Shown here piece after piece: positions 1-64,000 of a DNA stretch of 64,000 bases (positions are counted from its first letter, which is position 1; every line of letters begins with the position of its first letter). The notes beneath the pieces were generated by a model. The model did not search any database. It had not been told where the DNA came from and saw nothing but the letters and a program-made list of their open reading frames with translations. The stretch is from Naegleria gruberi (taxonomy: Eukaryota). The position numbers and the translations under genes were made by a program. The stretch lies in the NCBI GenBank assembly GCA_000004985.1, contig GG738873.1. One strand, given 5' to 3'.

Positions 1-1255
1 GCAATGACAACAATACTTCCAATCTTGACACTACTTGCACTTGAAACAGTTCCTGATGCAGATTTATCCTCAGCACCTATTTACATTCAATTTTCAATAT
101 CAATTTTCATATTGATTTCAACAATGTTAAATATTAATATTAATTATTATACTTACCAAGAGAAGGATCCCAATTCAAATTATCAACTCTTTCAGTCAAT
201 GAAGCATAAAATCTAACAACACTTGCAAATGTTAAATCCTTCTTCAATGCACTTGTTGCAGCATTAAGTGAAAAATCAGATTTCAAAGCAGTTGTCACCA
301 ATTGACTCTTTGTAATTCCAGCACTCAATGTACTATATTTGGAAACAAAGGTTTGGAATGACAAGTATGGATTTGGTAATTCAAAACCGTCTGGCAAATT
401 CCATGAAGAGAAGAAACTTGTCTGATTGAATTGAATGACTTTTTGATCTGATGTGGCTGTGTCTGGTCTTTCTTCAGCCAAAATGTTTCTTGCACGTGGT
501 TTCTCAAAGATTGCACCTCTGAATGCAACCAAAGTGCTGATACCTAACTTGGAATTGGCATTGGAATATTTAATTCCAGTGATTTCTAATGAAGATTTGA
601 AAGATGAAGGGACCAAAACTTGAGTGACAGTTCTACTGACAAGTGTCTTGGATTCAAATGAAACTTCATTAGTAGTAATGAATCCAGTGAATGTAACTGT
701 ACAGAAATTAGGAATATCAACACTTGAAACAGCCTTATACACAGCAGCACTTCCATCACTTGTCAAATCTGTCTTGGTTACAGAAATAACCTTCCATGAC
801 AATCCAACAAGTGAATACTCCTTAACAATTGAATCAGCAGTATTTGGTTGATAACCAGGAGTACCATCATTATCCAAATACTCAAAAATCGAATCAAAAC
901 CAAAAGCAACACCAGTATCAATATTAATTGTCAATGGAGCCAACTTGTTTCCTAATTGAATTTTGAAACCAGCACTTGCTGCCATTTTAATCATTGGCAA
1001 TGTAGCAACTGATGCCTCGAACTTTAAGCCAGTGAAAGTGGACAAGGATGCCTTGGTAGTGACATTGAAATCACATGTGGTTCCTGAAGTAAATGTCACT
1101 TGATTGGCTGGAGTAGAGTATTGAACATTTCTCTTACATGAGAGTGAAGTTTGACGGAATTTGAGAGAAATCTCATCCAAAGCATGGATGAACGGTAAAA
1201 GTGAAAACACCAAGCAGAGTGTTAACAAGATATTTTTACAGATATAAAGTTTCAT
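1..1255 (-). CDS. Secreted protein of unknown function with an N-terminal signal peptide. Two exons, join(1..76,157..1255); the 3' end runs off the window.
   Basis: 371-aa ORF starting MKLYICKNILLTLCLVFSLLPFIHA (hydrophobic signal-like N-terminus), with an A-run before the ATG on the minus strand. The apparent stop at 140 lies inside a GGTAAGTAT donor, and an acceptor (aaatag at 77-78) restores the frame, which then stays open to position 1. Confidence 0.5.
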
Positions 1256-1527
1256 TTTTTTTTTGATAAGTTTTGGTCAATTGTGATTTGGAAGACGTTG
1301 AAATTTGAAGATCTCAAGAATAGTGTGACAGGTTGGAAATTTGCGCTTATAAAATCGGTAGATAAGTGAAATTCCTTGAGTTTCGAATGCAGAGTTGGAG
1401 AGTTTGAAAAGTTTATTCTATAACGAGATGTGATAATGTTAATTTTCCTTGAGTTTACAATGAGGGGTATTGTTGGAAGGCTTTTTTGTAGTATCGAGGA
1501 GATCCGGTTTGTCCAGAATATTCGAAA

Positions 1528-3429
1528 TTATTGGATTAAACATTTAGGTTTACCATTATTCGAAACTTGAGAATCCTGTAAAAGACAGCACTTTACAATC
1601 AATTCTTTCAATTCTTCAATTCCCACCATTTTCAATGAAGAAACTTCTGTAAATGATAAACATTTCAATTCTCTGGCTAGATTTTCTCCTTCCTCATACG
1701 AAACTATTCTTGGTTTTTCTTTCGAATAAAAATTTTCTCCTGGATTATAATTCCTCAAATCAGATTTTGTTCCCAACAGTAGAATTGGTGTTTTTGGTGA
1801 GTGAAGTCTTGTTTCCTCTACAAAAGTATCCTTAACTCGATGAAAGCTGTCTAAATTGTAGATACTGTACACTACAATGGTAAGATCTGGTGGAGGAGAG
1901 TAGGATAAATATCTAATTATTTCATAATCATATCCTCCAGCTGTATCTCTCATTTGGAGTGTGAATGTTTGATTTTTGAGAGTTACTGGAATTGGATGTT
2001 CACTTTCGAATACTGTTGGGATGTATTCTTGTGGAAATTCATTCATGGCTAGTACTATTTGCATTGAGGTTTTACCAACATTTGATGATCCAATTACGGT
2101 AATTCTAAATTCATGTAAATTATTTTCAGTTTCCTTGACAAGTTGTTGAATGTCTTGTTTTAAAATTTCCTGTTTTGGCTTGAATTGAAATTCAATGAGG
2201 GTTTTAATTCTTCCCAGTTCAATAATGTGATTTTTGGATTGTTGATAAAAAGTTCTTGAATGTAAAGCAAGATTGTAATAATTAACTCCACTACGTCGTG
2301 GGCTCACATTTTGTGATTTGCTTAACAAGAACTTCTTCCATAATTTGTCCTCAATGCTTAGTTGACTAAGTTGACAGTCTTTTCCAATCAATTGAACATT
2401 ATTGAGATCATGAACTGGTAAATATTCCAAAATCATTCTAAAAATGTCTTCGTTTAGCATTGATAACTTTCCATTATTTTCCTTTGCATTGATATTTGAG
2501 ATAGATTGTTGATATTTTCCTCCCCAGACAAAATAATAAACCACAAAGGTTAATTCGTGGGGTGTGTAAATGGTCAATGAATGGAAAACAGGTCCAAATT
2601 CAGAATTATTAAACACTCGAGAGAGAAAATGAAAGTTTTCTTCTCTCCACTCATTCTTCTCTGAGAGGTTTAAACTATGTAGAGTGGTAAAATCATGATT
2701 TGAATTACAACCACCAATCAAGAATAGCCTATCGTTTTCTATCCATGATTTGTGACCATATCTTGAAATATTTTGAGGAATTTTCTTGATTTTACAATTC
2801 AGATACTCAGATTCTGATAAATTTTCTAAATCAATTAGTAAAACGTCATTGATTGGAATATTTCCACTTTGTTTTCCACCTGAAATGATCAACAAATTAT
2901 TGTAAATCAGTGAGGAATGAAAGTATCTCCCCAAAATTTCATTATTTTTCCTATTTTTTAAAGACCGACATTTCCATTCGAAAGTTTTCAAATTTAATTC
3001 GAAAACTTGATTGGAAACAAATCCATCAGAATCATATCCACCAAATATAATCATGGAATCTTTGTAAATCTCAGCAGAATGTCCAAATCTGGGAGAAATA
3101 ACTTGATCATTCACAGTTGTTAGTTTCGTCCATTTTCCAACAGATTCCTTTGAATTAAATTCGAATTGCCAAACATCAGCTAGATATCCATTCGATTTAC
3201 CACCAAATAAAATCATTTTGTGATCATGGGAGATTGCAGAATGGAAATTTCTTGGAGATGGTTTTTCACCTTCCGATAAAATTATTGGAATGCAAGATTC
3301 TGATGAAATTTCATAAACTCTCAACTGATCAGAGTATTCGTTTTGATTGGCACTTTCGAGTAATCCACCAAAAATTAAAATATATTCATTGTTGATATTG
3401 ACGGATGTGTGACCGATGAGTTTTGACAT
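1528..3429 (-). CDS. Kelch-repeat beta-propeller, F-box and Rho/Rac-like GTPase in one polypeptide (633 aa)
   Basis: Single uninterrupted ORF with an A-rich context before the ATG. The N-terminal about 330 aa carry repeated kelch-type motifs (ILIFGG, MILFGG, MIIFGG, LIISGG, LFLIGG). An F-box-like segment follows (LNEDIFRMILEYLPVHDLNNVQLIGKDCQ...DKLWKKFLL). The C-terminal domain aligns to Rac/Rho: GSSNVGKT P-loop, YIPTVFE, DTAGGYDY, LLGTKSDLR. Confidence 0.8.
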   Translation of the reverse strand: MSKLIGHTSVNINNEYILIFGGLLESANQNEYSDQLRVYEISSESCIPIILSEGEKPSPRNFHSAISHDHKMILFGGKSNGYLADVWQFEFNSKESVGKWTKLTTVNDQVISPRFGHSAEIYKDSMIIFGGYDSDGFVSNQVFELNLKTFEWKCRSLKNRKNNEILGRYFHSSLIYNNLLIISGGKQSGNIPINDVLLIDLENLSESEYLNCKIKKIPQNISRYGHKSWIENDRLFLIGGCNSNHDFTTLHSLNLSEKNEWREENFHFLSRVFNNSEFGPVFHSLTIYTPHELTFVVYYFVWGGKYQQSISNINAKENNGKLSMLNEDIFRMILEYLPVHDLNNVQLIGKDCQLSQLSIEDKLWKKFLLSKSQNVSPRRSGVNYYNLALHSRTFYQQSKNHIIELGRIKTLIEFQFKPKQEILKQDIQQLVKETENNLHEFRITVIGSSNVGKTSMQIVLAMNEFPQEYIPTVFESEHPIPVTLKNQTFTLQMRDTAGGYDYEIIRYLSYSPPPDLTIVVYSIYNLDSFHRVKDTFVEETRLHSPKTPILLLGTKSDLRNYNPGENFYSKEKPRIVSYEEGENLARELKCLSFTEVSSLKMVGIEELKELIVKCCLLQDSQVSNNGKPKCLIQ

Positions 3430-3508
3430 TTTTTTAATAATTGTTTTCCTGTTAAATAGGTAAAGATGAAGGTTCTATCAACACATTCTTGTAAACATTT
3501 GTGTGAAA

Positions 3509-3760
3509 TCGGGTGTGGTATAGTGGTAGCATTCCAGACTGTCACTCTGGCGACCCGGGTTCAATTTGTTTTGTTAGTGTGTATGAGTTAGTAATGAATG
3601 ATATCGGTTAATCCTTATTTGGAAATTTCATTCCCGGTACCCAAAGTATGAACGAGAGTTTTGACTATGTGAAATCAAATTGTTTATTGCTCGAGTGCCT
3701 TTTGATCAAGAAGTTACAGTTATGAATAATTATCAAGAAATTCAATTCCCGGCACTCGAG
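3509..3760 (+). pseudogene. tRNA-Asp(GTC) gene interrupted in the T-loop by a ~180-bp insert. The 5' part is 3509-3566 and the 3' part is 3741-3760.
   Basis: Positions 3509-3566 fold as acceptor 5' strand TCGGGTG, a D-arm, an anticodon stem-loop CCAGA/CTGTCAC/TCTGG (anticodon GTC) and a T-stem CCGGG plus TTCAATT loop, but no closing strand follows. The missing piece, TTCAATT-CCCGG-CACTCGA-G, lies at 3741-3760 and pairs perfectly with both the T-stem and the acceptor stem. Both junctions carry TTCAATT. Confidence 0.6.
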
Positions 3761-3790
3761 TTTAATTTTTGACTCTGTCTCCAATTTTTA
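3567..3790. repeat. Diverged tandem duplication of about 113 bp (two units). It covers the 3' end of the tRNA-Asp and its flank, and it is the cause of the tRNA disruption.
   Basis: Unit 1 (about 3567-3680) and unit 2 (about 3681-3790) share gtta.agt.atgaat.at.atc, then aaatt(t)ca(a)ttcccgg(t/c)ac, then cgag...ttttgact.tgt. Unit 1 holds a degenerate copy of the tRNA 3' piece (ttcattcccggtacccaaag). Confidence 0.5.
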
Positions 3791-4159
3791 ATATTTGATA
3801 ATTAAAAAATACAAAGACAGTTGTCTATTCTACCTATTTCTCAATTTTTATAGCTTTATTTCTTAAAATCATAGAGATAATAACCTCTTCTCAAACCCTA
3901 TTTTCAATTTAAAAATTTCTGCTAATCATGCTTTATAACATGGATGGATCAAAATAATGGATTGGTTGGTTAAATTGTAATAAACTAGATTCTTCCAGTT
4001 GAATTGGTAACTCTTAAACAATTCCTCACTTGCAGTAAGATAAAGAAATATCACAAAATATAGTGCTCACTACTGAATTTCTCATTTATCCGATGAAAAC
4101 AATATATTGTTGATCAGTTTTTAATGAATAGTGAAAGGAAGCGAAATTACAAACATGTA

Positions 4160-4232
4160 GCCCGTCTAGCTCAGTCGGTAGAGCGCAAGGCTCTTAACCT
4201 TGTGGTCGTGGGTTCGACCCCCACGGTGGGCG
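4160..4232 (+). tRNA. tRNA-Lys (anticodon CTT)
   Basis: The 73-nt sequence GCCCGTCTAGCTCAGTCGGTAGAGCGCAAGGCTCTTAACCTTGTGGTCGTGGGTTCGACCCCCACGGTGGGCG has a canonical cloverleaf with anticodon loop CTCTTAA. It is near-identical in layout to eukaryotic tRNA-Lys-CTT. Confidence 0.9.
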
Positions 4233-4412
4233 ATTCCGTTTTGATTAATTCTTATTTTGTGGAGAATAGAACTTTTTATGTGGAATATCAATGTCTTGAG
4301 TTCACTCACAATATTCTGAATGCGTGTTTCTTGATTATTTCCAATGGAATAAACTTGAGCCATTATTTTATAATTTAATTACAATATTAAATACTCTTTT
4401 CGGCACCATCAT

Positions 4413-7400
4413 CTAGAAATTTTGAATGTCAGCACTTGTTGGTCTCATACTTGGTTCCTTTGAGACCATAGTCACAATAAAATTGCAAAGCTTCTCAGAG
4501 TAACCTCTTGATATCAAGTGTTCCATTGTTCTGTCCAACACCACTTCTTCCTTATCGTATAATAATTGAGCTGTAATGTTTAAATCTAAGGAATCATTTG
4601 CCATGGCCTGAATGAGTGAAACTCCAAGTGAAAATATATCAGCACTATAACTGTATTTTCTAGAAAAGACCTCAGGTGCCATATATTGCAATGTTCCTGC
4701 AACTGAATTTTGAGTTTCTCCAGTTTCCTTTGCCTCTCCATAATCACCAATAACCACTTGGATTTCATCCAATTCACGGTCCAATTTACTATAGAAAATA
4801 TTACGTGGTTTGATATCTCTGTGAACAATTAGTTTCTCTTGGTGAAGATAGTTCAAACCATCTCCAAGTTGTTTCATGATGGAGATGATCATCTTCTCAG
4901 AGACAATCTTTCCATCTTGTTTCAAATCTTTCAAGGCATGTTCCAAGTCGCCTTCATAAAATTTCATTACAATACAAATAGATTGAATAATCTGTGCTTC
5001 AAAGAATTCATAAACTTCAACCAGATTTGCATGTCTGTATGAAAGTGTTTTGGAACATTCATCAATAATTTTAGAATGTCTGCTTTGATCATAACTAATA
5101 GTCTTGATGGCAACTGGCATGTCATTCTTTTTAGAATCCAAACAGAGATAACATTTACCAAATGCACCCTGACCAATAACTTGTTGAATCTTGTATCTAT
5201 CTTTGAGCAAAGAATGATCTGTGTTTTGAGTAGAAGAAGTAGTAGTTGTGTTAGTATTGGAAGTATTGGAAGACAATTGGTACAAGGAATTGTTAAAGGT
5301 ATCGCTTGGGAAATCTGAAGTCACTGATGTACTATTATTGGCTGTTTGAGTGACATTTTCATCAATGGTTGTTATCATTTCAATTGGTTTTTCCTTAGTA
5401 ACCAGTGGTTTGCTTTTCTTCTTCTTTAATTTCACAATGAGACAGATGGTGACAATGATTGCAAGCAATATTAACAATACCAATAATGTTAAACCCACAA
5501 CCAATCCAACAATCAATCCAATGTTAGAATTAACTGGAGTAGTCACTTGTCCATTCTTGGATGCAAGTGGAGAGACATAGGTAGGAGGAACAATTCTATT
5601 CTCACAACTCAATCCACTATATCCTTCCAGACATGAACAACCATTACTTGATGTACATGTTCCATTTCCACTACAATTTTTCACGGCATCACAAGAGAAG
5701 AGGGAACAATCGAGACTTCCCTTCCATCCACTAGTGCATGAGCATGTATTATTACTCACACAGAAACCATGTCCTGAACAGGCATTCAATGTTTCACATG
5801 AGAAGAGAGAGCAATCAGAACTTCCTCTCCAGCCAGAATAACACGAACAATTGTTCATTACACAATCTCCATGTCCACTACATTGATTCTGTAGGTCACA
5901 ACCAAAAGAGATTGCTCTCACCTTTCCATTACTTGTGTCAGCAATGAAAATTTTAGATTCATCAGCAGAGAGAGCTACTCCCATTGGTCCATAAAATTGA
6001 GTTTCCAAAGGGTGCAAATTCTCTCCATTGTATCCATACAGTGGTGCAGTACCAGCAATGGTTATCAAAGTTCCATTCTTAAATAATTTCCTTATGGCAT
6101 GGTTTTGGGAATCAGAAATCAATAGTTCATCATTGGATAAAATGGCAAGACCAGCAGGATATCTCAACATTGAATTAACACCACTCAAATTCTCCCCACT
6201 ATATCCATCCACCCCAGTTCCTGCAATGGTAATGAGGGTTCCATCATTGAGAATTTTTCTCACTCGATGGCCTTCATACTCTGAAAAAATAACTTCATTA
6301 TTAGAGGTCAGTACAATTCCATATGGATTATTAATATTGGCACTAGTTGCTAATAGCCCATCTCCATTGTAGGTAGAAGTACCGGTACCAGCTACAGTAA
6401 TGATGGTCTGATTGAAAAACACTTTTCTAATTCGATGATTTCCAGAATCGGTAATGTACAAATCTCCATTTGTGGATCTGGCAATTCCTTTTGGTAAATT
6501 TAAATGAGCACTAGTAGCAGGAATGTTATCAGCATTGTATCCAGTAGTTCCAGATCCAGCTTTTGTTATTACAATTCCACTAGAAGATATGAGATATTTC
6601 ACAGTTGACGAATCAACAAAATAGTACTCCCCTACATTGGGCACGAGTGGAGATCTGGGTGAAATATAACTTGGAGTAATGGTTGTGATAATTCCACCGA
6701 GTGAAATCTTTCTCAATCTATAATTTCTTGTGTCGGCCACAATAACCTCATTATTTGGAGCGACAGCAACCGATTCTGGACCAAAGAGTTTTGCCTTCAC
6801 TGCCTCAATATTATCACCATTGTAGCCGAGATTGGAACCTGTTCCAGCAACAGTAGTGATGATATTGTTTGTGTTAATCTTTCTGACTCTGTAATTTCCA
6901 CCATCGGAAATGAAAATCTCCCCACTCGAGGATATAGCAATGCCTCTTGTGACTCTGAACATGGCATTGGATGCCAATTGATTGTCTCCAGCATAGCCAT
7001 ATGATGATCCAGCTATTAATGTTGCAACTCCATTCGTTTGAATCATGTACACTTTATCTGAAACAGTGACATAGAGAGCACCAGTGATTGGAGATATTGC
7101 CATTCCATTGACTGTATTAGTCTGGCCAGAGAGTTCAAAAGTAGTGAACATGACTACACTGGTGCCATTATTGAAAACCTTTCTAATCTTGTCATATTCT
7201 CCAATGTAAACTTCTCCACTATTAGAGATGGCAATGGAAGTGGGGAAGTTTAACTGTGCATTAGTTGCATCCTGTACCACAGTGGATGTATCTGTTCCAC
7301 CTCCAGCGAATGTTCTAATGATACCATCCGTATACGAAACTACACGAATTTTGTTATTTGAGGTTTCTGCAATATATAAATTATTATTCACAGGAGAGAT

Positions 7401-7961
7401 GACAATTCCACCTGGTGTATTCAATAGTGCATTGGTAGCGACTCCATCATCACCGATACTCCCTGGTACACCAACTTGACCAGCGTATGTGCTAATCAAA
7501 TTACTAGATAATATGACCTTTCGAATAACATGACTATTCGTATCAGACAAGTACATGACATCACTATTCTGAAAAGCAAGTGCACTAGGATAATTGAAAC
7601 GAGCCAAAGTTGCTATAGTTGTCGTGACAGAACCAGGAATACCCACACCAGCAATTGTTTTAATTTTACCACTACTTGCCACTACTTGTCTCACTCGACA
7701 ATTTATCTTGTCAACTATGAAAATGTCACCATTGTTACTTGGAGAGAGTGCAAGACCATCAGGTATGGCAATTTCTGCCTTGGTAGCATCAATGTTATCA
7801 CCATTGTAACCATTGGGATAACTACCTGCTATGGTTTTTACATGGTATAAAGATTGACCGTGGACAATTGGTTGGGCAGCAAGAAACACCAAGTGAAACA
7901 AAAACAACAATGGTAGCAAGAATGTTGAGCTATTAGTGTTGTTGAGTTTCAATTTGTCCAT
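4413..7961 (-). CDS. Receptor-like protein kinase (1,182 aa) with signal peptide, NHL-repeat propeller, EGF-like Cys-rich modules, a transmembrane helix and a C-terminal Ser/Thr kinase domain
   Basis: Continuous ORF with an A-rich start context. The N-terminus MDKLKLNN...LLPLLFLFHLVFLAA looks like a signal peptide. There are more than 15 NHL-type repeats (YNGDNI.A..A.L..P.G.A......IYIAD..N.RIRK.). Three CSGHG.C....C.C..GW.G..C modules look like EGF repeats. A TM segment (GLIVGLVVGLTLLVLLILLAIIVTICLIV) is followed by a kinase with GQGAFGK, VAIK, HRDIKPRN, DYG and MAPE motifs. Confidence 0.8.
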   Translation of the reverse strand: MDKLKLNNTNSSTFLLPLLFLFHLVFLAAQPIVHGQSLYHVKTIAGSYPNGYNGDNIDATKAEIAIPDGLALSPSNNGDIFIVDKINCRVRQVVASSGKIKTIAGVGIPGSVTTTIATLARFNYPSALAFQNSDVMYLSDTNSHVIRKVILSSNLISTYAGQVGVPGSIGDDGVATNALLNTPGGIVISPVNNNLYIAETSNNKIRVVSYTDGIIRTFAGGGTDTSTVVQDATNAQLNFPTSIAISNSGEVYIGEYDKIRKVFNNGTSVVMFTTFELSGQTNTVNGMAISPITGALYVTVSDKVYMIQTNGVATLIAGSSYGYAGDNQLASNAMFRVTRGIAISSSGEIFISDGGNYRVRKINTNNIITTVAGTGSNLGYNGDNIEAVKAKLFGPESVAVAPNNEVIVADTRNYRLRKISLGGIITTITPSYISPRSPLVPNVGEYYFVDSSTVKYLISSSGIVITKAGSGTTGYNADNIPATSAHLNLPKGIARSTNGDLYITDSGNHRIRKVFFNQTIITVAGTGTSTYNGDGLLATSANINNPYGIVLTSNNEVIFSEYEGHRVRKILNDGTLITIAGTGVDGYSGENLSGVNSMLRYPAGLAILSNDELLISDSQNHAIRKLFKNGTLITIAGTAPLYGYNGENLHPLETQFYGPMGVALSADESKIFIADTSNGKVRAISFGCDLQNQCSGHGDCVMNNCSCYSGWRGSSDCSLFSCETLNACSGHGFCVSNNTCSCTSGWKGSLDCSLFSCDAVKNCSGNGTCTSSNGCSCLEGYSGLSCENRIVPPTYVSPLASKNGQVTTPVNSNIGLIVGLVVGLTLLVLLILLAIIVTICLIVKLKKKKSKPLVTKEKPIEMITTIDENVTQTANNSTSVTSDFPSDTFNNSLYQLSSNTSNTNTTTTSSTQNTDHSLLKDRYKIQQVIGQGAFGKCYLCLDSKKNDMPVAIKTISYDQSRHSKIIDECSKTLSYRHANLVEVYEFFEAQIIQSICIVMKFYEGDLEHALKDLKQDGKIVSEKMIISIMKQLGDGLNYLHQEKLIVHRDIKPRNIFYSKLDRELDEIQVVIGDYGEAKETGETQNSVAGTLQYMAPEVFSRKYSYSADIFSLGVSLIQAMANDSLDLNITAQLLYDKEEVVLDRTMEHLISRGYSEKLCNFIVTMVSKEPSMRPTSADIQNF

Positions 7962-8504
7962 TTTTTTGAAAGTTATTGGTCTTTGTTAACACAGTATCTT
8001 GGTCTCTCCACAAGGAAAGGTCGCGGTACTCATCCAAGATACTACTCTCCATGGAGTTCAGTTGCCAATATAAAGATCGGACTTGCAATCTCATTCACGC
8101 ATTCATGTGTACCTGTTCAAGTTTAAAAAAGTGTTGTTTTTGAACATGAATGAGCAATGCATAGAAGGCACAATATTTAAAATGTTTGCGAATGATTCGT
8201 TTCAAAAAGTGATCATGTTCATTAAAGTTTCATTGTCACATTGAACAATGATAGTATCTGCAGAACCAACGAATGGTCTGTTTCAAATATTTGTTGCACC
8301 AAATCAGAATGGTAACATTTTCAAATGCAAGTCTCTTACTGTCAACATCGTCCATCTCTCAGTGGACCTTAAGAGAGTATCAATTCGTGCCTTGGAAGCT
8401 TTTTTGTTTGGATGGAGGTCTTGGTTTAAGTGTGGGAGATTGTGGTGGAGTAATTGAGGAAGAATCATTTGATACTATTGACCTATATTTTCTTTATAAA
8501 AAAA

Positions 8505-9618
8505 TGGCAAAACACAATCTTGCATCTCTTCCACAAGAAATTCTTCGGATCATATTATCGTATCATGTAATAGGCACATGTGGAGAATCAGCTGATTCTT
8601 CTCGGAAGGAAAAAACAACAATTTCCATCAATCAAGAAATTAAATTTATGACCAATTTTCAATCGATCAGTTCAATAATTAATAGCAAATTAAAGGAATA
8701 TTTTGATGATTTTTGGAGTGGAATTTTTGAACAATATTGTGTTGATGAAGAGGAGAAACAGGATCCTAAATTTCGAATAATGAAAGAGAAATTGGTAGAA
8801 ATGGACGAATTAAAGAGAAAGATTCTTTTAATTCGTTATATTGCTCCGATTATGATAAAACACGAAAAGATAAGAAAGACATTTAGAGATTATTTGAGAA
8901 TTGTAGTATTTGGTGATGAAGCAGTGGGTTAGTTTATTTGAAATTAATTGTTTCTAATATTGAAAAGGAAAGTCCAGTATAATTCTACGTTTCATAGAAG
9001 GTGAATTTAAAGAATGGGATCCAACTGTTGAGGATTTTCATTTGAAATCTGTAAAATTTGGAAATTCAACAACTAATCTCGATATTCTTGGTGTGGGTAC
9101 GTGAATTGAAATATTTCTTTTTAACAATTCTCGAAACTCCATATACGGATAGCTGGCCAAATGGAACACAACTCACACAGCATTAGAAATGGATATCTGA
9201 GTCAATGTGATTGTTATCTGGGTGTCTGCTCAGCAACCATCAAAAATTCAATGAATTATATAGAAGAAAACATTCAAGATTTAAATAATTCTAAGGATGG
9301 GCCCTACACACCAATCATTGTTGTGTTAAATAAGATGGATCTTATTGAGAATGATATCAATGACAGTTCAGATCGGAAATGAACAGAATTATTAAGAAAA
9401 ATAATCTTGAAAATGTTTTCACTGTTGAATGCAGTGCCAAGACAGGCGAAAATATTTCACTAATATTTGATGCATGTATTCAAATGTATATTTATGAATA
9501 TTTGAGAAGAAAGTGGTGGAATCTTTTGGAAAATGTCGCCAAGTTTGACTCTAAATATATTGAGCTGTGTACTGCTGATCCTTCCAAGTCAAAGAAAAAA
9601 ACTTGCCTCCTGAACTAG
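8505..9618 (+). CDS. Ras-like small GTPase with an N-terminal F-box-like extension and a polybasic CAAX tail. At least three introns (8928-8967, 9097-9152) plus a frame discontinuity near 9365-9400.
   Basis: ATG at 8505 in an aaaaaaATGG context. LASLPQEILRIILSY is F-box-like. Exon 1 ends GDEAVG at a GTTAGT donor, exon 2 gives GKSSIILRF...DPTVEDF, exon 3 gives VAGQ...IIVVLNKMDL (NKxD), and the last ORF gives ECSAKTGENI (SAK) then KSKKKTCLLN-stop (CAAX). The NKMD-to-SAK junction needs either a 31-nt GTTCAG...AAG intron (9368-9398) or a 1-nt frameshift. Confidence 0.55.
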
Positions 9619-9671
9619 TAATTTTAATGGTTTGTAAACTTGGAGATTGAACTGACAGTTTGTTAAAAAAA

Positions 9672-12600
9672 ATGATAATTGACCAACACCAAACTGCACC
9701 TCGTTGGATTTGCAACAAGTGCCAAGGATTCATCGATAGGGGAACAATCCGATACGTCAATACTGATGAAAAGGACTTTGACTTGTGTGAAAATTGTTAT
9801 CACTGGTGTTGGGAACAGTATCAGAAGAGAAAGCAACATAATACAAATTCACAATTTAATTCTCTTGATGATGATGGTGATGATGATGTTGGGAATAACA
9901 CGGAAAATAACAAAATATTGGACATGTTCTGTAGGGATTTGGAATTTATTGTACCAACCAAGTATCACTATTCTGAAATGAAAGGACGAATTAAAAGTTC
10001 CGATCGGTTTAATAGTTCTCTGTTTAGATCATTTGTTGAATATTCACTCAATCCTTGCTTTGGATTGTTGAAACAAGATGATGGTCCCTATCATTTTCAA
10101 ACCTATGAACAGGTATTTCATTTGATTTGTTGCATCAGTATTGGATTAGATCAGATTTTGAAACCATTAATACGAGTGGGAAAGAGACAATTTGTATCAA
10201 TATGTGGAAAGAATAATTTGTATTGGTATTTGAGTGATTATGCTTGTTTCTTTAGGGGGTTTGTGATTGCCCCCATTCATTTTGCTCAATCATTTGAGGA
10301 GACGAAATATTGCATTGAACTGACAGAGAGTCAAGTTGCTATTTGTACTGAAGAAATGTTAGATTTATTCATTAGAATTACCAAAGAGTTGGATATTGTG
10401 AAATATATTATTGTAATGGATGATACAGAATCAAAATCAAGAGGAAAATTTACCAATCAAAGAGGAACACAAGAAATTGAAATTATTCCAATGAATGACA
10501 TTATTGACGCTGGAAAATCAATATTGTGTGAATATTTGAATGAAAAGAACAAACCAAGAACGAATCCATATCCAGAACATTATGAAAATCACGAGACAAT
10601 CCTTGTGACTCCACCTCAGGACAAGTACGATCCTAGAAAGATGTGGATTGGAGTGGAACATGAAGAATTTATTCTAAATAGGTTGGATAATGAGGAGGAT
10701 CTAGTGACTCTTGTTTTCACAAGTGGATCCACTGGTATTCCAAAAGGAATCATGATGAGTGATAGAGCTTTGAGAAAGGAAGTACTCAGTTTAAGGATAA
10801 AAGATCCTAAAGTTCGTTTCTCTTTTTGTCCACTCGCTCACATGAGTGATAGAAAATACACCCTATTGGCCATGTGTAATGGAGCCAGAGTTGGAATATT
10901 TACTAGAGAATTTGTTCACATCTTTGAGGATATTCAAAACTGCAAACCAGTTGTAATTGCATCCACTCCAAGATTATTCAATGTGCTGTACGATGAGTTT
11001 AAGAAAGTAGTCGAATTGGAAAGAATTCGTTGGCTTTCTTCCACTGAAACTGGGAAACCAAAAACTGAGAAGGAACTTGAGGAAAGAACCATGCTTGACT
11101 TTCAATACATGCTTGGTGGGCGTGTTCAATCAATTATTCTTGGAGGGGCTTCTTCTAGCCCACAATTAAGAGAATTTTTGGCAAAATGTTTCCAGTGTAA
11201 AGTAACAGATGGTTTTGGAATGTCTGAAGCTGGAGGAATTATGAATAACAATCGACTCAACACTAATGTCGAATACAAGTTGATTGATGTTCCTGAATTG
11301 AGCTATTTCACAACAGACAAACCTTATCCGAGAGGAGAACTTTGTGTCAAGACAAATTACATGTTTATTGGATATTATAAGAATGAAGAGCTCACTAATA
11401 ATGCACTGGATGAAAATGGATGGTTACACACCAACGATATTGTTGAAGAATTAGGACCAAATCAAATCAGAATTATTGACAGACTGAAGAATATTTTCAA
11501 ATTGAGTCAGGGTGAATTCATAGCACCTGCCAAGATTGAAGATGCTCTCACTACCTCTAAATTTATTTTCCAAGCTTTTATTTATGGCAATGTGACAAAG
11601 AGCTACTTGGTTGGTGTCATTGTTCCCAACAAAACAGTTTTAAAACAGTTTGCAATTAAGGAAGGAATTATCAAACCATCAGCCGATCACCATCTCCTAA
11701 ATGAAGAAGAGAAAGAAGTATTGGCAAATAATGAGCTGATCAAGAAAGCTCTATGTGAAGAGATTGAGAAAGTTGCTGTAAATTGTTCACTTTTGTCTTA
11801 CGAAGTTCCAAAAGATTTTATCATTGAATTTGAACCTTTTAGTGAGAAAAATGATTTACTAACCTCCTCTATGAAGGTTAAGAGATTTGGATGTGAAATG
11901 AAATATAAGGAACAATTGGAGACACTCTATGAGCATGTAGATAGAAATTACAAGAGAAAGTTGGACGAAGATTTGATTCGTGAATTGTTAGTGAACTCCT
12001 CATCAGGCTCAGAGGAATCTGCAGATGGAAATATGAAAATTATTGACAGTCTTCATGCAGTTAAATTTTCTGGAATTATGAAACAAAAATTCAACATTGA
12101 CATTCCACTTTCATTGATATTTTCTCAAACGGATAGGAATGTGGAAAGTGTAGTGAGTAGAGTTTCAAACTTTGTCACAAAAGGCCAAACTAATCAGCAA
12201 TCGTATGACTGGAAAAAGGATATTCTCTTACCACAAGAACTTCTCGATGAAATTACTGACATTACTTCAAAAGGAAAGCAGAAATTCAATAAGATATCAA
12301 ACCTAAAGAAGGGTATTCTTCTGACTGGCTCAACTGGATTTTTAGGTGCCTTCCTATTGAGAGATTTATTGGAGAATTTACAAACAGCTCAGGAGCATGT
12401 GAAAATCTATTGTTTGATAAGAGAAAAGAATCAGCAACACAGTTTATTCACTAGATTGAAGAAACATCTTGTAAAATTCAATATCTGGAAAGATACTTAT
12501 GAAAGGAGAATATCTGTCATTAGGGGAAATTTACAGGATGAGAATTTAGGTCTCTCTCATGAGGAATTCAACAAATTGGCTGGAGATGTTGACATTATTT

Positions 12601-13604
12601 ACCACAATGGAGCATATGTCAACTCAGTCATGTCGTACTCTCAATTATTCTCTTCCAATGCTGGATCTACGTACTATTTATTGAAACTTGCTTGCCTGTC
12701 ATCAAAATTGAATATCCAAAATGATGGAGATTCCTTAACACCAATTATTCTCGTTTCAACTGTTGGTGTTGTACAATCTGCGTTGTCAGAATTTGATCTA
12801 CCAACCAGAAAATCTCAAGTTAATGATAACCCTCAGGAAACTAAAGAAATGATTAGCAATCATGTCGATCAAGTCATTGGTCAACTGAAACCAATTATTG
12901 AAAAAGCAGCTGGGTATAACAGCACCAAATTTATTGCAGAACAATACATTCAACAAGCAAGGTTATTGGGATATCCCGGTGCCATCTTTAGACCAGGAAT
13001 GATTGGAAGTGATACTGAGAATGGAGTTTCGAATTTAGAGGACTGGGTCAATAGGTTGATTCTGGGATGTTTCGAATTGGGTTGCTTCCCACAAACCAAA
13101 AAATCTCTCAATGTCATTCCTGTGGATATTATTTCAAGAGTGATTGTGGAATTGACACAGAATGAGAATGTATTCATTGGTACTTTACAATCCAATCCAA
13201 ACTATTTGATTTATGAGGTGGCTAATCTTTCTCAATATGAAATTCAAATTGATAATTTACTTGGCATCGCTGCCACAACTCTAGCGAAATTGCTAAACAA
13301 GAAACCAATGGAAATGGTTAGCTACACTAAGTGGAAACAAATACTGAATGAGAGAACATCAACCGAAGAAAACGAAATGTTATTGATTTTGAAAACTCTC
13401 TTCAAATCAGATACGGAATTTCTAAAAAGCATAAACAAACTCCAAGACAACCACATTCAGAAAATCATTGAAGTTCTTTCTAGATCAGAAAGCATACAGT
13501 GCAGAGAATTAGTTCCTAACAAAAATCTAAACCAAAACTATCTTGAAAAACAAGCTCTATACCTAGTCCAGAGTCTCAAGAAGAAATTGGGCGAAAATTT
13601 ATAA
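9672..13604 (+). CDS. ZZ-type zinc finger, long-chain acyl-CoA-synthetase-type adenylation domain, phosphopantetheine carrier (PCP) domain and NAD(P)-dependent thioester reductase domain (about 1,310 aa)
   Basis: Uninterrupted ORF; the first ATG at 9672 has an A-run before it. The ZZ finger is CNKCQGFIDRGTIRYVNTDEKDFDLCENCYHWCWEQY. AMP-binding motifs are LVFTSGSTGIPKG, GYYKNEELT..GWLHTNDI, IIDRLKNIFKLSQGEFIAPAKIE and LLTSSMKVKR (ACSL-type). The carrier motif is GNMKIIDSLHAVKF...IDIPLSLIF (DSL serine). The reductase domain has LLTGSTGFLGAFLL (Rossmann fold) and GYNSTKFIAEQ (YxxxK). Confidence 0.85.
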   Translation: MIIDQHQTAPRWICNKCQGFIDRGTIRYVNTDEKDFDLCENCYHWCWEQYQKRKQHNTNSQFNSLDDDGDDDVGNNTENNKILDMFCRDLEFIVPTKYHYSEMKGRIKSSDRFNSSLFRSFVEYSLNPCFGLLKQDDGPYHFQTYEQVFHLICCISIGLDQILKPLIRVGKRQFVSICGKNNLYWYLSDYACFFRGFVIAPIHFAQSFEETKYCIELTESQVAICTEEMLDLFIRITKELDIVKYIIVMDDTESKSRGKFTNQRGTQEIEIIPMNDIIDAGKSILCEYLNEKNKPRTNPYPEHYENHETILVTPPQDKYDPRKMWIGVEHEEFILNRLDNEEDLVTLVFTSGSTGIPKGIMMSDRALRKEVLSLRIKDPKVRFSFCPLAHMSDRKYTLLAMCNGARVGIFTREFVHIFEDIQNCKPVVIASTPRLFNVLYDEFKKVVELERIRWLSSTETGKPKTEKELEERTMLDFQYMLGGRVQSIILGGASSSPQLREFLAKCFQCKVTDGFGMSEAGGIMNNNRLNTNVEYKLIDVPELSYFTTDKPYPRGELCVKTNYMFIGYYKNEELTNNALDENGWLHTNDIVEELGPNQIRIIDRLKNIFKLSQGEFIAPAKIEDALTTSKFIFQAFIYGNVTKSYLVGVIVPNKTVLKQFAIKEGIIKPSADHHLLNEEEKEVLANNELIKKALCEEIEKVAVNCSLLSYEVPKDFIIEFEPFSEKNDLLTSSMKVKRFGCEMKYKEQLETLYEHVDRNYKRKLDEDLIRELLVNSSSGSEESADGNMKIIDSLHAVKFSGIMKQKFNIDIPLSLIFSQTDRNVESVVSRVSNFVTKGQTNQQSYDWKKDILLPQELLDEITDITSKGKQKFNKISNLKKGILLTGSTGFLGAFLLRDLLENLQTAQEHVKIYCLIREKNQQHSLFTRLKKHLVKFNIWKDTYERRISVIRGNLQDENLGLSHEEFNKLAGDVDIIYHNGAYVNSVMSYSQLFSSNAGSTYYLLKLACLSSKLNIQNDGDSLTPIILVSTVGVVQSALSEFDLPTRKSQVNDNPQETKEMISNHVDQVIGQLKPIIEKAAGYNSTKFIAEQYIQQARLLGYPGAIFRPGMIGSDTENGVSNLEDWVNRLILGCFELGCFPQTKKSLNVIPVDIISRVIVELTQNENVFIGTLQSNPNYLIYEVANLSQYEIQIDNLLGIAATTLAKLLNKKPMEMVSYTKWKQILNERTSTEENEMLLILKTLFKSDTEFLKSINKLQDNHIQKIIEVLSRSESIQCRELVPNKNLNQNYLEKQALYLVQSLKKKLGENL

Positions 13605-14261
13605 AGTTTTAAGAAAAGATAAAGTTGCAATATGTCTGAGTTTTCTGGATTTTCAAAAAGTGAAATATTCCGAATGTTAAATTGAAATACTTATTACCAG
13701 GTTAGCTAGCCATAAAATTTGTCATCATACATGCTCGGAATTTGACAAATACTCAATTTTACTCTGATTGAGATTTCTTTGTGCAATGATTTTTCAATTA
13801 ATTAAAAGAGTTAGGTGGCTCCTAATCTGACGGTTTGTGCAATGTCTGATTGAAACCAAATCAAAGTGAGCAATTAAGCTCAAACCCTGATCCCTACAAA
13901 AAATTGAGTTAATAGTAGATGCAACCCGTGAGCTGCTTTCAGCTATTAAACTGAAAAGAAAAGATACTACACTCGATCAAAGCCAATTGGCCGAGAAAGA
14001 TGGTTTTGAGAATTGCATAAGGAACAGAGTATTTATTCTGTTGGTTGTGGAGTGAAGAATGGCAAAATGTTTGTGGTATTTTAATAAATTTTAATGCCTT
14101 GTTCGACTATTGATATTGAACATGTAGCGAATCTTAATAATCAATATTTATGATGGAGCAGTTCAATCAGAACTTGGAAAGAATGTGAGAAGCAAACTTG
14201 ACTAACAATTAAGGGGGATGCATTGATAAGTAAAACGTGAACTAGTGAAAAAAACAAATAA

Positions 14262-14268
14262 ACAAAAA
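14262..14268 (-). terminator. Pol III oligo-T terminator directly after 5S copy 1
   Basis: The minus strand reads TCTTTTTGTTTATTTG immediately 3' of the 5S end. Confidence 0.5.
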
Positions 14269-14390
14269 GACTACAGCACCACAGGTTCCCAAGTTGTCTC
14301 CAACCTCAGTACTGATGTGGCTCGACGATGCTTAACTTCTCAAATAGGACGGGATGAGGTGTATTCATCGTGATATGGCCGTAGCCATAC
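14269..14390 (-). rRNA. 5S ribosomal RNA gene (copy 1)
   Basis: The minus strand reads GTATGGCTACGGCCATATCACGATGAATACACCTCATCCCGTCCTATTTGAGAAGTTAAGCATCGTCGAGCCACATCAGTACTGAGGTTGGAGACAACTTGGGAACCTGTGGTGCTGTAGTC. It is about 122 nt, has the conserved 5S blocks (CTACGGCCATA, CCCGTC, GAAGTTAAGCA, AGTACT, GGTGCTGTAG) and is followed by a T-run. Confidence 0.85.
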
Positions 14391-14502
14391 ATACTAATAA
14401 AATATGAAATAAATGAATTCACAATAATGACATTTCAAAATCCTTACTTCGTTTCTTAACCTTAGTAAGAAACAATCATTCATTATTCTCATTAATGGAT
14501 TA

Positions 14503-16110
14503 TTAAAATTTAATAATAATTTTCTTATGTTGACTCTTATCATATTTGGTAATAGTAAAACAATTAAATTGTTTCAAATTGATTGTTAACCATTCGTAAA
14601 ATTCTTTAAATTGACAATTATTGGAATCATAATCACCATACAATTCCACTATCAAAGTGGTCAATTTTGCCAACTTGCATACCTCCTTTCTAAACTTATC
14701 TCCAAAAATGTATTCCCACTCAATTTGATTTACTTTGAGAGTTGTCAAACTGGTTAACAACCCCAAGTTTAAAAACCTAAATTTCACTCTCGACAGTCCA
14801 GGATAAGTTGGTATCGTAAACTCAAAATATTCCAATTTCTCAAGCTTTGAAAGATGAATTAATGGAATGCAATCTGAGAATGTCAAAGATTTGAGTTCAG
14901 GGAAACCTTGAATCATTTGAAAATCATCTAACAAAAGAGTTTGTAGTTTCACTCTGCTCAGAGTTTTAGAATTTGATAATTGAATTATGGATTCCATATC
15001 AGATCTGTTAGTATCAATGATTAATGTTTTCAATTTTGGAAATTCAGAAAGAGAGGCACATACATCAACCATGGAATCATTATGGTTATCATGTTTGGCA
15101 TCCAGAATTTGTAGTGTTGTTAAATTTTTCAATTGTTTCAAACTGTCTGCTTTTTCCAAAGTCAATCCTCCATAAAAACTTAAATATTCTAAATTGGGGA
15201 AATGCTGAATATTGTCTAAGGTACTCCCACATTCATATTTACTCCTCAATTCCAATTTAGTGCATTTATCATAAATTTGATCAAGTTTAATTTTATCCAT
15301 ACCAAAACAAAAGATATCCACCAGTCTTAAATGTTCCACATTAGGAAATAATTTTAAAATAGGTTTCAATAATTCTAGATTTCTTGGCACATCCTCAAAA
15401 TTTACAACCTTGATAGAATTAAAAAGATCTTGATTCCTCTTTGATTTTGCTGATAATTTCTCAATCTTGTGGCAATATGCATTCACGAACTTTTGTTCAA
15501 TTTTTCTTTCCTTAGTTAACTTGGATCTATCAAAGCTATCACCATCACAAACTTCACACTTTTTCTGAAATATCAGCTTTTTATCCGAAATTTTAGTAAT
15601 TTGATTCAACAGTTGAGTTTCCCAATATGGAATATTAGAACTATTCAAACTTTTCATTTTCCATAACAAAAATTTAACTCTCGCCATATTGGAATTCTTC
15701 CTACACTCATTAACAAGTCCAAATTTAAATATAAATTTAATTCTTCCATCGGAGAGAAATCTTCCAAACCAATCCTTAATAAACAATTTCCAATCAATTA
15801 CAGATTCATCATTAAACTCATCAATACAAAGCGTCGAATTAATTATTACATTCCCACAAAATTCCAAAATATACAAGACACAATCGGAGGGAAGCCTAGC
15901 AAATTGTGAGGCAATACAACGAGAAGCAGAAACAGAAACAGAATTTGATGATCGCCTTATTCCGTCTTGTCGTTTAATCAATGCTGCGGAAGGAGTAGAA
16001 ACATGCCGTTTCGAAGTGATCCTATATGATGATGTTTTAATTGGTGATGAATTGGAAATATTCATAGTCGTGGTTGTATGACTGTTCATTCCTTCTTTAA
16101 AAGATTTCAT
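14503..16110 (-). CDS. F-box-like / leucine-rich-repeat protein (535 aa)
   Basis: Single ORF with an A-run before the ATG. It has an F-box-like LPSDCVLYILEFCG near residue 75. The C-terminal two thirds carry LRR-like periodic L..L..L..N/C motifs (LKNLTTLQILD, LKSLTFSDC, LTSLTTLKVN). Confidence 0.7.
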   Translation of the reverse strand: MKSFKEGMNSHTTTTMNISNSSPIKTSSYRITSKRHVSTPSAALIKRQDGIRRSSNSVSVSASRCIASQFARLPSDCVLYILEFCGNVIINSTLCIDEFNDESVIDWKLFIKDWFGRFLSDGRIKFIFKFGLVNECRKNSNMARVKFLLWKMKSLNSSNIPYWETQLLNQITKISDKKLIFQKKCEVCDGDSFDRSKLTKERKIEQKFVNAYCHKIEKLSAKSKRNQDLFNSIKVVNFEDVPRNLELLKPILKLFPNVEHLRLVDIFCFGMDKIKLDQIYDKCTKLELRSKYECGSTLDNIQHFPNLEYLSFYGGLTLEKADSLKQLKNLTTLQILDAKHDNHNDSMVDVCASLSEFPKLKTLIIDTNRSDMESIIQLSNSKTLSRVKLQTLLLDDFQMIQGFPELKSLTFSDCIPLIHLSKLEKLEYFEFTIPTYPGLSRVKFRFLNLGLLTSLTTLKVNQIEWEYIFGDKFRKEVCKLAKLTTLIVELYGDYDSNNCQFKEFYEWLTINLKQFNCFTITKYDKSQHKKIIIKF

Positions 16111-16215
16111 TTTTTTTATTAAAAAGAAATTACATAATTAATTCAAGTTTTATATTTCTCATGTACTTTACAATTAATTTGGAGTGATAGAATTAGTCCA
16201 GATAGAATGAGTCAA

Positions 16216-17590
16216 TTAAGCAAGTTGTTTGAAGAATCTGTTCCACATTGCCTCATTTGCCTTTTCTAAATCAATTTTTTTATCATCTTCTTCATCTTCT
16301 TCTTCCTCATCTTCCTCGTCTTCATCTTCTGCAAAATTGGAATTATTTGAAAGACCTCTACACTTGTGCAGTGGTTTCTTTTTAGCACGAAATAAATTAG
16401 GTTCGTTTCGGTCGATATATTGGTCTGCTGCCTCAGATAATGAGACTACTTTACAAAATCTATTCGTGTTCTCTATCAAATTGGAAATACTCTTTGAATT
16501 TTTAAATGGTAAAACGTTTAAACTTCCATTATTGGTGGAAACTTTTACAAAATCAAAGAATTTTTCAGACTTGTTGTAAATTGAAATTTCAACTTGTGAA
16601 AAATCTGTTGGATCATCTGGTTCGGAAGCATCATCTTTTGAAGTGCAAATATATTGATGAGTCAATTGGGGTTTGAATATTAAGGGAAGGGATGGCTCAG
16701 TATTAGAAATCATCTTACAAATAGAATGAATGAAATCTCTCAAAATAATGGGATCCTTTTCGATTGAAATAATAATATCATCATCATAGATCCATCCATC
16801 ATAATTTCTAATTTTGGATTTGAATATTGAGGTTTCTTTGGAATTGAGCTGGACGACTTGTCGAATAATAAAATCGTCATAGTTTCCTCCAGGTTGACGT
16901 CTAGAGTTTCATCTCAGTAATCATAAAAAAATATGAAACTTACTCTAATACTTTAAAATCAATTATCATCTTGATATCAAGAGAATCTTTGAATTGTTTC
17001 AATTCAGGTGACAGCTTTTCACTCAGTAATAAGCTCAATCTTGGTTCAATTCTCTTTCTTTTGAAATATTCCACAAATTGATTAGAACTCAAGAGTGTTA
17101 TAATGAGTTTTTCGTAATGAAAATCAAACTGTTTACAAGTTACTGCCAAATTGACCATCGAAGAACCATCTAAAAATTCACACACATGTGAAAATTCATC
17201 AAAATTCAATTTCAAACCACATTTTCCACTCAATTGAATTTCCTCACATTGTGCTCTAACAACTTTGTTTCTTTCAAAGAATCGATGCAACACTGTTTCA
17301 TATTGATCATGATATTTTCTTACCTCATCCTCCTCAAAGTAATTCCATTCTGTGTAAATATCACCACACAAACCGAAAAAGTAGTACCTAGAAGGATCTG
17401 CAGTGTCAGAAACCTCCGATGCTTCAAGTTGTAATATTTCATCAATTTGATCATCATTTAATTTGTGGCCATATTCGAGAAGGGCTTTTCTAAAATAGAG
17501 GTAGAATGGAGTGAGAGGAACTACGTGTCCATTGATGATGATTGGAGTCGGCTCGGTTAATGTTACGAGAGTACGTTTACGTCTTGCCAT
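16216..17590 (-). CDS. Hypothetical protein (about 443 aa) with an acidic D/E tail. Two exons, join(16216..16900,16944..17590).
   Basis: ATG at 17590 follows an A-run. The stop of the upstream 216-aa ORF lies inside a GA|GTAAGT donor. A 43-nt intron (acceptor ctctag) joins it in frame to an open frame (RQPGGNYDDFII...) that has no ATG of its own and runs into the 16216-16743 ORF. The C-terminus is DEDEEDEEEEDEEDD. Confidence 0.6.
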
Positions 17591-17753
17591 TTTTTTTAAT
17601 AAACTTTACAATGACAGTGAAAATCTAGCAAAAAAAGAAAGTTCTCTTTAATGATCAATTCCGATAATATTCTATATTTTCATAACATCAAGAAAACCAT
17701 CTAATCTACCTAATATCTTAAAAATATAATATGAGAGTTTATTTATCTCTGGC

Positions 17754-19243
17754 TCATTCTTTTAAAACCCAATTTGAAAGAATATCTGGATCTACAGTAA
17801 GCAAATCATCAACAATTTCTCCTGCCACCACTTTTTTGAAATATGGAATGGAAGTGACTTTACATTCTCTGAAAATGTCCAACATTTCATCATTATCCAG
17901 TTTGTAAAATTTGAACTTTGAATTCAAATTGGACAATTTTCCAAATTGTGGAGAAACCATTTTACAAGGGCCCTAATTAGATTTGTACACAATTTAGAAT
18001 AACTACTTACACACCAGGTTGCTGTAAAATAAATAATTGCATTTTCTTTTGAAGAGAAAATAGCCCTAAAATCCTTTTCTTCTGTTATTGGAACTGCCTT
18101 ACCCATGATTTTCGTTTCCAAGTCCAATTTTAATGTTATCAATTCATTAGATTCTCTCAATTGTCCAACAAGTGTCATGACTTTCTCAATAGATCCTTCC
18201 TCAATATTTAATTCAATGCTATTTGATAATGTATTGACAAAATCAATGCATGATTCTGTTCCCTCTCCTTCTAAGCTCGTTATAAGTTCTCTCACCGATG
18301 CAACAATCTTTCTTGATTGTAATTTTGAAGAGTAGAATTTATCAAACTCCCTACATGGTTCTATATACTTGTCTATTGGGAAATTATTGGCACAATTCAA
18401 ATGCAAGAATGTGAGTAGCTCTTCAGTTAAAACCTCTTCTCCACACGATAATAATTGTCTTTTTAAGGTTGAATCTGATCGAGACAACCGAAGAACTGGA
18501 ATATAAGGAAGATTAAATTCATCTGACATATCATTCTTTTCAATGTCCATGCAAAGAATTTGAATTTTCTCTCCACCTTCTTCAAGTAGTTGAGCCACAA
18601 ATTCTATTACTGGAAATAAATCATCACAAGGCTCACAATTATTAATATAATTGACAACTAACACATCCATACTTGATTTCCAAACCAATTCATCATATGC
18701 AGAGTGAACCAATTTCTTCAAACTCTTCCAACCTTCAAGTTGATCGTTTAGAGATCTCTTCTCGCTCTTGTAAAATACCTTCTCCTCTCCAGATCTGATT
18801 CTATCAAGCCAACCCAATATTGGTTCAATCTCAAAAGTACCTCTATACAAAAACTTGAACACTCTCTTTGAAAAATATCTATACAATAAGAGTGCTGGTT
18901 CGAGAAGTTCAGAAATACCAAAACACTCTGGTAGATTATCCGACTCACTCAGAGGAGCATTAATCCAAACAATATCAACAACATTGGTTTCTTGGGTATC
19001 CTCATCCAACAACAATTCCATGGAGAATAATTTCCTTTGAGTGGCCTCATCTTCCGATTGTAGGATGGTTTCAATTTTTGAAAGGAAATCTTGTTCTGTT
19101 CCCTTATTAAAACAATACATTACACATCTACCATCCAATCTGGCTGCTTCTGGCGAAGAAATGGAAATCAATTTGGACATTTTTTTGAGTGAACTTTTTC
19201 TCCTTGATAATCCATTTATGAAAAATGTTCTTCCTGTTTTCAT
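17754..19243 (-). CDS. Thioredoxin-domain protein with an internal CEPC thioredoxin-like domain and a C-terminal WCGPC thioredoxin domain. join(17754..17972,18011..19243).
   Basis: The 439-aa ORF ends ...IIYFTATWC at a GTAAGT donor. A 38-nt intron (17973-18010, acceptor ctaattag) joins it to the 68-aa ORF as GPCKMVSPQ..., rebuilding the canonical WCGPCK active site. The downstream sequence (IPYFKKVVAGEIVD) fits a thioredoxin fold. An earlier NNCEPCDDLFPVIEF segment is a second CxxC thioredoxin-like motif. Confidence 0.75.
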
Positions 19244-19260
19244 TCAAAATGGTGTTTAAA

Positions 19261-19269
19261 AGATGAAAA
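19261..19269 (-). terminator. Pol III oligo-T terminator after 5S copy 2
   Basis: The minus strand reads TCTTTTCATCTTTT immediately 3' of the 5S end. Confidence 0.45.
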
Positions 19270-19391
19270 GACTACAGCACCACAGGTTCCCAAGTTGTCT
19301 CCAACCTCAGTACTGATGTGGCTCGACGATGCTTAACTTCTCAAATCGGACGGGATGAGGTGCATGAATCGTGATATGGCCGTAGCCATTC
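19270..19391 (-). rRNA. 5S ribosomal RNA gene (copy 2)
   Basis: Same 122-nt sequence as copy 1 with about 6 substitutions, followed by a T-run. It sits 27 nt from the ATG of the thioredoxin-domain gene. Confidence 0.85.
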
Positions 19392-20720
19392 ATAATATTA
19401 ACACCATCCTTATCAAAATCCTTACTATATGAATTCGGTAATCATCCATTCGAAGCCATGTTGCAATATTCATGATCAAAGAACATTCATTGTATAATCC
19501 ATCAGAAAGGTAACACCTAGTAAAAGTGTCTACAGTATTTGTTAGAACCGCTACTGTAGATGATTTCTGACAGAAATAGCAACCATTTTTGTGATGCTTG
19601 GAACATTCCGAACAAACAAGGATTATCGCATGAAGCTTCCTCTTTTATCGCAATCAGTTGGTTCTATATTCACTAGCGTAACTCTCAATTTCTTGAACCT
19701 TTCTCAACAAAGTCCTTCATCTCCGATAGATTCTGTGATGATTTTTCAACATTCCCATTGAGGGTTTCATTTGTTACTAAGGGAAATAGTTAATTTGCTG
19801 AACCATCCACTTTGCAACCCACACATCACAACAACAGTAAGGAAAATTGCACATTCAAAACAGTGCCCTCAATTGACTTCAAGTGGACCGTTTGAAAGCA
19901 TCCTGCAAGACATAACATGGCCATGACCAAATTAATAACTTACCATTATGAAGGGAGTTTTTAGATAACGCCCACAAATAATCAGCTACAGTAAAGGAGA
20001 AAAACTGTAGTTTGAATATTATCAAGGAAGTAAATAAACGTGTTCTCCTTGCTTGAATGATCAATATGTTAATATATTCGATATGGAGGAAGGATGATTA
20101 TGATTCACTTCTACACAGAATGTTTCAAACTTTCCATTTATAAAGCAGGCATCAACATTCAATGTTGATATTTTCATAAGCAACCATTTCATCACAACAT
20201 CACATTATCCGGTAAAGTTTCAATGCCATCATGAGTTGCATCAAACATGAGCCTTCAAAATAGTGAAGGTTGCACTTTTGGCGCTTGATTTTTTTTGCAT
20301 TGTTGTTGCGTTGTTGCTCACATCAGCACATTCCAAGCTTCAAAGATGATTCAAAACGAAAACAACCTCCGAAAGCAAAAAAAAATCGGTTATATTGTAT
20401 TTGAAAAGCTGCTTTTCTCATATCCGATAATATTTTAGTGTCTTTTTGATTGTCGTCGAGACGAGTATTAGTAATTTTTAATAGCTACTACTACTTCTTT
20501 TGCTTTATCGGCTTGACACAATCTTCTTCCGTTCAACTTTGAATATCGGGTTTTATTTGGTTTTTTTTGTAGGAGGACTTGGATTGACTACTTTTTGGTG
20601 ATTGATACTATTGATAATAACATATATTGATACGACTACAACTTTTTTCAATACTACTTATTACTCGCCAGATATATTCACCTAAAAATAGTTGTCATCT
20701 TTATTAATAGATTAAAAGAA

Positions 20721-23700
20721 ATGCTACCATCATATCTTGCCAACTCTCCTGCCAGTGAAAATAACCAAGAAACTAATGTGGAATTCAATGAACAACACTC
20801 TCTAAAGAGAAAGAAAGAAGAAATAGACAAGGAATTGAAAGCTTGGGAGATTTTTGATGAAGTTAACAAGTACAAAGATGAACCATCTTTCAAGAAGGCC
20901 AAAAAAGCACTCAACCAGACTGAATGTTGTCCTGCAGGTCGTAACTTGATTGATAATGTCTTTATGCAAGATTGTGAATCATCTGATAATGATTCTTCCT
21001 CAGATGATGACCAAAGTAATGGTGCTTATAAGAAATCATGTTTAGGATTGTACAAGAGTGCAATTCCAAGCAAGGCATCCTGTATTATGGATACTTCTGA
21101 AGAATTACCATCAATCATTATCCCAGCTAGAAGAAGAAGAAAGAGTGCCAATACAAATAGTCCAACTTCACCAACTATTCCATCAAACGTTACTAATGAA
21201 CAAGTAACAACATTGGCTAATGTTTCTTCTGCACGTTCTGCAAAGAAATGGAACTCTTTCGAAATGATGCCTCACGGTATTTTGGTATTCATAATGTCAT
21301 ACATTTCTCAACCAATGATCATTCATGCAATGATGGCTGTTTGTAAGAGATGGTACCAAATCTCCAAGTTCAGTACACTTTGGAAGAGAATTGATTTTAA
21401 TGGTTCATTCAAGATCAAATCAATGAGTGATGTTGTTGGTTTCCTCGAAGACTTTACCACTTTAAAGATTTCTGACATGAGAAAGACCTATGCATTAGGT
21501 TCTACTGTGCTCATGGAATCTTTGGGAGGATTAGGTCAAAAGGAAGTTATTTACAATGTCCAACAATATGAATATGGTCTTTCTCTCCAAAAACAAGAAC
21601 AATTAGGTATCTATAAGAATGGTGGAGTTTTACTCCCACCAAAGAAATCCAGAATGCCTCACCTTTTTGGTGAAATCATTTTACCTGCTTCTTGTTCAAA
21701 CCTCTCTGTTGAAACTTTTGAAAAGTTGAAAGAGGTTTATCCATCCTTGTCTAAATTGGTTCTTCCAATGTGTTCTACAATTTCCACAGTTTCTAATACT
21801 GGTGCATTTCCTATCAATGCTGATAACAATTCCAGAATTCAATTCAATACTGAAGACATTGAAAACAGTATTTCTGATTCTGTACTATTGCAAATTGCCA
21901 AGATGCCATATTTGAGCTATCTTAAAGTATCTACTCATCACAAGTTAACTGATCAAGGTTTGAATGAATTTTCCATTCTTTCAAAGAGACTTGAATCCAT
22001 TGAACTTGACTATTGTTTGGGTTTGACTCAGCAATCACTCTTGCATCTTGTAAAGAATAGCAAACATATTAACACTATTAGTGCTCTCAGCAATGGAAAC
22101 ATTGTTTTGGGAGATCAAGAACTTGTAGAATTATCCCAATATGGTTCTCATTTAAAAGAATTGAGAATTGATGTTTCAAATATTTCTCTTCCATCCTTCG
22201 CTACCTTTATTAAGGGTTGCAGAAGACTCCAAACTTTATTTATTAGAGGTCTTGATTGTATTACTGATAAGACCCTCGATGTTATCTTTGCCGAGCTCCG
22301 TTACATTCGTAATATTACAATTATTTGTGAGAGCCCTGAGAAGACTGCTACAAACAAAATCTTCTCTACAACAATTTCTAGCACCACCTTAGAATCCTTC
22401 CAAATTACTGGTTGTGAGACTTTGAACATTTCCTTTGATCATTGCACCAACTTGAAGAAAGTATCTATTGACCAATGCAAGAGCTTGACTGGTCTTCAAA
22501 TTTCTAACTCCTTACTTGTTGATGAACTAAAATTCAGAAGTAGTAACATTGCATATGTGAACCTTTCACAATTGATAAATTCATTGCCAAAGTTGAGAGA
22601 GTTTGAACTCTTTGATTGCCAATCAGGAGAAACAAACAAGACTGTTACTTTCAATTCTGATATTATGAGAAAGATTATTATTCTCATGTGTAACGACATT
22701 ATCAACCTTGAAGTTTTATGTAGTAATCTTAGATCTATGAGCGTTGATTTGTGTGCCAACATTGAAAAGTTGATTCTCAAGAGTCCAAAGTTGGAAAATT
22801 TACAAATGTTTGCTCTTCCTCAATCAGCTACTCCAAAGCTCAAACATTTATTTGTTGAAAGTGATCATATCCAATCTTTGAACTTGCAAAAGATTCTCTC
22901 ACTCGAACAAATTGCAGTCAAGTGCAAGTCTTTGGATTCACTCAATGTTTCCAACCTTCATCAACTCAGAAGATTGGAAACTGGACCATGTCCAAAGCTT
23001 GAAAAGTTAGCCCTAGGAAGTGTCTTCCTCTTATTTGATGATCATCTTGTATCCAATATTATTAGCAAGTGTCCAAATATTAGTATGTTGAGCATTTCCA
23101 ATAGTGTATCATTGAATGATGTATCACTTGGAGTTTTGTGCAACAATTTGCCAAACCTTCAAGCTCTTGTCATTTCCAATTGCCAACGTTTGTGGAATGT
23201 CAACATTCAATCATCTGTACTTAAAGGTATCCAAATCTCAGATTGTCATCTCCTCAAGTATTTAAACTTGAAGAGTGAAAATCTTAACAAGTTATTCATT
23301 AGAAATTGTCCAAATGTTGAAGATTCTACATTTGATAACCTCTCTGCCTTCAGTCCAAATATCAAGTTTGTAGAGTTGGTTAATTGTAGTATGCTCAAGT
23401 CACCACATCTCAAGCTTCCACAACTTGTCGATCTCCATTTCAGAGAATGTGCCCAATTAGAAGTTCCAACCATTACTTCTGAATATTTGAAAAAGTTGTT
23501 GATTGTTTCTTGCACAAAGTTTTCTCACTTTAATGCTCAATCAGCAACCCTCTCTGAAATTTTACTCTCTGAATGTCCAAACTTGAACGAAGCTAATCTT
23601 ACAAAGAGTCTTTCCCAAACCGAAAACATTCAAGCTATTGTTTTCGATAAGTGTAAGGCCCTTAGAGCTCCTCAATTGAATCTTGATAACCTCAAGCTCG

Positions 23701-24449
23701 TTAGATTTACCTCATGTAATAATCTTGTCAATCCAAAGATTAATATTAGAGGTAATTTGTCTGTTCTCTCCTTCCAACATTGTGATAACATCAAGATTGA
23801 AAAGTTGAGCACCAACATTACTGGACAAAATATTGATAATATTGAAATTACTGAATGCAAGGGAATGACCAAACTCTCTTGTGATTTACCAACTAAGAGT
23901 TTGAGTGTTAGTGGATGTTCCAAACTTTCCTCTCTCACTCTTTCTCAAACCATTCAAACAATCCTTGTTGAAAAATGTCAAGCTCTCTGTACTATTCAAT
24001 GCCCACAAGAATGCCGTGTGACTGAGCTTAAAGTTAAGGATTGTGAACAATTCTCCTCTGTTCAATTTAGTGGACCAAATCAAGATATGAAGATTCTTGG
24101 ATTTTCAAGATGCCCACGTTTATCTGATATGTGTTTAGCATCCATGTTAAGCAAGTGCCAAACTCTTGAAAAGGCAAGATTAAGTGCTTGCGGTCTTGCT
24201 CGTCCATTTATTAATCATGCCAATTTATCTACTTTACATATTTCTCATTGTCAATACTTGGAAAGAATGAGATTAAAATGTCCAAAGCTTATTACCCTCA
24301 AACTCAATGATTGTCAAGCTTTAAATTCTGTTGTATTTGCTGAAGCTTCACCTGAGCTTAAGAATGTAACATTGAAAGGGCTTTCTGTCTGTGCATCTGA
24401 TAGAGAACTTTTGATGAGATGTTCCAACTCTAGTGTTGCCTCACAATAA
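20721..24449 (+). CDS. F-box / leucine-rich-repeat (FBXL-type) protein, 1,242 aa
   Basis: Uninterrupted ORF. A canonical F-box (MMPHGILVFIMSYISQPMIIHAMMAVCKRWYQISKFSTLWKRIDF) is followed by more than 25 cysteine-containing LRRs (C..L..L.L..C..ITD). Confidence 0.85.
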   Translation: MLPSYLANSPASENNQETNVEFNEQHSLKRKKEEIDKELKAWEIFDEVNKYKDEPSFKKAKKALNQTECCPAGRNLIDNVFMQDCESSDNDSSSDDDQSNGAYKKSCLGLYKSAIPSKASCIMDTSEELPSIIIPARRRRKSANTNSPTSPTIPSNVTNEQVTTLANVSSARSAKKWNSFEMMPHGILVFIMSYISQPMIIHAMMAVCKRWYQISKFSTLWKRIDFNGSFKIKSMSDVVGFLEDFTTLKISDMRKTYALGSTVLMESLGGLGQKEVIYNVQQYEYGLSLQKQEQLGIYKNGGVLLPPKKSRMPHLFGEIILPASCSNLSVETFEKLKEVYPSLSKLVLPMCSTISTVSNTGAFPINADNNSRIQFNTEDIENSISDSVLLQIAKMPYLSYLKVSTHHKLTDQGLNEFSILSKRLESIELDYCLGLTQQSLLHLVKNSKHINTISALSNGNIVLGDQELVELSQYGSHLKELRIDVSNISLPSFATFIKGCRRLQTLFIRGLDCITDKTLDVIFAELRYIRNITIICESPEKTATNKIFSTTISSTTLESFQITGCETLNISFDHCTNLKKVSIDQCKSLTGLQISNSLLVDELKFRSSNIAYVNLSQLINSLPKLREFELFDCQSGETNKTVTFNSDIMRKIIILMCNDIINLEVLCSNLRSMSVDLCANIEKLILKSPKLENLQMFALPQSATPKLKHLFVESDHIQSLNLQKILSLEQIAVKCKSLDSLNVSNLHQLRRLETGPCPKLEKLALGSVFLLFDDHLVSNIISKCPNISMLSISNSVSLNDVSLGVLCNNLPNLQALVISNCQRLWNVNIQSSVLKGIQISDCHLLKYLNLKSENLNKLFIRNCPNVEDSTFDNLSAFSPNIKFVELVNCSMLKSPHLKLPQLVDLHFRECAQLEVPTITSEYLKKLLIVSCTKFSHFNAQSATLSEILLSECPNLNEANLTKSLSQTENIQAIVFDKCKALRAPQLNLDNLKLVRFTSCNNLVNPKINIRGNLSVLSFQHCDNIKIEKLSTNITGQNIDNIEITECKGMTKLSCDLPTKSLSVSGCSKLSSLTLSQTIQTILVEKCQALCTIQCPQECRVTELKVKDCEQFSSVQFSGPNQDMKILGFSRCPRLSDMCLASMLSKCQTLEKARLSACGLARPFINHANLSTLHISHCQYLERMRLKCPKLITLKLNDCQALNSVVFAEASPELKNVTLKGLSVCASDRELLMRCSNSSVASQ

Positions 24450-24612
24450 TATGATGGTTTTTAGTGAGTGTCAATGTTGAGAATGTTGTGTGGTAAGAAT
24501 ACGTCGTTTATTCTCAAATTTTTTCAAAATAAAGCGTGATTTGTACATTTAACTTGTTAATTTCCTCTCAAAGAGTCTTATTGAGCTTATCAGATTACAT
24601 TATTTACAATAT

Positions 24613-26056
24613 TTACATGATGAACAACTTCTTGCCGTCCTCTTCTTGGAATGATTTTCCATCTCTTGGATCAACAAATGTTCCATTATTCTTTGCCATA
24701 TTTTCTGCCACTCCTTTTTGACTGTATACATTTCCATTTGGGAATACAAGAGGCGGATTTAAGTGATCCATTATATCTCCACAAATTGAACAAACAAGTT
24801 TGGAGTGGTGATGGTGAGCGAATGGTAAATCCTTTGCAAGCTCTTTGAATAGTGGATGTGACAGTGGGTCGTTAACATTGATCGAATTCTCATCGTATGA
24901 ATAAGGGGTCTTGAGTGCAGAAAGTCCAGCTTTAAGAAGTTTGAAAAGGGTGGCCTCCTCAGTCATTCCATAAAGTTTGTAATTCTCCTTATTGAACTCT
25001 TCCACCAATTCATCCCATCTCTTATCATCGTACAATTCCTTATATCCTGCCATTAGAGTTTTTGGTCCAAATGCAAGAGCAGCCATAATTTTCTTTACAG
25101 TATTAGTTTGTTCAGGTGTTATTTTACAAGAGTTATCGTCTTCATTTGTTGTTGTTGCTGCTGATGAATTACCCTTATCTACAATAGGATTAGTTAGGTA
25201 TTTTCTTGCATGAATAACAGCTTCCATTTTCTTATCTTGCTTTGATAATTCAATAAATTCCTGAACTCTAAGATCAAACTCTATATTGCTCTGAATTTTT
25301 CCAATAAATTGTTACATAATAAGTCAACATATTGATGCAAATGTAAACATATAAATAATTATTACACAAAATAGTCATTCACACAATTATTAGAATAATT
25401 AAAGCAATTCAAGTAAATTAAATCCAACTTACTGATATCTTTCTCAATCTTGATCTGTTCTCCGAGCACCACTTAAGAGCTGGACCACAATCATTATTTT
25501 TCAAACCCTCAATAATTCCTCTAATTTGAATAAACACTTGAGTATTTACCAAGTGCTTAATCTTTTCCGAATCAGCCAAGGCTAGAGCAGTTTCATAATG
25601 TCCAAATCGAAGAAGATAATCTACCAACACTCTACTCACTCTCACCCTTCTCCAATTGGAAAGAGTACGATACTGATTATCATCAATATTGGAGGTAGAC
25701 TTTCTTCTTGATATGGCTCCATCAATGAGTGGATATTCATTGAGGTGATCGATACGATCCTTGCACGTATTCAATAATTGTGTTTCTTCAATGTTGGTTT
25801 CTTCCAACTTTCTCTTAACTCCTCTCAACTTGGTTACAACCTTATCGAGAAAATTAGTTTGATCTTGAATGGAGAGGTTTTGTTTTGAAGCCTTTTGAAG
25901 CATTTCCTTCATGGCCTTTTCTAATATTGATAAATCCTTCTCAACCGATTTTTGTGATGATCTAAACTCAAAGTTTAGCATTTCAAAGGGTACCTGAAGT
26001 AAATCATGTTCCGATTCTAATTCTTTGGAGGTTGAATGAGACAATGATGAAGACAT
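24613..26056 (-). CDS. maea: MAEA/Fyv10-type CTLH-complex E3 ligase subunit with LisH, CTLH, CRA and Gid-type RING domains. join(24613..25290,25433..26056).
   Basis: Exon 1 carries LisH (LVDYLLRFGHYETALALA) and CTLH (ALKWCSENRSRLRK). A GTAAGT donor at 25432 and a 142-nt intron lead to an acceptor ttcag at 25291. Exon 2 starts SNIEFDLRVQEFIELSKQDKKMEAVIHARKY and ends SKLVCSICGDIMDHLNPPLVFPNGNVYS...KLFIM. It is collinear with human MAEA ([24 protein letters not shown]..., NPPMMLPNGYVY, KVYIM). Confidence 0.85.
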
Positions 26057-26227
26057 TTTTTAAAAGGAATGTATCTTGAATAGTATTGGATGTATTAATA
26101 AACGATAATAAGACTGGAAGATTAAAAGATAATCTAATCAAATATTCTAATACTATCACAAGTTCTACAAAATAATAATTCTAAATTTGATTTTTAAATA
26201 TATTTTTTTTATAGTGGAAAAAACAAC

Positions 26228-26641
26228 TTATTGGGTTTCTTCAGTCTTCAATCTGGCAGTAGCGTTCAAAACCTTGATGTCCAATTCCTTAGCTCTTTCA
26301 ACAATTTGCTTTCTCTTTTGAGCACCAGTCTTAGCAGAAATGACGGCAGCATACTTGTTGTTATGCATCAACAAGACTTCGAGATCCTTAGCATTAGCGA
26401 CAACGTATGGGATCAATCTAGTCTTTCTGTCGTGGAATCTGGAGACCTTAGCAGTACCGAAACCAGATGAAGGCAAAGCTCCGTGACCTCTGTAGTGTCT
26501 TCTCAAAGGGTTATCAATACCGTGTGGACATCTCCAGGTGGTCTTTTGGGCCAATCTGGTGAATTTGTGGGCATCGAAACGTCTAAACTTCTTGTCTCTC
26601 TTGTGGACAGGCTTGACTCTCAAAGCTGGTGTGACGGACAT
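26228..26641 (-). CDS. rpl32: 60S ribosomal protein L32e
   Basis: From the ATG at 26641 the protein reads MSVTPALRVKPVHKRDKKFRRFDAHKFTRLAQKTTWRCPHGIDNPLRRHYRGHGALPSSGFGTAKVSRF...VERAKELDIKVLNATARLKTEETQ, about 137 aa. It is collinear with eukaryotic RPL32. The longer track ORF is an upstream read-through with no homology. Confidence 0.85.
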   Translation of the reverse strand: MSVTPALRVKPVHKRDKKFRRFDAHKFTRLAQKTTWRCPHGIDNPLRRHYRGHGALPSSGFGTAKVSRFHDRKTRLIPYVVANAKDLEVLLMHNNKYAAVISAKTGAQKRKQIVERAKELDIKVLNATARLKTEETQ

Positions 26642-27315
26642 TGTGAGATATTTTTTTTCAACAAAATTTTTAATCAACAAGACTATTAGATTTTTACAAT
26701 GAAAATTTTTTGTGCAATAAAATTCAAGCATAAAAATTTTGAAGCAACAACAAGCTTGGCATAGCTTCTTCATCATGTCCCATAGATGATTATTTATGTA
26801 AAGATGGTACGGAAGTCGTGATACTTGACTTGAAAACACTAACACGTACCAACAATACGAGAGGAAGAATTTGTTGAAGGAATTAGCAGCTTATCCTATT
26901 AATATTATAATTATATGTTCATCAATGACAAAGCAAACACCACTACAAACTAATATTGCAGCCAGTAGTTGCTTCTCTAGCTAATAATTATAATATATTA
27001 ATTATAGGATATATATAATTAAATAATATTGGAGTTATAGGAGAAAGATTTAACTTGATTAATAACAACATAACAACCAGTCTTCAAATACCCTTCTGGT
27101 ACTTGATGTGATACGGACAACAATTATCTACCAGTATGAATCAAATGATTATTCCATGATCACATTATTAACACTACACAAATCTAAAGAATTCAAAGTC
27201 TTGGTATATCTTAATGTATTGGAAGGAACTTCTGGCACTCTTTCAAGTAATTACGACCAAGTAGAATTCAAATATTTACTGAGTGGATGTCTTGGAAAGG
27301 TTCTAAACAACATCT

Positions 27316-28005
27316 TTATTCAGATTTACATTGATCAATTGGTGGACAAATATCTGGTACCTTAAACACATTTGGATCAACACTCTCAACCATATTATAA
27401 TTATTTTCCAAGCTACTTCCAAATGAATCTTGTGAGTAGGTATTTAAAATCCAACAATTCTCGCTCTGAGATGGATTATCATTGAAAATGAAAGTCTCCA
27501 TGAATTGCTGTTGCGATTTGGAGACAATTCTCTTTGCATCTAAATGACCAATTCTGACCTTGCTGATATTTCCTTGATTTGGAAGACAGAACCAATCGAA
27601 ATCATATTGATATTTGACACATCCACATTGATTATTCATGATTTCAAAGTTGACATATTGGGAGCCAGCAATTCTGAATGTGTAGAGGATGTGAGGAGTT
27701 GGTTGACCAGTAGGTGATTTGGAGACTTCTTGTCTAATCTTTCCTAATTTATAATCTGCATAGAATGAGGAAGTGCCATTAAAAGAATTAATCATGGAAT
27801 TTGGGGTGAAAAAAATGTAATCACCAAGCATGGAGACAGTTCTTGGTAAACAACATAAATTACCTGCTGATCCTCTCTTTTTAGACAAACTTTTGGAAGT
27901 TTCGAATAGTTTACTGAGAGGAGTCAAAGAGAAATTGGTGCCACAGGTCACAGAAGAAATTGTAAGGATGGTTAAAAACAATGCATAGAGAAGTGATTTG
28001 TTCAT
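27316..28005 (-). CDS. Secreted Cys-containing protein of unknown function (229 aa)
   Basis: ORF with a signal-peptide-like N-terminus (MNKSLLYALFLTILTISSVTCG) and several cysteines. I recognise no known domain. Confidence 0.45.
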   Translation of the reverse strand: MNKSLLYALFLTILTISSVTCGTNFSLTPLSKLFETSKSLSKKRGSAGNLCCLPRTVSMLGDYIFFTPNSMINSFNGTSSFYADYKLGKIRQEVSKSPTGQPTPHILYTFRIAGSQYVNFEIMNNQCGCVKYQYDFDWFCLPNQGNISKVRIGHLDAKRIVSKSQQQFMETFIFNDNPSQSENCWILNTYSQDSFGSSLENNYNMVESVDPNVFKVPDICPPIDQCKSE

Positions 28006-28619
28006 TTTTTAATAAAGGAGTTGATTAGTTGTTGATCTTTCGGCTAAACATTAAGTAATCCATAGGGTTTCCAACTTGATTCCAATCTAAAATTTGGACA
28101 CCATTCTCCTGAGCCATTCTCTCCGTACCAACTCCACTTCCAAAACAATTAATTGAAATGCTCATTAGTGGCGTTGTAATTGATCTGGCAGTAATCCCAC
28201 AACTATGTTTGGGAGAAATATTTGAAATACTTTGAATCGAGGTAAGATGGATCCTATCTTAATGAAAAACCAAGTAGTACCTTACACATTATTTGGGTTT
28301 CCGAGCTGTTAATACGAAACTGTACTGTAACTAATGAAACTAAACATTCGGAAGAATATATACCAAGATGCATTTGAAGGTAATTCTTGAATTACTTGTG
28401 GTGAAGATGATACACCATACTATTCCGATCATGAAGAATAAAATGTTGGTATTACTATTGAAATGATCTTTTGTCAAATTTTCTTATCATCCATTAACTA
28501 TCTATTTGCATTATGAAGATTAAAATATACAACAATAATTCAATGAATCAGAAAAATCACTAAACCTTTTCACAATAAGTTATATATTAATGTACAATGA
28601 TGATTAGAGAGTTTCTAAT

Positions 28620-29447
28620 CTATTCCTTCTTTGACTTCTTACTAGACAATGCCTTGATAATACCCTTAGTGAGTTTAGTGAACCACATGATATTCAAAAA
28701 GGCCAAATTCAAACATTGGAGAAGCCAAAAACCGAGAGCAATCCAACCATTAACACCCTTTTCACCAACATAATTCATCCAAGCTCCCCAAGTATGAACA
28801 AAGAAGAGAATATTAAAGACAACATATCCAAGTCTAAAGATTGCCCATGAAAGCCACATCATTAATCCGTTCAAGACATAGATCATTGCTTCCTTGAAGC
28901 CTCCCTTCTCCAAGAACCATCTACCATTAATAAAAACAGTAGTATGTTCAGTCAATGTGACCCAGACACCCAAAATTTGAGCAACCTTCAATTGAACAAG
29001 TGCAATTTGAGCACCAGCAATACAAACATGGTGAATAATCATTTCAATTCCTCCAATTTGTGGATAATAATAAAAGACAAACAATAAATCAATAATCATA
29101 TAACCAGTTGAATAGTAAAAGATACATTCAGCATATAAAGAAGTGTGAAGGAAATCCCATTCAGACAAAAACTTGATATCATTCAATAAAATCCATCCTC
29201 CGACAAATCCCATCACAAATGAGTGAATTGAAGAAATGATACGTGATTCGTATTCATTTCGATCTTTGAGTTGAAGAGAATTGTAAAACTTTGGAAGGAG
29301 AATTGTTTTACAAAGAATTTTCATAACAAATAAATAGAGCAAGAGATTTCCGACCAAACTTGCCAACAATACTTGATGAGGAGTTGAAATTCCATAAGAA
29401 GACAAACTTTGATGCACGTCTTGAACAATTTGAATCACTCCACTCAT
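28620..29447 (-). CDS. TLC (TRAM/LAG1/CLN8) domain multi-pass membrane protein
   Basis: 275-aa ORF with about 6 hydrophobic helices and a conserved HH pair (IIHHVCIAG), typical of the TLC/TMEM56 family. It ends in a Lys-rich tail. Confidence 0.65.
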   Translation of the reverse strand: MSGVIQIVQDVHQSLSSYGISTPHQVLLASLVGNLLLYLFVMKILCKTILLPKFYNSLQLKDRNEYESRIISSIHSFVMGFVGGWILLNDIKFLSEWDFLHTSLYAECIFYYSTGYMIIDLLFVFYYYPQIGGIEMIIHHVCIAGAQIALVQLKVAQILGVWVTLTEHTTVFINGRWFLEKGGFKEAMIYVLNGLMMWLSWAIFRLGYVVFNILFFVHTWGAWMNYVGEKGVNGWIALGFWLLQCLNLAFLNIMWFTKLTKGIIKALSSKKSKKE

Positions 29448-29502
29448 TCTCTAATCTTACTTTTTTTTACTTTACTCTTATATAACTTTAGATAACTATC
29501 AG

Positions 29503-29520
29503 TTGTTGTTGTTGTTGTTG
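29503..29520. repeat. (TTG)6 microsatellite in an intergenic region
   Basis: ttgttgttgttgttgttg, read directly. Confidence 0.8.
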
Positions 29521-29892
29521 TACGGTTACTTCAACACTCTACTAATCACTACACTCCCGATAATGATGATGTGAAAGAAAAAAGGGCGAACAGCAATCGC
29601 TTTAATTTTTTTCAAATAAAAAACACAAACTCCTCTGTTATGAGAGTTTCGATACAATAATTGCGCCAATCATCACTATCGATAATTCCTCCATGTGAGG
29701 AGGAAGAAATTTGGATGTTTTGGTGTTGACGTGCGCAGGCATTTATCTAATGATTGGATTTGGATAAAATACGGAGAGTTTTTGAATCTTCATAATTGGT
29801 TTGATTGGATTACAATTTACAAAAAACTGCAATTCAGCATGGATGACTTGAGGGAGGACTCAATGAAGTTAAAAAATTGTTGATTTTATTTA

Positions 29893-30852
29893 TTAAGGAA
29901 GTGGTCTTGCGTGTGCTTTAATTTCTTCAACTTTTTCCTTAATCCAGGATTTGAGTGAGTGATCTTCTGGTTTTGCTTCTTCTTTGAGAGTTTCGTGCAT
30001 GATTGGTACTTCACCTTCCTTGAATTGAACTGTTTCAGGATTGGCATTTGGAACGTATTGAGGCATGGTGGTACGAAGATGTTCTTCTTGGAGAGGATTG
30101 TTAGTCAATCTCACTTGTTCTTCTGGAGTGAGAGTTTCTTTGAAGGTATCTTTGAGATGTTGGTTGGTGGCTTTGGCCTTATCGAGAAGTTCGTCTCTGG
30201 TTTCGTATCCAGTTTCTTTAAGGTCTTGGACAGTTTCTTTGAGAGTGTCTTTCCATTCAGAACCTGTTTCCTTGATGTTATCCTTCATGTCATAGGCCTT
30301 ATTGACTACATTTTCCTTGACATCAGCTGCCTTGTCCATCACTTTCTCTTTCACGTCACTTGCCTTGTCCATCACTGTATCCTTGACATCGGCTGCTTTA
30401 TCCATCACTGTATCTTTCGCATCAGCAGCTTTATCTTTCATTTCATAAGCTTTATCCATAACTGTCTCCTTCACATCAGCAGCCTTATCTTCCCACTCAC
30501 CAATCTTGGTTTTAATTCCTTCCTTCAAGTCGTGTGCCTTCTTCTTGATCGTATCCTTCCAATCTGAAGCAGTTTCCTTGATCGTATCCTTCTTGTCTCT
30601 CAAATAATCTTTGGTTTCATCGTAGGATTCTTTGATGTTGTCCTTAATCGAATCCTTGACATTCTCAACTCTTTCTTTCAAATTGTCCTTGAGCATTTCC
30701 TTCTTTTGAATATCGACTGGAACAATCTTTTCATTGGCTGGTGTCTTGGCTGGATTGCTGGAGGCACTGTACAGTGCTAATTGAATGACGAAACCTATTA
30801 GAATTGCAAATACGAAACCTGTTAAAAGTCTCTTATCAATTTGAAAATCCAT
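29893..30852 (-). CDS. LEA-like repeat protein with an N-terminal membrane anchor (about 319 aa)
   Basis: The first ATG is at 30852 (MDFQIDKRLLTGFVFAILIGFVIQLALY); the 30909 track start is a TTG. Tandem 11-mer-like repeats follow (DKAADVKDTVM / DKAYEMKDKAA / DKASDVKEKVM), resembling group-3 LEA or apolipoprotein-type amphipathic repeats. Confidence 0.6.
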   Translation of the reverse strand: MDFQIDKRLLTGFVFAILIGFVIQLALYSASSNPAKTPANEKIVPVDIQKKEMLKDNLKERVENVKDSIKDNIKESYDETKDYLRDKKDTIKETASDWKDTIKKKAHDLKEGIKTKIGEWEDKAADVKETVMDKAYEMKDKAADAKDTVMDKAADVKDTVMDKASDVKEKVMDKAADVKENVVNKAYDMKDNIKETGSEWKDTLKETVQDLKETGYETRDELLDKAKATNQHLKDTFKETLTPEEQVRLTNNPLQEEHLRTTMPQYVPNANPETVQFKEGEVPIMHETLKEEAKPEDHSLKSWIKEKVEEIKAHARPLP

Positions 30853-31180
30853 TCTTGTTGTTTTTTTGCTAATTTTCTTCCAATGGATTGTAAAGCAGGT
30901 AGTTTTCAATAAAACGGTTATTCTGTTTGGGAAGTTTTCATTATAGAAACTTGCTCTAATAGAATTTATTCACATGGATGTTATACATTTCCATTTATGA
31001 GCATTTTTATATATGGAAATTCACAATTTTCAGAATTATTGGACTCAATTATTTGAGACCTGATGAGCAACTGCATGTTTCAACTATTAGAATTTCATCA
31101 CACAAGGAAAATGTCCAAGTTTGCAAATATAAATTGAATAATTCCATAATAAATATTGAACTGTTGCTGTTTTATAAATC

Positions 31181-33004
31181 TTAATCACTGTACAGAGTTT
31201 CGTATGTTATATAATTTCGATATCTTGGTATGTATCTTATTTTTGTATAAATGTTCATGTCGTGATCTTCTGGGCTGAGCTTGTCAATTAAATTGAGAGC
31301 TGTATGGTATAGTTTTGCAAGATTTTCCCTATTTTCCACTTTCCAACAAGTATCTTTCGAATAGATATCTTTATCCAATTGAGAATATTGATAATTTTGA
31401 TAGAATGTTTCACAATACTCTACGAATGGAACATATTCACCATTGTAATTGATGCAATGTACCTGTTCCAACAAAGTTTTGAAGGCATGTAAACAACCAA
31501 CTTTCCATATTCTTTCTTCTGGATTCCAATCATGATATATTTCACAAATTTTCACAAGACATTCAATATTGAGTGAGTGAGTGATAAATTTTCCCAAAAT
31601 GGTAAGGGCATCAATTGCCTCAAACCAATTAAATTCAAATTCTGCAAATAATGACCCAACAAATTTGTTAACATACTCATCATAGTATGAATCAGGTCTA
31701 TTTCCTCCATCTAATTCATTCATTTTGTGAATTAGTTTTACAAGATCAAATTTTGGATATTTGTCAAAGTAATTATTGAAATAATGTGTAATGGCACCAT
31801 ATGGTTTTGTGAGGAAAGTGTTCATAAAGTTGTGAGCTATACCTAAATGATCTAAGACACATTCATATGGATCAAAATCCGGTAGTATTTCAATAATTTT
31901 CATCACTTCCTTATCTCTGAATTGATACTTATGAAGAAGGAGTTTCATATTCAAATGGTCAATCAGTTCACATTTAAACAACACATGCAAAAAATCAAAT
32001 CCATGTGAAAATATATTACAAAACTTGGGAGCAATATAAATTTCAATATTTTTCAATTCTGCAGTTTTACAAAACTCTACAAATTCTTCCACATTTCCAA
32101 TATTCTTTTCAGAGAGAAGTTCAAATCGACTCTCCTTGACAGATTTTTCCAATATTTGATTCCAATTTCCAGGATATAGAATCTCTACACACTCCTTTAA
32201 ATATTTAAATCCCTGAATGCTTGTGACCTTGAAATTCATAACTATTTCAGAAACTTGTGGAGTGAGATCGTAGCCGTTCTGATCTTTGAAATTTAAAATA
32301 TAATTCTTAATTGATTCCAATTTCTCTCTCTCATCAAATTGAAACAATAGCATTGGAAGAAGACTATCATTTAGAGTTGGCTTGAAATTATTCAACATTT
32401 TACAAATATCGAACTGCTTTCTTTGAATGCAGAATTTTAAAAGAGAAGGAGAAAATCTATTCCAATACTCAGATTCTTCCTTTGTGCGTTCTTCTTTGTT
32501 GACTTTCTTGTTGAGAATAAATTTTCTTGCTTGATCTAGGTAGAATTGACCAAACACATTCGAATGCTTAAATTCCAATACATTTTCCTCTAAATTTCTC
32601 ATAATCATTTCCAATCCATTCACCATATTCACATAAAACACTGAATAAAACGCAGAATGGACTAATTTCTTATATCTTTCTCCATAAATTATTGATTGAT
32701 CATCATTCGAATCTTTTCCCATAAATTTCACTTGTTTTTCATTCTCAATATTTTGTTTGTAAAGTTTCCGAAGGCAAGATAACGTCTTTTCACAATATTT
32801 CTCATCACTCTTTCCAATCTTCTTCTTCAATATAGAATAGTCATTAATTTTAATTTTCAACCAATTCGAAAGTAGTGTTTTCCACACAATTTCATAACGA
32901 TCTAATTCATGCCACGATCTTGAAACAGAGAGAATAGAAACACCATCACGAATATTAACAAATTCCAAGATGCAATACAAAGTGTCATGATACAGTTGAC
33001 TCAT
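31181..33004 (-). CDS. F-box-like domain protein, 607 aa, otherwise unknown
   Basis: ORF with an A-run before the ATG. The N-terminus LYHDTLYCILEFVNIRDGVSILSVSRSWHELDRYEIVWKTLL fits the F-box consensus (LP/ILxxL ... CK/SRxW ... LWK). Confidence 0.65.
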   Translation of the reverse strand: MSQLYHDTLYCILEFVNIRDGVSILSVSRSWHELDRYEIVWKTLLSNWLKIKINDYSILKKKIGKSDEKYCEKTLSCLRKLYKQNIENEKQVKFMGKDSNDDQSIIYGERYKKLVHSAFYSVFYVNMVNGLEMIMRNLEENVLEFKHSNVFGQFYLDQARKFILNKKVNKEERTKEESEYWNRFSPSLLKFCIQRKQFDICKMLNNFKPTLNDSLLPMLLFQFDEREKLESIKNYILNFKDQNGYDLTPQVSEIVMNFKVTSIQGFKYLKECVEILYPGNWNQILEKSVKESRFELLSEKNIGNVEEFVEFCKTAELKNIEIYIAPKFCNIFSHGFDFLHVLFKCELIDHLNMKLLLHKYQFRDKEVMKIIEILPDFDPYECVLDHLGIAHNFMNTFLTKPYGAITHYFNNYFDKYPKFDLVKLIHKMNELDGGNRPDSYYDEYVNKFVGSLFAEFEFNWFEAIDALTILGKFITHSLNIECLVKICEIYHDWNPEERIWKVGCLHAFKTLLEQVHCINYNGEYVPFVEYCETFYQNYQYSQLDKDIYSKDTCWKVENRENLAKLYHTALNLIDKLSPEDHDMNIYTKIRYIPRYRNYITYETLYSD

Positions 33005-33367
33005 TTTTTTAAAAGATCAATTTCACAATCAACTTTAATGATGGCATTGTACACTATTCCTTAAGGATATTTAGAGGGTCAAAGAATGTTATTAACTTAG
33101 TTAACATTTTGTAAAATAATTTGAATATTGTAATTTCAATTAATCGTCTCGTTCTTTCAGTAATTTTGTCCACGGACAATAAAACTGTATTGTAATATTG
33201 AAACACGTCATCTAGACGTCATTTTGATAAATATCTTCTCACATTCAACAAATATGTGCAAGGATTTTCTCCAATTTTCTTTCCACTTCTCACACCAATG
33301 AAACAATTCACAACACAAATAAGGAAACTTCCACCATGCATTCCAATCAATTAAAAACACAAAAAAA

Positions 33368-36046
33368 ATGAAAAAACAACACAACAGCAAGGTGAGAAAA
33401 TCCATGAATCCCTCCTTGTTATCTTCTCTCTTGCCAACACCAACAGCATCATCAACAACTGAAGATATTTCTGAGGAGCCAACAGATTCCTCTCCTATTA
33501 GAGAAACAACAACAACAAGAAGGAGAAATAATCATGCAACAGTAGTATTGGCAATTGATGAGGAGGAGAATGATAATGATGATGAGGAAGTAAATGATGA
33601 AATTGGATTATCCATTGCAAAGAGTGAGATTTCCCTCCGAACACTTCCAATGATTAATTCAATAGAAAAGGATTTTTCCGATGATGATGAAGATGATGCA
33701 GATGAAGCCTTTGATGATTTGAATGAAGAAGAAGAAACTCTATTATACTATCGGAGGGATGACACTGTGAGTGAGGATTCATCTACTGGAGCAGCTGCTT
33801 CCTCTGCTATCAATGGAGGATTTAATTCATCATCAAACAATGCTACTAGAGGAGTCTCTAATCCTCTTCTCGTAACATCAGAAGCAACAAATCCAATTCT
33901 TAATTATGGAACTGAAAAGAAGAAGAAAAAGAAGAAGAAGAAGAAGAAATCAGACAAGGCCAAATTGGATTTACAATTCATGATTCGGTTTTTCAAAATA
34001 ATTGGATATTGTCTGAGGGATATTGGATATAATAGTGATTATCATTGGACTGATGAGAATGGAAGAAGAGTTTCCAGATTGTTTTCAAGAAAACGAGTCG
34101 TGCATGAATTGAATCAATCAGAGAAGAAGGGATGTGGAGCATTTTGTTACAACTTTTCATTGTTTAACGTGTTTTTGGTGGTTCTCTTCTTGCTTATTTG
34201 CATTGGAGAGATTTTACTGGGAAATGAAGTTGGTAAATTACCTGGAGCTTTCTATACTGTAATTATTGATGCGAGTTCTAAGAATTTTGGAGATGCCAAA
34301 CCATTTATTCATGTCATGTTGACAAGTTTACTTTGGATTTGTGGAATAACAGCTCTGAAAACTTTTAGACAATTTATTTTGGATGTTATTCGAGTTTATT
34401 GGAGAAGAAATTTAACTTATCATACACAGAGGAGATATTTCGAGAATAGTAACTTTTACAAAATGTTGTTACTTGATAAGAGAATTGATAATCCAGATCA
34501 AAGAATTACCAAAGATGTAGAGAATTTTGTAGATATGACTTGTAAATTAATTGAGAGTGTTTTCACAGGACCAATCACTGTATTTTACTATACTGTCACT
34601 GTGTTTATGAATTTGGGTTGGCAAGGGCCTCTTTTCTGCTTTGTCTTTTTCATTATTGGTTCCATTTGTAACAAGTTGATTATTTCACCAATTGCTAATT
34701 TGTGGTTTATTCAAGAAAAGTTTGAAGGAAATTTCAGATATACTCATGCATTGTTAAGATCAAATGCAGAGTCTGTTGCCTTCTATGGAGGAGAATCAAA
34801 TGAAAAGATCAAGTGCAATCAAAAGTTGAAAGGAGTAATCAAGAATAGAAGAAAGATTGTTGTGTGGAATTTACTCTTGAATGGAAATATGAATTTATTT
34901 GGTTATGTTGGAAGTATTTTGGCATATGTGATTGTTGCCATTTCTGTATTCTTGATTGGTGGATTTATTGATGCCAATGCTACAGCAGGTGAAATTGCTG
35001 GCAAGATTTCTGTTGTAAGTATTCTTGATTGTGTAAATTAACATGTGCAGTCTTCATTCCAAGTAATGATGCTCATCTATGGTTTTACCACCTTCATTCA
35101 GACTGGTGCTAATATTTCAGAACTTGCTGGTTTTACTGGAAGACTCGGTGAAATGTACGAAGTGATGAATGAAATTGAGAAGGATACTGAATTGAATAAT
35201 ATTGGAAAGGTTACTGAGGAACACTCACTTTTGGAATCAACAACATCCAATAATAATTATCAACAAGAATCGGATAGATCTGGATCCACCGATACTAACG
35301 ACGTGAACTATATTGAATTTAAGAACGTCTCTGTATCTGTTCCAAAAGGTATCAGAGAAAAGTACAGAACCAATCACAACCTTGTTGAAAATCTTAGTTT
35401 CAAGATTTTACCAACTCAACACACTTTAATTGCAGGTCCTAGTGGTTGTGGTAAATCATCAGTTTTAAGAATTTTGGCAAATTTGTGGCCAAACAACTCT
35501 GGACAAATTATCAAACCGTCCACAACTCTTGGAAACAGTTCGAAACCAAATATTTTCTACGTTCCTCAAAACCCTTACATTTCCAGTGGTTCGCTAAGGG
35601 ATCAAATTACTTACCCACTCAAAACTCCAAAGAGAAATGTGGAAGATCATCCAGCTCTCTTAGAAGCCATTCAGCAGTCTCGACTCGAATATATTCTCGA
35701 ACGAGTTCATAAGAAGGATTGGGATGGTGAGTGTAATTGGAATGAATTGTTGAGTCCTGGAGAGAAGCAACGTTTAGCTCTTGCTAGAATCTTTTATCAC
35801 AAACCTAAATTTGTAATTCTCGATGAAGCAACCAGTGCTTGTGATGTAAATGTTGAAGAGATGATTTATCGTGACATTATCAAACAAGGATCTACAGTCG
35901 TTTCAGTTGGCCATCGTCCAACCATTGTGAAATTCCACACTCACATGCTTAGACTGAATGGATCAGCCTCAACTTTGGAAAATGCTAAAGGATGGGAATT
36001 TGGAGAAATTTCAGAATTCAGAACGAAAAAGAAGAAGAATTATTAA
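33368..36046 (+). CDS. ABC transporter, subfamily D (peroxisomal-type half transporter). join(33368..35014,35051..36046).
   Basis: ATG follows an A-run. A low-complexity N-terminus precedes a membrane domain with ABCD hallmarks (NPDQRITKDVENF, EAA-like loop). A 36-nt intron (GTAAGT...gtgcag, phase 0) joins it to a nucleotide-binding domain with Walker A GPSGCGKSS, signature LSPGEKQRLALAR, Walker B VILDEATSA and an H-loop. Confidence 0.8.
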
Positions 36047-36085
36047 ACAACAATTATTTCTACCAATATTATTTACAAATATTAT

Positions 36086-36969
36086 TTACATTGTATATTT
36101 TGTTTCAAATTCCTTCCTTTCCATTCGCCTTCTCAAATTCCTCTTCATTCTTTCCCTTAATTGTTTTTGTTTCCTTCTTATTCTCTCTGGAGTTATCAGT
36201 CGTTGAATTTTCACACCTTTCACATCGGATTTCTTACAAATTTTGACATTTCTCTTAATGACAAACTTTCTGACATCGTCCTCTTTTGAGAGATTGAATA
36301 ATTTCCGTATTTTTGAAGCTCGTTTAGGTCCAAGAGTTTTGTGTTTTGGATCATCAGTGAGGCCAACAATTACATGAGCTGGAGATTTGATTAATTTCAA
36401 AGAAACAGCAGAAACTGAACGATCCAGGAAACATCCCATTAAGGTTTTTCTTCTCCTTTCTCCATCTCTTTTTCTCCAACATTTCTGAAATCCAAATTCG
36501 CCTGCCCTTAACAACGGACTAATTTTTCCAATTTTCAATATTGTAGGATGACACTGTTTACCATTGTTATTGATAGCAGCTGTGATTTTAAATTTACAAT
36601 TTGCCAAATCAGGAATATTCAATATATCACCAGAAATGCATTCTCCAATTCTTTTTCCAAGAAATGGAAATGATTGATAGTACAAATCTGAAGTTTCGTA
36701 TACTTTTGTTTGACTAGTGAGTGGATTTGATACTTGAAGCTTCACAGAATTGCATTCTATTCATCTCGGAATCAATTTTGAAAACTTACCTTTCTCAAAT
36801 AATAATACTTTGGTTGACCTGAATACGTAGCCCTGTCAGCCATCTGTTCTTGCATGTTGACATCCTGTGAAAAGTATTGTATTCCTCTCGAATATTGATC
36901 ATCAAGTCTATTTATTGGCTTTGATGATGCTGGTTTGCCAGGCATTGAAAGTTTGCTTCTTCTGTACAT
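36086..36969 (-). CDS. rps6: 40S ribosomal protein S6e. Proposed join(36086..36739,36790..36969) with the ATG supplied by a 5' exon.
   Basis: Exon 2 (36086-36739) begins at codons K-L-Q-V-S. It aligns to S6 from residue 2 onward (KLQVSNPLTSQTKVYE vs MKLNISFP...; KRASKIRKLFNLSKEDDVRKFV). There is no ATG in frame: the track M is a GTG, and an in-frame TGA lies 6 codons upstream. The upstream ORF starts at a strong aaaaaaaaATG (36969) and ends exactly in RK|GTAAGT. A 50-nt intron (acceptor gtgaag at 36740) joins it in phase to LQVS. The 5' exon assignment is moderately confident; exon 2 is highly confident. Confidence 0.6.
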
Positions 36970-37020
36970 TTTTTTTTCAAAGTTCCACCAATGTTCTGAA
37001 AATTACGGCACAGAGATGAA

Positions 37021-38244
37021 CTACCAGTAGATCAAATGAGTTATTTTCCTAATTTCTTCAAATTCTATTAGACATTCCTCAAAATTAGCAATAAATTCAT
37101 TAGATTCTGAATCGTCAATTCGATCCACGAGTCGATCGACCTTCTTTACAAGATTCTTGACCTTCACTTTATCTTCTTCTTGGAATAGTTTGCTTGATAT
37201 TCTATTGAGATGAACAATTTCCTCTTGTAAATTATAAATCAAGCCAATAATACCCAATTCTTCACTCCAAATTTTTCTAAATTCATTCAGAGAAATCATT
37301 TCATCCTCAATTGGATACAGAAGATAACTTCCAAGTCGATGGTTCTTAAAAAGCAATTTGAATAATCTTGATTGACCACTTGGAACCAAAACTCCCAATG
37401 TAATATTCGTTTCAATAGTTCTGTGTGCATATTCCAACCAATATTTCAAATTCACATTCAATTGAGAGATTTTTGAATCACTCAATAGAATATTTTCCAA
37501 AACCGATGGGTGTATTTGATCCCTAATTGAGATTTCAAGAATTTGCCTATCTTTTGAGTTATAGACATGTCCAAGTCTTAATTTGTAATATTCACAGTCG
37601 ATTTCTTCTAGATTAGGCAATAAACTGATGATTGGATTGAAAACCTCTTGGAAATCAAAGGAAGGAAATGAAATGAACATTTTGGTGATTGTTCTGAATT
37701 CACTAGGAATTGCTGGTTGTCTAAGTTTCAAGTCAAATGTCAATTTCATTGTTTCTATTAGAGGATTTAATTCTCTGTTTTCTTGAAGGCAATCCTTTAG
37801 GTATGAAATATCACAGGCAATGAGTTTCTGGATTATTTCTTTGTTTTTCTTTGACTGGAACAAATCTTTCACATTCAAAGTTATTGATCCAATGTGTTCT
37901 TTCAAACGATCATTCAAAGTTTTTTTGGAATCAGTTTCTTCTTGAATGACAGCAGTTTTCTCAACTTGAATTTCTGGTAATTTTTCTTCCACCTCCTTAT
38001 CAACTATTTGCTCAGCTTCATTCCCATGTCCAATCAATTCCAATTCCTCTTCATGTTGGGCAGTTATTGTCTGTTGTTTGGATTCGATAGCACAACCAGA
38101 TAAGCCATGATTGGAGAGATCAAGAGTTTGTGTCTCCTTTTGATTTGTGGCAGGAGAACAACGTGCGTGAAGATAAACTTTATAAATCCAGAGGAACAGT
38201 TGAGGATCTTGCGTAATTTGTGAAAAGAGTGTGTCTGTTGCCAT
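37021..38244 (-). CDS. Hypothetical protein (407 aa) with an acidic, coiled-coil N-terminal half
   Basis: Long ORF with a 9-A run before the ATG. I recognise no domain. Confidence 0.5.
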   Translation of the reverse strand: MATDTLFSQITQDPQLFLWIYKVYLHARCSPATNQKETQTLDLSNHGLSGCAIESKQQTITAQHEEELELIGHGNEAEQIVDKEVEEKLPEIQVEKTAVIQEETDSKKTLNDRLKEHIGSITLNVKDLFQSKKNKEIIQKLIACDISYLKDCLQENRELNPLIETMKLTFDLKLRQPAIPSEFRTITKMFISFPSFDFQEVFNPIISLLPNLEEIDCEYYKLRLGHVYNSKDRQILEISIRDQIHPSVLENILLSDSKISQLNVNLKYWLEYAHRTIETNITLGVLVPSGQSRLFKLLFKNHRLGSYLLYPIEDEMISLNEFRKIWSEELGIIGLIYNLQEEIVHLNRISSKLFQEEDKVKVKNLVKKVDRLVDRIDDSESNEFIANFEECLIEFEEIRKITHLIYW

Positions 38245-39526
38245 TTTTTTTGTTTTTTGAAAACGTGATGCATAAGAAATACTTCTAATAGCTTTCTAAT
38301 GAATTGTAAGCTCGCTAATTTGTGAATTGAATTCCAAAACAGTTTTGACATTGAGCAACTCAAAGAGCTGAAACAAAATAGCAGAGTTTGGAATATGAAA
38401 ATAAAGGTGAAGAAATTATTGAGGTTAGTGAAAGTGGAAATGAAGTTTAAGGGGTTGAAAGTGTAGTGAGATCATGGAGAAGATGATGAAGAGGAGATTG
38501 GAAGAAGAAATAAAGGGGAGTAACGTTGAATAATTTCTATGATTTCTTTTCAATTAAAATCACATGATAGTGAGAATGCTGTGTCATGCTTGTTGTGTAT
38601 TTTTTGTAGAAGTAAAATAGTAGCGCGATATTTTACCGTTAAATTTTTAAAACAAAAACAAGCACAACACCCAATTCGTGTTGATGAAGTAATTTTTAAA
38701 AACCAAGAAAGACATCATCTACAAAAGCAAAAAAACAATCGGAAAAAGAACATGAAGAATTAGTAACTCTTCTTCCAGAAGCAGTCTTGCTGTATTTTCA
38801 TTGATTTGATGAAATTGTTTTCCCTCTTCCTAACATATGTATCTTTTTGGTAACTGTCAATATAGTTCATTGTGAGTTGCATTCTTCAGCAGCATCCTAA
38901 AATGTCATCAAATTGTTTTATACAACAACAAGTCTCAATAATAATAACACAACCATCACTCTATTAATATTTTCAACAATCATCATCAACAAAAAACCTT
39001 AACTGTACCTGTTATATTTGCAATTCATTCCATTTGTATCAAGTGACACGAATTATCTTAAGCACACAACTGCTTATTGAATTCATCCACTTAATGCAAT
39101 AACAATAACAGAATTGCATTTCCATCTACCCTTCACATTGTGTTTCTAAAGAGGGCCTTCTAAAATAATAAGTATGCGACTCAATGTAAATAATTCTATC
39201 ACAACCCTTATGGACATGAGTATGTATTGTAAACAAACAATCGGAAATGTTATCCAAAACAAAGATATTTAAAAGCCCGATTTCTGAATTTTGTTTCCAC
39301 TGTCTAAGGATGGTATGAAAGGGGATGTTCATTTCTTGGAACATTTGGGTAACCTACTACTTATTCGAAAGTGACACCGATGGTTGTCGTGCCGCAAAGA
39401 GTTTGTTCGTTTGCAATAACTCTGATTTGTTTTGGCTCTTGATTCAGGTGGGCCGATTTCGAATAACTATGGGGACAAGGATGTTTGGGAAGAAACATCT
39501 TTCAAAAAAAACTCTGTACACTAAGA

Positions 39527-42500
39527 ATGCCTGAAATTCTTGGCAATACAACCCACGCTAAACATGCTGTGGGATTTAACGTATCCCTCTTGGTAAGTTT
39601 CGAATAGAGAACATCTTTACTAATATTTCAATAATTAACAGAAAGGTGGTACTATTACTCAAACGATTGTAAGTTGTTTCCAATAGAATCAATGTTTTCA
39701 AACCATTCAGATTGGTGCAATTATCACAGGTTTAGTTGTTGCATCAACTGTTGCTACTATTATTCTCGTTTCTGTTGGTGTTGGTTACTCTAGTCCAGGT
39801 AAGTATTTCAGTGTTGAATTAGGCTGGTTTATTCTTGCTATTTTATGTTTTCCTCACATGCCTTCCTCTGGTGCGCTGTTAAATCGTGTTATCTCTCCAA
39901 ACATTGTTGATGTTCTAAAACATTCGAATAGTTGCCAATCCTGACACTGCCACAACATTCAAGCGTGTTGCTGTTACTCTTGATGTTTTGGCCAATGACA
40001 AAGATCCACGTGGTGGTAATCTTACTTTAACCCAAATTGTTGTTTCTCCTGCACATGGTACCGCAAAGATTGTTTCCAACTCCAAGATTGTTTATCAATC
40101 AAATGGAGCATTCTCTGGTAATGACACTTTCAGTTATGAAGTTACAAATTCTTTCATGACTGCAAATGCAACTGTAACTGTACAAGTATTGAATAGAGCT
40201 CCAGAAGCTGTTCCAATTACTAAAACTGTCTCTAAGAATGTCAAGAATAGTTTGATTGACATTTTTAACTTTGTTGGTGATAATGATCAAAAGATTAGTG
40301 ATCCAGATTCTGATGTATTGTATGCTGTTTCTTATGATGGTAGAAAGATTTTGAGTGGAAACTCTGATTCTTTTGGTTCCATTACTGTTGATCCATATAA
40401 TGGTTATTACTATACTCCTGTAGATGGTTTTAATGGAGTTGAACAATTCAATTATACTATTAGTGATGGTAATGATACTTCCACTTCCACTATTACATTG
40501 ACTATTGCCAATGACGCTCCAGTTGCAGTTGACAATGTCTATAACGTTCCAAAGTATGGTAGCATGGTATTGGATGTCTTGTCCAATGACTATGATATCA
40601 ATGGTGATGATTTCAATATTTCAAGTGCTGCTGGTACTGGTTACGGAGCTATTGCTGTTGACAAGAAGTTTATTACCTATATTACCTCGAGTACTCGTAC
40701 TAAGAAGTATTCTGATTCTTTCGAATACACCATCTCTGATGGCAATTTGGAAGCATCCGCTATTGTAATTGTCAATGTTTACAATTCTGCCCCAACTGTT
40801 TACTCCAAGACTGTTATTGTTGCCAAGAGCTCTGTTAACAATCTCATTACTGTAGATTACAATGATCCAGATCGTAAGGATTTGGTTTCTTTGAGCCGTG
40901 TTACTCCTGCTTTGGCTTCATTGTCCCCTGCTGCTTCATTGTTGGTTACAACCACCTATGAAAATGTCTTTTTCGAATGTTGTGAATGGATCAAAGTTGA
41001 AACCAATAATTATACTATTAGTTTCACTCCAGTTGCCAATACTGTCTATACTCAAACTTTAACTGTTACCATGACTGATACCGAAGCTGAAGGTACTGGT
41101 ATTATTACTATTATTGTTCAAAATACTCCTCCAGTTGCTGTCTCTGATTCTGCTGAATGTAATAAGAATCAACAAGTCTTGATTAATGTTGTTGCCAATG
41201 ACTATGATCAAAATAGTGGAGACACTGCCTTAATTCAATTGTCAGCTGTTGGTTGGACTAGTGCCACAACAAAGGGTGGTTCTGTTCAACTTTACAATAC
41301 CACACATGTCTTGTATACTGCTCCAAGTAATTTCTTGGGTGATGATGTTGCTACCTATGTCATTACTGACCAAAGTAAGGATGCTCAAGGTAATCCAGAT
41401 TCTACCAGTTATTCTAAAGGTACTATTAACATTAAGGTCATTAATAATCCACCAACTCCTGCTGATGATACCATCACCATTTCAAAGGGTGTAACTTCTT
41501 CTTTGAATGTTTTGGACAATGATTCTGATCCAAATGATGGTGCTTCATCTGTTTATACTATTAATTCTGTTTCTGCTTCTTCAATTAAGAATATTTTGGC
41601 TACTATTCAAAAGACTAGTGGTGCAAAGGATACCTTGTCTTATACTGCTAACAATGAAGAATATACTGACAAGCTCACTTATGATGTCACTGATCAAGAC
41701 GGCATGACCTCCACCTATAAGGCTACTGTTACTTTGAATGTTATTAACAATGCTCCTGTTGCTAAAGATGATACCTATTCTACCAAGTGGAATAGATCTG
41801 TTGAATGTTCTGTTAAGGATAACGATGAAGATATTAACGGTGATTTGGCCAAGTCCACAATTTCCATCACTTCTAATCCATCTAATGGTGCTGCTTTGGT
41901 TGTTGGTGATAAGATTGTTTATACTCCATCTAATGGATTCGTTGGAACTGACTCATTCAAGTACAAGTTGAATGATGGTAGTTCTGCAAATGCTGATTCT
42001 AATAGTGCTACTGTTACTATTACTGTAACTAATACTGCTCCAGTTACTGTTGCTGATTCTGCCACTACTCACTGGAATAATCCAAATGGTATCTTGGTTA
42101 GTCCATTGACCAATGATAATGATCCAGATGGTGATGCTCTTGTTGTTGTTTCTGCTTCTTCTGATTCTTCAGCTGGTGTTGCTTCAGCTGTCGATTCTCA
42201 AACTGTTAAATTTGTTCCAAACACTGTCTCTGCCACCACTGGTACTAAACAAGTCACCTACTATGCTTCTGATTACAATATGCAAACTGCTGGAACTATC
42301 AATGTTCAAGTTACTAATACCAAACCAGTTGCCAATGCTGACTCTTATACTCTTCACTGGGCTGCTTCTACTACTCAATTGAGTGTCTTGTCAAATGATG
42401 CTGATGCTGATAATGATGATCTCTCAGTTGGAAGTGTTAGTGGTAGTTCTGCTGCTGTTAACAGTGGTTCATCAATCACTTATACTCCAAAGAAGGATGG

Positions 42501-45500
42501 TGTTACTGATATATTCCAATATACTGCTACTGATTCAGTTACTGCTTCTGATGCTGCCACTGTTACTGTCAAGTTCACTAACAATGCTCAACCATCTGTC
42601 AGTGATTCCTCAACCACCATTCACTGGAGAACTTTTGCTTCTCAAAACAATCAACAAGATTTCACCGTTCTCAACTCTAACACTGATGCTGATAGTGATT
42701 CTCTTTCATTGACTGTTGGCGCTTCTGCTACTGGTATTTCTGGAGCTTCTTGTATCAAGACTAGTGATTCTGTTCCTAAGGTTAGAGTTACTGCTCCAAC
42801 CAAGACTGTTGGTACTGCCTCTTGTACTTTCACTGTTTCTGATGGCTTAGCTTCAAGCAGTGCCAAGACCTCTGTTGTCATTACTAACAATGCTCCAACA
42901 TGTAGTGATATTACTGTTTCATTCAATCCAAGTTATATTTCATCTGGTCAATCTTTCTCAATTGCTTCATCTGTAACTGATGCTGATTCTAATGATATTC
43001 CATATTTGGTTCCAGGAAGTGCCATCATTGTTGGTTCTACTTACCCAAGTGATAGTTTCCAAGTTTCTGGAAGTAATTTGTTATTCAAACCAATGGCTAC
43101 TGTTGGTGATCGTAATTATGCTTACACTGTTACTGATGGCGTTTCTACCTCTGCTCAATGTGCCTTCAAGATTGTTGTTAGCTCAGTATCTTCCAGCGAT
43201 TATGCTCAAAGCTTTGATGTTCATTGGGCTGCCACCTCTGTCAAGCTCGATATTTTGGCCAAATTGACCACTTCAACAATTGTTCGTTTGGGTTCTACCG
43301 CTGCTTCTGGTACTGCAACCATCACTGGTGGGATTCTCTATTTCACACCATTGAGAAAGATCTACGTTGACACTTTCACTGTAATTGTTGCTGATTCAGG
43401 AAATGTTGAAAGCACTGTCACTGTCACAGTTTCAACATTCAACAATGTTCCAACCGCTAGTCTTGCCACTCAAACTATCAATTGGGGAACTTCCAAGACT
43501 ATTGACCTCTTGGTTAATTATGCTGATACTGACTATACTAATGGTCTCGAATCTAAGGGAACAGTTAGTAGTATTGATAAGACATCTCTCAGTACTAAGG
43601 GTACTGTTTCTGCTCTATCAGGTAGCTCTGTTACTTATTCTGCTCCAGCCAATTATGTTGGTACTGATAGCTTTAAGGTTACTGCTACTGATGGTTTGGC
43701 TACTGTCACATTCACTGTCACTTTTAACATGATCAATACTGCTCCAGTTACAAACACTAAATATTTCAGTATTCACTGGGCTACTCACAAGGCTGGTTAT
43801 TCAATGAATTTGGCAACTGATGTCACTGATGCTGAAGGAAATACCTTAACTTATTCTGTTACTCCATCAAGTATTTCACCATCCACTGCTGGTACCGTTG
43901 CTATGGGAACTTCACCAAATGCTGTTGCCACTGGTCCATCAAGTGCTTACTTGGGTAAATTCTCATTCACTTATTCTGCCTCTGATTCTATTGCTACAAC
44001 TCCTGGTACCGTTCAAGTTACTGTTTACAATAACATGTCCACTCCAGTTGCTGACTCTAAGGATGTTCACTGGAAGGCTACTGGTATTACTCTTAGTCCA
44101 TTTGCCAAGTTTGCTCCAACCTTTAAGGATGCTGATGGTGACAGCTTGTCATTTGTTAGTGCTTCAGCTCAAAAGGGTACTGTTAGTACTGGAACAACCA
44201 CTTTAACTTACAATGCTCCTGGAAATGCCATTGGTGCTGATGTTGTCTCTTACAAATTCACAGATGGTGCTGAATCTCTCCAAAATGCTGCCACAATCGT
44301 CAATATTAATCTCTTCAATACTGCTCCACGTGCCATTGATAAGACCGCTAGTGGCAAATGGAGTTCAACAATTACAGTTGATTTGAGCAGTTCTTGTGTT
44401 GATGATGATTCTTTGGATACTGCTACTTTCAATGGAGCTGTTTCAAGCATTGTTGGTGGTACAACTTCTGTTTCTGGAAAGAGTGTTTTATATACTCCAA
44501 CTAGCTCACTTACTTATACTGGTTCTAATGGTGTTTATACTGCTACTGGTTCATTCAAATTCCAATGTACTGATGGTTTGTCAACTGCCACTAATCCTGG
44601 AACTGCTACCATTACAGTTACTAATAATGCTCCAACTGGTACTGGAAAGAGTACAAGTATTAATAGAGATTACACAAAGACTACCTATGATTTCACTTGG
44701 GCTGATATTGCTACTGTTTCTGATGCTGATGGTGACTCTATTTCATACATTAACTTTGCCTCTTCTGATGCTGCAATCACCGTCTCTAATATTGGAACTG
44801 GTATCAGATTGACCACTTCAAACAAGTTTGTCAATGGTGCCAAGTCTATTACCTTCAAGCTTAATGATGGTCTTCATGACAGTGTTTCACAATTGACTTT
44901 CACTGTTACCTTTGTCAACTCTGCTCCAGTCTGTGCCTCTAACTCTATTACTTTGAATAAGAAGGATTCAATTGATCTCTCTACATTGTTCTCTGCAACT
45001 GATTCTAACAATGATCCATTTACTTATGCTTTGACTAGCTCAATTTCCACTGATTTTGGTACAACAGTTGGTACTGTCTTTACCGCTTCAGCAACCCGTA
45101 GTGGTGCCACTTCTGTTACTTACACTGCCACTGATACTCTTGCTACCAGCACTGCCTGTACTATTTCAGTAACTATTAACAATAGAGCTCCAGTTGCTGA
45201 TGACATTTCCTATCAAGTTGTTCCAGTTGCCAGTTCATATGTTCACTCTTACACCTATGTTGCTACTGATGCTGATTCTGATACTTTGACCTATACTGCC
45301 ACAAGTAATGATTGTGTTTCTCAAAATCTTGCCACTACTCTCACAATCTCAACTTCAGGTGCCATCACCTTCACCAGAAAGTCAACTGCAGTTTCTGGAA
45401 GTTGTAAACTCTACATTACTGTTACTGATAACAATCAATTGACCAATGCTCAAGATACTGCCACTATTACATTTGTTATCTCATCAACTTCACCAATTGC

Positions 45501-46662
45501 TAAGGACGACAGATTTGAAATTAACCAAGGTCAAACTATTAGAATTTTCGCAAGTCAAATCTTGGCCAACGATCTCGATGAATTCAATTCCACATCCACT
45601 CTTACTCTCACCAGTATTTCATGCCCAGACTCGACCTATTGTCACAAGACTCCAAGACAAGTTACTTACAATGGTTTACCAGCTGTTGAACTCGATTCTG
45701 ATTCTTCTACTTGTCAAGCTGATAAATTCAGATATGCCATGACAACTGGTATGGGTGCTGTCAGATATGCTGACGTCTATGTCGAATTTAAGAATTGTTA
45801 CTGTGCTGCCAAGATTGACTTTGTCTTTTTACTCGATTCCTCCAAGTCAATTGGTTCAACTAACTTTGATTTGATGAGAGATTTGTCCAAGAGAATTACT
45901 GGTAGAATGAAGATTGCTGACGATGCCATTAAGGTTTCCATTGTCAAATTCCACAACAATGGTACATTGGCTTTGAAACTCTCCTCTGATGGTACCTTAA
46001 TTAATAGCACACTCACAACTATGTCCTACGAGGCGGGAAGTACGGCTCAAGTGCCCGGACTCAGAGTTGCTGTTGATGCTTTGAGACCTGCCAATGGTGG
46101 TAGAGCTGATGCTGACAAGGTTATTTATATTTTAACTGATGGATTGGCAAACGTTCCATGTTCATGTACCTCTTGCAGAAATGAATGGCAAGCAAAGCCA
46201 TCAGTCTTTTACAATTCAATTCAAGTTAATATTTTAGGAAAGTACACTGGAAATACCTTGAATTCTCAATTGGACAATTTATGTGCTTACAAGTATACTG
46301 ATACTTCAGTTTTGAATGGACAAACTTGTTCATACTGTTCCTCAAGTAATTATGCCTATTGTTTACCATGTGCTGATGCTGTTCCAATTGCTTCAAAGAT
46401 TAATAGTTGGAAGCGTAATGCTAGTGGAGTTGTTCCAACTGATCTTGATAATCCTTACAATGGAAACAATGCTGTTCAATGGAAGATTGTTGCTATGGCT
46501 GTAGGTGATGCCATGTCAAATGTTTGGGGAGCCAGACAAATCCAAGGTATGAATTATGATTCCACAAGAGCTATGACTGTTTCTTGGACTGACTTGTCTT
46601 CAACTATGAGTGAAATTGTCGATCAATCTTGTAATCAAGTCACAACTACTGCTGCTGCTTAA
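39527..46662 (+). CDS. Giant signal-anchored surface protein (about 2,240 aa). About 19 tandem cadherin-like/VCBS-type repeats of roughly 95 aa plus a C-terminal von Willebrand factor A domain. join(39527..39592,39642..39668,39711..39798,39932..46662).
   Basis: Three small 5' exons with GTAAGT donors encode MPEILGNTTHAKHAVGFNVSLL, KGGTITQTI, and IGAIITGLVVASTVATIILVSVGVGYSSP (a TM/signal anchor). The main exon holds the repeats, with a recurring LxVLxNDxD...DxL, YTPxxGFxGxDxFxYxxxDG, and AT/SVTITVxNxAP pattern. The C-terminus has vWA motifs (VFLLDSSKSIGSTNF...IYILTDGLAN). Confidence 0.75.
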
Positions 46663-46859
46663 ATAAATAATATGCAATAGCTTTTGATAATATCAAGTGT
46701 GTGGGAACAAAATTGTTTGTGATAGAGCATTGAGTTAATGCCTATTTTCTTCACTCCAGGATTTTCCTTTTTAAGTTTGGCAAAAATTTTCAAACTCTTC
46801 CAAGCTGCAAGAAGAAAAGATTGAAAGATTGTGTTGGAATGAGACACTTTATTTAGCAA

Positions 46860-48987
46860 TTACCACCAATCAGCAGTGAAAGAACGAGATTCTGGATGAC
46901 CAAATGGACAACCTGTTCCATCTCCATTTCCATCACCTTCATCATCACATTCTCCAAAAACTCCCATATCATCATCGTCTTCACTCTTCAATCCACTGTA
47001 TTTTCTATTTTCCTCTGGTGTAATGGCATGATAATTGGCATTTTGAGGAGATTTGAATGAACGTAACCAAAATGCACGATCGAAACTCTTCAATAACATG
47101 TAATCCTCCTCGTACTTTTCTTGGAAATCTGGAATCTTTGAGAGAATTGTACAAACTAGAATATCCAATTGTTTGTGAGTGTAGAATGTAATCTTCTTTT
47201 CCTTAATTCCAACCAATTCTCTAATATCATCAGGAACTCTCCATCTAATATTACACAAACCCTTAGTTCTCAATTTTTCCACATAGTGTTGCATGGATCC
47301 TGAAAAGTTCATCTTGATACCAAGAGCTTTACAAATATCATCAACGAAATGTTGACAATTGGATGAGTGTTGAGAATAGGCACGATGCACATTCCATTCG
47401 GAAATGACCTGACTAACCTTTTCAATAGCAACATCCAAATTCTTTGTGGAAATTTCCTGTATATCAATGGCAAGTGTTGCTGCATTACTATAACAACGAC
47501 GAGGAATACACAATGAACTACTATTCCACTCAATCAACCATGGTCTAATATTAAATTATATTGGAAATTAAAAAATTATTGGAAATTACTATTAAATAAG
47601 AACATACCCTAAAATTACACCAGAGTGGAATAAACCAAATTGAGGAGACATGGAAACTGAACTCATAATTGGAGAGAGTAATCTTCTCATAGTTCTCTCC
47701 TTCTTATTTTTGGCAATTTCAGCAATTACCAACTTGACCTTGATGGTATCTCTGAAACGAGTGGCAAGTTTCTTACTCAATTCCTCAGCTTCTTCAATGT
47801 CGGAAGGAAGTTTATCAAGAGAGGCTGAATCAGTCATACCAATCAATGATTTGGATTCTGATTTGGAATTTAAAGAAAATCCCTTAGATCCATGTTGTGA
47901 AATATTTCTCATTGAACTAAATAATTTCTTGATAGCATTAAATTCCTTGTTGAGATAGGCCTTTTTAAGACCTTCAATAGTACACAAATTCTCTGCATAT
48001 TCCTTCAAGTCGTCATCGCTCATATTTTGAACCTTCTTTGATGATTGTCTGATTTTACCAATGATAACTCCCAATTGTTCTTGATGAGTTAGCAATGGAA
48101 AAGAACTATCGGATGATTGACCTGATTGTGAAATAATATCAGAAACAGTTGTTGAACTTCTATCAATTGGATCAACATATCTATATCCATTACCATAAAT
48201 ATCTTGTGAAATTTTTGTAAGAGTTTCAAAAAGCTCAGCACGTAAACCATCTGAATAAACAGGTCTCAATTTATCAAAAACATAATCTCCATAATCGGAT
48301 GGTTTTGTAATATTAATGAAAATTTGACCATCAATTTTGTGTGAAAGGAATGTTTCTTCATGTTCCTTTGACCAAGCTCCAATTCCCAAATTTTCATCTT
48401 TCAATTTTACAATACGAGAATCGTTTCTAATAAGTGAGACAACTTCGTGAGCTGTTAATGTTCTGACATCACGATTTCTAATCATACCAGAATCAATAAC
48501 AGTTGCTTTACTCACAAAACTACTTGATTTACCACTCAATTTATCATTTTTCTGTCTTTCACTTTCAAAATTAACACTTTCCATATTAAATACTAAACAG
48601 TAGTAGAATTAGAAAATAAATTATTAGAAAGTACAATTAAAACTCACCAAATGCGTTATCTTTTAAATGATTAATAGCAGAGTATAATTTTCTCAAGTGA
48701 CCAAAAGCAAATACAAAATTCGAAACCCAATTTTTCAAATCTTGTTCGGACGAAATTCCACCAATTTTATTCTTCAACAGAGATCCATCAGTTATTCCAC
48801 ATTCTACAAAATCAATATAGTATTCTGATAATCCGTTTAATGATAACCATGTTTGAATGTCCTTTTTGTTCCAATCTTGAACGCGATCTTTATATTTCGT
48901 TTAAAATATTCGAAATAATGTGATGATGTTGGTAAATATTTTGTTATTATTACTTGTTGAATACATACCAGATTTGAGTGGTTTCAT
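46860..48987 (-). CDS. SAM-domain plus PPPDE/DeSI-like putative thiol-peptidase protein. Four exons, join(46860..47544,47608..48592,48648..48887,48969..48987).
   Basis: Exon 1 is ATGAAACCACTCAAATCTG followed by a GTATGT donor. Exon 2 encodes a SAM domain (DIQTWLSLNGLSEYYIDFVECGITDGSLLKN...FAFGHLRKLYSAINHLK) and ends at a GTGAGT donor. Exon 3 is the 330-aa ORF, ending HSGVILG at a GTATGT donor. A 63-nt intron leads to exon 4 (PWLIEW...), which carries HSSNCQHFVDDICKALG. The His (LFHSGV) and Cys (NCQHF) spacing matches the PPPDE peptidase fold. Confidence 0.6.
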
Positions 48988-49317
48988 AGTGTTGATGTTT
49001 TGTTGTTTTTTTGTGTGATAAGTTGTCTACAAACAAATAAACAGATGTTTGACACATTCTGCTACATTTATACACTTTTAATGGAATCTGGGTGAAACTG
49101 CTGAAGAAACACTAACAAAGATCTAAGGTAAATAACACTTCATTGTTAAATGTGTTTTTACTTGTGAAAAGTAATTGCGCCTAGAGTGGGAGTATTCAAA
49201 TAAAATACTTTGTCATTTTTCAATATTGTACATATCTACAATTGTTTTGTGTTGATCTCATTATTCCATAACGAAATCAAACTGCTACTAGATAGTTAAA
49301 TCTGTTAGGAGTGGTTA

Positions 49318-51399
49318 TCAGTTATTATCTGAATCATAATCTTCACTATCATCCTCCGAGTACTCATATTCTTGATTTCTCTTATCTAACCTTGACTCAT
49401 TCAAGCTCATCTCGGCAAGTGACCTTTCAAGGTTATTAATTGTCTTTTTGAGCTTGTTAACTTCAACTTCTCTGTGTTCCAATTCTTCTTTGTGAGATCG
49501 TTCGCTCTTTCTCTTCTCCTTCAAGTATTGAATTTTAAATGATTCAAATCTTTCTTCAATCATCTTTTCCAATTCTCTTTGATGTTGTTTTACAATTTTG
49601 CTTAGCTCTAGATCGGATTGGTGTGAAGCTTCTTGTTCATCGTATGGAACTGTAAAACTAGATACTGGTGTTGGAGCCCTTGCTGATGAGGTATCCTTAA
49701 GTGTTGTAAATCCGGTTGAACTTGGTGGTCTGAAACTTGTGCCAGACTTTTGTGATTTACTTGTCTCGAATAGTTTCATTTGAAGTTGAACCAATTCGTT
49801 GAGATAGTTAGATCGTTGTTCATCTAAAAGCTTATCTCTTCTGGACACTTGCTCTTTAATAATGTCCATTTCTGCAGATCTTCTGGACATTTCAATTTTG
49901 AGCGTATCAATTTCCTCTTGTTGAATCAAATTCACACCTTCCAAGTGATTAATTTTTTCCAAAAGGAAGAGATTTTCAGACTTTAAATCATGAAGCATCA
50001 TTTCCAGATTCTTATTGGTCTGTTTCATTGTCTTGACTCCCTTAGCGATTCTGTCATTCGATGTTGACAAGCTTCCAATAAAGTCCTTCAAAATATTATC
50101 AATAGTTTTCTTTGCAATGTCTTCTATTTCCAAAGATATTTCCGAATCCAATTTAACTACTAAGGAATGTTGAGGGCTATTTGTTGAAGTTGCTCTCCTC
50201 AATTCCAATAAAGCCTTGTGTAGAACAACCATTGAAGGATTTCCTCCAAACTTGGGGACTGATCTCAAATAAACCTCAGGAATCTTCTCTTGAGCCAAAG
50301 TTTTAACTACAGAAATAAATCCTCTAATGAGAGATTCTCTACATTTGGCTTGTTCTGATTGAAGATTTTTATCGAAAAAGGTAATACCTAGAGTAAGGTC
50401 GTTAACTCTATCATCAAACTTTCCCTTAATTTCATCCAATTGCTTGATAATTTCACTAAAATGTTCAAATCTAACCTTTCCAGCATATAAATCCTCGTCT
50501 TGGAATTGGAAACTTCCCATATGTCTTACCATTGGAGTTGAGAGGTTTGGCAGAGAATCTCTTGTTCCGTTATTATCTCCACTGTAAGGTGTTTCAGCAC
50601 CCAATCTACTATCCTCAAAAGAATTTCCTACAGCTTTTGGCAATCCTTGAACATTTGGAGAAAGTAAATTAACTTGAGAATTCGTCTTGGACCTTACAGA
50701 GTTATTCACCGATACTTCAGAAGCAAATGAATCATTGGCAGTGCTAATCGAATTACCACTGTCATCCAGATTTTGTCTCGAATGAATACTATCTTCAAAT
50801 TCTACACTACCCTTTGATGGATTTCTTAATAATTTTGATGGAACAGTTAGAGATTGATTTACAATTGTAGATTCAGATCCACGATATGAATTTTGAATAT
50901 CAGAGTTATTATTATCATACTGATTACTTGTTGTTGGTGTTATGGAAATTTCGCTGTTATCAATTCCAGAATAAGATCTTCCAGAAGAATGTACAAGTCT
51001 AGCATCCGATTCAATAGTTAAGGATCCCTTAGAAGAACTATTCTGCGTTCTCCTCACGAGAGGTTGAGCTGTACTGGATCTTGATTGAGATGAAGATACA
51101 CTACTACCTGTACTTGCTGCTCGTTGTTGAAGCTGTTGTCGATAGGCCATTGAACGTGGCTTTATATTCTGATGACGTGCACTGTTTGAAACTGGTGTTA
51201 TTGTTCTACTCATTGATGAGCTATTACTTGGAGATAAGGCAACATGTTCATCATGATTATCAGCATCATTGCTATGATCTAAAATTTCCAATCCATTGTT
51301 AGAAAACCCTTCCGAACTCCAATTAGGCCTTCTGATTGGTGTTGAAGGGGATTTCATTGCTTGCATTTTTTTCTCTTCTTCCTTAGTTTTTAACGACAT
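49318..51399 (-). CDS. Coiled-coil protein of unknown function with an S/N-rich N-terminal half (693 aa)
   Basis: Long ORF. The C-terminal 300 aa have heptad-like charged repeats (LEKINHLEGVNLIQQEEIDTLKIEMSRR, KLLDEQRSNYLNELVQLQMKL). The start codon is uncertain because the first ATG has a weak context. Confidence 0.55.
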   Translation of the reverse strand: MSLKTKEEEKKMQAMKSPSTPIRRPNWSSEGFSNNGLEILDHSNDADNHDEHVALSPSNSSSMSRTITPVSNSARHQNIKPRSMAYRQQLQQRAASTGSSVSSSQSRSSTAQPLVRRTQNSSSKGSLTIESDARLVHSSGRSYSGIDNSEISITPTTSNQYDNNNSDIQNSYRGSESTIVNQSLTVPSKLLRNPSKGSVEFEDSIHSRQNLDDSGNSISTANDSFASEVSVNNSVRSKTNSQVNLLSPNVQGLPKAVGNSFEDSRLGAETPYSGDNNGTRDSLPNLSTPMVRHMGSFQFQDEDLYAGKVRFEHFSEIIKQLDEIKGKFDDRVNDLTLGITFFDKNLQSEQAKCRESLIRGFISVVKTLAQEKIPEVYLRSVPKFGGNPSMVVLHKALLELRRATSTNSPQHSLVVKLDSEISLEIEDIAKKTIDNILKDFIGSLSTSNDRIAKGVKTMKQTNKNLEMMLHDLKSENLFLLEKINHLEGVNLIQQEEIDTLKIEMSRRSAEMDIIKEQVSRRDKLLDEQRSNYLNELVQLQMKLFETSKSQKSGTSFRPPSSTGFTTLKDTSSARAPTPVSSFTVPYDEQEASHQSDLELSKIVKQHQRELEKMIEERFESFKIQYLKEKRKSERSHKEELEHREVEVNKLKKTINNLERSLAEMSLNESRLDKRNQEYEYSEDDSEDYDSDNN

Positions 51400-51756
51400 C
51401 GTAGTTGATTTAATAACGGAAAGTTATTTGTTCAAAACTTGATGGCGGGCAATATAAAGTAAATCATGATATGAACCTCATATCATTTTCTATGTAGATG
51501 TATATTGATCAGCTAGTTTCTTTCTTGTTGCTAAATAAGCTGATGATACAATGTATTTGTTGTATGTATCAATTTACTTCATCATCATAAAAATTAATAT
51601 AAATTCCTGCCATTCATCCTTGTTAATAAAATCCTCTTCATCATAATTTGCTTTTTAATATATTTTGTTTTATTGATGTGTGTTCTTGCCGACCTCGTAA
51701 AGTCAATTCAAAATTCCATTGTACAAGTTTTTACTACTAGAGTGTTCCGCTTCTAT

Positions 51757-52064
51757 TTAATGATGGCTCGATTGTGTTGTTTCCTTTGGTTCGGTTGTTT
51801 TGAATCTGTTTGAATAAGTATCCTTTTGTTCGAGTAATTTCTTTTCAACCTTCTTGTGCCATTCAGACTATTTAAAAAAGACAATTAATAAATAGAAGAA
51901 AATCATCATCATACCTCTTTAAAATGGTGCAAACATTCCACATAATCTTCCAAATTAGCACTACAGGCCTTTGGTTGTTCATTGTGATACATGCAGCTTC
52001 TGTAATCCATCCAGAGACCGTAACATCTTCCGTTCTTGCTTCTAACACCGTAACCTGATGACAT
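51757..52064 (-). CDS. Twin Cx9C (CHCH) protein, COX6B/COX12-like, 86 aa. join(51757..51867,51915..52064). It is absent from the ORF track.
   Basis: Reads ATG in a taaaataaaaaATG context. Exon 1 encodes MSSGYGVRSKNGRCYGLWMDYRSCMYHNEQPKACSANLEDYVECLHHFKE. A GTATGA donor and a 47-nt intron (acceptor aaatag) follow. Exon 2 encodes SEWHKKVEKKLLEQKDTYSNRFKTTEPKETTQSSHH then stop. It carries two Cx9C pairs, with CYxxWxDYxxC as in COX6B. Confidence 0.6.
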
Positions 52065-52326
52065 TTTTTATTTTAAAAAAATATTTTTTAAATAAAATTA
52101 AAGAGAACAATACTCCCAACAAGTGAACGATAAGATAAAAAGGAAGTTGAAATTTGAGTCAATTGACTCAGTGATATTAAGATATTCTCTCATCATGAAA
52201 TTTATTCTATTGTCAGTGAATGAGTAGAAAAAAAAAGCTCTTCTTTTCATTGAACCAATTTCAATTTGGTTCAATAAGCTATGAAATCAATATTCACAGA
52301 GTCACAACAAGTGACTGCATTTTGCA

Positions 52327-54007
52327 TTATTCTCGTGGTATTTTAATACGTTCTGTAACTCTTCCAAACAGATTTACAAATGAAAGTTCCATAATATTCG
52401 AAGATAATCTTATATAGATAAATCCAGATTCTTGTTGGAATTTCTTCAAGTATGGATGGTGGTTTGAAACATCAAAGCGAACAGCTGATCCAGCTCCAGA
52501 AATGAAATGGTTAAGAGTGTCGTATGGTTTCAAGTATTGAATACTGTGGTCATGTCCTGAAAAATAATATCTAATATCATTCTTCCTAAGGAATGGAAGT
52601 AAATGTTCAATGAGATTTTCATTGTCTCCGTGTGTGGATGCTGAATAGAATGGATGATGTCCAATTGCAATCTTCCACAATGGAATATCACTTTTCTTAT
52701 CATCGGTGGCAAATTCATTCACATTCTTTCTCAAAATATTTGTTCTCGATCTTTCAGAGTTGATGAAATATGAAATGGCATCCTCTTCTCCACTCTCAAT
52801 GTTCTCGTCTAATTGTTTCATAACAGTTTCCATGTACTTTTTTTGAGCTCGAATATCTCTGGTTTTGTGGAGGGCTTCCTTATTCATTTTAGGATGAGTA
52901 TAATACTTGTGAATGAATGGATTAGTATCGAAAAACAAAAATTGAACTCTAAAATCAAAATTTCCAACTAGATTTCCAATAGTGTCAGTTCCATCTTTGG
53001 AAAGAAGTTGAATTCTCTTCTCTGGGAAGTACATTGTCTCTGAAAAATACTCTGATGCAATATATAAACGTTTGGATGAAGAAGGGTGATTGGTATATTC
53101 GATTTGAGCTGCTGGATTGGATCTATAATCTAAATTATTTAATAATATTAATCCAATTATTATAAAAATTATTGAAATTCCACATACCATGATTTCCCAA
53201 AACAGATAAGAATGGAATTTTTTGCAAACTTTCATGTTTGTACACATTTTCAAAACTCTCCTTAAACAAAGGATCATCTACAGATTTTACACCCTCTATT
53301 ATTATTATTAATATTGAAATAATTAAATTTCCACTCCAAACAGTAAACTTACCTTGATAGAAATTATCTCCAGTTGAAATAGCAAAATCACATCCAAAAT
53401 TTTGACAATAATATCCCATCTGCTCTGCAACATGTGACTGATTGAATGCTCCCTTTCTTCCCCAATCCCCAAATACTATAAACTTTAAAAACTTTTCATC
53501 AGATTTTGAAGAATACTTCAAATGCCAATCATTCTTATCATTACTCGAAACAACAGAATAAATTCCAATCTTGAATTGATCCATCTCTTCATCAGTCAAT
53601 ACAAAAAACACAACACTCATCAAAATAATGGTCGACAATATTATCAACAAGGAACAAATCAAACACATGGAAAAATAGGGCGAATTTCTAATAATTCCAA
53701 ATTGTGAAAGTTTTTGATGTTTCTGTTGCCACATTGACAAGAATCCAGAATCTTTCTTACTATCCGAATATGAAGAATAGGATGATGGTAATGTTGATGA
53801 AAATTGGAAAGTAGATGTTACAGTACTCGGATCAGATGAATATTCCCCACCACCACTATTACCCTGTCCACTATTCGATGCTCGGAACATTCCACCACCA
53901 ACACTATCGACACCTACTCCTCCTCCAGCACCTCCAGCACCAGCACCTCGAAATGATAATAAATTATTGCTCGAGAAGGTTTTTCTATTGTTGAGGAGGT
54001 GAGCCAT
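52327..54007 (-). CDS. Membrane-anchored purple/tartrate-resistant acid phosphatase (ACP5-like calcineurin-type metallophosphoesterase). join(52327..53129,53188..53295,53353..54007).
   Basis: ATG follows an A-run. A G/S-rich N-terminus precedes a TM helix (FSMCLICSLLIILSTIILMSVVFFVL). Phosphatase motifs are GDWG, GDNFY, GNHD and GHDH. Two introns were found by alignment to ACP5. A 57-nt in-frame GTAAGT intron removes an 18-aa hydrophobic insertion after GDNFYQ. A 58-nt GTATGT intron splits GNH|D and explains the two overlapping ORFs in different frames. Confidence 0.8.
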
Positions 54008-54328
54008 TTTTTTTGGTAATGAAATTGATTTAAAATTGGCAAGTCAGTGATAAATTATAAATTGGTGGAACACGTGTCATTGATGAAGATTGTGTGAAAT
54101 TGGGAAATGTTTTCAGAGGAAAATGAAAAGGATGGAAACAACACAGTTTATTATCACTTTGAGAGCTCAAAAAGATCACCACTCTTTCGAAATTGAGGAT
54201 GATGATAATATTATAGAAAATTTCTCTGTTGCACACAATACTTTCCAACTCCTTTAATATCTTAATATTTTTTTGTAATTTAGTATTAAACATTTTATTA
54301 AACATTTAATTTTCATTTACAAAAAAAA

Positions 54329-56401
54329 ATGCCATTCTTTGAAGACTTTCTCACCACTCCAGCACGATCAAATAATACCAATCATCAACCAAAGAAAAAA
54401 CCCACATCCACTAATAACAAACAACAACAACAAAATACATCAACAACACAAATGGTCGATGATGTTGTAGAAGTAAATTCCGATGATTCCGATGCCATTG
54501 TTTCATCACCCTCCACTGCAACTCATAAACGAAGGATTCCCAAAGTATTAAATCATACCAAACCCATTGTTGTTATTGATGATAAAGATGAGAGGAGTAG
54601 CAGTGGTGCTGCTGCAATTGTTATTGAAATTGATGATATGACAAAGCCTAAGGTGAAGAGAGAACGTTCGGATGATGTGGTTTTTGTATCATCAAAGAAA
54701 GTGGTGGTGCAATCGACTTTATCGGAGCCTTCAATTGTTGCATCTTATAATAATAATGGAAGCAATAATAGTAATAATATGAATAATATGAATAATATGA
54801 ATAATAGTAGTAGTACTTTATCAAATTCGACAACTACAATGGGCAGTACTGTTGCAGCAATGACACAAGAAAAATCACAATCTAATAATTCATCGATTAA
54901 TAGTGGAGAAAAGAGCAATCATTCCTCTAATAATTTGGAAAGTAATAATTCGAGCCAGTTTTCACAAGTTTCAACGAGTGCTAATAGTGCTATTACTACT
55001 ACTGTCCAGACTACACCAATAGGAAACAATAATTCCAGTAATGGCGTGGCAGTTGTAGGTTCGCCCGATGTCATTGCCAAATTACCAAAACCTAAAATTG
55101 AGGAAAATTCAATAATACCATCATTACAGCAAGCTAATCCTATTGTGAATAATCAACAACAAATGGGAAATGTCAATGCAGATATGAGAAATAATTCGAA
55201 CCCCTCTATAACAAGTGGAAATAATCAAACATCACAACAGAAAGATAACCTCAATCAAGTGACTTTAAAAATTCCAAATAATTCCACACAATCTGTTAGA
55301 ACAGTGAGCCTAACTTCTTCAAACATTCCTCCTCAACAACAGCAAAATATTGCAAAACCAAAAGAAACTATCCCAACAGTACCAACTCCACCTTCTCCAA
55401 TTTTCCAACCCAACCAAAATCCTGTAAATACCAGAATACCAAGCCCTGCTAGCAATGTAACAAATCCTACCAATCAAATTAACAGACCTGTAAATAATAA
55501 TTTAACTATCGAACAACTCACGCAACAAACTCTAATCACAATTGAAAATTTGAAAAGGAGAGTTGAGTTTAGTACTGTGTCATGCCCTGTAACACGAAAA
55601 ATCGTTACTAATCCAGTTTTGGCTAGTGATGGAATTGTATATGATAGAACGTTCATTCTGTCCTACATTTCTGAGCATGGAAGTTATAGCCCTATAGTGA
55701 AAGGATGTAAAATAACTGAGTCTTCTCTCATTAATGTTGATAGCATATATGCAAAGGCTGTATTAATGATTGAGTGTAGAATTTCAAAAATAATTGAAAT
55801 ACTTCAAAGCCCTGATTTTTTAAAGCTAGCTCCCTTAATACCGGAAAATTATTTGGATTTGATTAAGTTTGCTTTGGATTTAATGGCAGAAGGGAAACTA
55901 AATACACCTTCCACACCAAAATTTATTGAATTTTTAAGAAAGAACAAAGCCAAGTTACTATCTCATTACAGTTCCAAGTTGAAACAACAAGGGAGAAACG
56001 ATCAATCGTTGTACATACTTATGGAAAGTTATGAAATGCACAAAATTGGATGCCACTGTGACGATATTGCTTCTGTCATAGTTTCACTTTTGACTGAAAC
56101 TAAGGAACAAAATGTTGTGAATGAGGAAAAGAAAGCAGAATTGATACGAGATCTTTTTACGATTTCAAATTTGTCTCTTCCTAAATTATTGACCTATTTT
56201 AATATTGAGAAAGATTTTGCCATAATATTGGACATACTTTCAGTAATGATCAAACGAAACATGTGTAGATATGAGGCAATTTCAACTTTTATAATTCAAA
56301 CAATAACTGAGATCAATAAGGGAGAAATAGACAATCCATTTTACAAACAAATTTTGTTTTTCAGGGATCAATTAGTGATTTGCAGAAAGGAAATGGAATA
56401 A
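54329..56401 (+). CDS. U-box domain protein (690 aa) with a long N/Q/S-rich low-complexity N-terminal half
   Basis: aaaaaaaaATG start. Residues about 395-460 fit the U-box consensus (FSTVSCPVTRKIVTNPVLASDGIVYDRTFILSYISEHGSYSPIVKGCKITESSLINVDSIYAKAV). The upstream half is poly-N/Q/S/T. Confidence 0.65.
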   Translation: MPFFEDFLTTPARSNNTNHQPKKKPTSTNNKQQQQNTSTTQMVDDVVEVNSDDSDAIVSSPSTATHKRRIPKVLNHTKPIVVIDDKDERSSSGAAAIVIEIDDMTKPKVKRERSDDVVFVSSKKVVVQSTLSEPSIVASYNNNGSNNSNNMNNMNNMNNSSSTLSNSTTTMGSTVAAMTQEKSQSNNSSINSGEKSNHSSNNLESNNSSQFSQVSTSANSAITTTVQTTPIGNNNSSNGVAVVGSPDVIAKLPKPKIEENSIIPSLQQANPIVNNQQQMGNVNADMRNNSNPSITSGNNQTSQQKDNLNQVTLKIPNNSTQSVRTVSLTSSNIPPQQQQNIAKPKETIPTVPTPPSPIFQPNQNPVNTRIPSPASNVTNPTNQINRPVNNNLTIEQLTQQTLITIENLKRRVEFSTVSCPVTRKIVTNPVLASDGIVYDRTFILSYISEHGSYSPIVKGCKITESSLINVDSIYAKAVLMIECRISKIIEILQSPDFLKLAPLIPENYLDLIKFALDLMAEGKLNTPSTPKFIEFLRKNKAKLLSHYSSKLKQQGRNDQSLYILMESYEMHKIGCHCDDIASVIVSLLTETKEQNVVNEEKKAELIRDLFTISNLSLPKLLTYFNIEKDFAIILDILSVMIKRNMCRYEAISTFIIQTITEINKGEIDNPFYKQILFFRDQLVICRKEME

Positions 56402-56419
56402 ATTTATTTAAATTGGCAG

Positions 56420-58750
56420 TTATCTATCTGAAGATGAACCAACATTTGATTTTTTCAAAGGTGGCTCAAGAGAAGAAGTAGGGAAAGATGGGAATGGTGA
56501 AGGAGTCCAAGGAGCAAATGGGTTTGATGGAAGAGGAGTCATACCAGGGAAAAGACCAGGGTTCAAAGGGGAAGGATGAGGCATTTGACCCATTTGACTC
56601 ATAGCGTTTGACATATCTGCAACAGGCATTGGTTGCATTCCATGATAGCCTAGAGGAGTCATAGGTTGATGATGGTGATGAACTGTATGAATTGATGGTT
56701 GTTGTTCATGTGCTTGAAGGCCAAACATTTCAATCTTATTTCTATTAAATCCACATTGGAAGAAGAAGTGATTGTCTTTTTCTAACCATTTCTTTTCTTC
56801 GATATCAAGTTGAATATCAGGATCCATGAATTTTGCTTGACACTTTCCCTTGATACTAACCAAAGGACCATAGTGCATATCTTCATGAGTAAGGAAGATT
56901 TCCTTTTCACATGGATAATCATGATGTTTTCTACATTTTGATTGGTTTGTTGCTTCTTCGATATTACATCCAAATCCTTGTAAATCACTCCATCTGTAGT
57001 ACCATTGCCCAACAAATCTCATTTCATCATTCTTTGTTTGAACAAAGTTTACAATTTTACAAACCCAATATTTTTCGATATCTTTTCTTTCATCAAGAGC
57101 CTCGTCCTTATCTTGTCTATCCTCTGAATCACAATCCTCAGGAGAGACAAAAACTATATCGTTAACTCGGTAAACAATTCCATCCTTCAATAAATGAGCA
57201 TAAAAATAGTCTCCATTATCATTTAATCCAACAGGTTCACCTAGCCAAGACATTCCTGAACTCATTGGATAAAGTTGTGCATTTGGATCGTGAGAAGAAT
57301 ACATTTGAGGCATATGATTTGGGAACATTGGAAGGAATGGATTATACATCATATTCATATCATTCATTGGCCATGGATTGGCATTAGGATCAATATATGG
57401 ATTTGGAGCATACTGGTTAATCATTTCTCCTTCCTCAGGTTGAGTTTCCTTTTTTCTCTTTTTTGTTGTTGATCCCTTTTTTGTTTTTTTACCTGTTTGT
57501 TGTTTTGGTGAAGTACAACCTGTAGTAAATTTTGAGTAATCAACTTTTGTTGTAGTGGTACAGGCCTTTGTTACAACCTTAACTGTTGGATTGAGAGGCA
57601 TTGGTTGATTCAAATATTTGGAAATGTTAGCATCCTTTTTCACAAAAGTTTTGAATTCAGCAGAGAAAATTGTAAAATGATAATCATCAGATGAGTCTGT
57701 TGGGGTGTACTTTACACAAAGTCTGAAAGGCATATATTGAAATCTCTTTGAACAATATAAACTATTGATACCAAAACGTATTACAATTTCTTCATCTGAT
57801 GATCTATGTAAACTAGAAATATTAATAGTAGATTTGTCTTCTGACTTTTTAGGTTGGGAAGATCCTTTCTTTTTTGATACAGTTGCCTTCTTTTTCTTTG
57901 AACTTGTTTTACCATCAGCAACTGGGGAAGTAGGATCTTCTGGGAAAACAGGGATACGATCATTATATCCCATTACAAGAAACATATCAATTCCTTCCAT
58001 AATTTTAACTTGATTCTTTCCAGCAAATATCTTTTCACTACAAACAATTCTAACATCATACTTATGTTTCCATGTAAGTGTATAAAGTACTTCTGGGAAT
58101 TCTTCTGTGAATGTGGTGTGCCTAGAACCCTTAACAAACAGTCTAACATTAAATGTTGGAGCATGTGGGTTATGTTGTTGTTGGTGAAAATGTTCGGAAA
58201 CTGTTGTTCCTGAATTAGGAAGATTAGGTTTTTCATCTTGATCACTTGGGATACAGTATTGACTCCAATCCAATCTTGTTCCGACACTGATGCAATCAGT
58301 TACATAATGTTCATATACTATTGGTAAGTGGTATTTCAAAGCATGGTTAATTCTTTCTTTGTCATGATTGTTAGAGTTAGGAGTTATAAGTATATTAACT
58401 TTTTCATTTGGAGCATCAAAGAATTGACCTCCATTAGAAATAATTTTAAACTTTAAATCTTCAAGATGTGGATCTAAAAGAGCCTGAGAAAAACAGACAA
58501 GAAACCCTTCGAATATCTTTTCTTGAAGCCCAAAATGGGAGTTATACATATCATTAGTTGTCTCTGCAGCTGCTTGAACAATTACATGTTGGTCAGTTGC
58601 TGTAGCAGAGTAATCATTATGTTGTTGTTGGTTTAATCCCTCCGAATTATCTAAAATAAAACCTTGGTTATATGATGATGATTGTTCTGATGACACTGAT
58701 TCATCATCGGTTCTTTCATCGTCTTCAGTCTTAAAATTTGTAATGTTCAT
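56420..58750 (-). CDS. BRCT-like plus BAH domain nuclear protein (776 aa)
   Basis: The N-terminus is BRCT-like (FEGFLVCFSQALL...KIISNGGQF...VNILITP...IVYEHYVTDCISVGTRLDWSQY). K-rich low-complexity linkers follow. The C-terminus is BAH-like (NDIVFVSPED...KYWVCKIVNFVQTKNDEMRFVGQWYYRWSD...FLTHEDMHYGPLVSIKGKC). Confidence 0.6.
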   Translation of the reverse strand: MNITNFKTEDDERTDDESVSSEQSSSYNQGFILDNSEGLNQQQHNDYSATATDQHVIVQAAAETTNDMYNSHFGLQEKIFEGFLVCFSQALLDPHLEDLKFKIISNGGQFFDAPNEKVNILITPNSNNHDKERINHALKYHLPIVYEHYVTDCISVGTRLDWSQYCIPSDQDEKPNLPNSGTTVSEHFHQQQHNPHAPTFNVRLFVKGSRHTTFTEEFPEVLYTLTWKHKYDVRIVCSEKIFAGKNQVKIMEGIDMFLVMGYNDRIPVFPEDPTSPVADGKTSSKKKKATVSKKKGSSQPKKSEDKSTINISSLHRSSDEEIVIRFGINSLYCSKRFQYMPFRLCVKYTPTDSSDDYHFTIFSAEFKTFVKKDANISKYLNQPMPLNPTVKVVTKACTTTTKVDYSKFTTGCTSPKQQTGKKTKKGSTTKKRKKETQPEEGEMINQYAPNPYIDPNANPWPMNDMNMMYNPFLPMFPNHMPQMYSSHDPNAQLYPMSSGMSWLGEPVGLNDNGDYFYAHLLKDGIVYRVNDIVFVSPEDCDSEDRQDKDEALDERKDIEKYWVCKIVNFVQTKNDEMRFVGQWYYRWSDLQGFGCNIEEATNQSKCRKHHDYPCEKEIFLTHEDMHYGPLVSIKGKCQAKFMDPDIQLDIEEKKWLEKDNHFFFQCGFNRNKIEMFGLQAHEQQPSIHTVHHHHQPMTPLGYHGMQPMPVADMSNAMSQMGQMPHPSPLNPGLFPGMTPLPSNPFAPWTPSPFPSFPTSSLEPPLKKSNVGSSSDR

Positions 58751-59021
58751 ATTATTATATACTATCTAGTCGTCCGATTATAATCAGCCAACTATTCCAA
58801 GAACCGATGATAGATGATGTTAGTCAAAAAATACTATTTATTATCCAGCCAGGAGAGAACACTTTTGTAGATGAGAAAGTGTTGGGTGTGATGATATTTT
58901 TTTATTTAATAAAATAAATATGTATTTTTATTTGCTGGCTAAAATACCGCCCAAATTATTTTCCACTGATTGCTTCTTCTTGTAATTGGGCCTCAAAATT
59001 TATTGCAATAAAACTAATTTA

Positions 59022-60128
59022 TTACCACTCTAGAGATTTATCTTGGGATGGCTTCTTATCTTGTGGTGTTGAGGCAGCATCTGTTTGAGATGAAGATGAT
59101 GATTGTTGTTCAATCTCTTTGGCCATTGCTTCTCTACCTGCTCTTGCTTGACCATGAGATGAGTATAAAGTAATTCTGGCAGTACCCTTGTTAAGACCTT
59201 CAAGGAAGACACATGCTCTACACAATTCTTGACTACTAATATAACCACACTTGACACAGTTCATCAAAGTTCTCTTTTTTACAGTGGAATCCTCTGAGAT
59301 TGTTTCATTGGTAAATTCAAATTGTTCAGCAGATTTAACAATATCAATAATTGTTTGAGGTCGTAATTGTTCCAAATCCTTGATAAGTTCTCTAGCATGT
59401 CCTCTGTAAGCATTTGGAGAATAAGAGCACTCAGTACTAAAGTAATCTAATTTCTTAAAATAGGCGTAGAGAACAATTTCCTTTTGATAAGTATACTTGA
59501 ATGGTTTGGCTCTTGGAATGCTAAAACCTCCTTCATCATGTGTAATAATATCAACACATCGTTCAAGTCTTCCAATATCTCCTCTAAGAATATTCATCAA
59601 AACAGTTTCAGCAATATCATCGGCATTGTGACCAGTTACCATCTTGTCAACCTTTAATTGTTCACATCCTCTATCAAGTGCTTGTCTTCTGAAAACTCCA
59701 CAGAATGTACAGTTATTCTTCAATCCGATTTGTTGAACAATTTCATCCATTGACCATCCATATAATTCTTTATAACTTAAAATTTTGAGAGGTACTTGAT
59801 ATTGCTCTCTATTTCTTTTAACTGTTTCTAAACTATCATCTCTATAACCTTTAATACCTTCATCAATACTCAACAAGTATAAATCCAATCCGTAATTATA
59901 TCTTTCATTCAAAACTTTCATAATATGTGCCAACGCTGTAGAATCCTTTCCACCACTAGCAGCAATAGCAACCTTATCTCCAGGTTTAAATAAATTATTA
60001 TTAATAATAGTTTCATGAATTTCCGTCTCGAACAAGTCAAAGAAACATTCCCTACAAATGAGGGCTCCGTTCTTTGGTCTTTTAAGTGCTGCGTTTCTAG
60101 AGTTGCAGTTTGCACAAGGCTTTGGCAT
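59022..60128 (-). CDS. ctu1: Cytoplasmic tRNA 2-thiolation protein 1 (CTU1/NCS6, PP-loop ATPase)
   Basis: 368-aa ORF. It has an N-terminal Zn motif ([25 protein letters not shown]), a PP-loop ([17 protein letters not shown]) and C-terminal Cys pairs ([16 protein letters not shown]), collinear with CTU1/Ncs6. Confidence 0.85.
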
Positions 60129-60342
60129 ATTTTTTTTGAATTTAAAATTTATTCTTTGTTGAGGCCAAATTTCAAAATTGCATATTCAATTATTAAAAAA
60201 TTGTTTATTAGGAAAGATGACCAGTAGCTTTATTGGAATTAATTTTTTATTGAAATAATCTTTAAAAAGATGCTTTACAAAAATATGAACCTTGATATAT
60301 TTCGACTAATTAGAAGAATAATCACCAAACAAGCCTAAAAAA

Positions 60343-62612
60343 ATGCCACCAAGAAAGAAATCAGCCAAAAAGAAGGAAGAGGAAGAGAGTGACGAAGAAA
60401 TACTAGAAGAACCAACCGAATTTAATATTACAATAGATGATGATGTTAAACCTTTCACAAACGAATATGATGAATTAGTTAGATTTGATTCTCTCGAAAA
60501 GCTTCCTTCCGAAGTTGTATTTGAAATATTTAGCTTTTTACCTTCTATTCCATACTATTTTAAATTGCAATTGTTGAGTAAATTCTACAAGGAAAAGTTT
60601 CAAGAAATTATTACCCAAACAAAACATTTAGATCTTGCACCACTCAATCTTCAACATCATGCAATTTGGCCTAAAGTATGTCAAATGATCAAAGATTGTG
60701 GATCTTCATTAAAGAGTATTCAATTTGGAGAATTAAATTACAAATGGAATGAAATCAAGGAAGCAATTCTAAAGAAATGTTCCAAATTGGAAGAACTTGC
60801 ATTAGTAACTCCTACCATGTACTTTACTTCATTATTCAGAAAGGATGGCTCTTACTATGGATATTATGGTGGCCCTACTGTTGACTACTCTGAAGATAAA
60901 AAAAACAGAGATGTATGGTGTGATACTCTTACCACACTCAATGTGATTGGTTTAGAAAAGCCAAGAAAAGGCAGACGAAATCATAGTTACCTTCTCACAA
61001 GTGCCACTTTCAAATATATTCTTGAAAAATTCCCAAAGCTCAAAAATATTAATTTCATTCTTACTAATTATACAGAAATGCAAATTCAATCTCTTTATGA
61101 TGCAGTTGTAAGAAATAGAAAGAGATTACTTGAGTGGAGAGAAAAGGGTGGTAGTACTGATGGCCTTTATGAACGAACTGGAATTTGGTATGAAGAAGCT
61201 ATTGGAATTGTAGATTTTGATATTCCACACGATTTGAAAATCAATGTACAAGGAAGTATTGGAAAATTATCATCAATCGATGCTGCTAAAAATATTGTAG
61301 AAGTTTACAATATCAATCCAAATACCAAGTTTGAATTCTTATTCCAGAAGAATTCAAATGGTACATTACTAGATCAAATTATTGGTAGCCGTGCTGCTTA
61401 CAAACAAAAACATCAAGGTTAGTTGACATTTTCCCATTTTTATAACATTCCAAAGTAATTAACTATTTATTGAACAATGGAAGTCTTATTTCCAACCTGT
61501 CTGCAAATTCATGGCTCAATATTTTAAAACAACCAAATGAAAAAATCAAAAATCTTTTAGAAGAAATTACAAAATGGGTGGCCACCAAAAATGAAGGAAA
61601 AATGCTTTCTTCTGGCATATTCGCCTTAATAGTTTCAGGATGTATTTTTAATAATGTTGGAAATTTTATCAAGAATCTACAAGTTATGTTAAATAATGGC
61701 TGGTCAGATGTCAAAGACCAAAATCAAGACTTTATAACACCATCAATCATTTCGAACGAGTTGTGCACTTTTATGATTGAAAAGGCAGGATGTAAACTTA
61801 ATCCAACGACCGCTGCTACATTACTATCATCAGCTCTTTACTCTCACTTTAACTCACTTCCAATAGTTTTAAAGCTAGTTCCAGAAAAATTAGCCGAAAC
61901 ACCAACTGGGCAAGTTAAACCAACTCTCTCCCATGCCATTTCCAATTCTGATATACCTGATAGTGTAATTAATTATATTTTTGATTTTATTGTAAAGCCA
62001 AGTTATGCATTGAATGTGTTCACAAATACAGCTACTGGTGAAACTATTATTCATCAGCTGATTGCTGCTGACAGACTTGAACCTCTGCGTCTATTGCTTG
62101 ACATGCTTAAGGAACAAGAAAGAATTTCAAAAATTATTAACATTCCAAATAATTCAGGAGATACAGCACTTCATATGGCCTGCAAAAATAACAAGATTCA
62201 ACTAGCAAAAGACTTGGTAAATCATTATAGTGCTAATAAGAATTTATATAACGCCGATAATCAATTCCCTTATGATTTATTGAAAGTTAGCTCCCTTTCA
62301 TTCCTTCCTGAAATTTTAAAGCCAGATGAGGAAAAAGTTGAAGAGCTTAAAGAGTCCATAAAACAGAAGGAAAAAGAAATGCTTAAAGCACAAAAGAAAA
62401 AATCTCCAAAAAAGTCAGCAACCAAACGTAAAAAGGAAGAAAAGGAATCTGAAGAGGAGGAAGAGGAGAAACCAAGAAGGTCAACCAGAAAGAAAACCAA
62501 AAAGGAAATCCCAGTTGATTTAACTGACGATGATGAACAGGAAGTAGTTGAGGTGGAATCTGAGGAGGAAGTAAAACCAAAAAGAAAGCCAAGAACCTCG
62601 AAAAAAAAGTAA
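60343..62612 (+). CDS. F-box-like plus ankyrin-repeat protein with a K/E-rich tail. Proposed join(60343..61417,61456..62612).
   Basis: The 359-aa ORF (aaaaaaATG; F-box-like LEKLPSEVVFEIFSFLPSIPYYFKLQLLSKF) ends in HQG followed by TAG, where G|GTTAGT is a donor. A 38-nt intron (acceptor ccaaag at 61455) joins it in frame to the 380-aa ORF. That ORF has no ATG of its own (its track start is a TTG). It contains ankyrin repeats (GDTALHMACKNNKIQLAKDLVNH) and a lysine/glutamate tail. Confidence 0.5.
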
Positions 62613-62708
62613 CAGTATTTCCAATGAGTATCAATAATATCACCTTAGAATTGTTTAATAAATTGACATTAATTAGAAACAAGTTTTACAAAAACCAACC
62701 TTTAAAAA

Positions 62709-64000
62709 ATGAGAGAACCAACAGTATCGTATCTCCTTCCCTATCCCAACAACAAGATCAAAGCACATCGATTCGGAATCAACAAATTAATTTATTGTGG
62801 AGAGAATCAAACAGATAATGATCATCATGAATATTTGCTGTCTGGAGGAAGAGATGGTACTATTAAATGTTGGTCTTTAAATAATGTAGGAAAACAAACA
62901 TCCATACAATCATCACCTTTATCATCATCGAGTCCATCATCATCTGATCATCATCATAAATATGTATTTAGTTTGGAAGAGCATGTAGATTGGGTAACCG
63001 ATATGATTTTACTTGCAGATAGACATCATTTAATTAGTTGCAGTCAGGATAATACTCTAATGTTGTGGGACGTTGATATAAATGATCCGAAGCATTGCTT
63101 AACATACAGGTTAGTATAATTTGGAGAGTGGATGAAAAATAATAATTATTTGATTAGAACACATACTGATTATGTTACTTGTTTGGCTGCTCCAACAAAT
63201 CATTCAGGACAAATGACCTGTTCAACATTTTGTTCAGGAGGTCTAGATTGCTCTGTATTTGTTTGGGATGCTGAAAGGTTATGCTCAATAAGATCATATT
63301 TTGAATCAATTAGTAATAATATAGTTAGTAATCAACAAGTCAATAATCAAGAATTTGGCCAAAAACCTTTCCAACAATATGATATTCAGAGCTTGCAAAA
63401 TTATTATCCTCCTCATCTTAACCCTCAACCAAAGCATAGCGTCTATGCCCTTGATATATCAACATGTGGAAATAATGGTACATTAATAGAACAGCACATG
63501 TTGGTAGCGGCTGGATCTACTGACCAACTTGTTAGATTGTACGATTTGAGAACTTCATCAAAGGTTGGTAAACTAAGAGGCCACAAGGATAATATTAGAT
63601 GCCTTAAATTAACAACAGATGGAAAAAATTGCATTACTGGATCAACAGATGGTACAGTTAAATATTGGGATTTAAGAAACCAGAGATGTTTACAAACATT
63701 CTCTTTCAATTCCTCAAAAACCTCTACTAACGCATCAATTTGGACCCTAGAGTTTGATCCATTCGACACAGATCAAGCCTCTTTTACAATTGGAACCAGA
63801 GATGGTTTTGTATATTATCTTGATGCAAAGAATAAGAAGATGTGTACTGTTGCAGATTTAAATTCAATGACATCTCAATCATTTAACAAGCATTCAGTTC
63901 TTTGCACTAGTATTGCTCCAAAAGGTGGAAAATTATCGAGCACAATTTGGGTTGGATCTACTGATTCAAATATTTATGAGTTCGAGTATGGTAAATTAGT
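62709..64000 (+). CDS. wdr48: WD40-repeat protein, WDR48/UAF1-like. join(62709..63109,63158..64000); the 3' end runs off the window.
   Basis: ATG follows an A-run. Exon 1 encodes GGRDGTIKCWSL...EEHVDWVTDMILLADRHHLISCSQDNTLMLWDV and ends TYR at a GTTAGT donor. A 48-nt intron leads to exon 2 (THTDYVTCLAAP...GSTDGTVKYWDLRNQRCLQTF), which stays open to the window end. The repeat order matches WDR48 (EHHTDWVNDIVL..., RTHKDYVKALA...). Confidence 0.75.

Follow-up and report, generated by a model that had tools for sequence, protein, structure and literature searches.

A Kelch-F-box-Rho protein of Naegleria gruberi represents an undescribed amoebal family with a divergent F-box and an atypical Rho domain

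INTRODUCTION

Can a Rho-type GTPase be built into the substrate receptor of an SCF (Skp1-Cul1-F-box) ubiquitin ligase, and what would such a protein do? The question is raised by a minus-strand gene in a 64,000-nucleotide stretch of Naegleria gruberi DNA (contig GG738873.1, assembly GCA_000004985.1; hereafter, the window). A first-pass annotation, made from the letters alone, read the gene as a Kelch propeller, an F-box and a Rac/Rho-like G domain with noncanonical catalytic residues, all in one polypeptide. To our knowledge, RhoBTB, which pairs with Cul3, is the sole known case of Rho proteins within ubiquitin-ligase adaptors, and its regulation is poorly understood. Two groups of Kelch-containing ligase receptors are also relevant here. 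Plant F-box/Kelch proteins carry the F-box N-terminal to the propeller. LZTR1 governs how stable RAS-family proteins are, and mutations in it occur in Noonan syndrome and schwannomatosis.

RESULTS

One uninterrupted reading frame encodes the three domains

The gene is a single ATG-to-stop open reading frame (ORF) in the ORF list, uninterrupted over its 633 codons (Table 1). Its product is identical over its full length (100%) to the NCBI/UniRef entry "rho family small GTPase [Naegleria gruberi]" (P0001); a prokaryotic or viral origin was rejected on the strength of this exact match. From the N terminus, the protein consists of the Kelch propeller, the F-box, a linker of about 70 residues, the Rho domain and a terminal CAAX box. 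The linker is poorly conserved and differs in length among homologues; in the AlphaFold (AF2) model it has low pLDDT until about residue 412 and is part-helical, with a helix at 393-410. Chance cannot account for a 633-codon ORF in which three domains are matched independently, and the sole weak element of the domain case is the F-box of the N. gruberi protein. The continuous frame and the domain matches confirm that Kelch, F-box and Rho parts share one polypeptide, as the first-pass annotation had it. A tRNA-like fragment upstream was unsupported by ARAGORN or Rfam.

Table 1. Features of the Kelch-F-box-Rho gene, with positions in the window
Feature	Residues	Position	Strand	Basis or remark
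Complete CDS		1528..3429	-	633 codons + stop; stop codon at 1528-1530
Six-bladed Kelch beta-propeller, LZTR1/KLHDC type	1-308	2506..3429	-	Pfam, PDB sequence match, AF2, Foldseek
Divergent F-box, KLSMLNEDIFRMILEYLPVHDLNNVQLIGKDCQLSQLSIEDKLWKK	321-366	2332..2469	-	Homologue alignment, family profiles
Linker	367-437	2119..2331	-	Alignment gaps; model
Rho-family G domain, including Rho insert	438-616	1582..2118	-	Pfam, PDB match, AF2
P-loop GSSNVGKT	447-454	2068..2091	-	Alignments
Switch II motif DTAGGYDY	495-502	1924..1947	-	Alignments
G4 guanine-specificity motif TKSD	554-557	1759..1770	-	Intact; alignments
CAAX box CLIQ, predicted prenylation signal	630-633	1531..1542	-	Alignments

The propeller resembles those of E3 substrate receptors

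Pfam assigned residues 1 to about 300 to Kelch_KLHDC2_KLHL20_DRC7 (E = 2e-41) and Beta-prop_ATRN-LZTR1 (E = 4e-31), and the signature Gly-Gly/Arg/Trp positions of the propeller are kept in the alignment. The top PDB sequence match was the Kelch domain of LZTR1, both for the single protein (5e-22) and for the family profile (2.9e-65); with the latter, the dynein heavy-chain Kelch domain, KLHDC3, KLHDC10 and KLHDC2 followed within 30-80 bits. AlphaFold run from a 3-sequence alignment gave a mean pLDDT of 51 and was discarded, whereas a 17-sequence alignment gave a model in which Kelch and Rho are resolved and the F-box and linker are not. Across residues 1-305, the AF2 propeller has a pLDDT of about 90, and its top Foldseek matches are all E3 substrate receptors (KLHDC2, LZTR1, FBXO42, KLHDC3/10 and KEAP1), with KLHDC2 ranked over LZTR1 and target-normalized TM-scores of 0.69-0.76 against the six-bladed KLHDC2, LZTR1 and KEAP1. 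The LZTR1 entries retrieved are, according to their titles, complexes with KRAS, MRAS and RIT1 (GDP). A RING finger is present in the closest Kelch-only homologues of the propeller. Sequence and model together point to a propeller of the ligase-receptor type; the Kelch assignment made earlier stands on both Pfam and fold, and what it overlooked is the LZTR1-like nature of the domain.

The F-box is divergent in N. gruberi and significant at the family level

In the N. gruberi F-box, the hallmark LP has become LN, and a 2-residue insertion (KDCQL) lies at the usual VCKxW/Trp site. The Pfam F-box model matched the whole protein at 322-345 with 12.7 bits (E = 0.12) and the isolated segment with 15.8 bits (E = 0.014), both below the gathering cutoffs of the F-box and F-box-like models (20.5 and 24.3 bits). 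The segment aligns column for column with homologue F-boxes that are significant at the same position (P0002, 6.5e-7; P0004, 1.7e-11; P0006, 1.5e-12; P0011, 5.8e-11). Searched against PDB, the family F-box profile retrieved FBXW7 (5e-11), Skp2 (4e-9), FBXL5 and beta-TrCP, and seven of the eight matches to a heterolobosean-only profile were F-box proteins, the best being FBXO3 (2.3e-5).

The LN variant and the 2-residue insertion replacing Trp are common to all Naegleria and Willaertia members. In the heterolobosean F-box alignment, L21, D45 and W48 are invariant along with the variant-specific N10 and D12, and mean column identity reaches 56%. At the corresponding site, amoebozoan members carry a canonical F-box, LPxE...VC(K/R)xW; Balamuthia P0039 and Stenamoeba P0026 are two members with the canonical LP. 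AF2 predicted F-box helices at 327-335, 339-343 and 361-372, with pLDDT below 50. The segment thus appears homologous to bona fide F-boxes at the transitive/profile level: the F-box proposed in the first-pass annotation is upheld by the family profiles, while the N. gruberi segment taken alone stays below the Pfam cutoff. Given the subthreshold F-box, the change of Pro to Asn, the lack of Trp and the pLDDT below 50, it cannot be taken for granted that the N. gruberi protein binds Skp1. Elsewhere in its proteome N. gruberi has canonical F-box proteins, one of which is encoded at 20721-24449 of the window and keeps the hallmark Pro and Trp.

The Rho domain combines altered catalytic positions with intact nucleotide-binding residues

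The Pfam Ras family profile matched residues 443-613 (E = 3e-29), and the top PDB match of the G domain was Cdc42 (4e-32), followed by TC10, Rac1 and RhoA. Residues from about 556 to 580 align gap-free with the Cdc42 insert region and represent the Rho insert between G4 and G5; pLDDT over the AF2 G domain is about 80-90. The Rac/Rho-like identity proposed at first is borne out by these results, as are the two unusual motifs, GSSNVGKT and DTAGGYDY, which are both read in the translation. Within the P-loop, Ser449 and the Asn that follows it take up Ras positions 12 and 13, with Lys and Thr unchanged. Gly499 occupies the position of the catalytic Gln61, and other switch II residues are changed too (EIIRYLSYSPPPD versus DRLRPLSYPQTD).

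When the nucleotide- and Mg-binding motifs were checked (GxxxxGK[ST], Thr35, DxxG, [NT]KxD and SA[KL]), all residues concerned proved to be retained (G447, G452, K453, T454, T472, D495, G498, K555, D557 and S597). K555 and D557 do not vary in either the 3- or the 15-sequence alignment, nor does C630 of the CAAX box in the alignments; this conserved box had gone unmentioned in the first-pass annotation. The alignments agree with the earlier view that positions 12, 13 and 61 are noncanonical in the manner of GTPase-deficient Rnd and RhoH, and the N. gruberi G domain is best regarded, from its sequence, as a probable atypical, Rnd/RhoH-like member of the Rho family, not a canonical cycling GTPase. 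The deviant residues, which had been treated as one set, are of two kinds: loss of Gln61 is a family trait, whereas the P-loop change is confined to N. gruberi, Gly12 being kept in 31 of the 36 type A relatives (defined below) with a readable P-loop.

The architecture defines a family in Heterolobosea and Amoebozoa

The combination had not been recognized from any described family, and a search of related genomes for the fusion had been proposed. Homology searches recovered 36 proteins with the Kelch-F-box-Rho order (type A) and 12 with a permuted Rho-Kelch-F-box order (type B), which shows a conserved family with permuted and BTB forms in place of a singular protein. Sources were Heterolobosea, Amoebozoa and environmental data, with some members derived from transcriptomes; the named hosts are Naegleria gruberi, N. 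lovaniensis, N. fowleri, Willaertia, Stenamoeba, Balamuthia, Pelomyxa and Physarum. Arcellinid amoebae (Arcella and Pyxidicula) have a Rho-Kelch-BTB version with a shared DTAGPEDYDRLRPLSYPQ signature. The productive routes were an exhaustive representative search and one started with the N. lovaniensis relative; a profile-based protein search, in which candidates are picked by word matches, yielded no further family members. Literature searches on Rho, F-box and Kelch proteins and on Naegleria/Amoebozoa gave no description of such proteins, a mention in the Rho-evolution chapter of Elias & Klimes (2012) being possible. The N. gruberi protein belongs to an apparently undescribed Kelch-F-box-Rho family.

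Gln61 is retained in 5 of 43 F-box-linked Rho domains versus 52 of 75 plain Rho matches (Fisher p = 7.6e-10), and Pro is its most frequent replacement in the family. The Cys of the CAAX box is found at position -4 in 28/36 type A relatives, mostly as CxLQ, and a CAAX box ends 14/18 Rho-Kelch(-BTB) proteins; type B proteins are without it. Architecture, Gln61 loss and the CAAX box are thus conserved across two eukaryotic supergroups. The N. gruberi protein and 14 relatives form a full-length colinear alignment (15 sequences). In a neighbor-joining tree of Rho domains, computed with no bootstrap and showing long branches, 18 of 22 type A domains fell into one clade; the tree lends weak support, and the shared Gln61-to-Pro signature is the better character. 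The species differ in the number of members recovered (one in N. gruberi, three in N. lovaniensis and two in N. fowleri). Identity between the N. gruberi member and its relative in N. lovaniensis is 31%, versus 44-49% in the comparisons made of N. lovaniensis with N. fowleri members, so that relaxed constraint on the N. gruberi member is possible.

DISCUSSION

Our preferred reading, held with moderate confidence, is that the gene encodes a membrane-anchorable SCF substrate receptor with a built-in Rho-type GTPase module. The six-bladed N-terminal propeller of LZTR1/KLHDC type would capture the substrate, and the F-box would dock onto Skp1-Cul1-Rbx1. The Rho domain, with a complete set of guanine nucleotide- and Mg2+-binding residues (P-loop Lys/Thr, Thr35, Asp57/Gly60 and TKxD, counting among them the SAK motif in its SSL form), is expected to be GTP-bound and noncycling, like Rnd, RhoH and RhoBTB, owing to the loss of the catalytic Gln and, in N. 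gruberi, of Gly12. GTP-locked Rho proteins arising from such substitutions have precedent (PMC4974793). Through its CAAX box CLIQ, with predicted farnesylation, the Rho domain would keep the ligase on the membrane; alternatively, it may interact there with Rho-binding partners or act as a gate on the adaptor, as modeled on RhoBTB, whose GTPase domain autoinhibits the BTB/Cul3 module. We infer that ligase targeting would in this way be coupled to nucleotide state. A single fixed allosteric mechanism is unlikely, because the Rho domain follows the Kelch-F-box unit in type A and precedes it in type B. That Rho domains lacking Gln61 occur together with this Kelch type and a C-terminal CAAX box across Heterolobosea, Amoebozoa and both F-box and BTB versions argues for a selected functional unit, not accidental shuffling. 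Counted against the preferred reading is the domain order: Kelch comes first here, whereas in FBXO42 and typically in plant F-box/Kelch proteins the F-box does.

RhoBTB (human RhoBTB1-3 and Dictyostelium RacA) likewise holds a Rho domain inside a large multidomain cullin-RING adaptor, and in Amoebozoa it exists alongside the Kelch-F-box-Rho lineage (PMC4931677, PMC8305917, PMC4974793). It is the precedent for joining Rho to a cullin adaptor and also for a GTPase domain that acts as an autoinhibitor (PMC4931677). Its Rho domain is atypical and independent of GEFs and GAPs, a likeness to the N. gruberi protein that we draw from sequence, and RhoBTB3 also ends in a CAAX box. RhoBTB has two BTB domains for Cul3 and is without Kelch or F-box, whereas the N. 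gruberi protein has an F-box (Skp1/Cul1) adaptor, a Kelch substrate domain and a C-terminal Rho; Pfam detected no BTB or BACK domain in it. Membership in RhoBTB was rejected for the missing BTB domain and the C-terminal Rho, which leaves RhoBTB as an analogue only. The arcellinid Rho-Kelch-BTB proteins are intermediate in architecture between the two.

LZTR1, the CUL3 receptor for RAS-family GTPases, comes closest to the propeller in sequence among solved structures and is a good structural match as well (rmsd 3.1-4.0 A); it is an E3 substrate receptor that acts on prenylated small GTPases. Unlike the N. gruberi protein, it carries BTB-BACK domains and neither an F-box nor a GTPase domain of its own; membership was rejected because the BTB-BACK units are absent, similar as the propellers are. 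FBXO42, which is among the sequence and fold matches, and plant FBK proteins share the pairing of F-box and Kelch in an SCF receptor but are without the Rho domain and CAAX box added in N. gruberi; in FBXO42 the F-box (about 21-55) precedes Kelch (91-328). Rnd1-3 and RhoH resemble the N. gruberi protein in having the Gly12 and Gln61 equivalents substituted while nucleotide-binding motifs are intact. They are prenylated, single-domain proteins of animals, unlike the multidomain Kelch-F-box-Rho proteins, which mostly have Pro61 and keep Gly12; only the N. gruberi member alters positions 12 and 13 together. Control of Rnd1-3 and RhoH is exerted via expression, localization and turnover, not cycling (PMC4974793).

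Other readings of the gene have to be weighed. It is rather unlikely that the protein is an atypical Rho uncoupled from SCF, in which the heterolobosean F-box has drifted into a helical connector or another motif; the propeller would then serve, with the same rather low probability, as an effector or localization domain of a constitutively active, prenylated Rho. The insignificance of the N. gruberi F-box on its own, the Asn for Pro and the Trp-replacing insertion in all Naegleria/Willaertia members and the low AlphaFold confidence over this region speak for uncoupling. Against it, the LN variant is strongly conserved among heterolobosean members (the 56% mean column identity), the profile built from these sequences retrieves F-box proteins in 7/8 PDB matches (best, 2.3e-5), and amoebozoan members have a canonical F-box in the same place. 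Moreover, the same Kelch type is elsewhere joined to BTB or RING modules. A more specific variant of the preferred reading, in our judgment unlikely, makes the protein a self-recognizing switch whose propeller would recognize a small GTPase depending on the nucleotide bound to it. The proposed target, a suggestion just as doubtful, is either its own Rho domain, as a pseudosubstrate or autoinhibitory ligand, or a free Rac/Ras-type GTPase at the membrane to which the CAAX-anchored Rho domain brings the protein, and the ligase would, no more probably, degrade small GTPases or itself. LZTR1 Kelch is the best sequence relative of the propeller, and its structures have been solved with KRAS, MRAS and RIT1 in GDP form, as the entry titles state; CRL3-LZTR1 binds GDP-bound RIT1 (PMC9068208). 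Rho is joined repeatedly to this Kelch type, with F-box or BTB and at either end, and RhoBTB is autoinhibited by its GTPase domain and a substrate of its own ligase (PMC4931677). The likeness to LZTR1 is nonexclusive, however, as KLHDC proteins and dynein Kelch follow within 30-80 bits and KLHDC2 outranks LZTR1 in Foldseek; besides, LZTR1 prefers GDP-bound targets, whereas the Rho domain here is predicted to be GTP-locked.

That the N. gruberi gene is a decaying copy, relaxed and maybe nonfunctional, with its odd P-loop and switch II due to drift, seems improbable. The long branch with 31% identity to the N. lovaniensis relative, the uniqueness of its P-loop, switch II and F-box deviations and the recovery of a sole member versus three in N. 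lovaniensis and two in N. fowleri would fit decay; the 633-codon ORF is intact despite an AT-rich genome, where stops would accrue fast, and the nucleotide/Mg-binding residues, the propeller signature positions and the CAAX Cys are all kept. The merging of adjacent Kelch/F-box and Rho genes into one gene model is just a general possibility for draft genomes, one to which we attach almost no weight here and consider effectively refuted already. A single frame runs through both parts without a stop in between, and the fusion order is found again in at least eight genera and many environmental contigs. Stenamoeba Trinity transcripts carry Kelch-F-box-Rho as a complete ORF, and transcriptome proteins of Physarum and Arcella have permuted or BTB versions. 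The first-pass annotation had named separate transcripts for the two parts as an observation that would undo the fusion; the continuous N. gruberi ORF and the three-domain order in the de novo Stenamoeba transcripts answer this point indirectly.

Under the preferred reading of an SCF receptor with a built-in Rho module, the N. gruberi protein is best read as a putative CRL1 counterpart of RhoBTB, and the amoebal family would, by analogy, parallel human RhoBTB and LZTR1. RhoBTB had already introduced the concept of a Rho protein inside a cullin-RING adaptor (PMC4931677); the family realizes the same idea with an F-box (Cul1) and an LZTR1-like propeller. It is a small, naturally occurring system in which to study the way a cullin-RING ligase may be addressed or gated by a locked GTPase domain. 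Members, which have no direct human counterpart, are present in the pathogens Naegleria fowleri and Balamuthia mandrillaris. More speculatively, and with a probability that we set low, these proteins may constitute an ancient modular "GTPase-in-ligase" device, in which a propeller of the LZTR1 type senses which nucleotide a small GTPase carries, the Cul1, Cul3 or RING wiring is interchangeable and the Rho tether is hydrolysis-dead and prenylated. In such a device, the tethered Rho might, as a similarly unlikely corollary, be membrane address and pseudosubstrate at once and gate the ligase. If this were true, amoebae would control Rho/Ras turnover at membranes by a self-contained switch, and the ancestral logic of both RhoBTB and LZTR1 would be exposed.

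Gene, G domain and neighborhood

At 31-40% G+C, the window is AT-rich. Its Kelch-F-box-Rho gene consists of one ORF, 633 codons long and without interruption, whose product matches the NCBI/UniRef entry "rho family small GTPase [Naegleria gruberi]" exactly from end to end. The window thus belongs to the N. gruberi nuclear genome, and the gene model already published for this protein corresponds to the same intronless ORF. Cdc42 is the nearest solved structure to its G domain (4e-32), followed by TC10, Rac1 and RhoA, and the alignment to Cdc42 spans the Rho insert without gaps. The P-loop (GSSNVGKT, residues 447-454) and switch II (DTAGGYDY, residues 495-502) motifs singled out in the first-pass annotation are present in the translation, and all nucleotide and Mg2+ ligands are kept (K453, T454, T472, D495, G498, T554-K555-x-D557, and S597). 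The last four residues of the protein, CLIQ, form a CAAX box absent from that annotation. The G-domain similarity, the Rho insert and the CAAX box make the protein a member of the Rho family, though an atypical one, with Gly12 and Gln61 (Ras numbering) both replaced.

Features of the window and domains of the Kelch-F-box-Rho protein
Feature	Position	Strand	Details
ORF, 371 aa	140-1255	-	Immediately downstream of the Kelch-F-box-Rho gene
Kelch-F-box-Rho gene, 633 codons	1528-3429	-	
Kelch families	Residues 1 to ~300		Pfam, best 2e-41
F-box, subthreshold	Residues 322-345		Pfam, E=0.12, 12.7 bits vs 20.5-bit cutoff
Ras family	Residues 443-613		Pfam, 3e-29
tRNA-like fragment	~3505-3570	+	80-140 nt upstream of the Kelch-F-box-Rho ATG
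tRNA-Lys(CTT), intact	4160-4232	+	ARAGORN; Rfam tRNA 66 bits
Receptor-kinase-like ORF, 1182 aa	4413-7961	-	
ORF, 1314 aa	9660-13604	+	First listed start, TTG
F-box-LRR protein, 1242 aa	20721-24449	+	Canonical F-box at residues 183-226 (F-box-like 2.2e-7), then leucine-rich repeats

The downstream 371-aa ORF is hydrophobic at its N-terminus and rich in N-x-S/T sites, with no Pfam match at E<=1e-5. The tRNA-Lys(CTT) gene is encoded on the other strand, ~730 bp upstream of the Kelch-F-box-Rho gene. The tRNA-like fragment (TCGGGTGTGGTATAGTGGTAGCATTCCAGACTGTCACTCTGGCGACCCGGGTTCAATTTG) resembles the 5' three-quarters of tRNA-Asp(GTC): the D arm, the anticodon arm and the T loop are recognizable, and the 3' half of the T stem and the acceptor strand are missing. 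It was called neither by ARAGORN nor by Rfam at E<=1 and may be a truncated tRNA remnant. The 1182-aa ORF combines a signal-like N-terminus and an ectodomain of many teneurin-type NHL repeats and teneurin-like EGF repeats with a membrane-spanning stretch and, at the C-terminus, a protein kinase domain; such an ectodomain is an animal-like combination in a heterolobosean. The 1314-aa ORF joins an AMP-binding adenylation domain to an NAD_binding_4 reductase domain at the C-terminus, as in enzymes of the carboxylic-acid or alpha-aminoadipate reductase type.

A divergent F-box

The F-box proposed at first reading stands as homology, not as a significant match of the N. gruberi segment by itself (E=0.12 in the whole protein, 0.014 isolated). 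The segment aligns column for column with homologue F-boxes above Pfam thresholds, namely those of N. lovaniensis P0002 (6.5e-7), environmental P0004 (1.7e-11), Pelomyxa P0006 (1.5e-12) and Cochliopodium P0011 (5.8e-11). Searched against PDB, a family profile of five segments, that of N. gruberi included, matched FBXW7 (5e-11), FBXL5, beta-TrCP and Skp2 (4e-9). All Naegleria and Willaertia members have a variant with LN for the opening LP and two inserted residues at the normal site of VC(K/R)xW. A second profile was therefore built from heterolobosean-type sequences only; it matched FBXO3 (2.3e-5), beta-TrCP (0.007) and FBXL5 (0.008), and seven of its eight PDB matches were F-box proteins. 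AlphaFold places three helices at the right positions of the segment, but at pLDDT <50. We conclude from the alignment and profile comparisons that the segment is a true, if divergent, F-box homologue. The F-box-LRR protein encoded 17 kb away has a canonical F-box (MMPHGILVFIMSYIS...VCKRW...LWKRI). N. gruberi therefore uses ordinary F-boxes too, and this one provides a within-genome contrast to the LN type.

Distribution and motif states of the family

The fusion was sought more widely, as the first-pass annotation had suggested for related genomes. A profile was run exhaustively against 1.84 billion cluster representatives, the N. lovaniensis relative served as a second query, and purpose-built HMMs assigned architectures to the matches. 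This yielded 36 proteins in Kelch-F-box-Rho order (type A) and 12 in Rho-Kelch-F-box order (type B), from Heterolobosea, Amoebozoa and environmental data. N. gruberi has one copy; N. lovaniensis has three, besides two F-box-Rho proteins that lack Kelch; N. fowleri and Willaertia magna have two each. Among Amoebozoa, Stenamoeba stenopodia has type A, Balamuthia mandrillaris two members, Pelomyxa schiedti many of both types, and Physarum polycephalum type B; many soil and water metagenome contigs also encode members. The Stenamoeba member comes from a de novo transcript whose complete ORF covers all three domains, and the Physarum members are transcriptome-derived, which answers, as far as possible without N. 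gruberi cDNA, the earlier concern that the parts might be separate transcripts. Related architectures include Kelch-F-box without Rho (Cochliopodium P0011) and Rho-Kelch-BTB proteins with N-terminal Rho, LZTR1-type propeller and C-terminal BTB, found in testate amoebae (Arcella intermedia P0184, P0186, P0190, and P0193; Pyxidicula operculata P0198) and in environmental data (P0185 and P0195).

The family is greatly expanded in Pelomyxa. P. schiedti type B proteins P0006, P0097, P0192, P0194 and P0199 have no CAAX box, and several proteins of this type end in a conserved (D/E)WIFVP motif. The short N. lovaniensis F-box-Rho proteins P0110 and P0123 have an LN-type F-box and a CAAX box in common; P0123 keeps Gln61.

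Motif states were read from an alignment of all Rho domains recovered. The catalytic Gln is kept in only 5 of 43 F-box-linked Rho domains, versus 52 of the 75 ordinary Rho proteins that these searches also returned (Fisher p=7.6e-10). Its most frequent replacement is Pro (DTAGPEDYDRLRPLSY); N. gruberi is among the few with Gly. The Pro signature (DTAGPEDYDRLRPLSYPQ) recurs in the Arcella, Pyxidicula and environmental Rho-Kelch-BTB proteins and is read as a putative shared derived character tying the F-box to the BTB versions. Of the 36 type A proteins whose P-loop is readable, 31 have Gly12. GSSNVGKT is therefore a P-loop of N. gruberi alone, and additional switch II changes (EIIRYLSYSPPPD) are likewise its own. 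Of the noncanonical catalytic residues initially highlighted, the loss of Gln61 is thus a family trait, and the P-loop change belongs to N. gruberi only. A Cys at -4, mostly within CxLQ, occurs in 28/36 type A and 14/18 Rho-Kelch(-BTB) proteins, the latter having this far C-terminal CAAX box although their Rho domain is N-terminal, and in none of the type B proteins. With 31% identity to its N. lovaniensis relative, versus 44-49% between those N. lovaniensis and N. fowleri members that were compared, and with a long branch in a crude neighbor-joining tree, the N. gruberi protein is unusually divergent. It is also the least canonical family member.

An LZTR1-like propeller

The best solved sequence relative of the propeller is the LZTR1 Kelch domain (5e-22 with the single protein, 2.9e-65 with the family profile), followed in PDB by a dynein heavy-chain Kelch domain (2e-55), KLHDC3, KLHDC10, KLHDC2 and FBXO42. 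Foldseek with the AlphaFold model (propeller pLDDT ~90; 17-sequence alignment) ranked KLHDC2 first, then LZTR1 bound to KRAS(GDP), MRAS(GDP) and RIT1(GDP) (rmsd 3.1-4.0 A), with FBXO42, KLHDC3/10 and KEAP1 lower; all are cullin-RING ligase substrate receptors. The nearest Kelch-only homologues are double-propeller proteins with a terminal RING finger. This Kelch type thus has three kinds of E3 partner module: F-box, BTB and RING.

Proposed function

We infer function from these features: the best-supported reading is an SCF substrate receptor with a built-in, hydrolysis-impaired, prenylatable Rho module. The propeller would bind substrate and the F-box dock on Skp1-Cul1. Since Gln61 is lost, the Rho domain would be expected to stay GTP-bound, as do Rnd, RhoH and RhoBTB (PMC4974793), and might either tether the ligase to a membrane, direct it there, or gate it. 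The precedent is RhoBTB, whose GTPase domain packs against the first BTB domain and so keeps Cul3 from binding until a ligand frees the BTB; RhoBTB proteins are, moreover, targeted by the very ligase they belong to (PMC4931677). CRL3-LZTR1 binds GDP-bound RIT1 (PMC9068208). Because of the LZTR1 similarity, recognition of a small GTPase by the propeller, possibly of its own Rho domain, is proposed as a lead.

The degenerate F-box and the fast evolution of the N. gruberi protein count against a strict SCF role. Of the alternatives, we regard an atypical Rho protein working independently of SCF as unlikely, and a decaying gene copy in N. gruberi as very improbable. A gene-model artefact is effectively excluded. 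Identity with RhoBTB or LZTR1 was rejected, as Pfam finds no BTB domain.

FBXO42 and plant F-box/Kelch proteins differ from the N. gruberi protein in domain order and have no Rho module. The principle is not new, as RhoBTB also places a Rho domain in a cullin-RING adaptor; in N. gruberi the adaptor is a CRL1-type one and the propeller is LZTR1-like. The N. gruberi sequence is already public, and database names of family members are generic ("rho family small GTPase," "F-box domain-containing protein," "Rac1," or "RhoG-like"). The full-text literature searched for architecture or context, whose coverage is incomplete, yielded no description of the Kelch-F-box-Rho family, which is apparently undescribed so far. 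The family is coherent, taxonomically broad and biochemically testable, with ties to RhoBTB and LZTR1 biology.

Follow-up and report, generated by a model that had tools for sequence, protein, structure and literature searches.

A tRNA-Asp(GUC) gene of Naegleria gruberi interrupted in its T loop: a probable disrupted copy

A tRNA gene whose two ends stand apart on the same strand raises an immediate question: does the locus still yield a tRNA, or is it what remains of a gene that once did? One such locus lies at positions 3509–3790 of a 64,000-nucleotide stretch of contig GG738873.1, referred to here as the window. Judged from its sequence, the window is nuclear DNA of Naegleria gruberi, a species in whose 41-Mb genome tRNAscan-SE reports 924 hits, comprising 883 genes and 41 pseudogenes (PMC2888827). 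The window also holds a U2 snRNA, two 5S genes, and one tRNA-Lys gene. The open reading frame at 1528–3429 (minus strand) encodes a protein that matches an N. gruberi protein at NCBI with 100% identity, and the flanking genes are members of lineage-specific kelch-GTPase and NHL-kinase families. An earlier note on this DNA offered two readings of the locus, a dead tRNA gene or a gene with a T-loop intron. The analysis described below favors the first: we consider it probable that the locus is a disrupted, non-functional copy of a standard tRNA-Asp(GUC) gene, resulting from a local rearrangement or a small insertion.

Two pieces of one tRNA-Asp

The 5′ piece (3509–3566, plus strand) corresponds to tRNA-Asp(GUC) positions 1–60, as supported by the sequence itself, by ARAGORN after joining, by the family model R1, and by related genes. 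It comprises the 5′ strand of the acceptor stem (TCGGGTG), the D arm, the anticodon arm (CCAGA-CTGTCAC-TCTGG, with the anticodon GTC at 3541–3543), the variable region, the 5′ strand of the T stem (CCGGG, 3555–3559), and the T loop (TTCAATT, 3560–3566, plus strand). The seven nucleotides of this loop recur identically on the same strand at 3741–3747, where they lead directly into the 3′ piece (3748–3760, plus strand), which consists of the 3′ strand of the T stem (CCCGG), the 3′ strand of the acceptor stem (CACTCGA), and the discriminator G. The resulting 20-mer, TTCAATT-CCCGG-CACTCGA-G at 3741–3760, occurs only once in the window even when three mismatches are allowed (0.01 expected).

The unjoined locus receives no tRNA call from either ARAGORN or Rfam; when 3509–3566 is joined to 3748–3760, ARAGORN calls the 71-nt product as tRNA-Asp(gtc). 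The split is real, and both pieces belong to one tRNA-Asp. Thus, the description in the earlier note of a perfect 5′ part ending at 3566 with its complementary remainder downstream is upheld, although the distance given there, 180 bp, requires a small correction: the pieces are separated by 181 nt, made up of a 174-nt insert and the second TTCAATT. Because TTCAATT stands on either side of the insert, the break or splice point can be placed in eight registers. The repeat resembles either a target-site duplication or microhomology at a junction.

The 5′ piece is also the top match in the window to R1 (48.3 bits, E 2e-10), a covariance model trained exclusively on foreign members of the family, and R1 detects no second tRNA-Asp anywhere in the window. 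This agrees with the earlier statement that the locus holds the only tRNA-Asp in the window; the argument built on that statement carries no weight, however, because the genome holds 924 tRNAscan-SE hits.

Related tRNA-Asp genes were found on six metagenome contigs (L001–L006), five of them complete and one truncated, and all are uninterrupted. They agree with the joined window tRNA in the anticodon arm, in a G4·U69 wobble, and in an A12×C23 mismatch in the D stem. At pairs 6:67 and 7:66, the window tRNA carries a compensatory change, with TG at positions 6–7 and CA at 66–67, where the relatives have CA and TG, respectively. Comparison with these genes shows that the joined pieces make a canonical tRNA-Asp, of a family that is known elsewhere in uninterrupted form. 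The interruption is not common to related genes, being absent from six of the six metagenome relatives. A pattern combining the D arm and the anticodon arm matched nothing in the metagenomes; the D loop of the relatives differs. Loci encoding homologues of the AMP-binding reductase in N. lovaniensis and in a Logan Naegleria assembly proved to be non-syntenic and without tRNA genes.

The locus has been viewed in one assembly, which leaves some room for an assembly or cloning artefact in the reference genome, with the true gene uninterrupted. Such an artefact is very improbable. The insert is unique and its junctions are clean, unlike those of a collapsed or chimeric repeat, and a misassembly would not produce a diverged internal copy of the 3′ end (described below) together with a perfect 7-nt junction repeat.

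Composition and origin of the insert

The insert (3567–3740, plus strand) is AT-rich. No further copy of it exists in the 64 kb, and it belongs to no Rfam family, has no open reading frame longer than 41 aa, and lacks a stable fold (z-scores of 0.11 and −0.29, about 0). Several of its parts resemble the gene's own 3′ end and flanks. One of them, TTCATTCCCGGTACCCAAAG at 3627–3646 (plus strand), here called P, repeats the tRNA 3′ end in direct orientation but in decayed form: TTCA-TT, CCCGG, TACCCAA, and AG can be aligned with the intact 3′ sequence that ends in the 3′ piece (here, Q). P differs by three substitutions and two indels over 20 nt, giving a 6-nt T loop, a G7·U66 pair, a C2×A71 mismatch, and one surplus A. 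ARAGORN nevertheless still calls a tRNA-Asp when the 5′ piece is joined to P, and P is the sole other site in the 64 kb where CCCGG is followed by seven nucleotides that pair with TCGGGTG at six of seven positions.

Downstream of P lies a copy of the core of the 3′ trailer, TTTTGACTATGT (3659–3670, plus strand), to be compared with TTTTGACTCTGT at 3767–3778. The significance of the trailer copy alone depends on the test (p about 0.03 to 0.0005); that of P and the trailer core together, aligned with 3741–3760 and TTTTGACTCTGT, is p about 0.001–0.007 with composition-aware scoring and about 0.05 with plain scoring. In addition, the final 10 nt of the tRNA (GGCACTCGAG, 3751–3760) recur without mismatch in inverted orientation at 3690–3699 (plus strand) as CTCGAGTGCC, a similarity that 0 of 3000 shuffles match. 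A second, decayed tRNA at 3691–3760 was considered for this region, a 70-nt stretch with a perfect acceptor-like stem. In its interior, however, identity to the tRNA is only 26%, no higher than the random level, and the stem is therefore better read as an inverted copy.

The insert also carries a 9-mer that is present in the 5′ flank, and a TGT microhomology at 3668–3670 lies between the trailer patch and a 5′-flank patch. Overall, the insert and its own flanks share five exact patches of at least 8 nt, which together span 45 nt, compared with 18.6 ± 11.3 in shuffles; this enrichment is modest (p about 0.02), and 6% of random loci equal it. The patches make up about a quarter of the insert, derive from both flanks, and occur in both orientations, some of them imperfectly. 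Finally, P and Q both have a non-tRNA junction, GAAATT, that immediately precedes the T-loop remnant; the interruption therefore appears older than the duplication that produced P and Q.

The earlier note had proposed that the intervening DNA is a diverged tandem duplicate of a unit of about 113 bp, and that this duplication broke the gene. The resemblance of P and the trailer core stands; similarity across the whole unit does not. The two proposed units are about 55% identical when aligned with MAFFT, and Tandem Repeats Finder reports no repeat. The score of their local alignment is equalled by 3 of 2000 shuffles, but also by 2.8% of random adjacent pairs, and the non-tRNA parts of the units alone give p about 0.06. 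As the cause of the break, a tandem duplication is insufficient. A tandem copy running from T loop to flank keeps its first copy joined to the 5′ part and therefore cannot alone separate the halves, and the first unit runs through 60 nt of non-tRNA DNA before the 3′-end copy begins. The same 60 nt, which hold the first 3′ copy apart from the 5′ piece, led to rejection of an integrase-type integration that rebuilds the tRNA. A tRNA-derived SINE was likewise rejected: the downstream piece supplies exactly what the tRNA lacks, and no duplications flank the gene on the outside.

The block thus probably derives at least in part from the 3′ end and flank of the gene itself, as suggested by the direct copy, the trailer core, the inverted 10-mer, and the 5′-flank 9-mer. 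These patches point to local duplication or template switching via the TTCAATT microhomology, and not to a simple tandem duplication. This account of the origin is less certain than the disruption itself. Rearrangements that arise by template switching or microhomology are mosaics of short flank copies in both orientations, with microhomology at their junctions. The insert resembles them in being a mosaic of flank patches, in its TTCAATT and TGT microhomologies, and in a cluster of changes that creates a perfect 10-bp inverted repeat. It departs from them in that only about a quarter of it is covered and the enrichment is modest, with some patches imperfect.

A different origin, which we regard as unlikely but still the foremost of the alternatives, is that a short non-autonomous mobile element inserted into the T loop of a working tRNA-Asp gene and duplicated a 7-bp target site, TTCAATT; the gene would be dead in either case. 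The perfect direct repeat at the insert borders is consistent with such an event, and the unmutated gene halves are what a recent insertion would leave. Moreover, with about 900 tDNAs, N. gruberi has the type of genome in which tRNA-targeting elements persist. The Dada DNA transposons insert at fixed sites within multicopy tRNA and snRNA genes, where they generate duplications of 6–7 bp; they have no terminal inverted repeats, and their subterminal inverted repeats reproduce part of the target gene's sequence (PMC3706591). The locus is like them in its position inside a tRNA gene, its 7-bp repeat, its lack of terminal inverted repeats, its perfect inverted 10-nt copy of the target (41 nt from the right end of the insert), and its tRNA-rich host. 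However, the insert is a single known copy within 64 kb, and its 174 bp hold no coding capacity and no transposase, whereas complete Dada elements span 4.7–11 kb (PMC3706591). The missing terminal inverted repeats (8 of 15 positions match by eye) also count somewhat against a mobile element. The target 3′ end and flank, moreover, recur inside the insert as a direct copy: a decayed tRNA 3′ end and trailer core in the same orientation as the gene point to local DNA, not to a foreign element. The literature searched held no report of the Dada family from Heterolobosea, nor of a Dada or other tRNA-targeting element in Naegleria.

One feature sits awkwardly with a disrupted gene. Both tRNA pieces are unmutated, so either the arrangement is young or its ends have been homogenized by conversion from intact paralogues. 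The pristine halves beside the decayed P remain a puzzle, since decay of a dead gene in situ predicts otherwise. Simple decay leaves the intact ends unexplained, which makes it conceivable that selection has acted on a split gene that still functions, or that the block was imported.

Transcription of the locus and the case for splicing

The internal promoter is partly preserved. The A box is intact; the B box reads GGTTCAATTtg against the consensus GGTTCRANNCC, having lost its final two bases and kept 9 of 11 positions. With these elements, RNA polymerase III could still initiate. It would then encounter TTTT at 3569–3572 (plus strand), a probable stop signal only 3 nt past the 5′ piece, followed by two further T4 runs at 3659–3662 and 3700–3703 (plus strand) ahead of the 3′ piece. 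A T5 run at 3766–3770 (plus strand), 6 nt past the 3′ piece, reads as the original terminator of the gene, and a second T5 follows at 3785–3789. The three T4 runs in the insert compare with about 2.3 expected from its composition, so T4 is not avoided there. The first T-run is a T4 behind the tRNA-Lys gene of the window, behind its second 5S gene, and in four of the six relatives with a readable trailer; it is from such gene trailers that we infer how strongly T4 terminates transcription in Naegleria. Repeated T-runs behind genes suggest that some read-through occurs.

The main product of the disrupted gene would be a 3′-truncated transcript of about 62–66 nt, unable to form the T or acceptor stem and presumably degraded. 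In a read-through precursor, the 5′ acceptor strand would pair with P and the 3′ acceptor strand with the inverted 10-mer. Indeed, the inverted 10-mer makes the terminal helix in the unconstrained predicted fold, and if transcribed it would sequester the 3′ acceptor strand. The locus has likely ceased to yield tRNA, and with hundreds of tRNA genes in the genome its loss would be tolerated. Going uncalled by ARAGORN and Rfam, with a truncated B box and a T4 run 3 nt after the break, it has the marks of a tRNA pseudogene. It is similar to eukaryotic tRNA pseudogenes (PMC2888827) in being a member of a large multicopy family that gene finders do not recognize, with a damaged promoter and an internal terminator. 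It differs from the usual ones in that its halves carry no point mutations, the insertion is its only lesion, and a decayed second 3′ end lies inside.

The second reading of the earlier note, a T-loop intron, is in our estimation improbable. On this reading the gene works, and the tRNA splicing endonuclease and a ligase would excise 181 nt. This would require polymerase III to pass the T4 runs and the endonuclease to cut a relaxed bulge–helix–bulge (BHB)-like site near 57/58, with P as the relic of a 3′ exon duplicated inside the intron. A eukaryotic nuclear precedent exists in Cyanidioschyzon merolae, whose tRNA-Ile(UAU) has a 22-nt T-loop intron at 53/54 (PMC3728597). Whichever of the eight registers is chosen, joining the exons produces a flawless family member, and pristine exons next to a decayed P, in an interruption seemingly older than the P/Q duplication, form the pattern expected under exon selection. 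Register 57/58 even permits a relaxed HBh′-like drawing, equalled by only about 3% of random junction sets.

Nevertheless, this drawing is weak and not a convincing BHB: H consists of two G·U and two A-U pairs, h′ has three of four pairs, the outer helix is missing, and two T-stem pairs must melt. A strict hBHBh′ motif is absent in all eight registers. Three undepleted T4 runs, each a probable internal terminator, lie inside the supposed intron, and T4 trails polymerase III genes in the window; the B box, too, is broken. With the trailer of P and a T4 run upstream of Q, transcripts would stop after P, so Q should have decayed, yet decay fell on P. The precursor favors a fold other than the cloverleaf (−55.2 kcal/mol unconstrained vs −47.2 kcal/mol with the cloverleaf constrained, i.e., 8 kcal/mol worse), and the intron gives no structure signal. 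The six relatives are all uninterrupted, and the literature searched held no account of disrupted tRNA genes in Naegleria. Other intron types were rejected separately: no register yields GT...AG for a spliceosomal intron without altering the invariant G53, and a group I or other structured intron finds no Rfam match and a fold z-score of about 0.

Compared with the ectopic BHB introns of C. merolae and archaea (PMC3728597; PMC4090602), the locus is alike in its T-loop position and in having exons that join to a perfect cloverleaf. The C. merolae intron, however, is 22 nt long, has a strict hBHBh′, and was shown to be spliced by RT-PCR (PMC3728597), whereas the Naegleria interruption is 181 nt long, contains three T4 runs, and offers no convincing BHB, and the genes of its relatives are uninterrupted.

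The least probable of the readings weighed here has each piece expressed on its own and the two then joined in trans, or has the 5′ piece retained for a different function, for example as a boundary element bound by TFIIIC. The intact A box, the 9 of 11 B-box positions, and the terminator immediately after would suit a separately transcribed 5′ piece. This piece also sits upstream of the divergent GTPase gene (the 1528–3429 reading frame), whose start codon is 80 bp off, and its last nucleotides belong to an 11-nt stretch (3562–3572) that is 91% complementary to 3672–3682. In Nanoarchaeum equitans, split tRNA genes yield trans-spliced halves with complementary leader and trailer sequences adjacent to them. 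The locus is similar in having separate 5′ and 3′ pieces of one tRNA; unlike the archaeal genes, its pieces lie on one strand, 181 nt apart, in a eukaryotic host, with no adjacent complementary sequences (the complementary stretch is 60 nt upstream of the 3′ piece) and no visible promoter for the 3′ piece. We know of no precedent for trans-joined split tRNA genes in eukaryotic nuclei, and no result obtained here favors a boundary role.

Significance of the locus

To our knowledge, ectopic tRNA introns in eukaryotes have so far been found only in a red alga and in nucleomorphs. Were the Naegleria gene spliced, it would extend ectopic tRNA introns to a distant lineage and be the first in Discoba. 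Were the insert instead a mobile element specific for tRNA-Asp, it would be the first known to us in Heterolobosea to target tRNA genes. As a dead copy, the reading that we prefer, the locus would be of minor importance, one more loss among about 900 tRNA genes. It would, though, provide a datable example of how a tRNA gene is broken, whether by insertion into the T loop with a 7-nt repeat or by a mosaic of local patches.

A tRNA-Asp gene in two pieces

The 5' piece of a tRNA-Asp(GTC) gene, comprising positions 1-60 with the T loop TTCAATT, is located at 3509-3566 (+), and the downstream piece TTCAATT-CCCGG-CACTCGA-G lies on the same strand at 3741-3760. Even with up to three mismatches allowed, this 20-mer occurs only once in the window (0.01 occurrences expected). 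The 71-mer obtained by joining 3509-3566 to 3748-3760 is called tRNA-Asp(gtc) by ARAGORN; the unjoined genomic locus receives no tRNA call from ARAGORN, nor from Rfam even at E = 10. The split within the T loop is thus as the earlier note described it, and well above chance. The remainder is indeed downstream, but the offset between the pieces is 181 nt, not 180 bp. The insert itself (3567-3740) spans 174 nt and is bordered on each side by TTCAATT, and eight break or splice positions (53/54 to 60/61) are therefore possible.

A first metagenome search pattern returned zero matches. A second, combining the anticodon arm with the start of the T arm, retrieved six contigs (L001-L006), with complete, uninterrupted tRNA-Asp(GUC) genes in five and a shortened gene in the sixth. 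These relatives and the joined window sequence have in common an identical anticodon arm, a G4.U69 wobble and an A12xC23 mismatch in the D stem; taken by themselves, these features might have passed for decay. At positions 6-7 the window has TG where the relatives have CA, and at 66-67 CA in place of TG. Because these two compensatory pairs are split between the pieces, the pieces evolved as one tRNA, and neither carries a detectable defect. With a covariance model built solely from the five complete foreign genes, 3509-3559 was the top match in the whole window (48.3 bits), and no other Asp-type element was found in the 64 kb.

Past the split gene, 400 bp further downstream, is an intact gene for tRNA-Lys(CTT) (4160-4232 (+)). 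Contig L001 carries, 40 nt beyond its intact tRNA-Asp, a tRNA-Lys(CUU)-like fragment (793-818), which extends only from the anticodon arm to the T-arm GGGTT and then runs into TTTT. The Asp-Lys pairing is thus seen twice, with one partner broken in the T arm each time.

Local sequence within the insert

The 64-kb window contains no second copy of the insert, which also lacks any ORF longer than 41 aa, any Rfam match and any folding signal (z = 0.11 with the whole precursor folded, -0.29 with the T arm and insert). Within it lies P, which repeats the tRNA 3' end in the same orientation (TTCATTCCCGGTACCCAAAG, 3627-3646 (+)) but departs from the original in its 6-nt T loop, U66, C69, A71 and one extra A. 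Past a gap 3' of P comes TTTTGACTATGT, a match to TTTTGACTCTGT, which lies downstream of the true 3' end. Among six sites in the window consisting of CCCGG and the next seven nucleotides, only P (6/7) and the real 3' piece (7/7) can pair with the acceptor strand TCGGGTG, and the 5' piece joined to P is still accepted by ARAGORN. At 3690-3699 the final 10 nt of the tRNA recur in perfect inverted form.

Significance was judged against dinucleotide-shuffled versions of the entire insert. Under plain scoring the direct copy has p ~0.05 and the inverted one 0.025; under composition-aware scoring the 3' end has p = 0.0013 by itself and 0.007 with its trailer, and the inverted copy is reached by 0 of 3000 shuffles. 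Insert and flanks have five exact patches (8 nt or longer) in common, found in both orientations; together these cover 45 nt versus 18.6 +/- 11.3 in shuffles, a coverage equalled by 6% of random loci. We conclude that the insert consists partly of local sequence. The interval bounded by the inverted 10-mer and the true 3' end is 70-71 nt, as long as a tRNA, and its ends form a perfect acceptor-like stem (TCGAGTG/CACTCGA); a second tRNA at 3691-3760 was rejected, as the interior is only 26% identical to the tRNA, and the arrangement was ascribed to coincidence plus the inverted copy.

The tandem duplication proposed previously is upheld as far as the resemblance to the 3' end and trailer goes. 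Across the units as wholes the similarity is weak: the two 113-nt units are ~55% identical by MAFFT, Tandem Repeats Finder reports nothing for them, and their non-tRNA parts reach p ~0.06. Of randomly chosen neighbouring segment pairs from the window, 2.8% score equally. "Tandem duplication of a 113-bp unit" is, at best, a rough description. Nor can such an event have parted the 5' from the 3' piece, because the first copy would stay attached; a T-loop insertion or template switch is needed besides any tandem duplication.

Tests of a T-loop intron

The other proposal, that the intervening DNA is removed from the precursor as a T-loop intron, is very improbable. Runs of four T (T4) occur in it at 3569-3572 (3 nt past the 5' piece), 3659-3662 and 3700-3703; about 2.3 are expected in 181 nt at 38% T, and hence T4 is not avoided. 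The first T-run downstream of the tRNA-Lys(CTT) gene is a T4, as it is in four of the six related contigs, and the second 5S gene ends in a T4 followed by two more, with no run of five (T5) for ~60 nt. Given these cases, T4 very likely serves as a polymerase III terminator here, and the repeated runs suggest some leakage past it. The B box reads GGTTCAATTtg, so its last two consensus positions are gone. P's own trailer T4 precedes the real 3' piece (Q), so that P, rather than Q, would be the usable 3' exon if transcribed.

A strict bulge-helix-bulge (BHB) splice motif cannot be drawn at any of the eight registers. The best BHB-like case, a cut at 57/58, lacks an outer helix and builds its central one from two G.U and two A-U pairs; it places three of four pairs on the intron side and requires two T-stem pairs to open. 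Matched by ~3% of random junction sets, this drawing offers at most a weak hint of a splice motif. A precursor constrained to the cloverleaf is 8 kcal/mol less stable than the free fold, where P is the partner of the 5' acceptor strand and the inverted 10-mer that of the 3' acceptor strand. None of the related genes in L001-L006 is interrupted, and literature searches turned up no Naegleria tRNA gene described as disrupted. A T-loop intron verified by RT-PCR is known from tRNA-Ile(UAU) of C. merolae (PMC3728597); however, it is 22 nt long with a strict hBHBh' motif, whereas the Naegleria interruption measures 181 nt and allows none. T4 runs, truncated B box, absence of a strict BHB, folding cost, copy order and uninterrupted relatives all count against the intron, and the locus probably cannot work as an intron-bearing gene.

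The state of the two ends is a puzzle. Both tRNA pieces are pristine, and P has five changes in 20 nt. The units look old, and GAAATT just 5' of the T-loop remnants of both P and Q reads as if the interruption were older than the P/Q duplication; a gene dead since that duplication should show decayed ends too. The block may recently have come from an older interrupted paralogue, or copying may have been error-prone. Conversion from intact paralogues, which would keep the ends uniform, is plausible where the 58-nt piece is concerned; the 20-nt piece would need no more than chance (probability of all five changes falling on P, ~0.03). Finally, the exons may be under selection. With selection among these four ways out, the intron retains a small probability.

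A probably disrupted gene and its setting

The locus, at which the pieces, junction repeat, internal copies and T-runs are directly observed, is most likely a disrupted tRNA-Asp gene; of the earlier note's two alternatives, the dead gene is supported and the T-loop intron is not. With the start codon of a divergent kelch-GTPase gene (ORF 1528-3429(-)) 80 bp away, the 5' piece (3509-3566) lies upstream of that gene and hence within its likely promoter region. The product of this ORF matches an NCBI Naegleria gruberi protein at 100% identity over 633 aa, and the window also contains U2 snRNA (13810-14003) and two dispersed 5S rRNA genes (14268-14386 and 19269-19387), all on the (-) strand, a G+C content of 31-40% and long uninterrupted ORFs, which together identify nuclear heterolobosean amoeba DNA. 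The U2 and first 5S genes are 265 bp apart; the second 5S copy, 5 kb off, differs at a few positions and has three T4 runs as terminator versus T5 in the first. A further ORF, 9660-13604(+), encodes a carboxylate-reductase-like protein of 1314 aa (AMP-binding, NAD_binding_4). Its own product is absent among the database matches, the best of which, an N. gruberi protein on another contig, is only 71% identical, suggesting either that the two are recent paralogues or that the gene models differ.

The genes neighbouring the split tRNA-Asp are lineage-specific, and the N. lovaniensis and Logan Naegleria loci of the nearest conserved gene show no synteny with the window and no tRNA genes. A published tRNAscan-SE survey of the 41 Mb of N. 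gruberi counted 883 genes and 41 pseudogenes, 924 hits in all (PMC2888827, with supplementary file 2), or about one per 44 kb on average, versus none by ARAGORN in the ~70 kb of these loci (L007 and L008, N. lovaniensis; L009, Logan SRR29240419).

As to origin, we favour a local rearrangement in which the T-loop heptamer would have served as junction microhomology. The trailer patch ...GACTATGT joins the 5'-flank patch TGTGAAATC directly via a common TGT (3668-3670), and clustered differences between the two units create the perfect inverted 10-mer; both features fit template switching. The main alternative is that a small mobile element supplied the insert. Dada transposons enter fixed sites inside tRNA and snRNA genes with 6-7-bp duplications, have no terminal inverted repeats, and bear subterminal inverted copies of the target sequence (PMC3706591), a precedent for the heptamer and inverted copy seen here; yet they are 4.7-11 kb long and not known from Naegleria.

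In the disrupted gene, polymerase III would still initiate and stop at 3569-3572, and the truncated RNA of ~62-66 nt, unable to close its T and acceptor stems, would be discarded, with many other tRNA genes presumably meeting the need. The locus adds one more example to a familiar class, multicopy tRNA genes that have been interrupted.

What the first reader, a model, noticed from the sequence alone, without database searches (positions are those of the whole stretch)
8505..9618. A second F-box-like/GTPase fusion: a Ras-like protein with polybasic CAAX tail, atypical P-loop, three short introns and a frame discontinuity
This is an independent gene. The N-terminal about 140 aa start with an F-box-like LASLPQEILRIILSY. 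A Ras-type G domain follows, with a P-loop GDEAVGKS (acidic residue at the G12 equivalent), a degenerate switch II (ILGVAGQ instead of DTAGQE), NKMD, SAK, and a K-Ras-like KSKKKTCLLN polybasic-CAAX end. Two F-box-GTPase fusions in 10 kb suggest a family. The coding sequence is split by 40-nt and 56-nt introns. It also needs either a 31-nt GTTCAG intron (9368-9398) or a +1 frameshift between NKMD and SAK, so it could be a pseudogene, a sequencing error or an unusually small intron.
Basis: partly seen in the sequence, partly recalled or inferred. Interest (0 to 1): 0.6.

Follow-up and report, generated by a model that had tools for sequence, protein, structure and literature searches.

The report
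Frameshifted Naegleria Ras-like GTPase gene
This is an already catalogued Naegleria gruberi Ras-family GTPase gene (XP_002676200.1) from a large amoeba-specific family, and its "frame discontinuity" is a 13-base deletion that truncates this copy, not a tiny intron.

Summary
The gene is real. It starts at ATG 8504, has GT-AG introns of 40 nt (8928-8967) and 56 nt (9097-9152), and carries a Ras G domain (Pfam Ras, E 3.7e-25).

It is Naegleria gruberi XP_002676200.1 / NAEGRDRAFT_68567. Herman et al. 2021 (PMC8296547, Table S8) list it as a manually corrected "Ras" model ending at ...SSDRK.

The proposed 31-nt intron, actually 9366-9396, fails. Its length is 1 mod 3 and 2 mod 3 is needed. No GT-AG intron that keeps both NKMD and SAK restores the frame, and the "intron" encodes residues conserved in paralogs.

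A 98-99% identical environmental contig (L001) carries 13 extra bases, TTCAGTGTTACAT, between window 9366 and 9367, bounded by a TTCAG direct repeat. With them the frame runs straight from NKMD to SAK. The window copy is therefore a microhomology deletion allele that stops at 9380-9382, giving 260 aa without G5, the C-terminal tail and the CaaX box.

The deletion looks recent: dN/dS against L001 is 0.20, and the out-of-frame tail is still open.

The F-box claim is only partly supported. This gene has no Pfam hit and AlphaFold models are poor, but the paralog family's N-terminal extension matches verified F-boxes by profile comparison (89% probability; 0 of 300 shuffles reach the score).

Verdict: already known, low interest.

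The parts
8504..8927 (+). Exon 1. It encodes the roughly 131-aa N-terminal extension, then strand beta-1 and the first part of the P-loop (GDEAVG).
   Evidence: Translation. It is identical to the curated XP_002676200.1* model. The ATG is supported because L001 carries frame-breaking indels just upstream of it but not within the CDS.
8519..8563 (+). F-box-like helix-1 motif LASLPQEILRIILSY (residues 6-20).
   Evidence: hhalign of the family N-extension against 9 Pfam-verified F-boxes gives P 3.3e-5 locally. With an insertion-less master sequence it aligns 42 columns at 89% probability, and 0 of 300 shuffles reach that score. This protein has no Pfam F-box hit.
8928..8967 (+). Intron 1, 40 nt, GTTAGT...AAAAG, phase 1, inside the P-loop Gly codon.
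   Evidence: The junction gives GDEAVG|KS, as in the NCBI model P0029 and the paralogs. The intron is conserved in L001.
8968..9096 (+). Exon 2. It encodes the end of the P-loop, switch I (WDPTVED) and beta2-beta3 up to LDILGV.
9097..9152 (+). Intron 2, 56 nt, GTACGT...GATAG, phase 1, inside switch II.
   Evidence: The junction gives GV|AGQ. Three of its 56 positions differ from L001, against about 1.3% difference in the exons.
9153..9382 (+). Exon 3 as encoded in this allele, from AGQ through NKMD to ...NDINDSSDRK, ending at the premature TGA (9380-9382). The product is 260 aa.
   Evidence: The NCBI model (P0029) and the curated model end at the same place.
9366..9371 (+). Deletion junction. 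13 nt (TTCAGTGTTACAT) present in L001 are missing between 9366 and 9367. The surviving TTCAG copy (9367-9371) is the microhomology.
   Evidence: Window versus L001 DNA alignment. The L001 translation is continuous: NKMDLIENDINDSSVLHFRSEMNRIIKKNNLENVFTVECSAK. The NKxD-to-SAK spacing then equals that of paralog XP_002673059.1.
9367..9618 (+). Out-of-frame remnant of the original coding sequence. It holds FRSEMNRIIKK..., G5 (ECSAK), helix alpha-5, the family-specific C-terminal extension, the polybasic KSKKK stretch, the CaaX box CLLN and the TAG stop (9616-9618).
   Evidence: Frame-1 translation. It is colinear with the paralog C-termini. An 84-codon stop-free stretch has a chance probability of about 5e-4.
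9366..9396 (+). It is rejected: this is coding sequence.
   Evidence: Removing it leaves stops. No frame-restoring GT-AG intron keeps NKMD. The segment encodes EMNRIIK, which aligns to conserved I-x-x-I-I-K in paralogs.

Best explanation
The locus is Naegleria gruberi NAEGRDRAFT_68567 (XP_002676200.1). It is one of more than a dozen paralogs of a Naegleria-specific branch of the Ras family.

Members of this branch share four parts:
- a conserved, helical N-terminal extension of about 130 aa (LPxEILxxILSF ... NFQSL ... YFNEFWW ... ELKRKILL);
- a Ras G domain with relaxed catalytic positions;
- a C-terminal extension (LLKxVxxxDSxxIE);
- a polybasic CaaX tail.

Shown: in the genome this window comes from, the copy has lost 13 bp (TTCAGTGTTACAT) between two TTCAG repeats. 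That shifts the frame after ...NKMDLIENDIND and stops translation at 9380-9382. The 260-aa product lacks the G5 SAK loop, helix alpha-5 and the prenylation signal.

Inferred: the truncated product is very probably non-functional. The allele is a very young pseudogene or null allele, an example of the birth-and-death turnover already described for expanded Naegleria GTPase families.

Inferred: the intact form is a prenylated, membrane-anchored, probably slow-hydrolysing GTPase. Its N-terminal extension may be a divergent F-box with a 20-30-aa loop insertion, which would couple it to SCF-type ubiquitin ligases.
For: Identity:
- The curated model in PMC8296547 Table S8 is letter-for-letter the window's translation.
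- P0029 is XP_002676200.1 / EFC43456.1 from N. gruberi.

Family:
- 20-33% identity to 11 N. gruberi paralogs over the N-extension, the G domain and the C-tail.
- An intact paralog exists, P0032 = XP_002668509.1.
- Pfam Ras matches all 12 members.

Deletion:
- L001 (ENA ERZ929261, 2089 bp) is about 98.5% identical.
- It has 13 extra nt flanked by TTCAG repeats exactly where the frame breaks.
- Its ORF stays open to the contig end.

Not an intron.

Recency and former function:
- dN/dS is 0.20, from 7 synonymous and 6 non-synonymous changes. The binomial P against neutrality is 0.006.
- 84 downstream codons remain stop-free, with a chance probability of about 5e-4.

Literature:
- F-box is the most frequent domain added to Naegleria GTPases.
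- Disrupted members indicate birth-and-death evolution (PMC8296547 Additional file 4).

F-box likeness of the family.
Against: - The deleted allele is seen only in this one assembly. I could not examine raw reads or transcripts, so an assembly artefact or a heterozygous site with an intact second haplotype is not excluded.
- L001 ends before the CaaX box, so the intact allele's tail is inferred from the window's out-of-frame sequence.
- Herman et al. did not flag this gene as a putative pseudogene in Table S8.
- No F-box evidence exists for this protein on its own.
Confidence: 0.8

Rival explanations
1. Assembly or sequencing artefact. The strain really carries the 13 nt and the gene is intact (343 aa). 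The reference consensus dropped one TTCAG-bounded unit.
For: - The downstream frame, the SAK motif and the CaaX box are perfectly preserved.
- The gene shows purifying selection.
- An intact allele exists in a near-identical organism.
Against: - A 13-bp loss between 5-bp direct repeats is a typical replication-slippage or microhomology mutation, not a typical base-calling error (own knowledge).
- The NCBI and curated gene models both accept the stop. They derive from the same assembly, so this is weak evidence.
Confidence: 0.1
2. Heterozygous null. The deletion is real but sits on only one haplotype of a heterozygous diploid, so the strain still makes the full-length protein from the other allele.
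For: - Naegleria is described as mainly a heterozygous diploid (PMC9928731).
- Herman et al. recovered some paralogs only from unassembled reads, so the assembly is not haplotype-complete.
- The deletion appears very young.
Against: No read-level data were available. No second copy of the locus was found in the collections searched.
Confidence: 0.3
3. One reading: a 31-nt GT-AG mini-intron (9366-9396) is spliced out to join NKMD to SAK.
For: The segment has GT...AG termini. The genome does use short introns of 40 and 56 nt.
Against: - 31 nt is the wrong length modulo 3, and stops follow the splice.
- No frame-restoring GT/GC-AG intron keeps NKMD.
- The segment encodes residues conserved in paralogs.
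- It is read through in frame in L001, where the same element would be 44 nt and its removal would break the frame.
- Splicing it would shorten the G4-G5 spacing by about 10 residues relative to the whole family.
Confidence: 0.01
4. The truncated 260-aa protein (N-extension plus a G domain lacking G5, alpha-5 and CaaX) is itself a functional, soluble variant, or the frame is recovered by ribosomal frameshifting.
For: Several paralog models in Table S8 are also C-terminally short.
Against: - A Ras fold without beta-6, the G5 loop and alpha-5 is not expected to bind nucleotide stably (established Ras structural knowledge).
- No slippery-site or stimulatory-structure evidence was sought or seen.
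- The short paralog models are mostly incomplete models or are flagged as pseudogenes.
Confidence: 0.03

Closest known systems
Naegleria gruberi NAEGRDRAFT_68567 / XP_002676200.1 / EFC43456.1 (curated as 'Ras' in Herman et al. 2021, PMC8296547, Table S8)
   Same: It is the same gene. The curated 260-aa sequence equals the window translation exactly. The 161-aa NCBI model P0029 is 100% identical over its length and uses the same splice junctions.
   Different: Published models simply end at SSDRK. The gene is not flagged as a pseudogene and no additional domain is listed for it. The cause of the truncation (a 13-bp deletion) and the out-of-frame G5/CaaX remnant were not described in the material I could read.
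N. gruberi Ras paralogs with the same N- and C-terminal extensions (for example XP_002668509.1, XP_002673059.1, XP_002681395.1, XP_002682439.1, XP_002680941.1, ACER01000490.1)
   Same: - They are colinear over their whole length at 20-33% identity.
- They share LPxEILxxILSF, NFQSL, YFNEFWW and ELKRKILL.
- They have variable residues at Ras positions 12 and 61.
- They share the G4-G5 spacer I-x-x-I-I-K, the LLKxV..D motif and CaaX ends such as CSIM, CSLM, CVLN and CILC.
   Different: - This copy is frameshifted.
- It keeps Gln61 but has Gly in place of Asp57.
- Its CaaX box is CLLN.
Naegleria F-box-GTPase fusions (Rab-like, Rho/Rac, Ran and G-alpha families; Herman et al. 2021)
   Same: An N-terminal F-box-type module sits upstream of a small GTPase domain. 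The families are lineage-specific expansions, and some members are disrupted. The window's own neighbour (1528-3429, minus strand) is of the Kelch + F-box + Rac type.
   Different: [quoted passage not shown] The Ras-clade extension does not reach Pfam F-box thresholds and appears to carry a 20-30-aa insertion after helix 1.
TbFRP, the FYVE-F-box-GTPase of Euglenozoa (PMC3593210)
   Same: It is a multidomain Ras-like GTPase with an F-box N-terminal to the G domain. It has been suggested to link GTPase signalling to SCF-mediated turnover.
   Different: TbFRP has a FYVE domain and a Rab18-like G domain. That paper found no N. gruberi ortholog, so the fusions are independent.
K-Ras4B-type polybasic + CaaX membrane anchor (own knowledge)
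   Same: A lysine cluster (KSKKK) lies immediately upstream of a Cys-aliphatic-aliphatic-X end.
   Different: The terminal X is Asn, so prenyltransferase specificity is uncertain. In this allele the tail is out of frame and not translated.

Membership tests
Ras-superfamily small GTPase, Ras family (Pfam PF00071) | The profile match exceeds the curated threshold. | tested here: met
   88.8 bits against a 21.6 cutoff, E 3.7e-25, residues 132-295 matching profile positions 1-158 of 162, on the one-base-repaired translation.
Ras-superfamily small GTPase, Ras family (Pfam PF00071) | G1 P-loop GxxxxGK[ST]. | tested here: met
   GDEAVGKS at residues 137-144. Glu and Ala occupy the Ras G12 and G13 positions.
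Ras-superfamily small GTPase, Ras family (Pfam PF00071) | G2 switch I threonine. | tested here: met
   WDPTVED aligns to YDPTIED of the paralogs.
Ras-superfamily small GTPase, Ras family (Pfam PF00071) | G3 DxxG (Walker B aspartate). | tested here: not met
   The motif reads GVAGQ, so Asp is replaced by Gly. L001 has the same residues. Several paralogs also deviate here.
Ras-superfamily small GTPase, Ras family (Pfam PF00071) | G4 NKxD. | tested here: met
   NKMD at residue 244.
Ras-superfamily small GTPase, Ras family (Pfam PF00071) | G5 SAK present in the encoded protein. | tested here: not met
   ECSAK lies after the frameshift, in another frame, in this allele. It is in frame in L001.
Prenylated small GTPase (CaaX) | A C-terminal Cys-a-a-X in the translated product. 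| tested here: not met
   CLLN follows a polybasic run but is out of frame here. Paralogs end in CaaX. Prenylation itself cannot be tested with these tools.
Naegleria Ras clade with conserved N- and C-terminal extensions (Herman et al. 2021, Table S8) | Full-length colinearity with paralogs, including the extension motifs. | tested here: met
   Alignment A1: F70 is invariant and W71 and R105 nearly so, with 20-33% identity. The gene is listed in the table.
F-box domain (PF00646 / PF12937) | A Pfam profile match at or above the gathering score. | tested here: not met
   This protein has no hit even at E<=10. Paralogs give only sub-threshold hits, E 0.0055-0.14 and 12-17 bits.
F-box domain (PF00646 / PF12937) | Profile-profile similarity across helices H1-H3. 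| tested here: inconclusive
   hhalign gives 89.4% probability and P 2e-6 over 42 columns, covering template positions 1-44 of 48, when the insertion is treated as a loop. 0 of 300 shuffles reach that score. With default settings only helix 1 aligns, at 72%. The master sequence was chosen after seeing the data.
F-box domain (PF00646 / PF12937) | A three-helix F-box fold in a structure model. | tested here: inconclusive
   AlphaFold2 pLDDT is 40 from a single sequence and 48.6 from a 7-sequence alignment. The best Foldseek PDB hit has E 3.3.
F-box domain (PF00646 / PF12937) | Binds Skp1. | not testable with these tools
   Needs a biochemical assay or complex modelling with N. gruberi Skp1.
Spliceosomal intron (for 9366-9396) | Removal restores the reading frame and the segment is non-coding. 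| tested here: not met
   The length is 31 = 1 mod 3 and stops follow its removal. No valid alternative exists. The segment is homologous to coding residues in paralogs and in L001.

The most novel reading that the evidence does not exclude
The conserved N-terminal extension of this N. gruberi Ras clade (at least 12-15 genes) is a true, Skp1-binding F-box that has acquired a 20-30-residue loop between helices 1 and 2. The intact proteins would then be prenylated, membrane-anchored, nucleotide-gated SCF substrate receptors. This would extend the Naegleria F-box-GTPase theme to the Ras family, where the published catalogue lists no extra domain.
Probability: 0.3. Interest if true: 0.4.

Novelty: already known. 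Interest (0 to 1): 0.15.

Why it matters
For genome annotation, this shows that a frame break in a catalogued gene is a recent 13-bp microhomology deletion and not an ultra-short intron. It gives a dated, concrete example of the birth-and-death turnover proposed for the expanded Naegleria GTPase families.

The wider biological point is that Naegleria repeatedly fuses F-box-type modules to small GTPases, possibly to couple nucleotide state to ubiquitination. That point is already published. The only increment here is moderate profile-level evidence that the Ras-clade extension is also F-box-derived.

Tried and rejected
rejected after enumerating all GT/GC-AG introns.
- **Single-base repair:** scanned at every position from 9363 to 9381. 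It gives an ORF, but the L001 comparison shows the true lesion is 13 bp.
- **First protein search with the repaired sequence:** found only distant Ras hits at about 30% identity over the G domain.
- **Exact-product look-ups:** nothing found for neighbouring ORFs, for the two ORFs specific to the frameshift allele, or for P0029. The source assembly appears not to be in that index.
- **Allele-spanning pattern scan of JGI metagenome contigs:** no match.
- **PDB profile search with the N-extension:** returned only weak apolipoprotein A-I-type helical matches, E >= 0.028, taken as low-complexity helical noise.
- **Structure prediction:** AlphaFold2 of the N-extension, alone and with a 7-sequence alignment, was low confidence, and Foldseek against the PDB was uninformative.
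- **phmmer against 1.8 billion representatives:** also hit bacterial FAS1-repeat proteins through IPDDVLxxILxYHV. This shows that the short LPxEIL..ILSYHV motif alone is not diagnostic.
- **PRJEB11402, the source project of L001:** not found in the paper library.

Full report
**1. What is in the sequence**

The window is AT-rich (about 34% GC) and densely packed with long eukaryote-type ORFs.

At 8504 an ATG opens an ORF that reads MAKHNLASLPQEILRIILSY.... Three pieces in two frames then give a Ras-like protein.
- Exon 1 is 8504-8927 and ends inside the P-loop.
- A 40-nt GTTAGT...AG intron (8928-8967) joins GDEAVG to KSSIILRF.
- Exon 2 (8968-9096) carries WDPTVED and ends at LDILGV.
- A 56-nt GTACGT...AG intron (9097-9152) joins it to AGQMEH...NKMDLIENDINDSSDRK, followed by TGA at 9380-9382.
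- In the next frame the sequence continues (Q)FRSEMNRIIKKNNLENVFTVECSAKTGENI...KSKKKTCLLN, with TAG at 9616-9618.

A one-base-repaired translation matches Pfam Ras at E 3.7e-25 over profile positions 1-158 of 162. Its start coordinate is one base off.

**2. The proposed third intron does not work**

The GTTCAG...TTAAG element is at 9366-9396. It is 31 nt, which is 1 mod 3. Passing from the exon-3 frame to the SAK frame needs the removal of 2 mod 3. Splicing it out gives ...NDINDKK*S*.

I enumerated every GT/GC...AG interval between 9300 and 9440 that yields an uninterrupted ORF. All of them start at or before 9325 and delete the NKMD motif.

**3. Identity of the gene**

A literature search led to Herman et al. 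2021 (PMC8296547). Its Additional file 10 (Table S8) contains, under "Ras", a manually corrected model labelled XP_002676200.1*. Its 260 residues are identical to the window's translation and end at ...NDINDSSDRK.

A full HMMER scan of 1.8 billion representatives returned P0029. It is 161 aa and 100% identical, and it uses the same two splice junctions. The cluster look-up names it EFC43456.1 / XP_002676200.1 / NAEGRDRAFT_68567 of Naegleria gruberi, on a 461,873-bp contig. The window is therefore N. gruberi, and the gene is already catalogued.

The table does not mark it as a putative pseudogene and lists no extra domain for it.

**4. The family**

Table S8 holds many N. gruberi "Ras" entries that share this gene's unusual ends. 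They are 20-33% identical over the full length.

The conserved N-terminal extension reads LPxExLxxILSF ... NFQS ... YFNEFWW ... LKRKxLL, with F70 invariant and W71 and R105 nearly so. The G4-to-G5 spacer (...IExxxxxIxxIIKxxxLxNxxIxExSAK) and the C-terminal extension (LLKxVxxxD..I) are also conserved. The proteins end in CaaX boxes such as CSVM, CFIM, CSLM, CICM, CSMM, CNLM, CILC and CTLH. An intact 333-aa member, P0032 = XP_002668509.1, ends in CSIM.

The unusual catalytic positions are a family trait.
- Position 12 is G, E, K, V, S or R among paralogs.
- Most paralogs lack Gln61.
- Several have lost the DxxG aspartate.
- This gene has Glu12 and Gly57 and keeps Gln61.

**5. What caused the frame break**

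A profile search with the N-terminal extension returned P0026, which is 97% identical and comes from an ENA metagenome assembly. Its 2,089-bp contig, L001 (ERZ929261, ERR1078381, PRJEB11402), covers window positions from about 7642 to 9552.

The two sequences are about 98.5% identical. Both introns are conserved. L001 has frame-breaking indels upstream of the ATG but none in the CDS, apart from an in-frame 6-nt difference at codons 4-5.

Exactly at the frame break, L001 reads GACAG-TTCAGTGTTACAT-TTCAGATCGG, where the window reads GACAG-TTCAGATCGG. That is 13 extra bases, bounded by a TTCAG direct repeat.

With them the L001 ORF is continuous: NKMDLIENDINDSSVLHFRSEMNRIIKKNNLENVFTVECSAK. It stays open to the contig end. 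Its NKxD-to-SAK spacing equals that of paralog XP_002673059.1.

The long form is therefore ancestral, and the window carries a 13-bp microhomology-type deletion. The encoded product is 260 aa instead of 343. It lacks G5, helix alpha-5, the C-terminal extension and the prenylation signal.

**6. Age and former function**

Between the window and L001 there are 7 synonymous and 6 non-synonymous differences over 322 aligned codons. This gives dS 0.039, dN 0.0079 and dN/dS 0.20. The deficit of non-synonymous changes relative to neutrality has a binomial P of 0.006.

The 84 codons after the deletion are still stop-free in their original frame, which has a chance probability of about 5e-4 at this base composition.

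The gene was therefore under purifying selection until very recently, atypical P-loop and switch II included. The deletion is young, or heterozygous, or less likely an assembly artefact.

I could not find the deleted allele in any independent data. Naegleria is described as mainly a heterozygous diploid (PMC9928731), so an intact second haplotype is plausible.

**7. The F-box question**

For this protein alone the answer is negative or inconclusive.
- Pfam gives no F-box hit even at E <= 10.
- AlphaFold2 models of the extension have pLDDT 40 (single sequence) and 48.6 (7-sequence alignment).
- Foldseek against the PDB finds nothing better than E 3.3.

At the family level there is moderate support.
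- Four paralogs give sub-threshold hits to F-box families. These are F-box-like at E 0.057 (profile positions 2-36 of 47) in XP_002668120.1, which lacks the loop, then E 0.074, then F-box at E 0.064, then F-box-like_2 at E 0.0055.
- I built a reference alignment of nine F-boxes. Each exceeds Pfam thresholds. They are Skp2, Fbxw7, Cdc4 and six Naegleria Rab-like F-boxes.
- hhalign of the family extension against this reference aligns helix 1 at 72% probability, P 3.3e-5. One of 200 column shuffles reaches that score.
- When the insertion-less paralog is used as master, so that the variable 20-30-aa segment is treated as an insertion, 42 columns align. They span template positions 1-44 of 48, at 89.4% probability and P 2e-6.
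- In that alignment, LPxEIL..ILSF maps to helix 1, i..nFQSi.kk to the VCKxW helix, and FWW to the terminal LW.
- No column shuffle out of 300 exceeds a score of 14.5, against the observed 31.1.

The choice of master sequence was made after seeing the data, so I treat this as suggestive rather than established.

A caution: the same short motif also draws bacterial FAS1-repeat proteins in phmmer.

**8. Context and comparison**

Herman et al. (Additional file 4) report several relevant points.
- N. gruberi has about 80 Ras-family genes.
- Some expanded clades have CaaX ends.
- F-box and BTB fusions point to GTPase-dependent ubiquitination.

It is a 633-aa protein with a Kelch propeller, a weak F-box match (E 0.01), a Rho/Rac-type G domain and a CLIQ end. 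"Kelch, F-box" Rac proteins are listed in Table S8. It belongs to a different clade from the gene under study.

TbFRP of trypanosomes (FYVE-F-box-GTPase, PMC3593210) is an independent analogue.

**9. Verdict**

The Ras/CaaX interpretation is correct. The F-box idea is plausible at the family level but unproven. The mini-intron is wrong.

The locus is a published N. gruberi gene. It belongs to a published lineage-specific expansion whose turnover by disruptive mutations is also published. What this analysis adds is the exact lesion (a 13-bp TTCAG-bounded deletion), evidence that it is recent, and profile-level evidence that the Ras-clade extension is F-box-derived.

Novelty: already known. Interest: low.

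Noticed in passing
window 1528-3429 (-): A 633-aa single-exon ORF. It has an N-terminal Kelch beta-propeller (Pfam E 2e-41), a weak F-box-like segment LSMLNEDIFRMILEYLP (F-box E 0.01, below threshold), a Rho/Rac-type G domain (Ras E 3e-29) and a CLIQ CaaX end. It matches the 'Kelch, F-box' Rac architecture listed for N. gruberi in PMC8296547 Table S8.
   Followed up: partly
window 4160-4232 (+): A tRNA-Lys (CTT) gene lies between the Kelch-Rho gene and the receptor-kinase gene (ARAGORN).
   Followed up: no
window 4413-7961 (-): A 1182-aa ORF with a signal-peptide-like start, many NHL repeats, teneurin-type EGF modules, a transmembrane stretch and a C-terminal protein kinase domain (Pfam). This is a receptor-kinase-like architecture.
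   Followed up: partly
window 9672-13601 (+): A 1310-aa ORF starting only about 55 nt after the GTPase gene's stop. It has an AMP-binding adenylation domain and an NAD_binding_4 reductase domain, a carboxylic-acid-reductase / acyl-AMP ligase-reductase type. These are preceded by a Cys-rich, ZZ-zinc-finger-like N-terminus (CNKC...CENCYHWC), which was read by eye and not tested.
   Followed up: partly
window 8166-8177 versus L001 526-730; window 8513-8518: Relative to the window, the environmental contig L001 carries about 194 extra nt in the intergenic region upstream of the gene. It also has several small indels just before the ATG, and it lacks 6 nt in frame (codons His4-Asn5). The nature of the 194-nt segment, for example whether it is a mobile element, was not examined.
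   Followed up: no
window 60343-61422 (+): A 359-aa ORF containing LEKLPSEVVFEIFSFLP, an F-box-like motif found by regex. It has no Pfam family at E <= 0.001.
   Followed up: partly
P0030 and P0033 (bacterial FAS1-repeat proteins): phmmer with the N-terminal extension hits repeated IPDDVLTxILxYHVV segments of fasciclin-domain proteins (E 8e-6 and 1e-4). This is a convergent short-motif resemblance to LPQEILRIILSYHVIG, and it shows how weak the motif is as evidence on its own.
   Followed up: no
databases: Exact-product look-ups failed for every window ORF, and even for the NCBI protein P0029. The word-indexed protein search also missed N. gruberi paralogs that the full HMMER scan found (against 47). 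The source assembly seems to be absent from some indices.
   Followed up: no

Follow-up and report, generated by a model that had tools for sequence, protein, structure and literature searches.

A putative carboxylic acid reductase of the bacterial type I lineage, preceded by a ZZ-derived finger, in Naegleria gruberi

A 64,000-nucleotide stretch of Naegleria gruberi DNA (contig GG738873.1, assembly GCA_000004985.1; hereafter the window) holds one long gene in which a zinc finger, an adenylation (A) domain, a carrier (T) domain and a reductase (R) follow one another, and we asked what kind of enzyme this gene encodes. The initial annotation, made from the letters alone, had seen in it a ligase of the long-chain acyl-CoA synthetase (ACSL) type fused to a carrier and a reductase, in an arrangement that it could not place in any described family. 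Judged by homology, its product is probably a functional carboxylic acid reductase (CAR) from the type I (CAR/FadD9) lineage known in bacteria, here in a eukaryote and with a ZZ-derived finger in front.

An intact single-exon gene

The gene and its parts are listed below, with the evidence for each in brackets.

9672..13604, + strand: ZZ-A-T-R CAR-like enzyme, complete single-exon CDS, 1310 aa plus stop (ORF list; collinear homologues)
9702..9815, + strand: ZZ-derived zinc finger, aa 11-48 (profile, invariant Cys, AF2 superposition)
9816..9968, + strand: linker between finger and A domain, aa 49-99 (sequence; pLDDT and secondary structure in the AF2 model)
9969..11951, + strand: adenylation (ANL) domain of CAR/FadD9 type, aa 100-760 (Pfam, NCBIfam, alignment, Foldseek)
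11964..12182, + strand: divergent carrier (PCP/T) domain, aa 765-837 (alignment, AF2, weak profile scores)
12315..13601, + strand: terminal NAD(P)H-dependent thioester reductase domain, aa 882-1310 (Pfam, TIGR01746, PDB matches)

The stop-free frame spans 9660..13604 on the + strand, with an ATG at 9672, about 60 bp from the end of the upstream gene, and a stop codon ending at 13604. All four modules do lie in this one uninterrupted ORF, as first described, and every motif quoted in the initial annotation, from TSGSTGIPKG to GYNSTK, was found in the translation. Because stops make up ~5.9% of window triplets, 1310 stop-free codons would arise by chance with P ~2e-35. The N. gruberi reference holds the gene only as a partial 417-aa model (EFC43457.1), which is 100% identical to aa 343-759 of the window protein. 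Three homologues are collinear with it: the N. gruberi paralogue P0001 (1324 aa; 71% identity, 99% coverage), N. lovaniensis P0003 and Willaertia P0004. AF2 modelled aa 111-1310 with a mean pLDDT of 85.7, and the gene copy at this locus is intact.

Assignment to the CAR family

Pfam searches for the four modules returned significant matches for AMP-binding (E 3.5e-44, aa 140-569) and NAD_binding_4 (E 2.2e-54, aa 884-1158), but PP-binding and ZZ fell below their cutoffs. The top family model for the whole protein was NCBIfam carboxyl_red (E 1.3e-132), and the best PDB sequence match was a solved CAR, 5mso, in one stretch over aa 341-1141 (E 2.3e-88). On its own, the A domain reached 336 bits with carboxyl_red and 131 bits with the top-scoring long-chain-fatty-acid-CoA ligase family. 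Local phmmer with this domain gave 163-245 bits for bacterial-type CAR/FadD9 homologues versus 98-125 bits for stand-alone ACSL-like proteins, the latter being those of the homologue set. Foldseek with the AF2 model returned CAR A and A-PCP structures as best matches (5mss, 5msw, 6oz1 and 5msd; E 1e-39 to 1e-44).

The motifs of the A domain comprise A3 (TSGSTGIPKG, aa 350-359), PLAH (aa 387-390), GMSEAGG (aa 516-522), A7 (GWLHTNDI, aa 583-590), A8 (IIDR...LSQGEF; IIDRLKNIFKLSQGEFIAP, aa 601-619) and the A10 Lys within SSMKVKR (aa 732-738), and the domain holds residues that are invariant in an alignment of 57 sequences. Eukaryotic ACSLs share the ANL fold and the block GWLHTGD...IIDRxKxxFKLxQGE(F/Y) with the window protein but have no carrier or reductase domain, and the ACSL-like motifs KLSQGEF and IDR... 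also occur in the A domains of bacterial type I CAR/FadD9. Since the A domain is closer to CAR/FadD9 than to ACSL, the A-T-R core is a type-I-like CAR and not a new, unplaceable fusion.

We compared the protein with the CAR signature motifs named in the text of PMC5826065, and found all of them. The essential residues are kept (PxxH His, LSxGE Glu, T-domain Ser, and Tyr and Lys of GYxxxKxxxE), as are the type I markers (Phe after GE, A10 Lys, Thr in VST), and both sets are also kept in the paralogue and in the N. lovaniensis and Willaertia orthologues. Among fungi, CARs of types II-IV (Aspergillus terreus, Neurospora crassa, Trametes versicolor) and NRPS-like A-T-R enzymes are likewise eukaryotic and convert acids to aldehydes. 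They share the general signature motifs (PMC5826065), but in the fungal CARs GE is followed by Lys, the A10 Lys is missing and the catalytic residue is Ser, where the window protein shows the bacterial states; PMC5826065 describes no ZZ finger in them. They are also far more distant, fungal NRPS-like matches reaching E 1e-8 to 1e-12 versus ~1e-80 for bacterial CARs.

Bacterial type I CARs (EC 1.2.1.30), such as those of Nocardia iowensis, Segniliparus rugosus and Mycobacterium (CAR/FadD9; PDB 5mso, 5msp, 5msc, 6oz1), have the A-T-R order in common with the window protein and supply its best sequence and fold matches. Apart from its eukaryotic host, the window enzyme differs from them in ~100 additional N-terminal aa (ZZ-derived finger and linker), a lineage-specific insert of ~90 aa in the A core (about aa 255-340) and a carrier motif that reads IIDSL in place of GGDSL. 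It shares only ~25-29% identity with characterised CAR lineages and reaches 443.6 bits with the NCBIfam CAR equivalog model (cutoff 1300 bits), too little for carrying substrate and product over from characterised CARs.

Carrier and reductase domains

Pfam PP-binding scored 13.7 bits, below its 20.8-bit cutoff, at the expected place (aa 791-827). The PP-binding domain that the initial annotation had expected at IIDSLHAVKF (aa 790-799) is therefore formally borderline by Pfam, but alignment and structure prediction support a carrier there. The predicted phosphopantetheine attachment site is Ser793 (nt 12048-12050). Its Asp-Ser pair aligns with that of GGDSL in bacterial CARs, the two Gly being Ile-Ile here, and is invariant in 57 aligned A-T-R proteins. 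AF2 predicts four helices with Ser793 at the N-terminus of the second, at a confidence of only ~65-78 for this domain. A carrier profile built from Heterolobosea alone matched carrier proteins only, including the SrCAR PCP, at E 0.2-0.8. Within Heterolobosea 17 carrier positions are invariant, which indicates selection on the carrier.

The R domain matched the TIGR01746 thioester-reductase model at 199 bits and, in the PDB, the MxaA R domain and the CAR R region. It carries TGSTGFLG (aa 885-892), Arg917, VSTVGV with Thr1030, GYNSTK (aa 1081-1086; Tyr1082 and Lys1086 in GYNSTKFIAE) and GVSNLED (aa 1118-1124), and it, too, holds residues invariant in the 57-sequence alignment.

A ZZ-derived finger shared by a eukaryotic family

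The isolated N-terminus scored 17.1 bits against Pfam ZZ (cutoff 21.4 bits), versus 26-36 bits at the equivalent position of the Willaertia, Balamuthia and Amphimedon homologues. A family ZZ profile matched the ZZ domains of NBR1, p62, BIG, HERC2 and p300 (E 1.7e-10 to 1e-6), and the finger, predicted with pLDDT >90 over aa 11-50, superposes on the p62 ZZ at 0.7-2.5 A rmsd. It retains one Cys4 zinc site (C14, C17, C39, C42, invariant across 20 family sequences) and a D-F-D-L-C motif. The second site has lost two of its four ligands: the canonical middle CxxC pair is missing, with Asn and Glu in place of the Cys, and no His pair is conserved. The initial annotation of a ZZ finger therefore stands as to kinship, on profile and predicted fold, but what the window protein carries is a true ZZ relative reduced to a one-zinc remnant. 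The third pair, given earlier as HxxC, actually reads H44-W-C46 (HxC), and neither the paralogue nor the orthologues conserve it. In the AF2 model the linker continues as a helix from the finger, passes through an acidic low-complexity stretch and ends in a second helix.

The finger has its closest structural and profile matches among ZZ domains that recognise protein N-termini (p62/SQSTM1, BIG, KCMF1, HERC2, p300/CBP, NBR1). They share its Cys4 site, and in the profile alignment the D-Y-D-L-C of p62 falls on its D-F-D-L-C; in p62 these Asp residues bind the amino group of the ligand. The window finger differs in lacking the second zinc site, in having Asn for the Asp after the first Cys, and in being fused to a metabolic enzyme, whereas p62-type ZZ domains sit in ubiquitin, autophagy or chromatin factors. 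It most likely serves protein or ligand recognition or localisation rather than catalysis.

The layout is not peculiar to this gene but common to dozens of eukaryotic homologues. Of 233 homologues collected, 54 have a ZZ finger ahead of the A domain (in Heterolobosea, Amoebozoa, Anaeramoeba and a sponge); the finger was absent from all bacterial-type homologues examined. Neighbour joining of the A domains placed all 48 sequences that bear a ZZ in one clade without any named bacterial CAR. These uncharacterised relatives, with the same four modules and ZZ always N-terminal to A, include N. gruberi P0001 and proteins of N. lovaniensis, Willaertia magna, Physarum, Balamuthia, Acytostelium, Protostelium, Clastostelium, Anaeramoeba ignava and Amphimedon (named 'carboxylic acid reductase-like'). 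In transcriptome assemblies of Physarum, Protostelium and Clastostelium, ZZ, A, T and R occupy a single transcript ORF. In most of these relatives the ZZ is canonical, with two zinc sites (CxxC..CxxC..CxxC..H..H); only the first site is left in the heterolobosean proteins, in Balamuthia and in two metagenomic relatives. A ZZ domain is probably ancestral to this clade, which spans eukaryotes, and the window finger is a reduced form of it. Our literature search found no published work on the ZZ-A-T-R group, and the window gene is a member of a widespread, seemingly unstudied set of CAR-like enzymes from protists and a sponge. Some clade members (P0014, P0035) are fused to BBE/FAD-oxidase domains.

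Proposed mechanism and alternatives

The CAR-like A-T-R mechanism with its need for a phosphopantetheinyl transferase (PPTase), as put forward in the initial annotation, was the right frame. By homology to bacterial type I CARs, the A domain would adenylate a free carboxylic acid with ATP, a medium- or long-chain fatty acid being our leading guess. The acyl group would pass to the thiol of a 4'-phosphopantetheine arm on Ser793, installed by a PPTase presumably encoded elsewhere (none was found among the scanned ORFs of the window), and the loaded carrier would swing to the C-terminal SDR-type reductase, where NADPH would reduce the thioester and an aldehyde would be released, the two-electron stop being expected by the same homology.

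The choice of substrate leaves most room for another reading, and a small carboxylic acid, aromatic (as for the CARs that form aryl aldehydes) or other, used in secondary metabolism or detoxification, is a minority possibility. Characterised type I CARs take aromatic as well as aliphatic acids (PMC5826065), and the oxidase fusions of P0014 and P0035 hint at small-molecule chemistry; however, strong ACSL/FadD9-like motifs persist in the A domain, and close relatives are labelled, by automatic naming, FadD9 or long-chain acyl-CoA synthetase. Rather unlikely is a four-electron reduction releasing a fatty alcohol, as in MxaA-type R domains and FAR, that would directly feed ether-lipid or wax synthesis. 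Strong PDB matches to MxaA and PKS terminal R domains (4u7w, E 9e-38; 8v1x, E 4e-32) favour it, and PEDS1 is reported in Naegleria and slime moulds, which would therefore need fatty alcohols (PMC11225845). Yet the closest full-length relatives are bacterial CARs, which stop at the aldehyde and generate it with high selectivity (PMC5826065), and the R domain carries all CAR R-domain signature motifs named there, although two- and four-electron reduction are not separable by sequence alone.

The weak Pfam score of the carrier, the absence of PP-binding from precomputed Pfam results for four heterolobosean homologues and the change of GGDSL to (I/A/V)IDSL could also mean that the carrier is vestigial, leaving an acyl-CoA synthetase with a fused FAR-like reductase and no phosphopantetheine arm. 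We consider this improbable in view of the Asp-Ser conserved in 57/57 A-T-R proteins, the 17 invariant heterolobosean positions, the predicted four-helix bundle with Ser at a helix N-terminus, profile matches to carrier proteins only, and an R domain of thioester-reductase type. The A-T-R order would also fit an alpha-aminoadipate reductase of the Lys2 type, serving lysine biosynthesis, and TIGR03443 matches (E 1e-58), but that match spans only the T-R part (aa 797-1265; 199 bits, cutoff 1030), the amino-acid adenylation model TIGR01733 reached 46 bits (cutoff 317), and fungal NRPS-like matches are far weaker than those to bacterial CARs; the family assignment of the A domain effectively rules it out. 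Scarcely more credible is a decaying, functionless paralogue. The window copy does lack an N-terminal segment of ~20-30 residues ('SLFSG') conserved in the paralogue and orthologues, and it appears to evolve faster, with slightly lower similarity to the N. lovaniensis group (50-52%) than P0001 (54%). Against decay stand the 1310 codons without a stop (P ~2e-35), the confident AF2 model and the catalytic and structural signature residues, all of which are intact.

The reductase gene and its extent

The initial annotation had described one uninterrupted reading frame joining a ZZ zinc finger, an adenylation domain (A), a carrier domain (T) and a terminal thioester reductase (R). The single frame was borne out by the ORF list, and every motif quoted for it was found in the 1310-aa product (hereafter the window protein, to which aa numbers refer) at the place claimed for it. 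Two genes lie here on the same strand:

8273-9612, + strand: intron-split small-GTPase gene (Ras/Rab-like exons; NKMD and ECSAK motifs), ending ~60 bp before the reductase ATG
9672-13604, + strand: ZZ-A-T-R reductase ORF, 1310 aa from the first ATG at 9672; frame open from 9660 (TTG)

Stop codons make up ~5.9% of triplets in the window, so that 1310 stop-free codons would arise by chance with a probability of ~2e-35, and we rejected the reading of this ORF as a pseudogene. An exhaustive protein search found that EFC43457.1 / XP_002676201.1 (417 aa; "predicted protein, partial [Naegleria gruberi]", on a scaffold of 461,873 bp) is 100% identical to aa 343-759. The N. gruberi reference annotation of this gene is thus a fragment alone, 417 of 1310 aa, and the gene model can be corrected to cover the whole ORF. 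Collinear homologues speak for the complete reading: a paralogue in N. gruberi itself (P0001, 1324 aa; 71% identity, 99% coverage), P0002 (52% identity), N. lovaniensis P0003 (50%) and Willaertia magna P0004 (44%).

We compared aa 1-12 with the paralogue and orthologues (P0001-P0006), which share a short conserved K..SLFSG segment ~20-30 residues ahead of the ZZ finger; the window protein lacks this segment. An upstream exon carrying the SLFSG motif was sought ahead of the window ATG and none was there; since the small-GTPase gene ends ~60 bp before that ATG, there is no space for a missing exon. The small-GTPase gene ends in a CaaX-like CLLN followed by a stop, and its N-terminal region holds an F-box-like sequence, LPQEILRIILSY, in an ORF in which no Pfam domain was found.

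A carboxylic acid reductase-like core

Pfam searches strongly supported the two large domains that had been proposed, AMP-binding at aa 140-569 (E 3.5e-44) and NAD_binding_4 at aa 884-1158 (E 2.2e-54). By Pfam and NCBIfam positions, the A, T and R domains follow one another in this order in one polypeptide, as in carboxylic acid reductases (CARs, EC 1.2.1.30), of which type I are bacterial (CAR/FadD9) and types II-IV fungal. The best PDB match was the CAR structure 5mso, aligned over one collinear stretch (aa 341-1141, E 2.3e-88) and followed by 5msp, 5msc and 6oz1. The best NCBIfam model was carboxyl_red NF041592 (E 1.3e-132), and its score of 443.6 bits against an equivalog trusted cutoff of 1300 bits marks the window protein as a distant relative of the bacterial CAR equivalogs rather than one of them. 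We also obtained an AF2 model of aa 111-1310 from a 57-sequence alignment (mean pLDDT 85.7); its best Foldseek matches were the A-PCP didomain and the A domains of Segniliparus, Mycobacterium and Nocardia CARs (E 1e-39 to 1e-44).

The A domain had initially been called ACSL-type and set against the CARs, a contrast that fails: on the A segment by itself (aa 95-760) the CAR model reaches 336 bits, and the strongest of the fatty-acyl-CoA ligase models (PRK06187, cutoff 476) reaches 131 bits. In local phmmer comparisons with this segment, bacterial-type CAR/FadD9 homologues scored 163-245 bits and stand-alone ACSL-like proteins 98-125 bits. The block GW.HTGD...IDR...KLSQGEF, previously taken as an ACSL mark, also occurs in the bacterial CARs of our alignment. 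With the CAR model outscoring the ligase models on this segment and T and R domains present, a plain ACSL/FadD identity was rejected. Lys2 (alpha-aminoadipate reductase) was rejected as well, because its model TIGR03443 covers only the T-R part (aa 797-1265; 198.8 bits, cutoff 1030) and the amino-acid adenylation model TIGR01733 fails on the protein (46 bits, cutoff 317). Fungal NRPS-like proteins were far weaker matches (E 1e-8 to 1e-12). The A-T-R core of the earlier interpretation therefore stands, while the idea of an unplaceable ACSL fusion does not: on sequence and modelled structure, the core is recognisable as a type-I-like CAR.

CAR signature residues

The CAR fingerprint used for comparison is that of Stolterfoht et al. 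(PMC5826065), who established it and probed it by mutagenesis. Its essential A-domain residues are the His of PxxH and the Glu of L/F-S/A-x-G-E, together with the A3 motif S/T-S-G-S/T-T-G-x-P-K; in the R domain it comprises T/SGxxGxxG with a basic residue ~20 aa downstream, the Thr/Ser-Tyr-Lys set with GYxxxKxxxE, and GxxNxxD/E. All of the fingerprint elements named in the text of that paper are present in the window protein, and the fingerprint positions vary little or not at all across the 57-sequence alignment.

CAR signature elements in the window protein, compared with the fingerprint as named in the text of PMC5826065

A domain, aa 350-359: A3 motif, TSGSTGIPKG; matches the fingerprint
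A domain, aa 387-390: PxxH, as PLAH with His390; matches the fingerprint
A domain, aa 611-616: LSxGE, as LSQGEF; matches the fingerprint
A domain: G(S)TExG, as GMSEAGG; matches the fingerprint
Carrier domain: phosphopantetheine-attachment Ser, predicted to be Ser793; matches the fingerprint
R domain, aa 885-892: TGxxGxxG, as TGSTGFLG; matches the fingerprint
R domain: downstream basic residue, Arg917; matches the fingerprint
R domain, aa 1028-1033: VSTVGV, with catalytic Thr1030 in VST
R domain, from aa 1081: GYxxxKxxxE, as GYNSTKFIAE; matches the fingerprint
R domain, aa 1118-1124: GxxNxxD/E, as GVSNLED; matches the fingerprint

Three features given in the same text discriminate type I from fungal CARs: Phe rather than Lys after GE, the presence of the A10 Lys, and a catalytic Thr rather than Ser. 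At all three the window protein has the bacterial state (the Phe of LSQGEF, the A10 Lys and Thr1030), the Lys of KVKR aligning with the A10 Lys of bacterial CARs.

The carrier domain

The Pfam PP-binding search placed a domain at aa 791-827, over the IIDSL motif where the carrier had been proposed, but its 13.7 bits lie under the 20.8-bit cutoff, and four heterolobosean homologues have no PP-binding domain in precomputed Pfam calls. The motif itself is divergent, with IIDSL in place of the usual GGDSL; in the alignment its Asp-Ser falls precisely on that of the bacterial CAR motif GGDSL, and all 57 A-T-R proteins have this pair. Among five heterolobosean sequences, 17 positions of the carrier segment are invariant. 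Four carrier helices are predicted by AF2, with Ser793 at the N-terminus of the second, and the Foldseek alignment to the SrCAR A-PCP didomain extends through the segment. A profile built from the five heterolobosean carrier segments matched carrier proteins only (TycC3 PCP, SrCAR and an ACP), with the Ser aligned, at non-significant E values of 0.2-0.8. On these grounds we regard the carrier domain as real and probably functional; it is the least supported of the four modules.

A zinc finger related to ZZ domains

Searched in isolation, the N-terminus scored 17.1 bits (E 0.0049) against Pfam ZZ (PF00569), short of the gathering cutoff of 21.4; at the same position, the homologues from Willaertia (26.2 bits), Balamuthia (36.0 bits) and Amphimedon (29.5 bits) score above it. 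A 20-sequence family profile of the finger matched the ZZ domains of NBR1, p62, BIG, RSC8, HERC2, p300/CBP, ADA2, MIB1 and KCMF1 (E 1.7e-10 to ~1e-4). The predicted structure also has the ZZ fold: the AF2 model of the finger has pLDDT >90 over aa 11-50, and its top Foldseek matches were the ZZ domains of p62, BIG, HERC2, NBR1 and KCMF1 (rmsd 0.7-2.5 Å over 36-40 residues; probability 0.97-1.0), with E values of just 0.08-0.2 because the domain is short.

Of the two zinc sites of a ZZ domain, the window protein retains the first. Its CxxC...CxxC cysteines (C14, C17, C39 and C42) are invariant in the 20 family sequences and line up, in the profile alignment, with the matching CxxC pairs in the ZZ domain of p62. 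The second site, which in a canonical ZZ consists of a middle CxxC and two downstream His (or Cys), is missing: the middle CxxC is replaced by N-T-D-E, with no conserved His pair downstream. What had been read as an HxxC pair is actually H44-W-C46, and H44 and C46 are absent from the paralogue and orthologues. The proposed ZZ finger thus holds as a ZZ relative, by profile and predicted fold, but not as a complete two-site finger; with the middle CxxC lost and no conserved His pair, it is, on sequence and model, a one-zinc remnant. Both sites are kept in the homologues P0007, P0008 and P0010-P0012, and in most of the ZZ-bearing homologues found by profile. Elsewhere, ZZ domains are known for reading protein N-termini as parts of autophagy, ubiquitin and chromatin factors, and the fusion of one to a metabolic enzyme is unusual. 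In p62, Asp residues of a D-Y-D-L-C stretch hold the amino group of the ligand; this stretch lines up with D-F-D-L-C of the window protein in the profile alignment.

Distribution of the ZZ-A-T-R family

A ZZ profile based on 13 initial sequences detected a finger ahead of the A domain in 54 of 233 collected homologues; it was seen in none of the bacterial-type homologues examined. Named ZZ-A-T-R members include the heteroloboseans Naegleria gruberi, N. lovaniensis and Willaertia, as well as Physarum, Balamuthia, Acytostelium, Protostelium, Clastostelium, Anaeramoeba ignava and the sponge Amphimedon. Three members are single ORFs from transcriptome assemblies that cover ZZ, A, T and R, which gives the fused layout transcript-level support in relatives of the window gene. 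When 164 A domains were placed in a neighbor-joining tree, the 48 from ZZ-bearing sequences all grouped in a single clade of 74 that contains no named bacterial CAR. Since the bootstrap for that split was 23-28/100, we do not claim the monophyly of the ZZ clade as proven; Heterolobosea were monophyletic in 100/100 replicates of the same tree.

Some relatives are longer. P0014, P0035 and P0155 (1611-1910 aa) extend several hundred residues further ahead of the ZZ finger, and P0014 and P0035 carry BBE/FAD-oxidase domains in precomputed Pfam calls, a hint that oxidation and reduction may be coupled in some members of the family.

Every one of the 26 CARs that the 2018 survey (PMC5826065) gives as characterised is actinobacterial (type I) or fungal (types II-IV), and this picture would gain one more branch from a type-I-like clade in Heterolobosea, Amoebozoa, Anaeramoeba and a sponge, which would also supply new enzymes for biocatalysis. 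Our literature searches on CARs in Naegleria, in protists, in eukaryotes or with a ZZ domain returned no paper on the ZZ-A-T-R clade. A rotifer paper that names Naegleria and thioester reductase was set aside, as it does not concern the window gene. A survey of FAALs reports them in two Naegleria species; its subject is the cd05931 FAALs and CAR/FadD9 go unmentioned, so it probably concerns other proteins. What is new here is the range of eukaryotic hosts, the presence of a conserved ZZ finger at the N-terminus (degenerate in the window copy) and the incompleteness of the reference annotation.

Proposed activity and role

By homology with type I CARs, whose mechanism is summarized in the text of PMC5826065, the A domain would adenylate a carboxylic acid, and the acyl group would then pass to a phosphopantetheine thiol on Ser793. 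The R domain would reduce the resulting thioester with NADPH, releasing an aldehyde. A PPTase would be needed to activate the carrier; a domain scan of 28 of the 32 neighboring window ORFs of at least 150 aa found no PPTase domain. Our leading guess for the substrate is a fatty acid, given the FadD9/ACSL-like A domain. PEDS1, and hence a need for fatty alcohol, has been reported in Naegleria and slime moulds (PMC11225845), which is only a lead as to a fatty-acid role for the reductase. In the organisms that carry it, the clade points to an unexamined route from free acid to aldehyde, which is relevant to Naegleria lipid metabolism.

A broader proposal, which we put forward tentatively and consider rather unlikely, is that ZZ-A-T-R proteins are an old, eukaryote-wide family of acid-to-aldehyde reductases in which the ZZ finger senses a ligand or an N-terminus and controls or localizes the enzyme. 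Free fatty (or other) acids would then be reduced directly at the expense of ATP and NADPH, with no need for the acyl-CoA/FAR route, and phagotrophic amoebae and sponges would have a second source of fatty aldehyde or alcohol for ether lipids or signaling.

Other genes in the window

The window has ~34% GC and intron-split genes, with a eukaryotic domain repertoire that includes a Kelch-Ras fusion, an NHL/EGF receptor kinase, F-box/LRR proteins and ribosomal protein L32e. Further features are as follows:

1528-3429, - strand: Kelch-repeat/Ras-GTPase fusion protein
4413-7961, - strand: receptor-like kinase with NHL/teneurin-EGF ectodomain
24613-26056, - strand: CTLH-domain gene split by an intron
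28620-29447, - strand: TLC-domain (ceramide-synthase-like) protein
33368-36046, + strand: ABCD-type (peroxisomal-type) ABC half-transporter, in two ORFs
39988-46662, + strand: 2224-aa ORF with 14 bacterial Ig (Big_9) repeats, cadherin-like repeats and a VWA domain
59022-60128, - strand: PP-loop and zinc-ribbon protein (CTU1/Ncs6-like)

The ABC half-transporter gene is intact, since the in-frame TAA between its two ORFs falls within a 36-nt mini-intron (GTAAGT...CAG, 35015-35050). The 2224-aa ORF looks like a bacterial-style adhesin; local GC at 39988-46662 is 0.39-0.40, compared with ~0.33 elsewhere in the window, and horizontal acquisition is possible.
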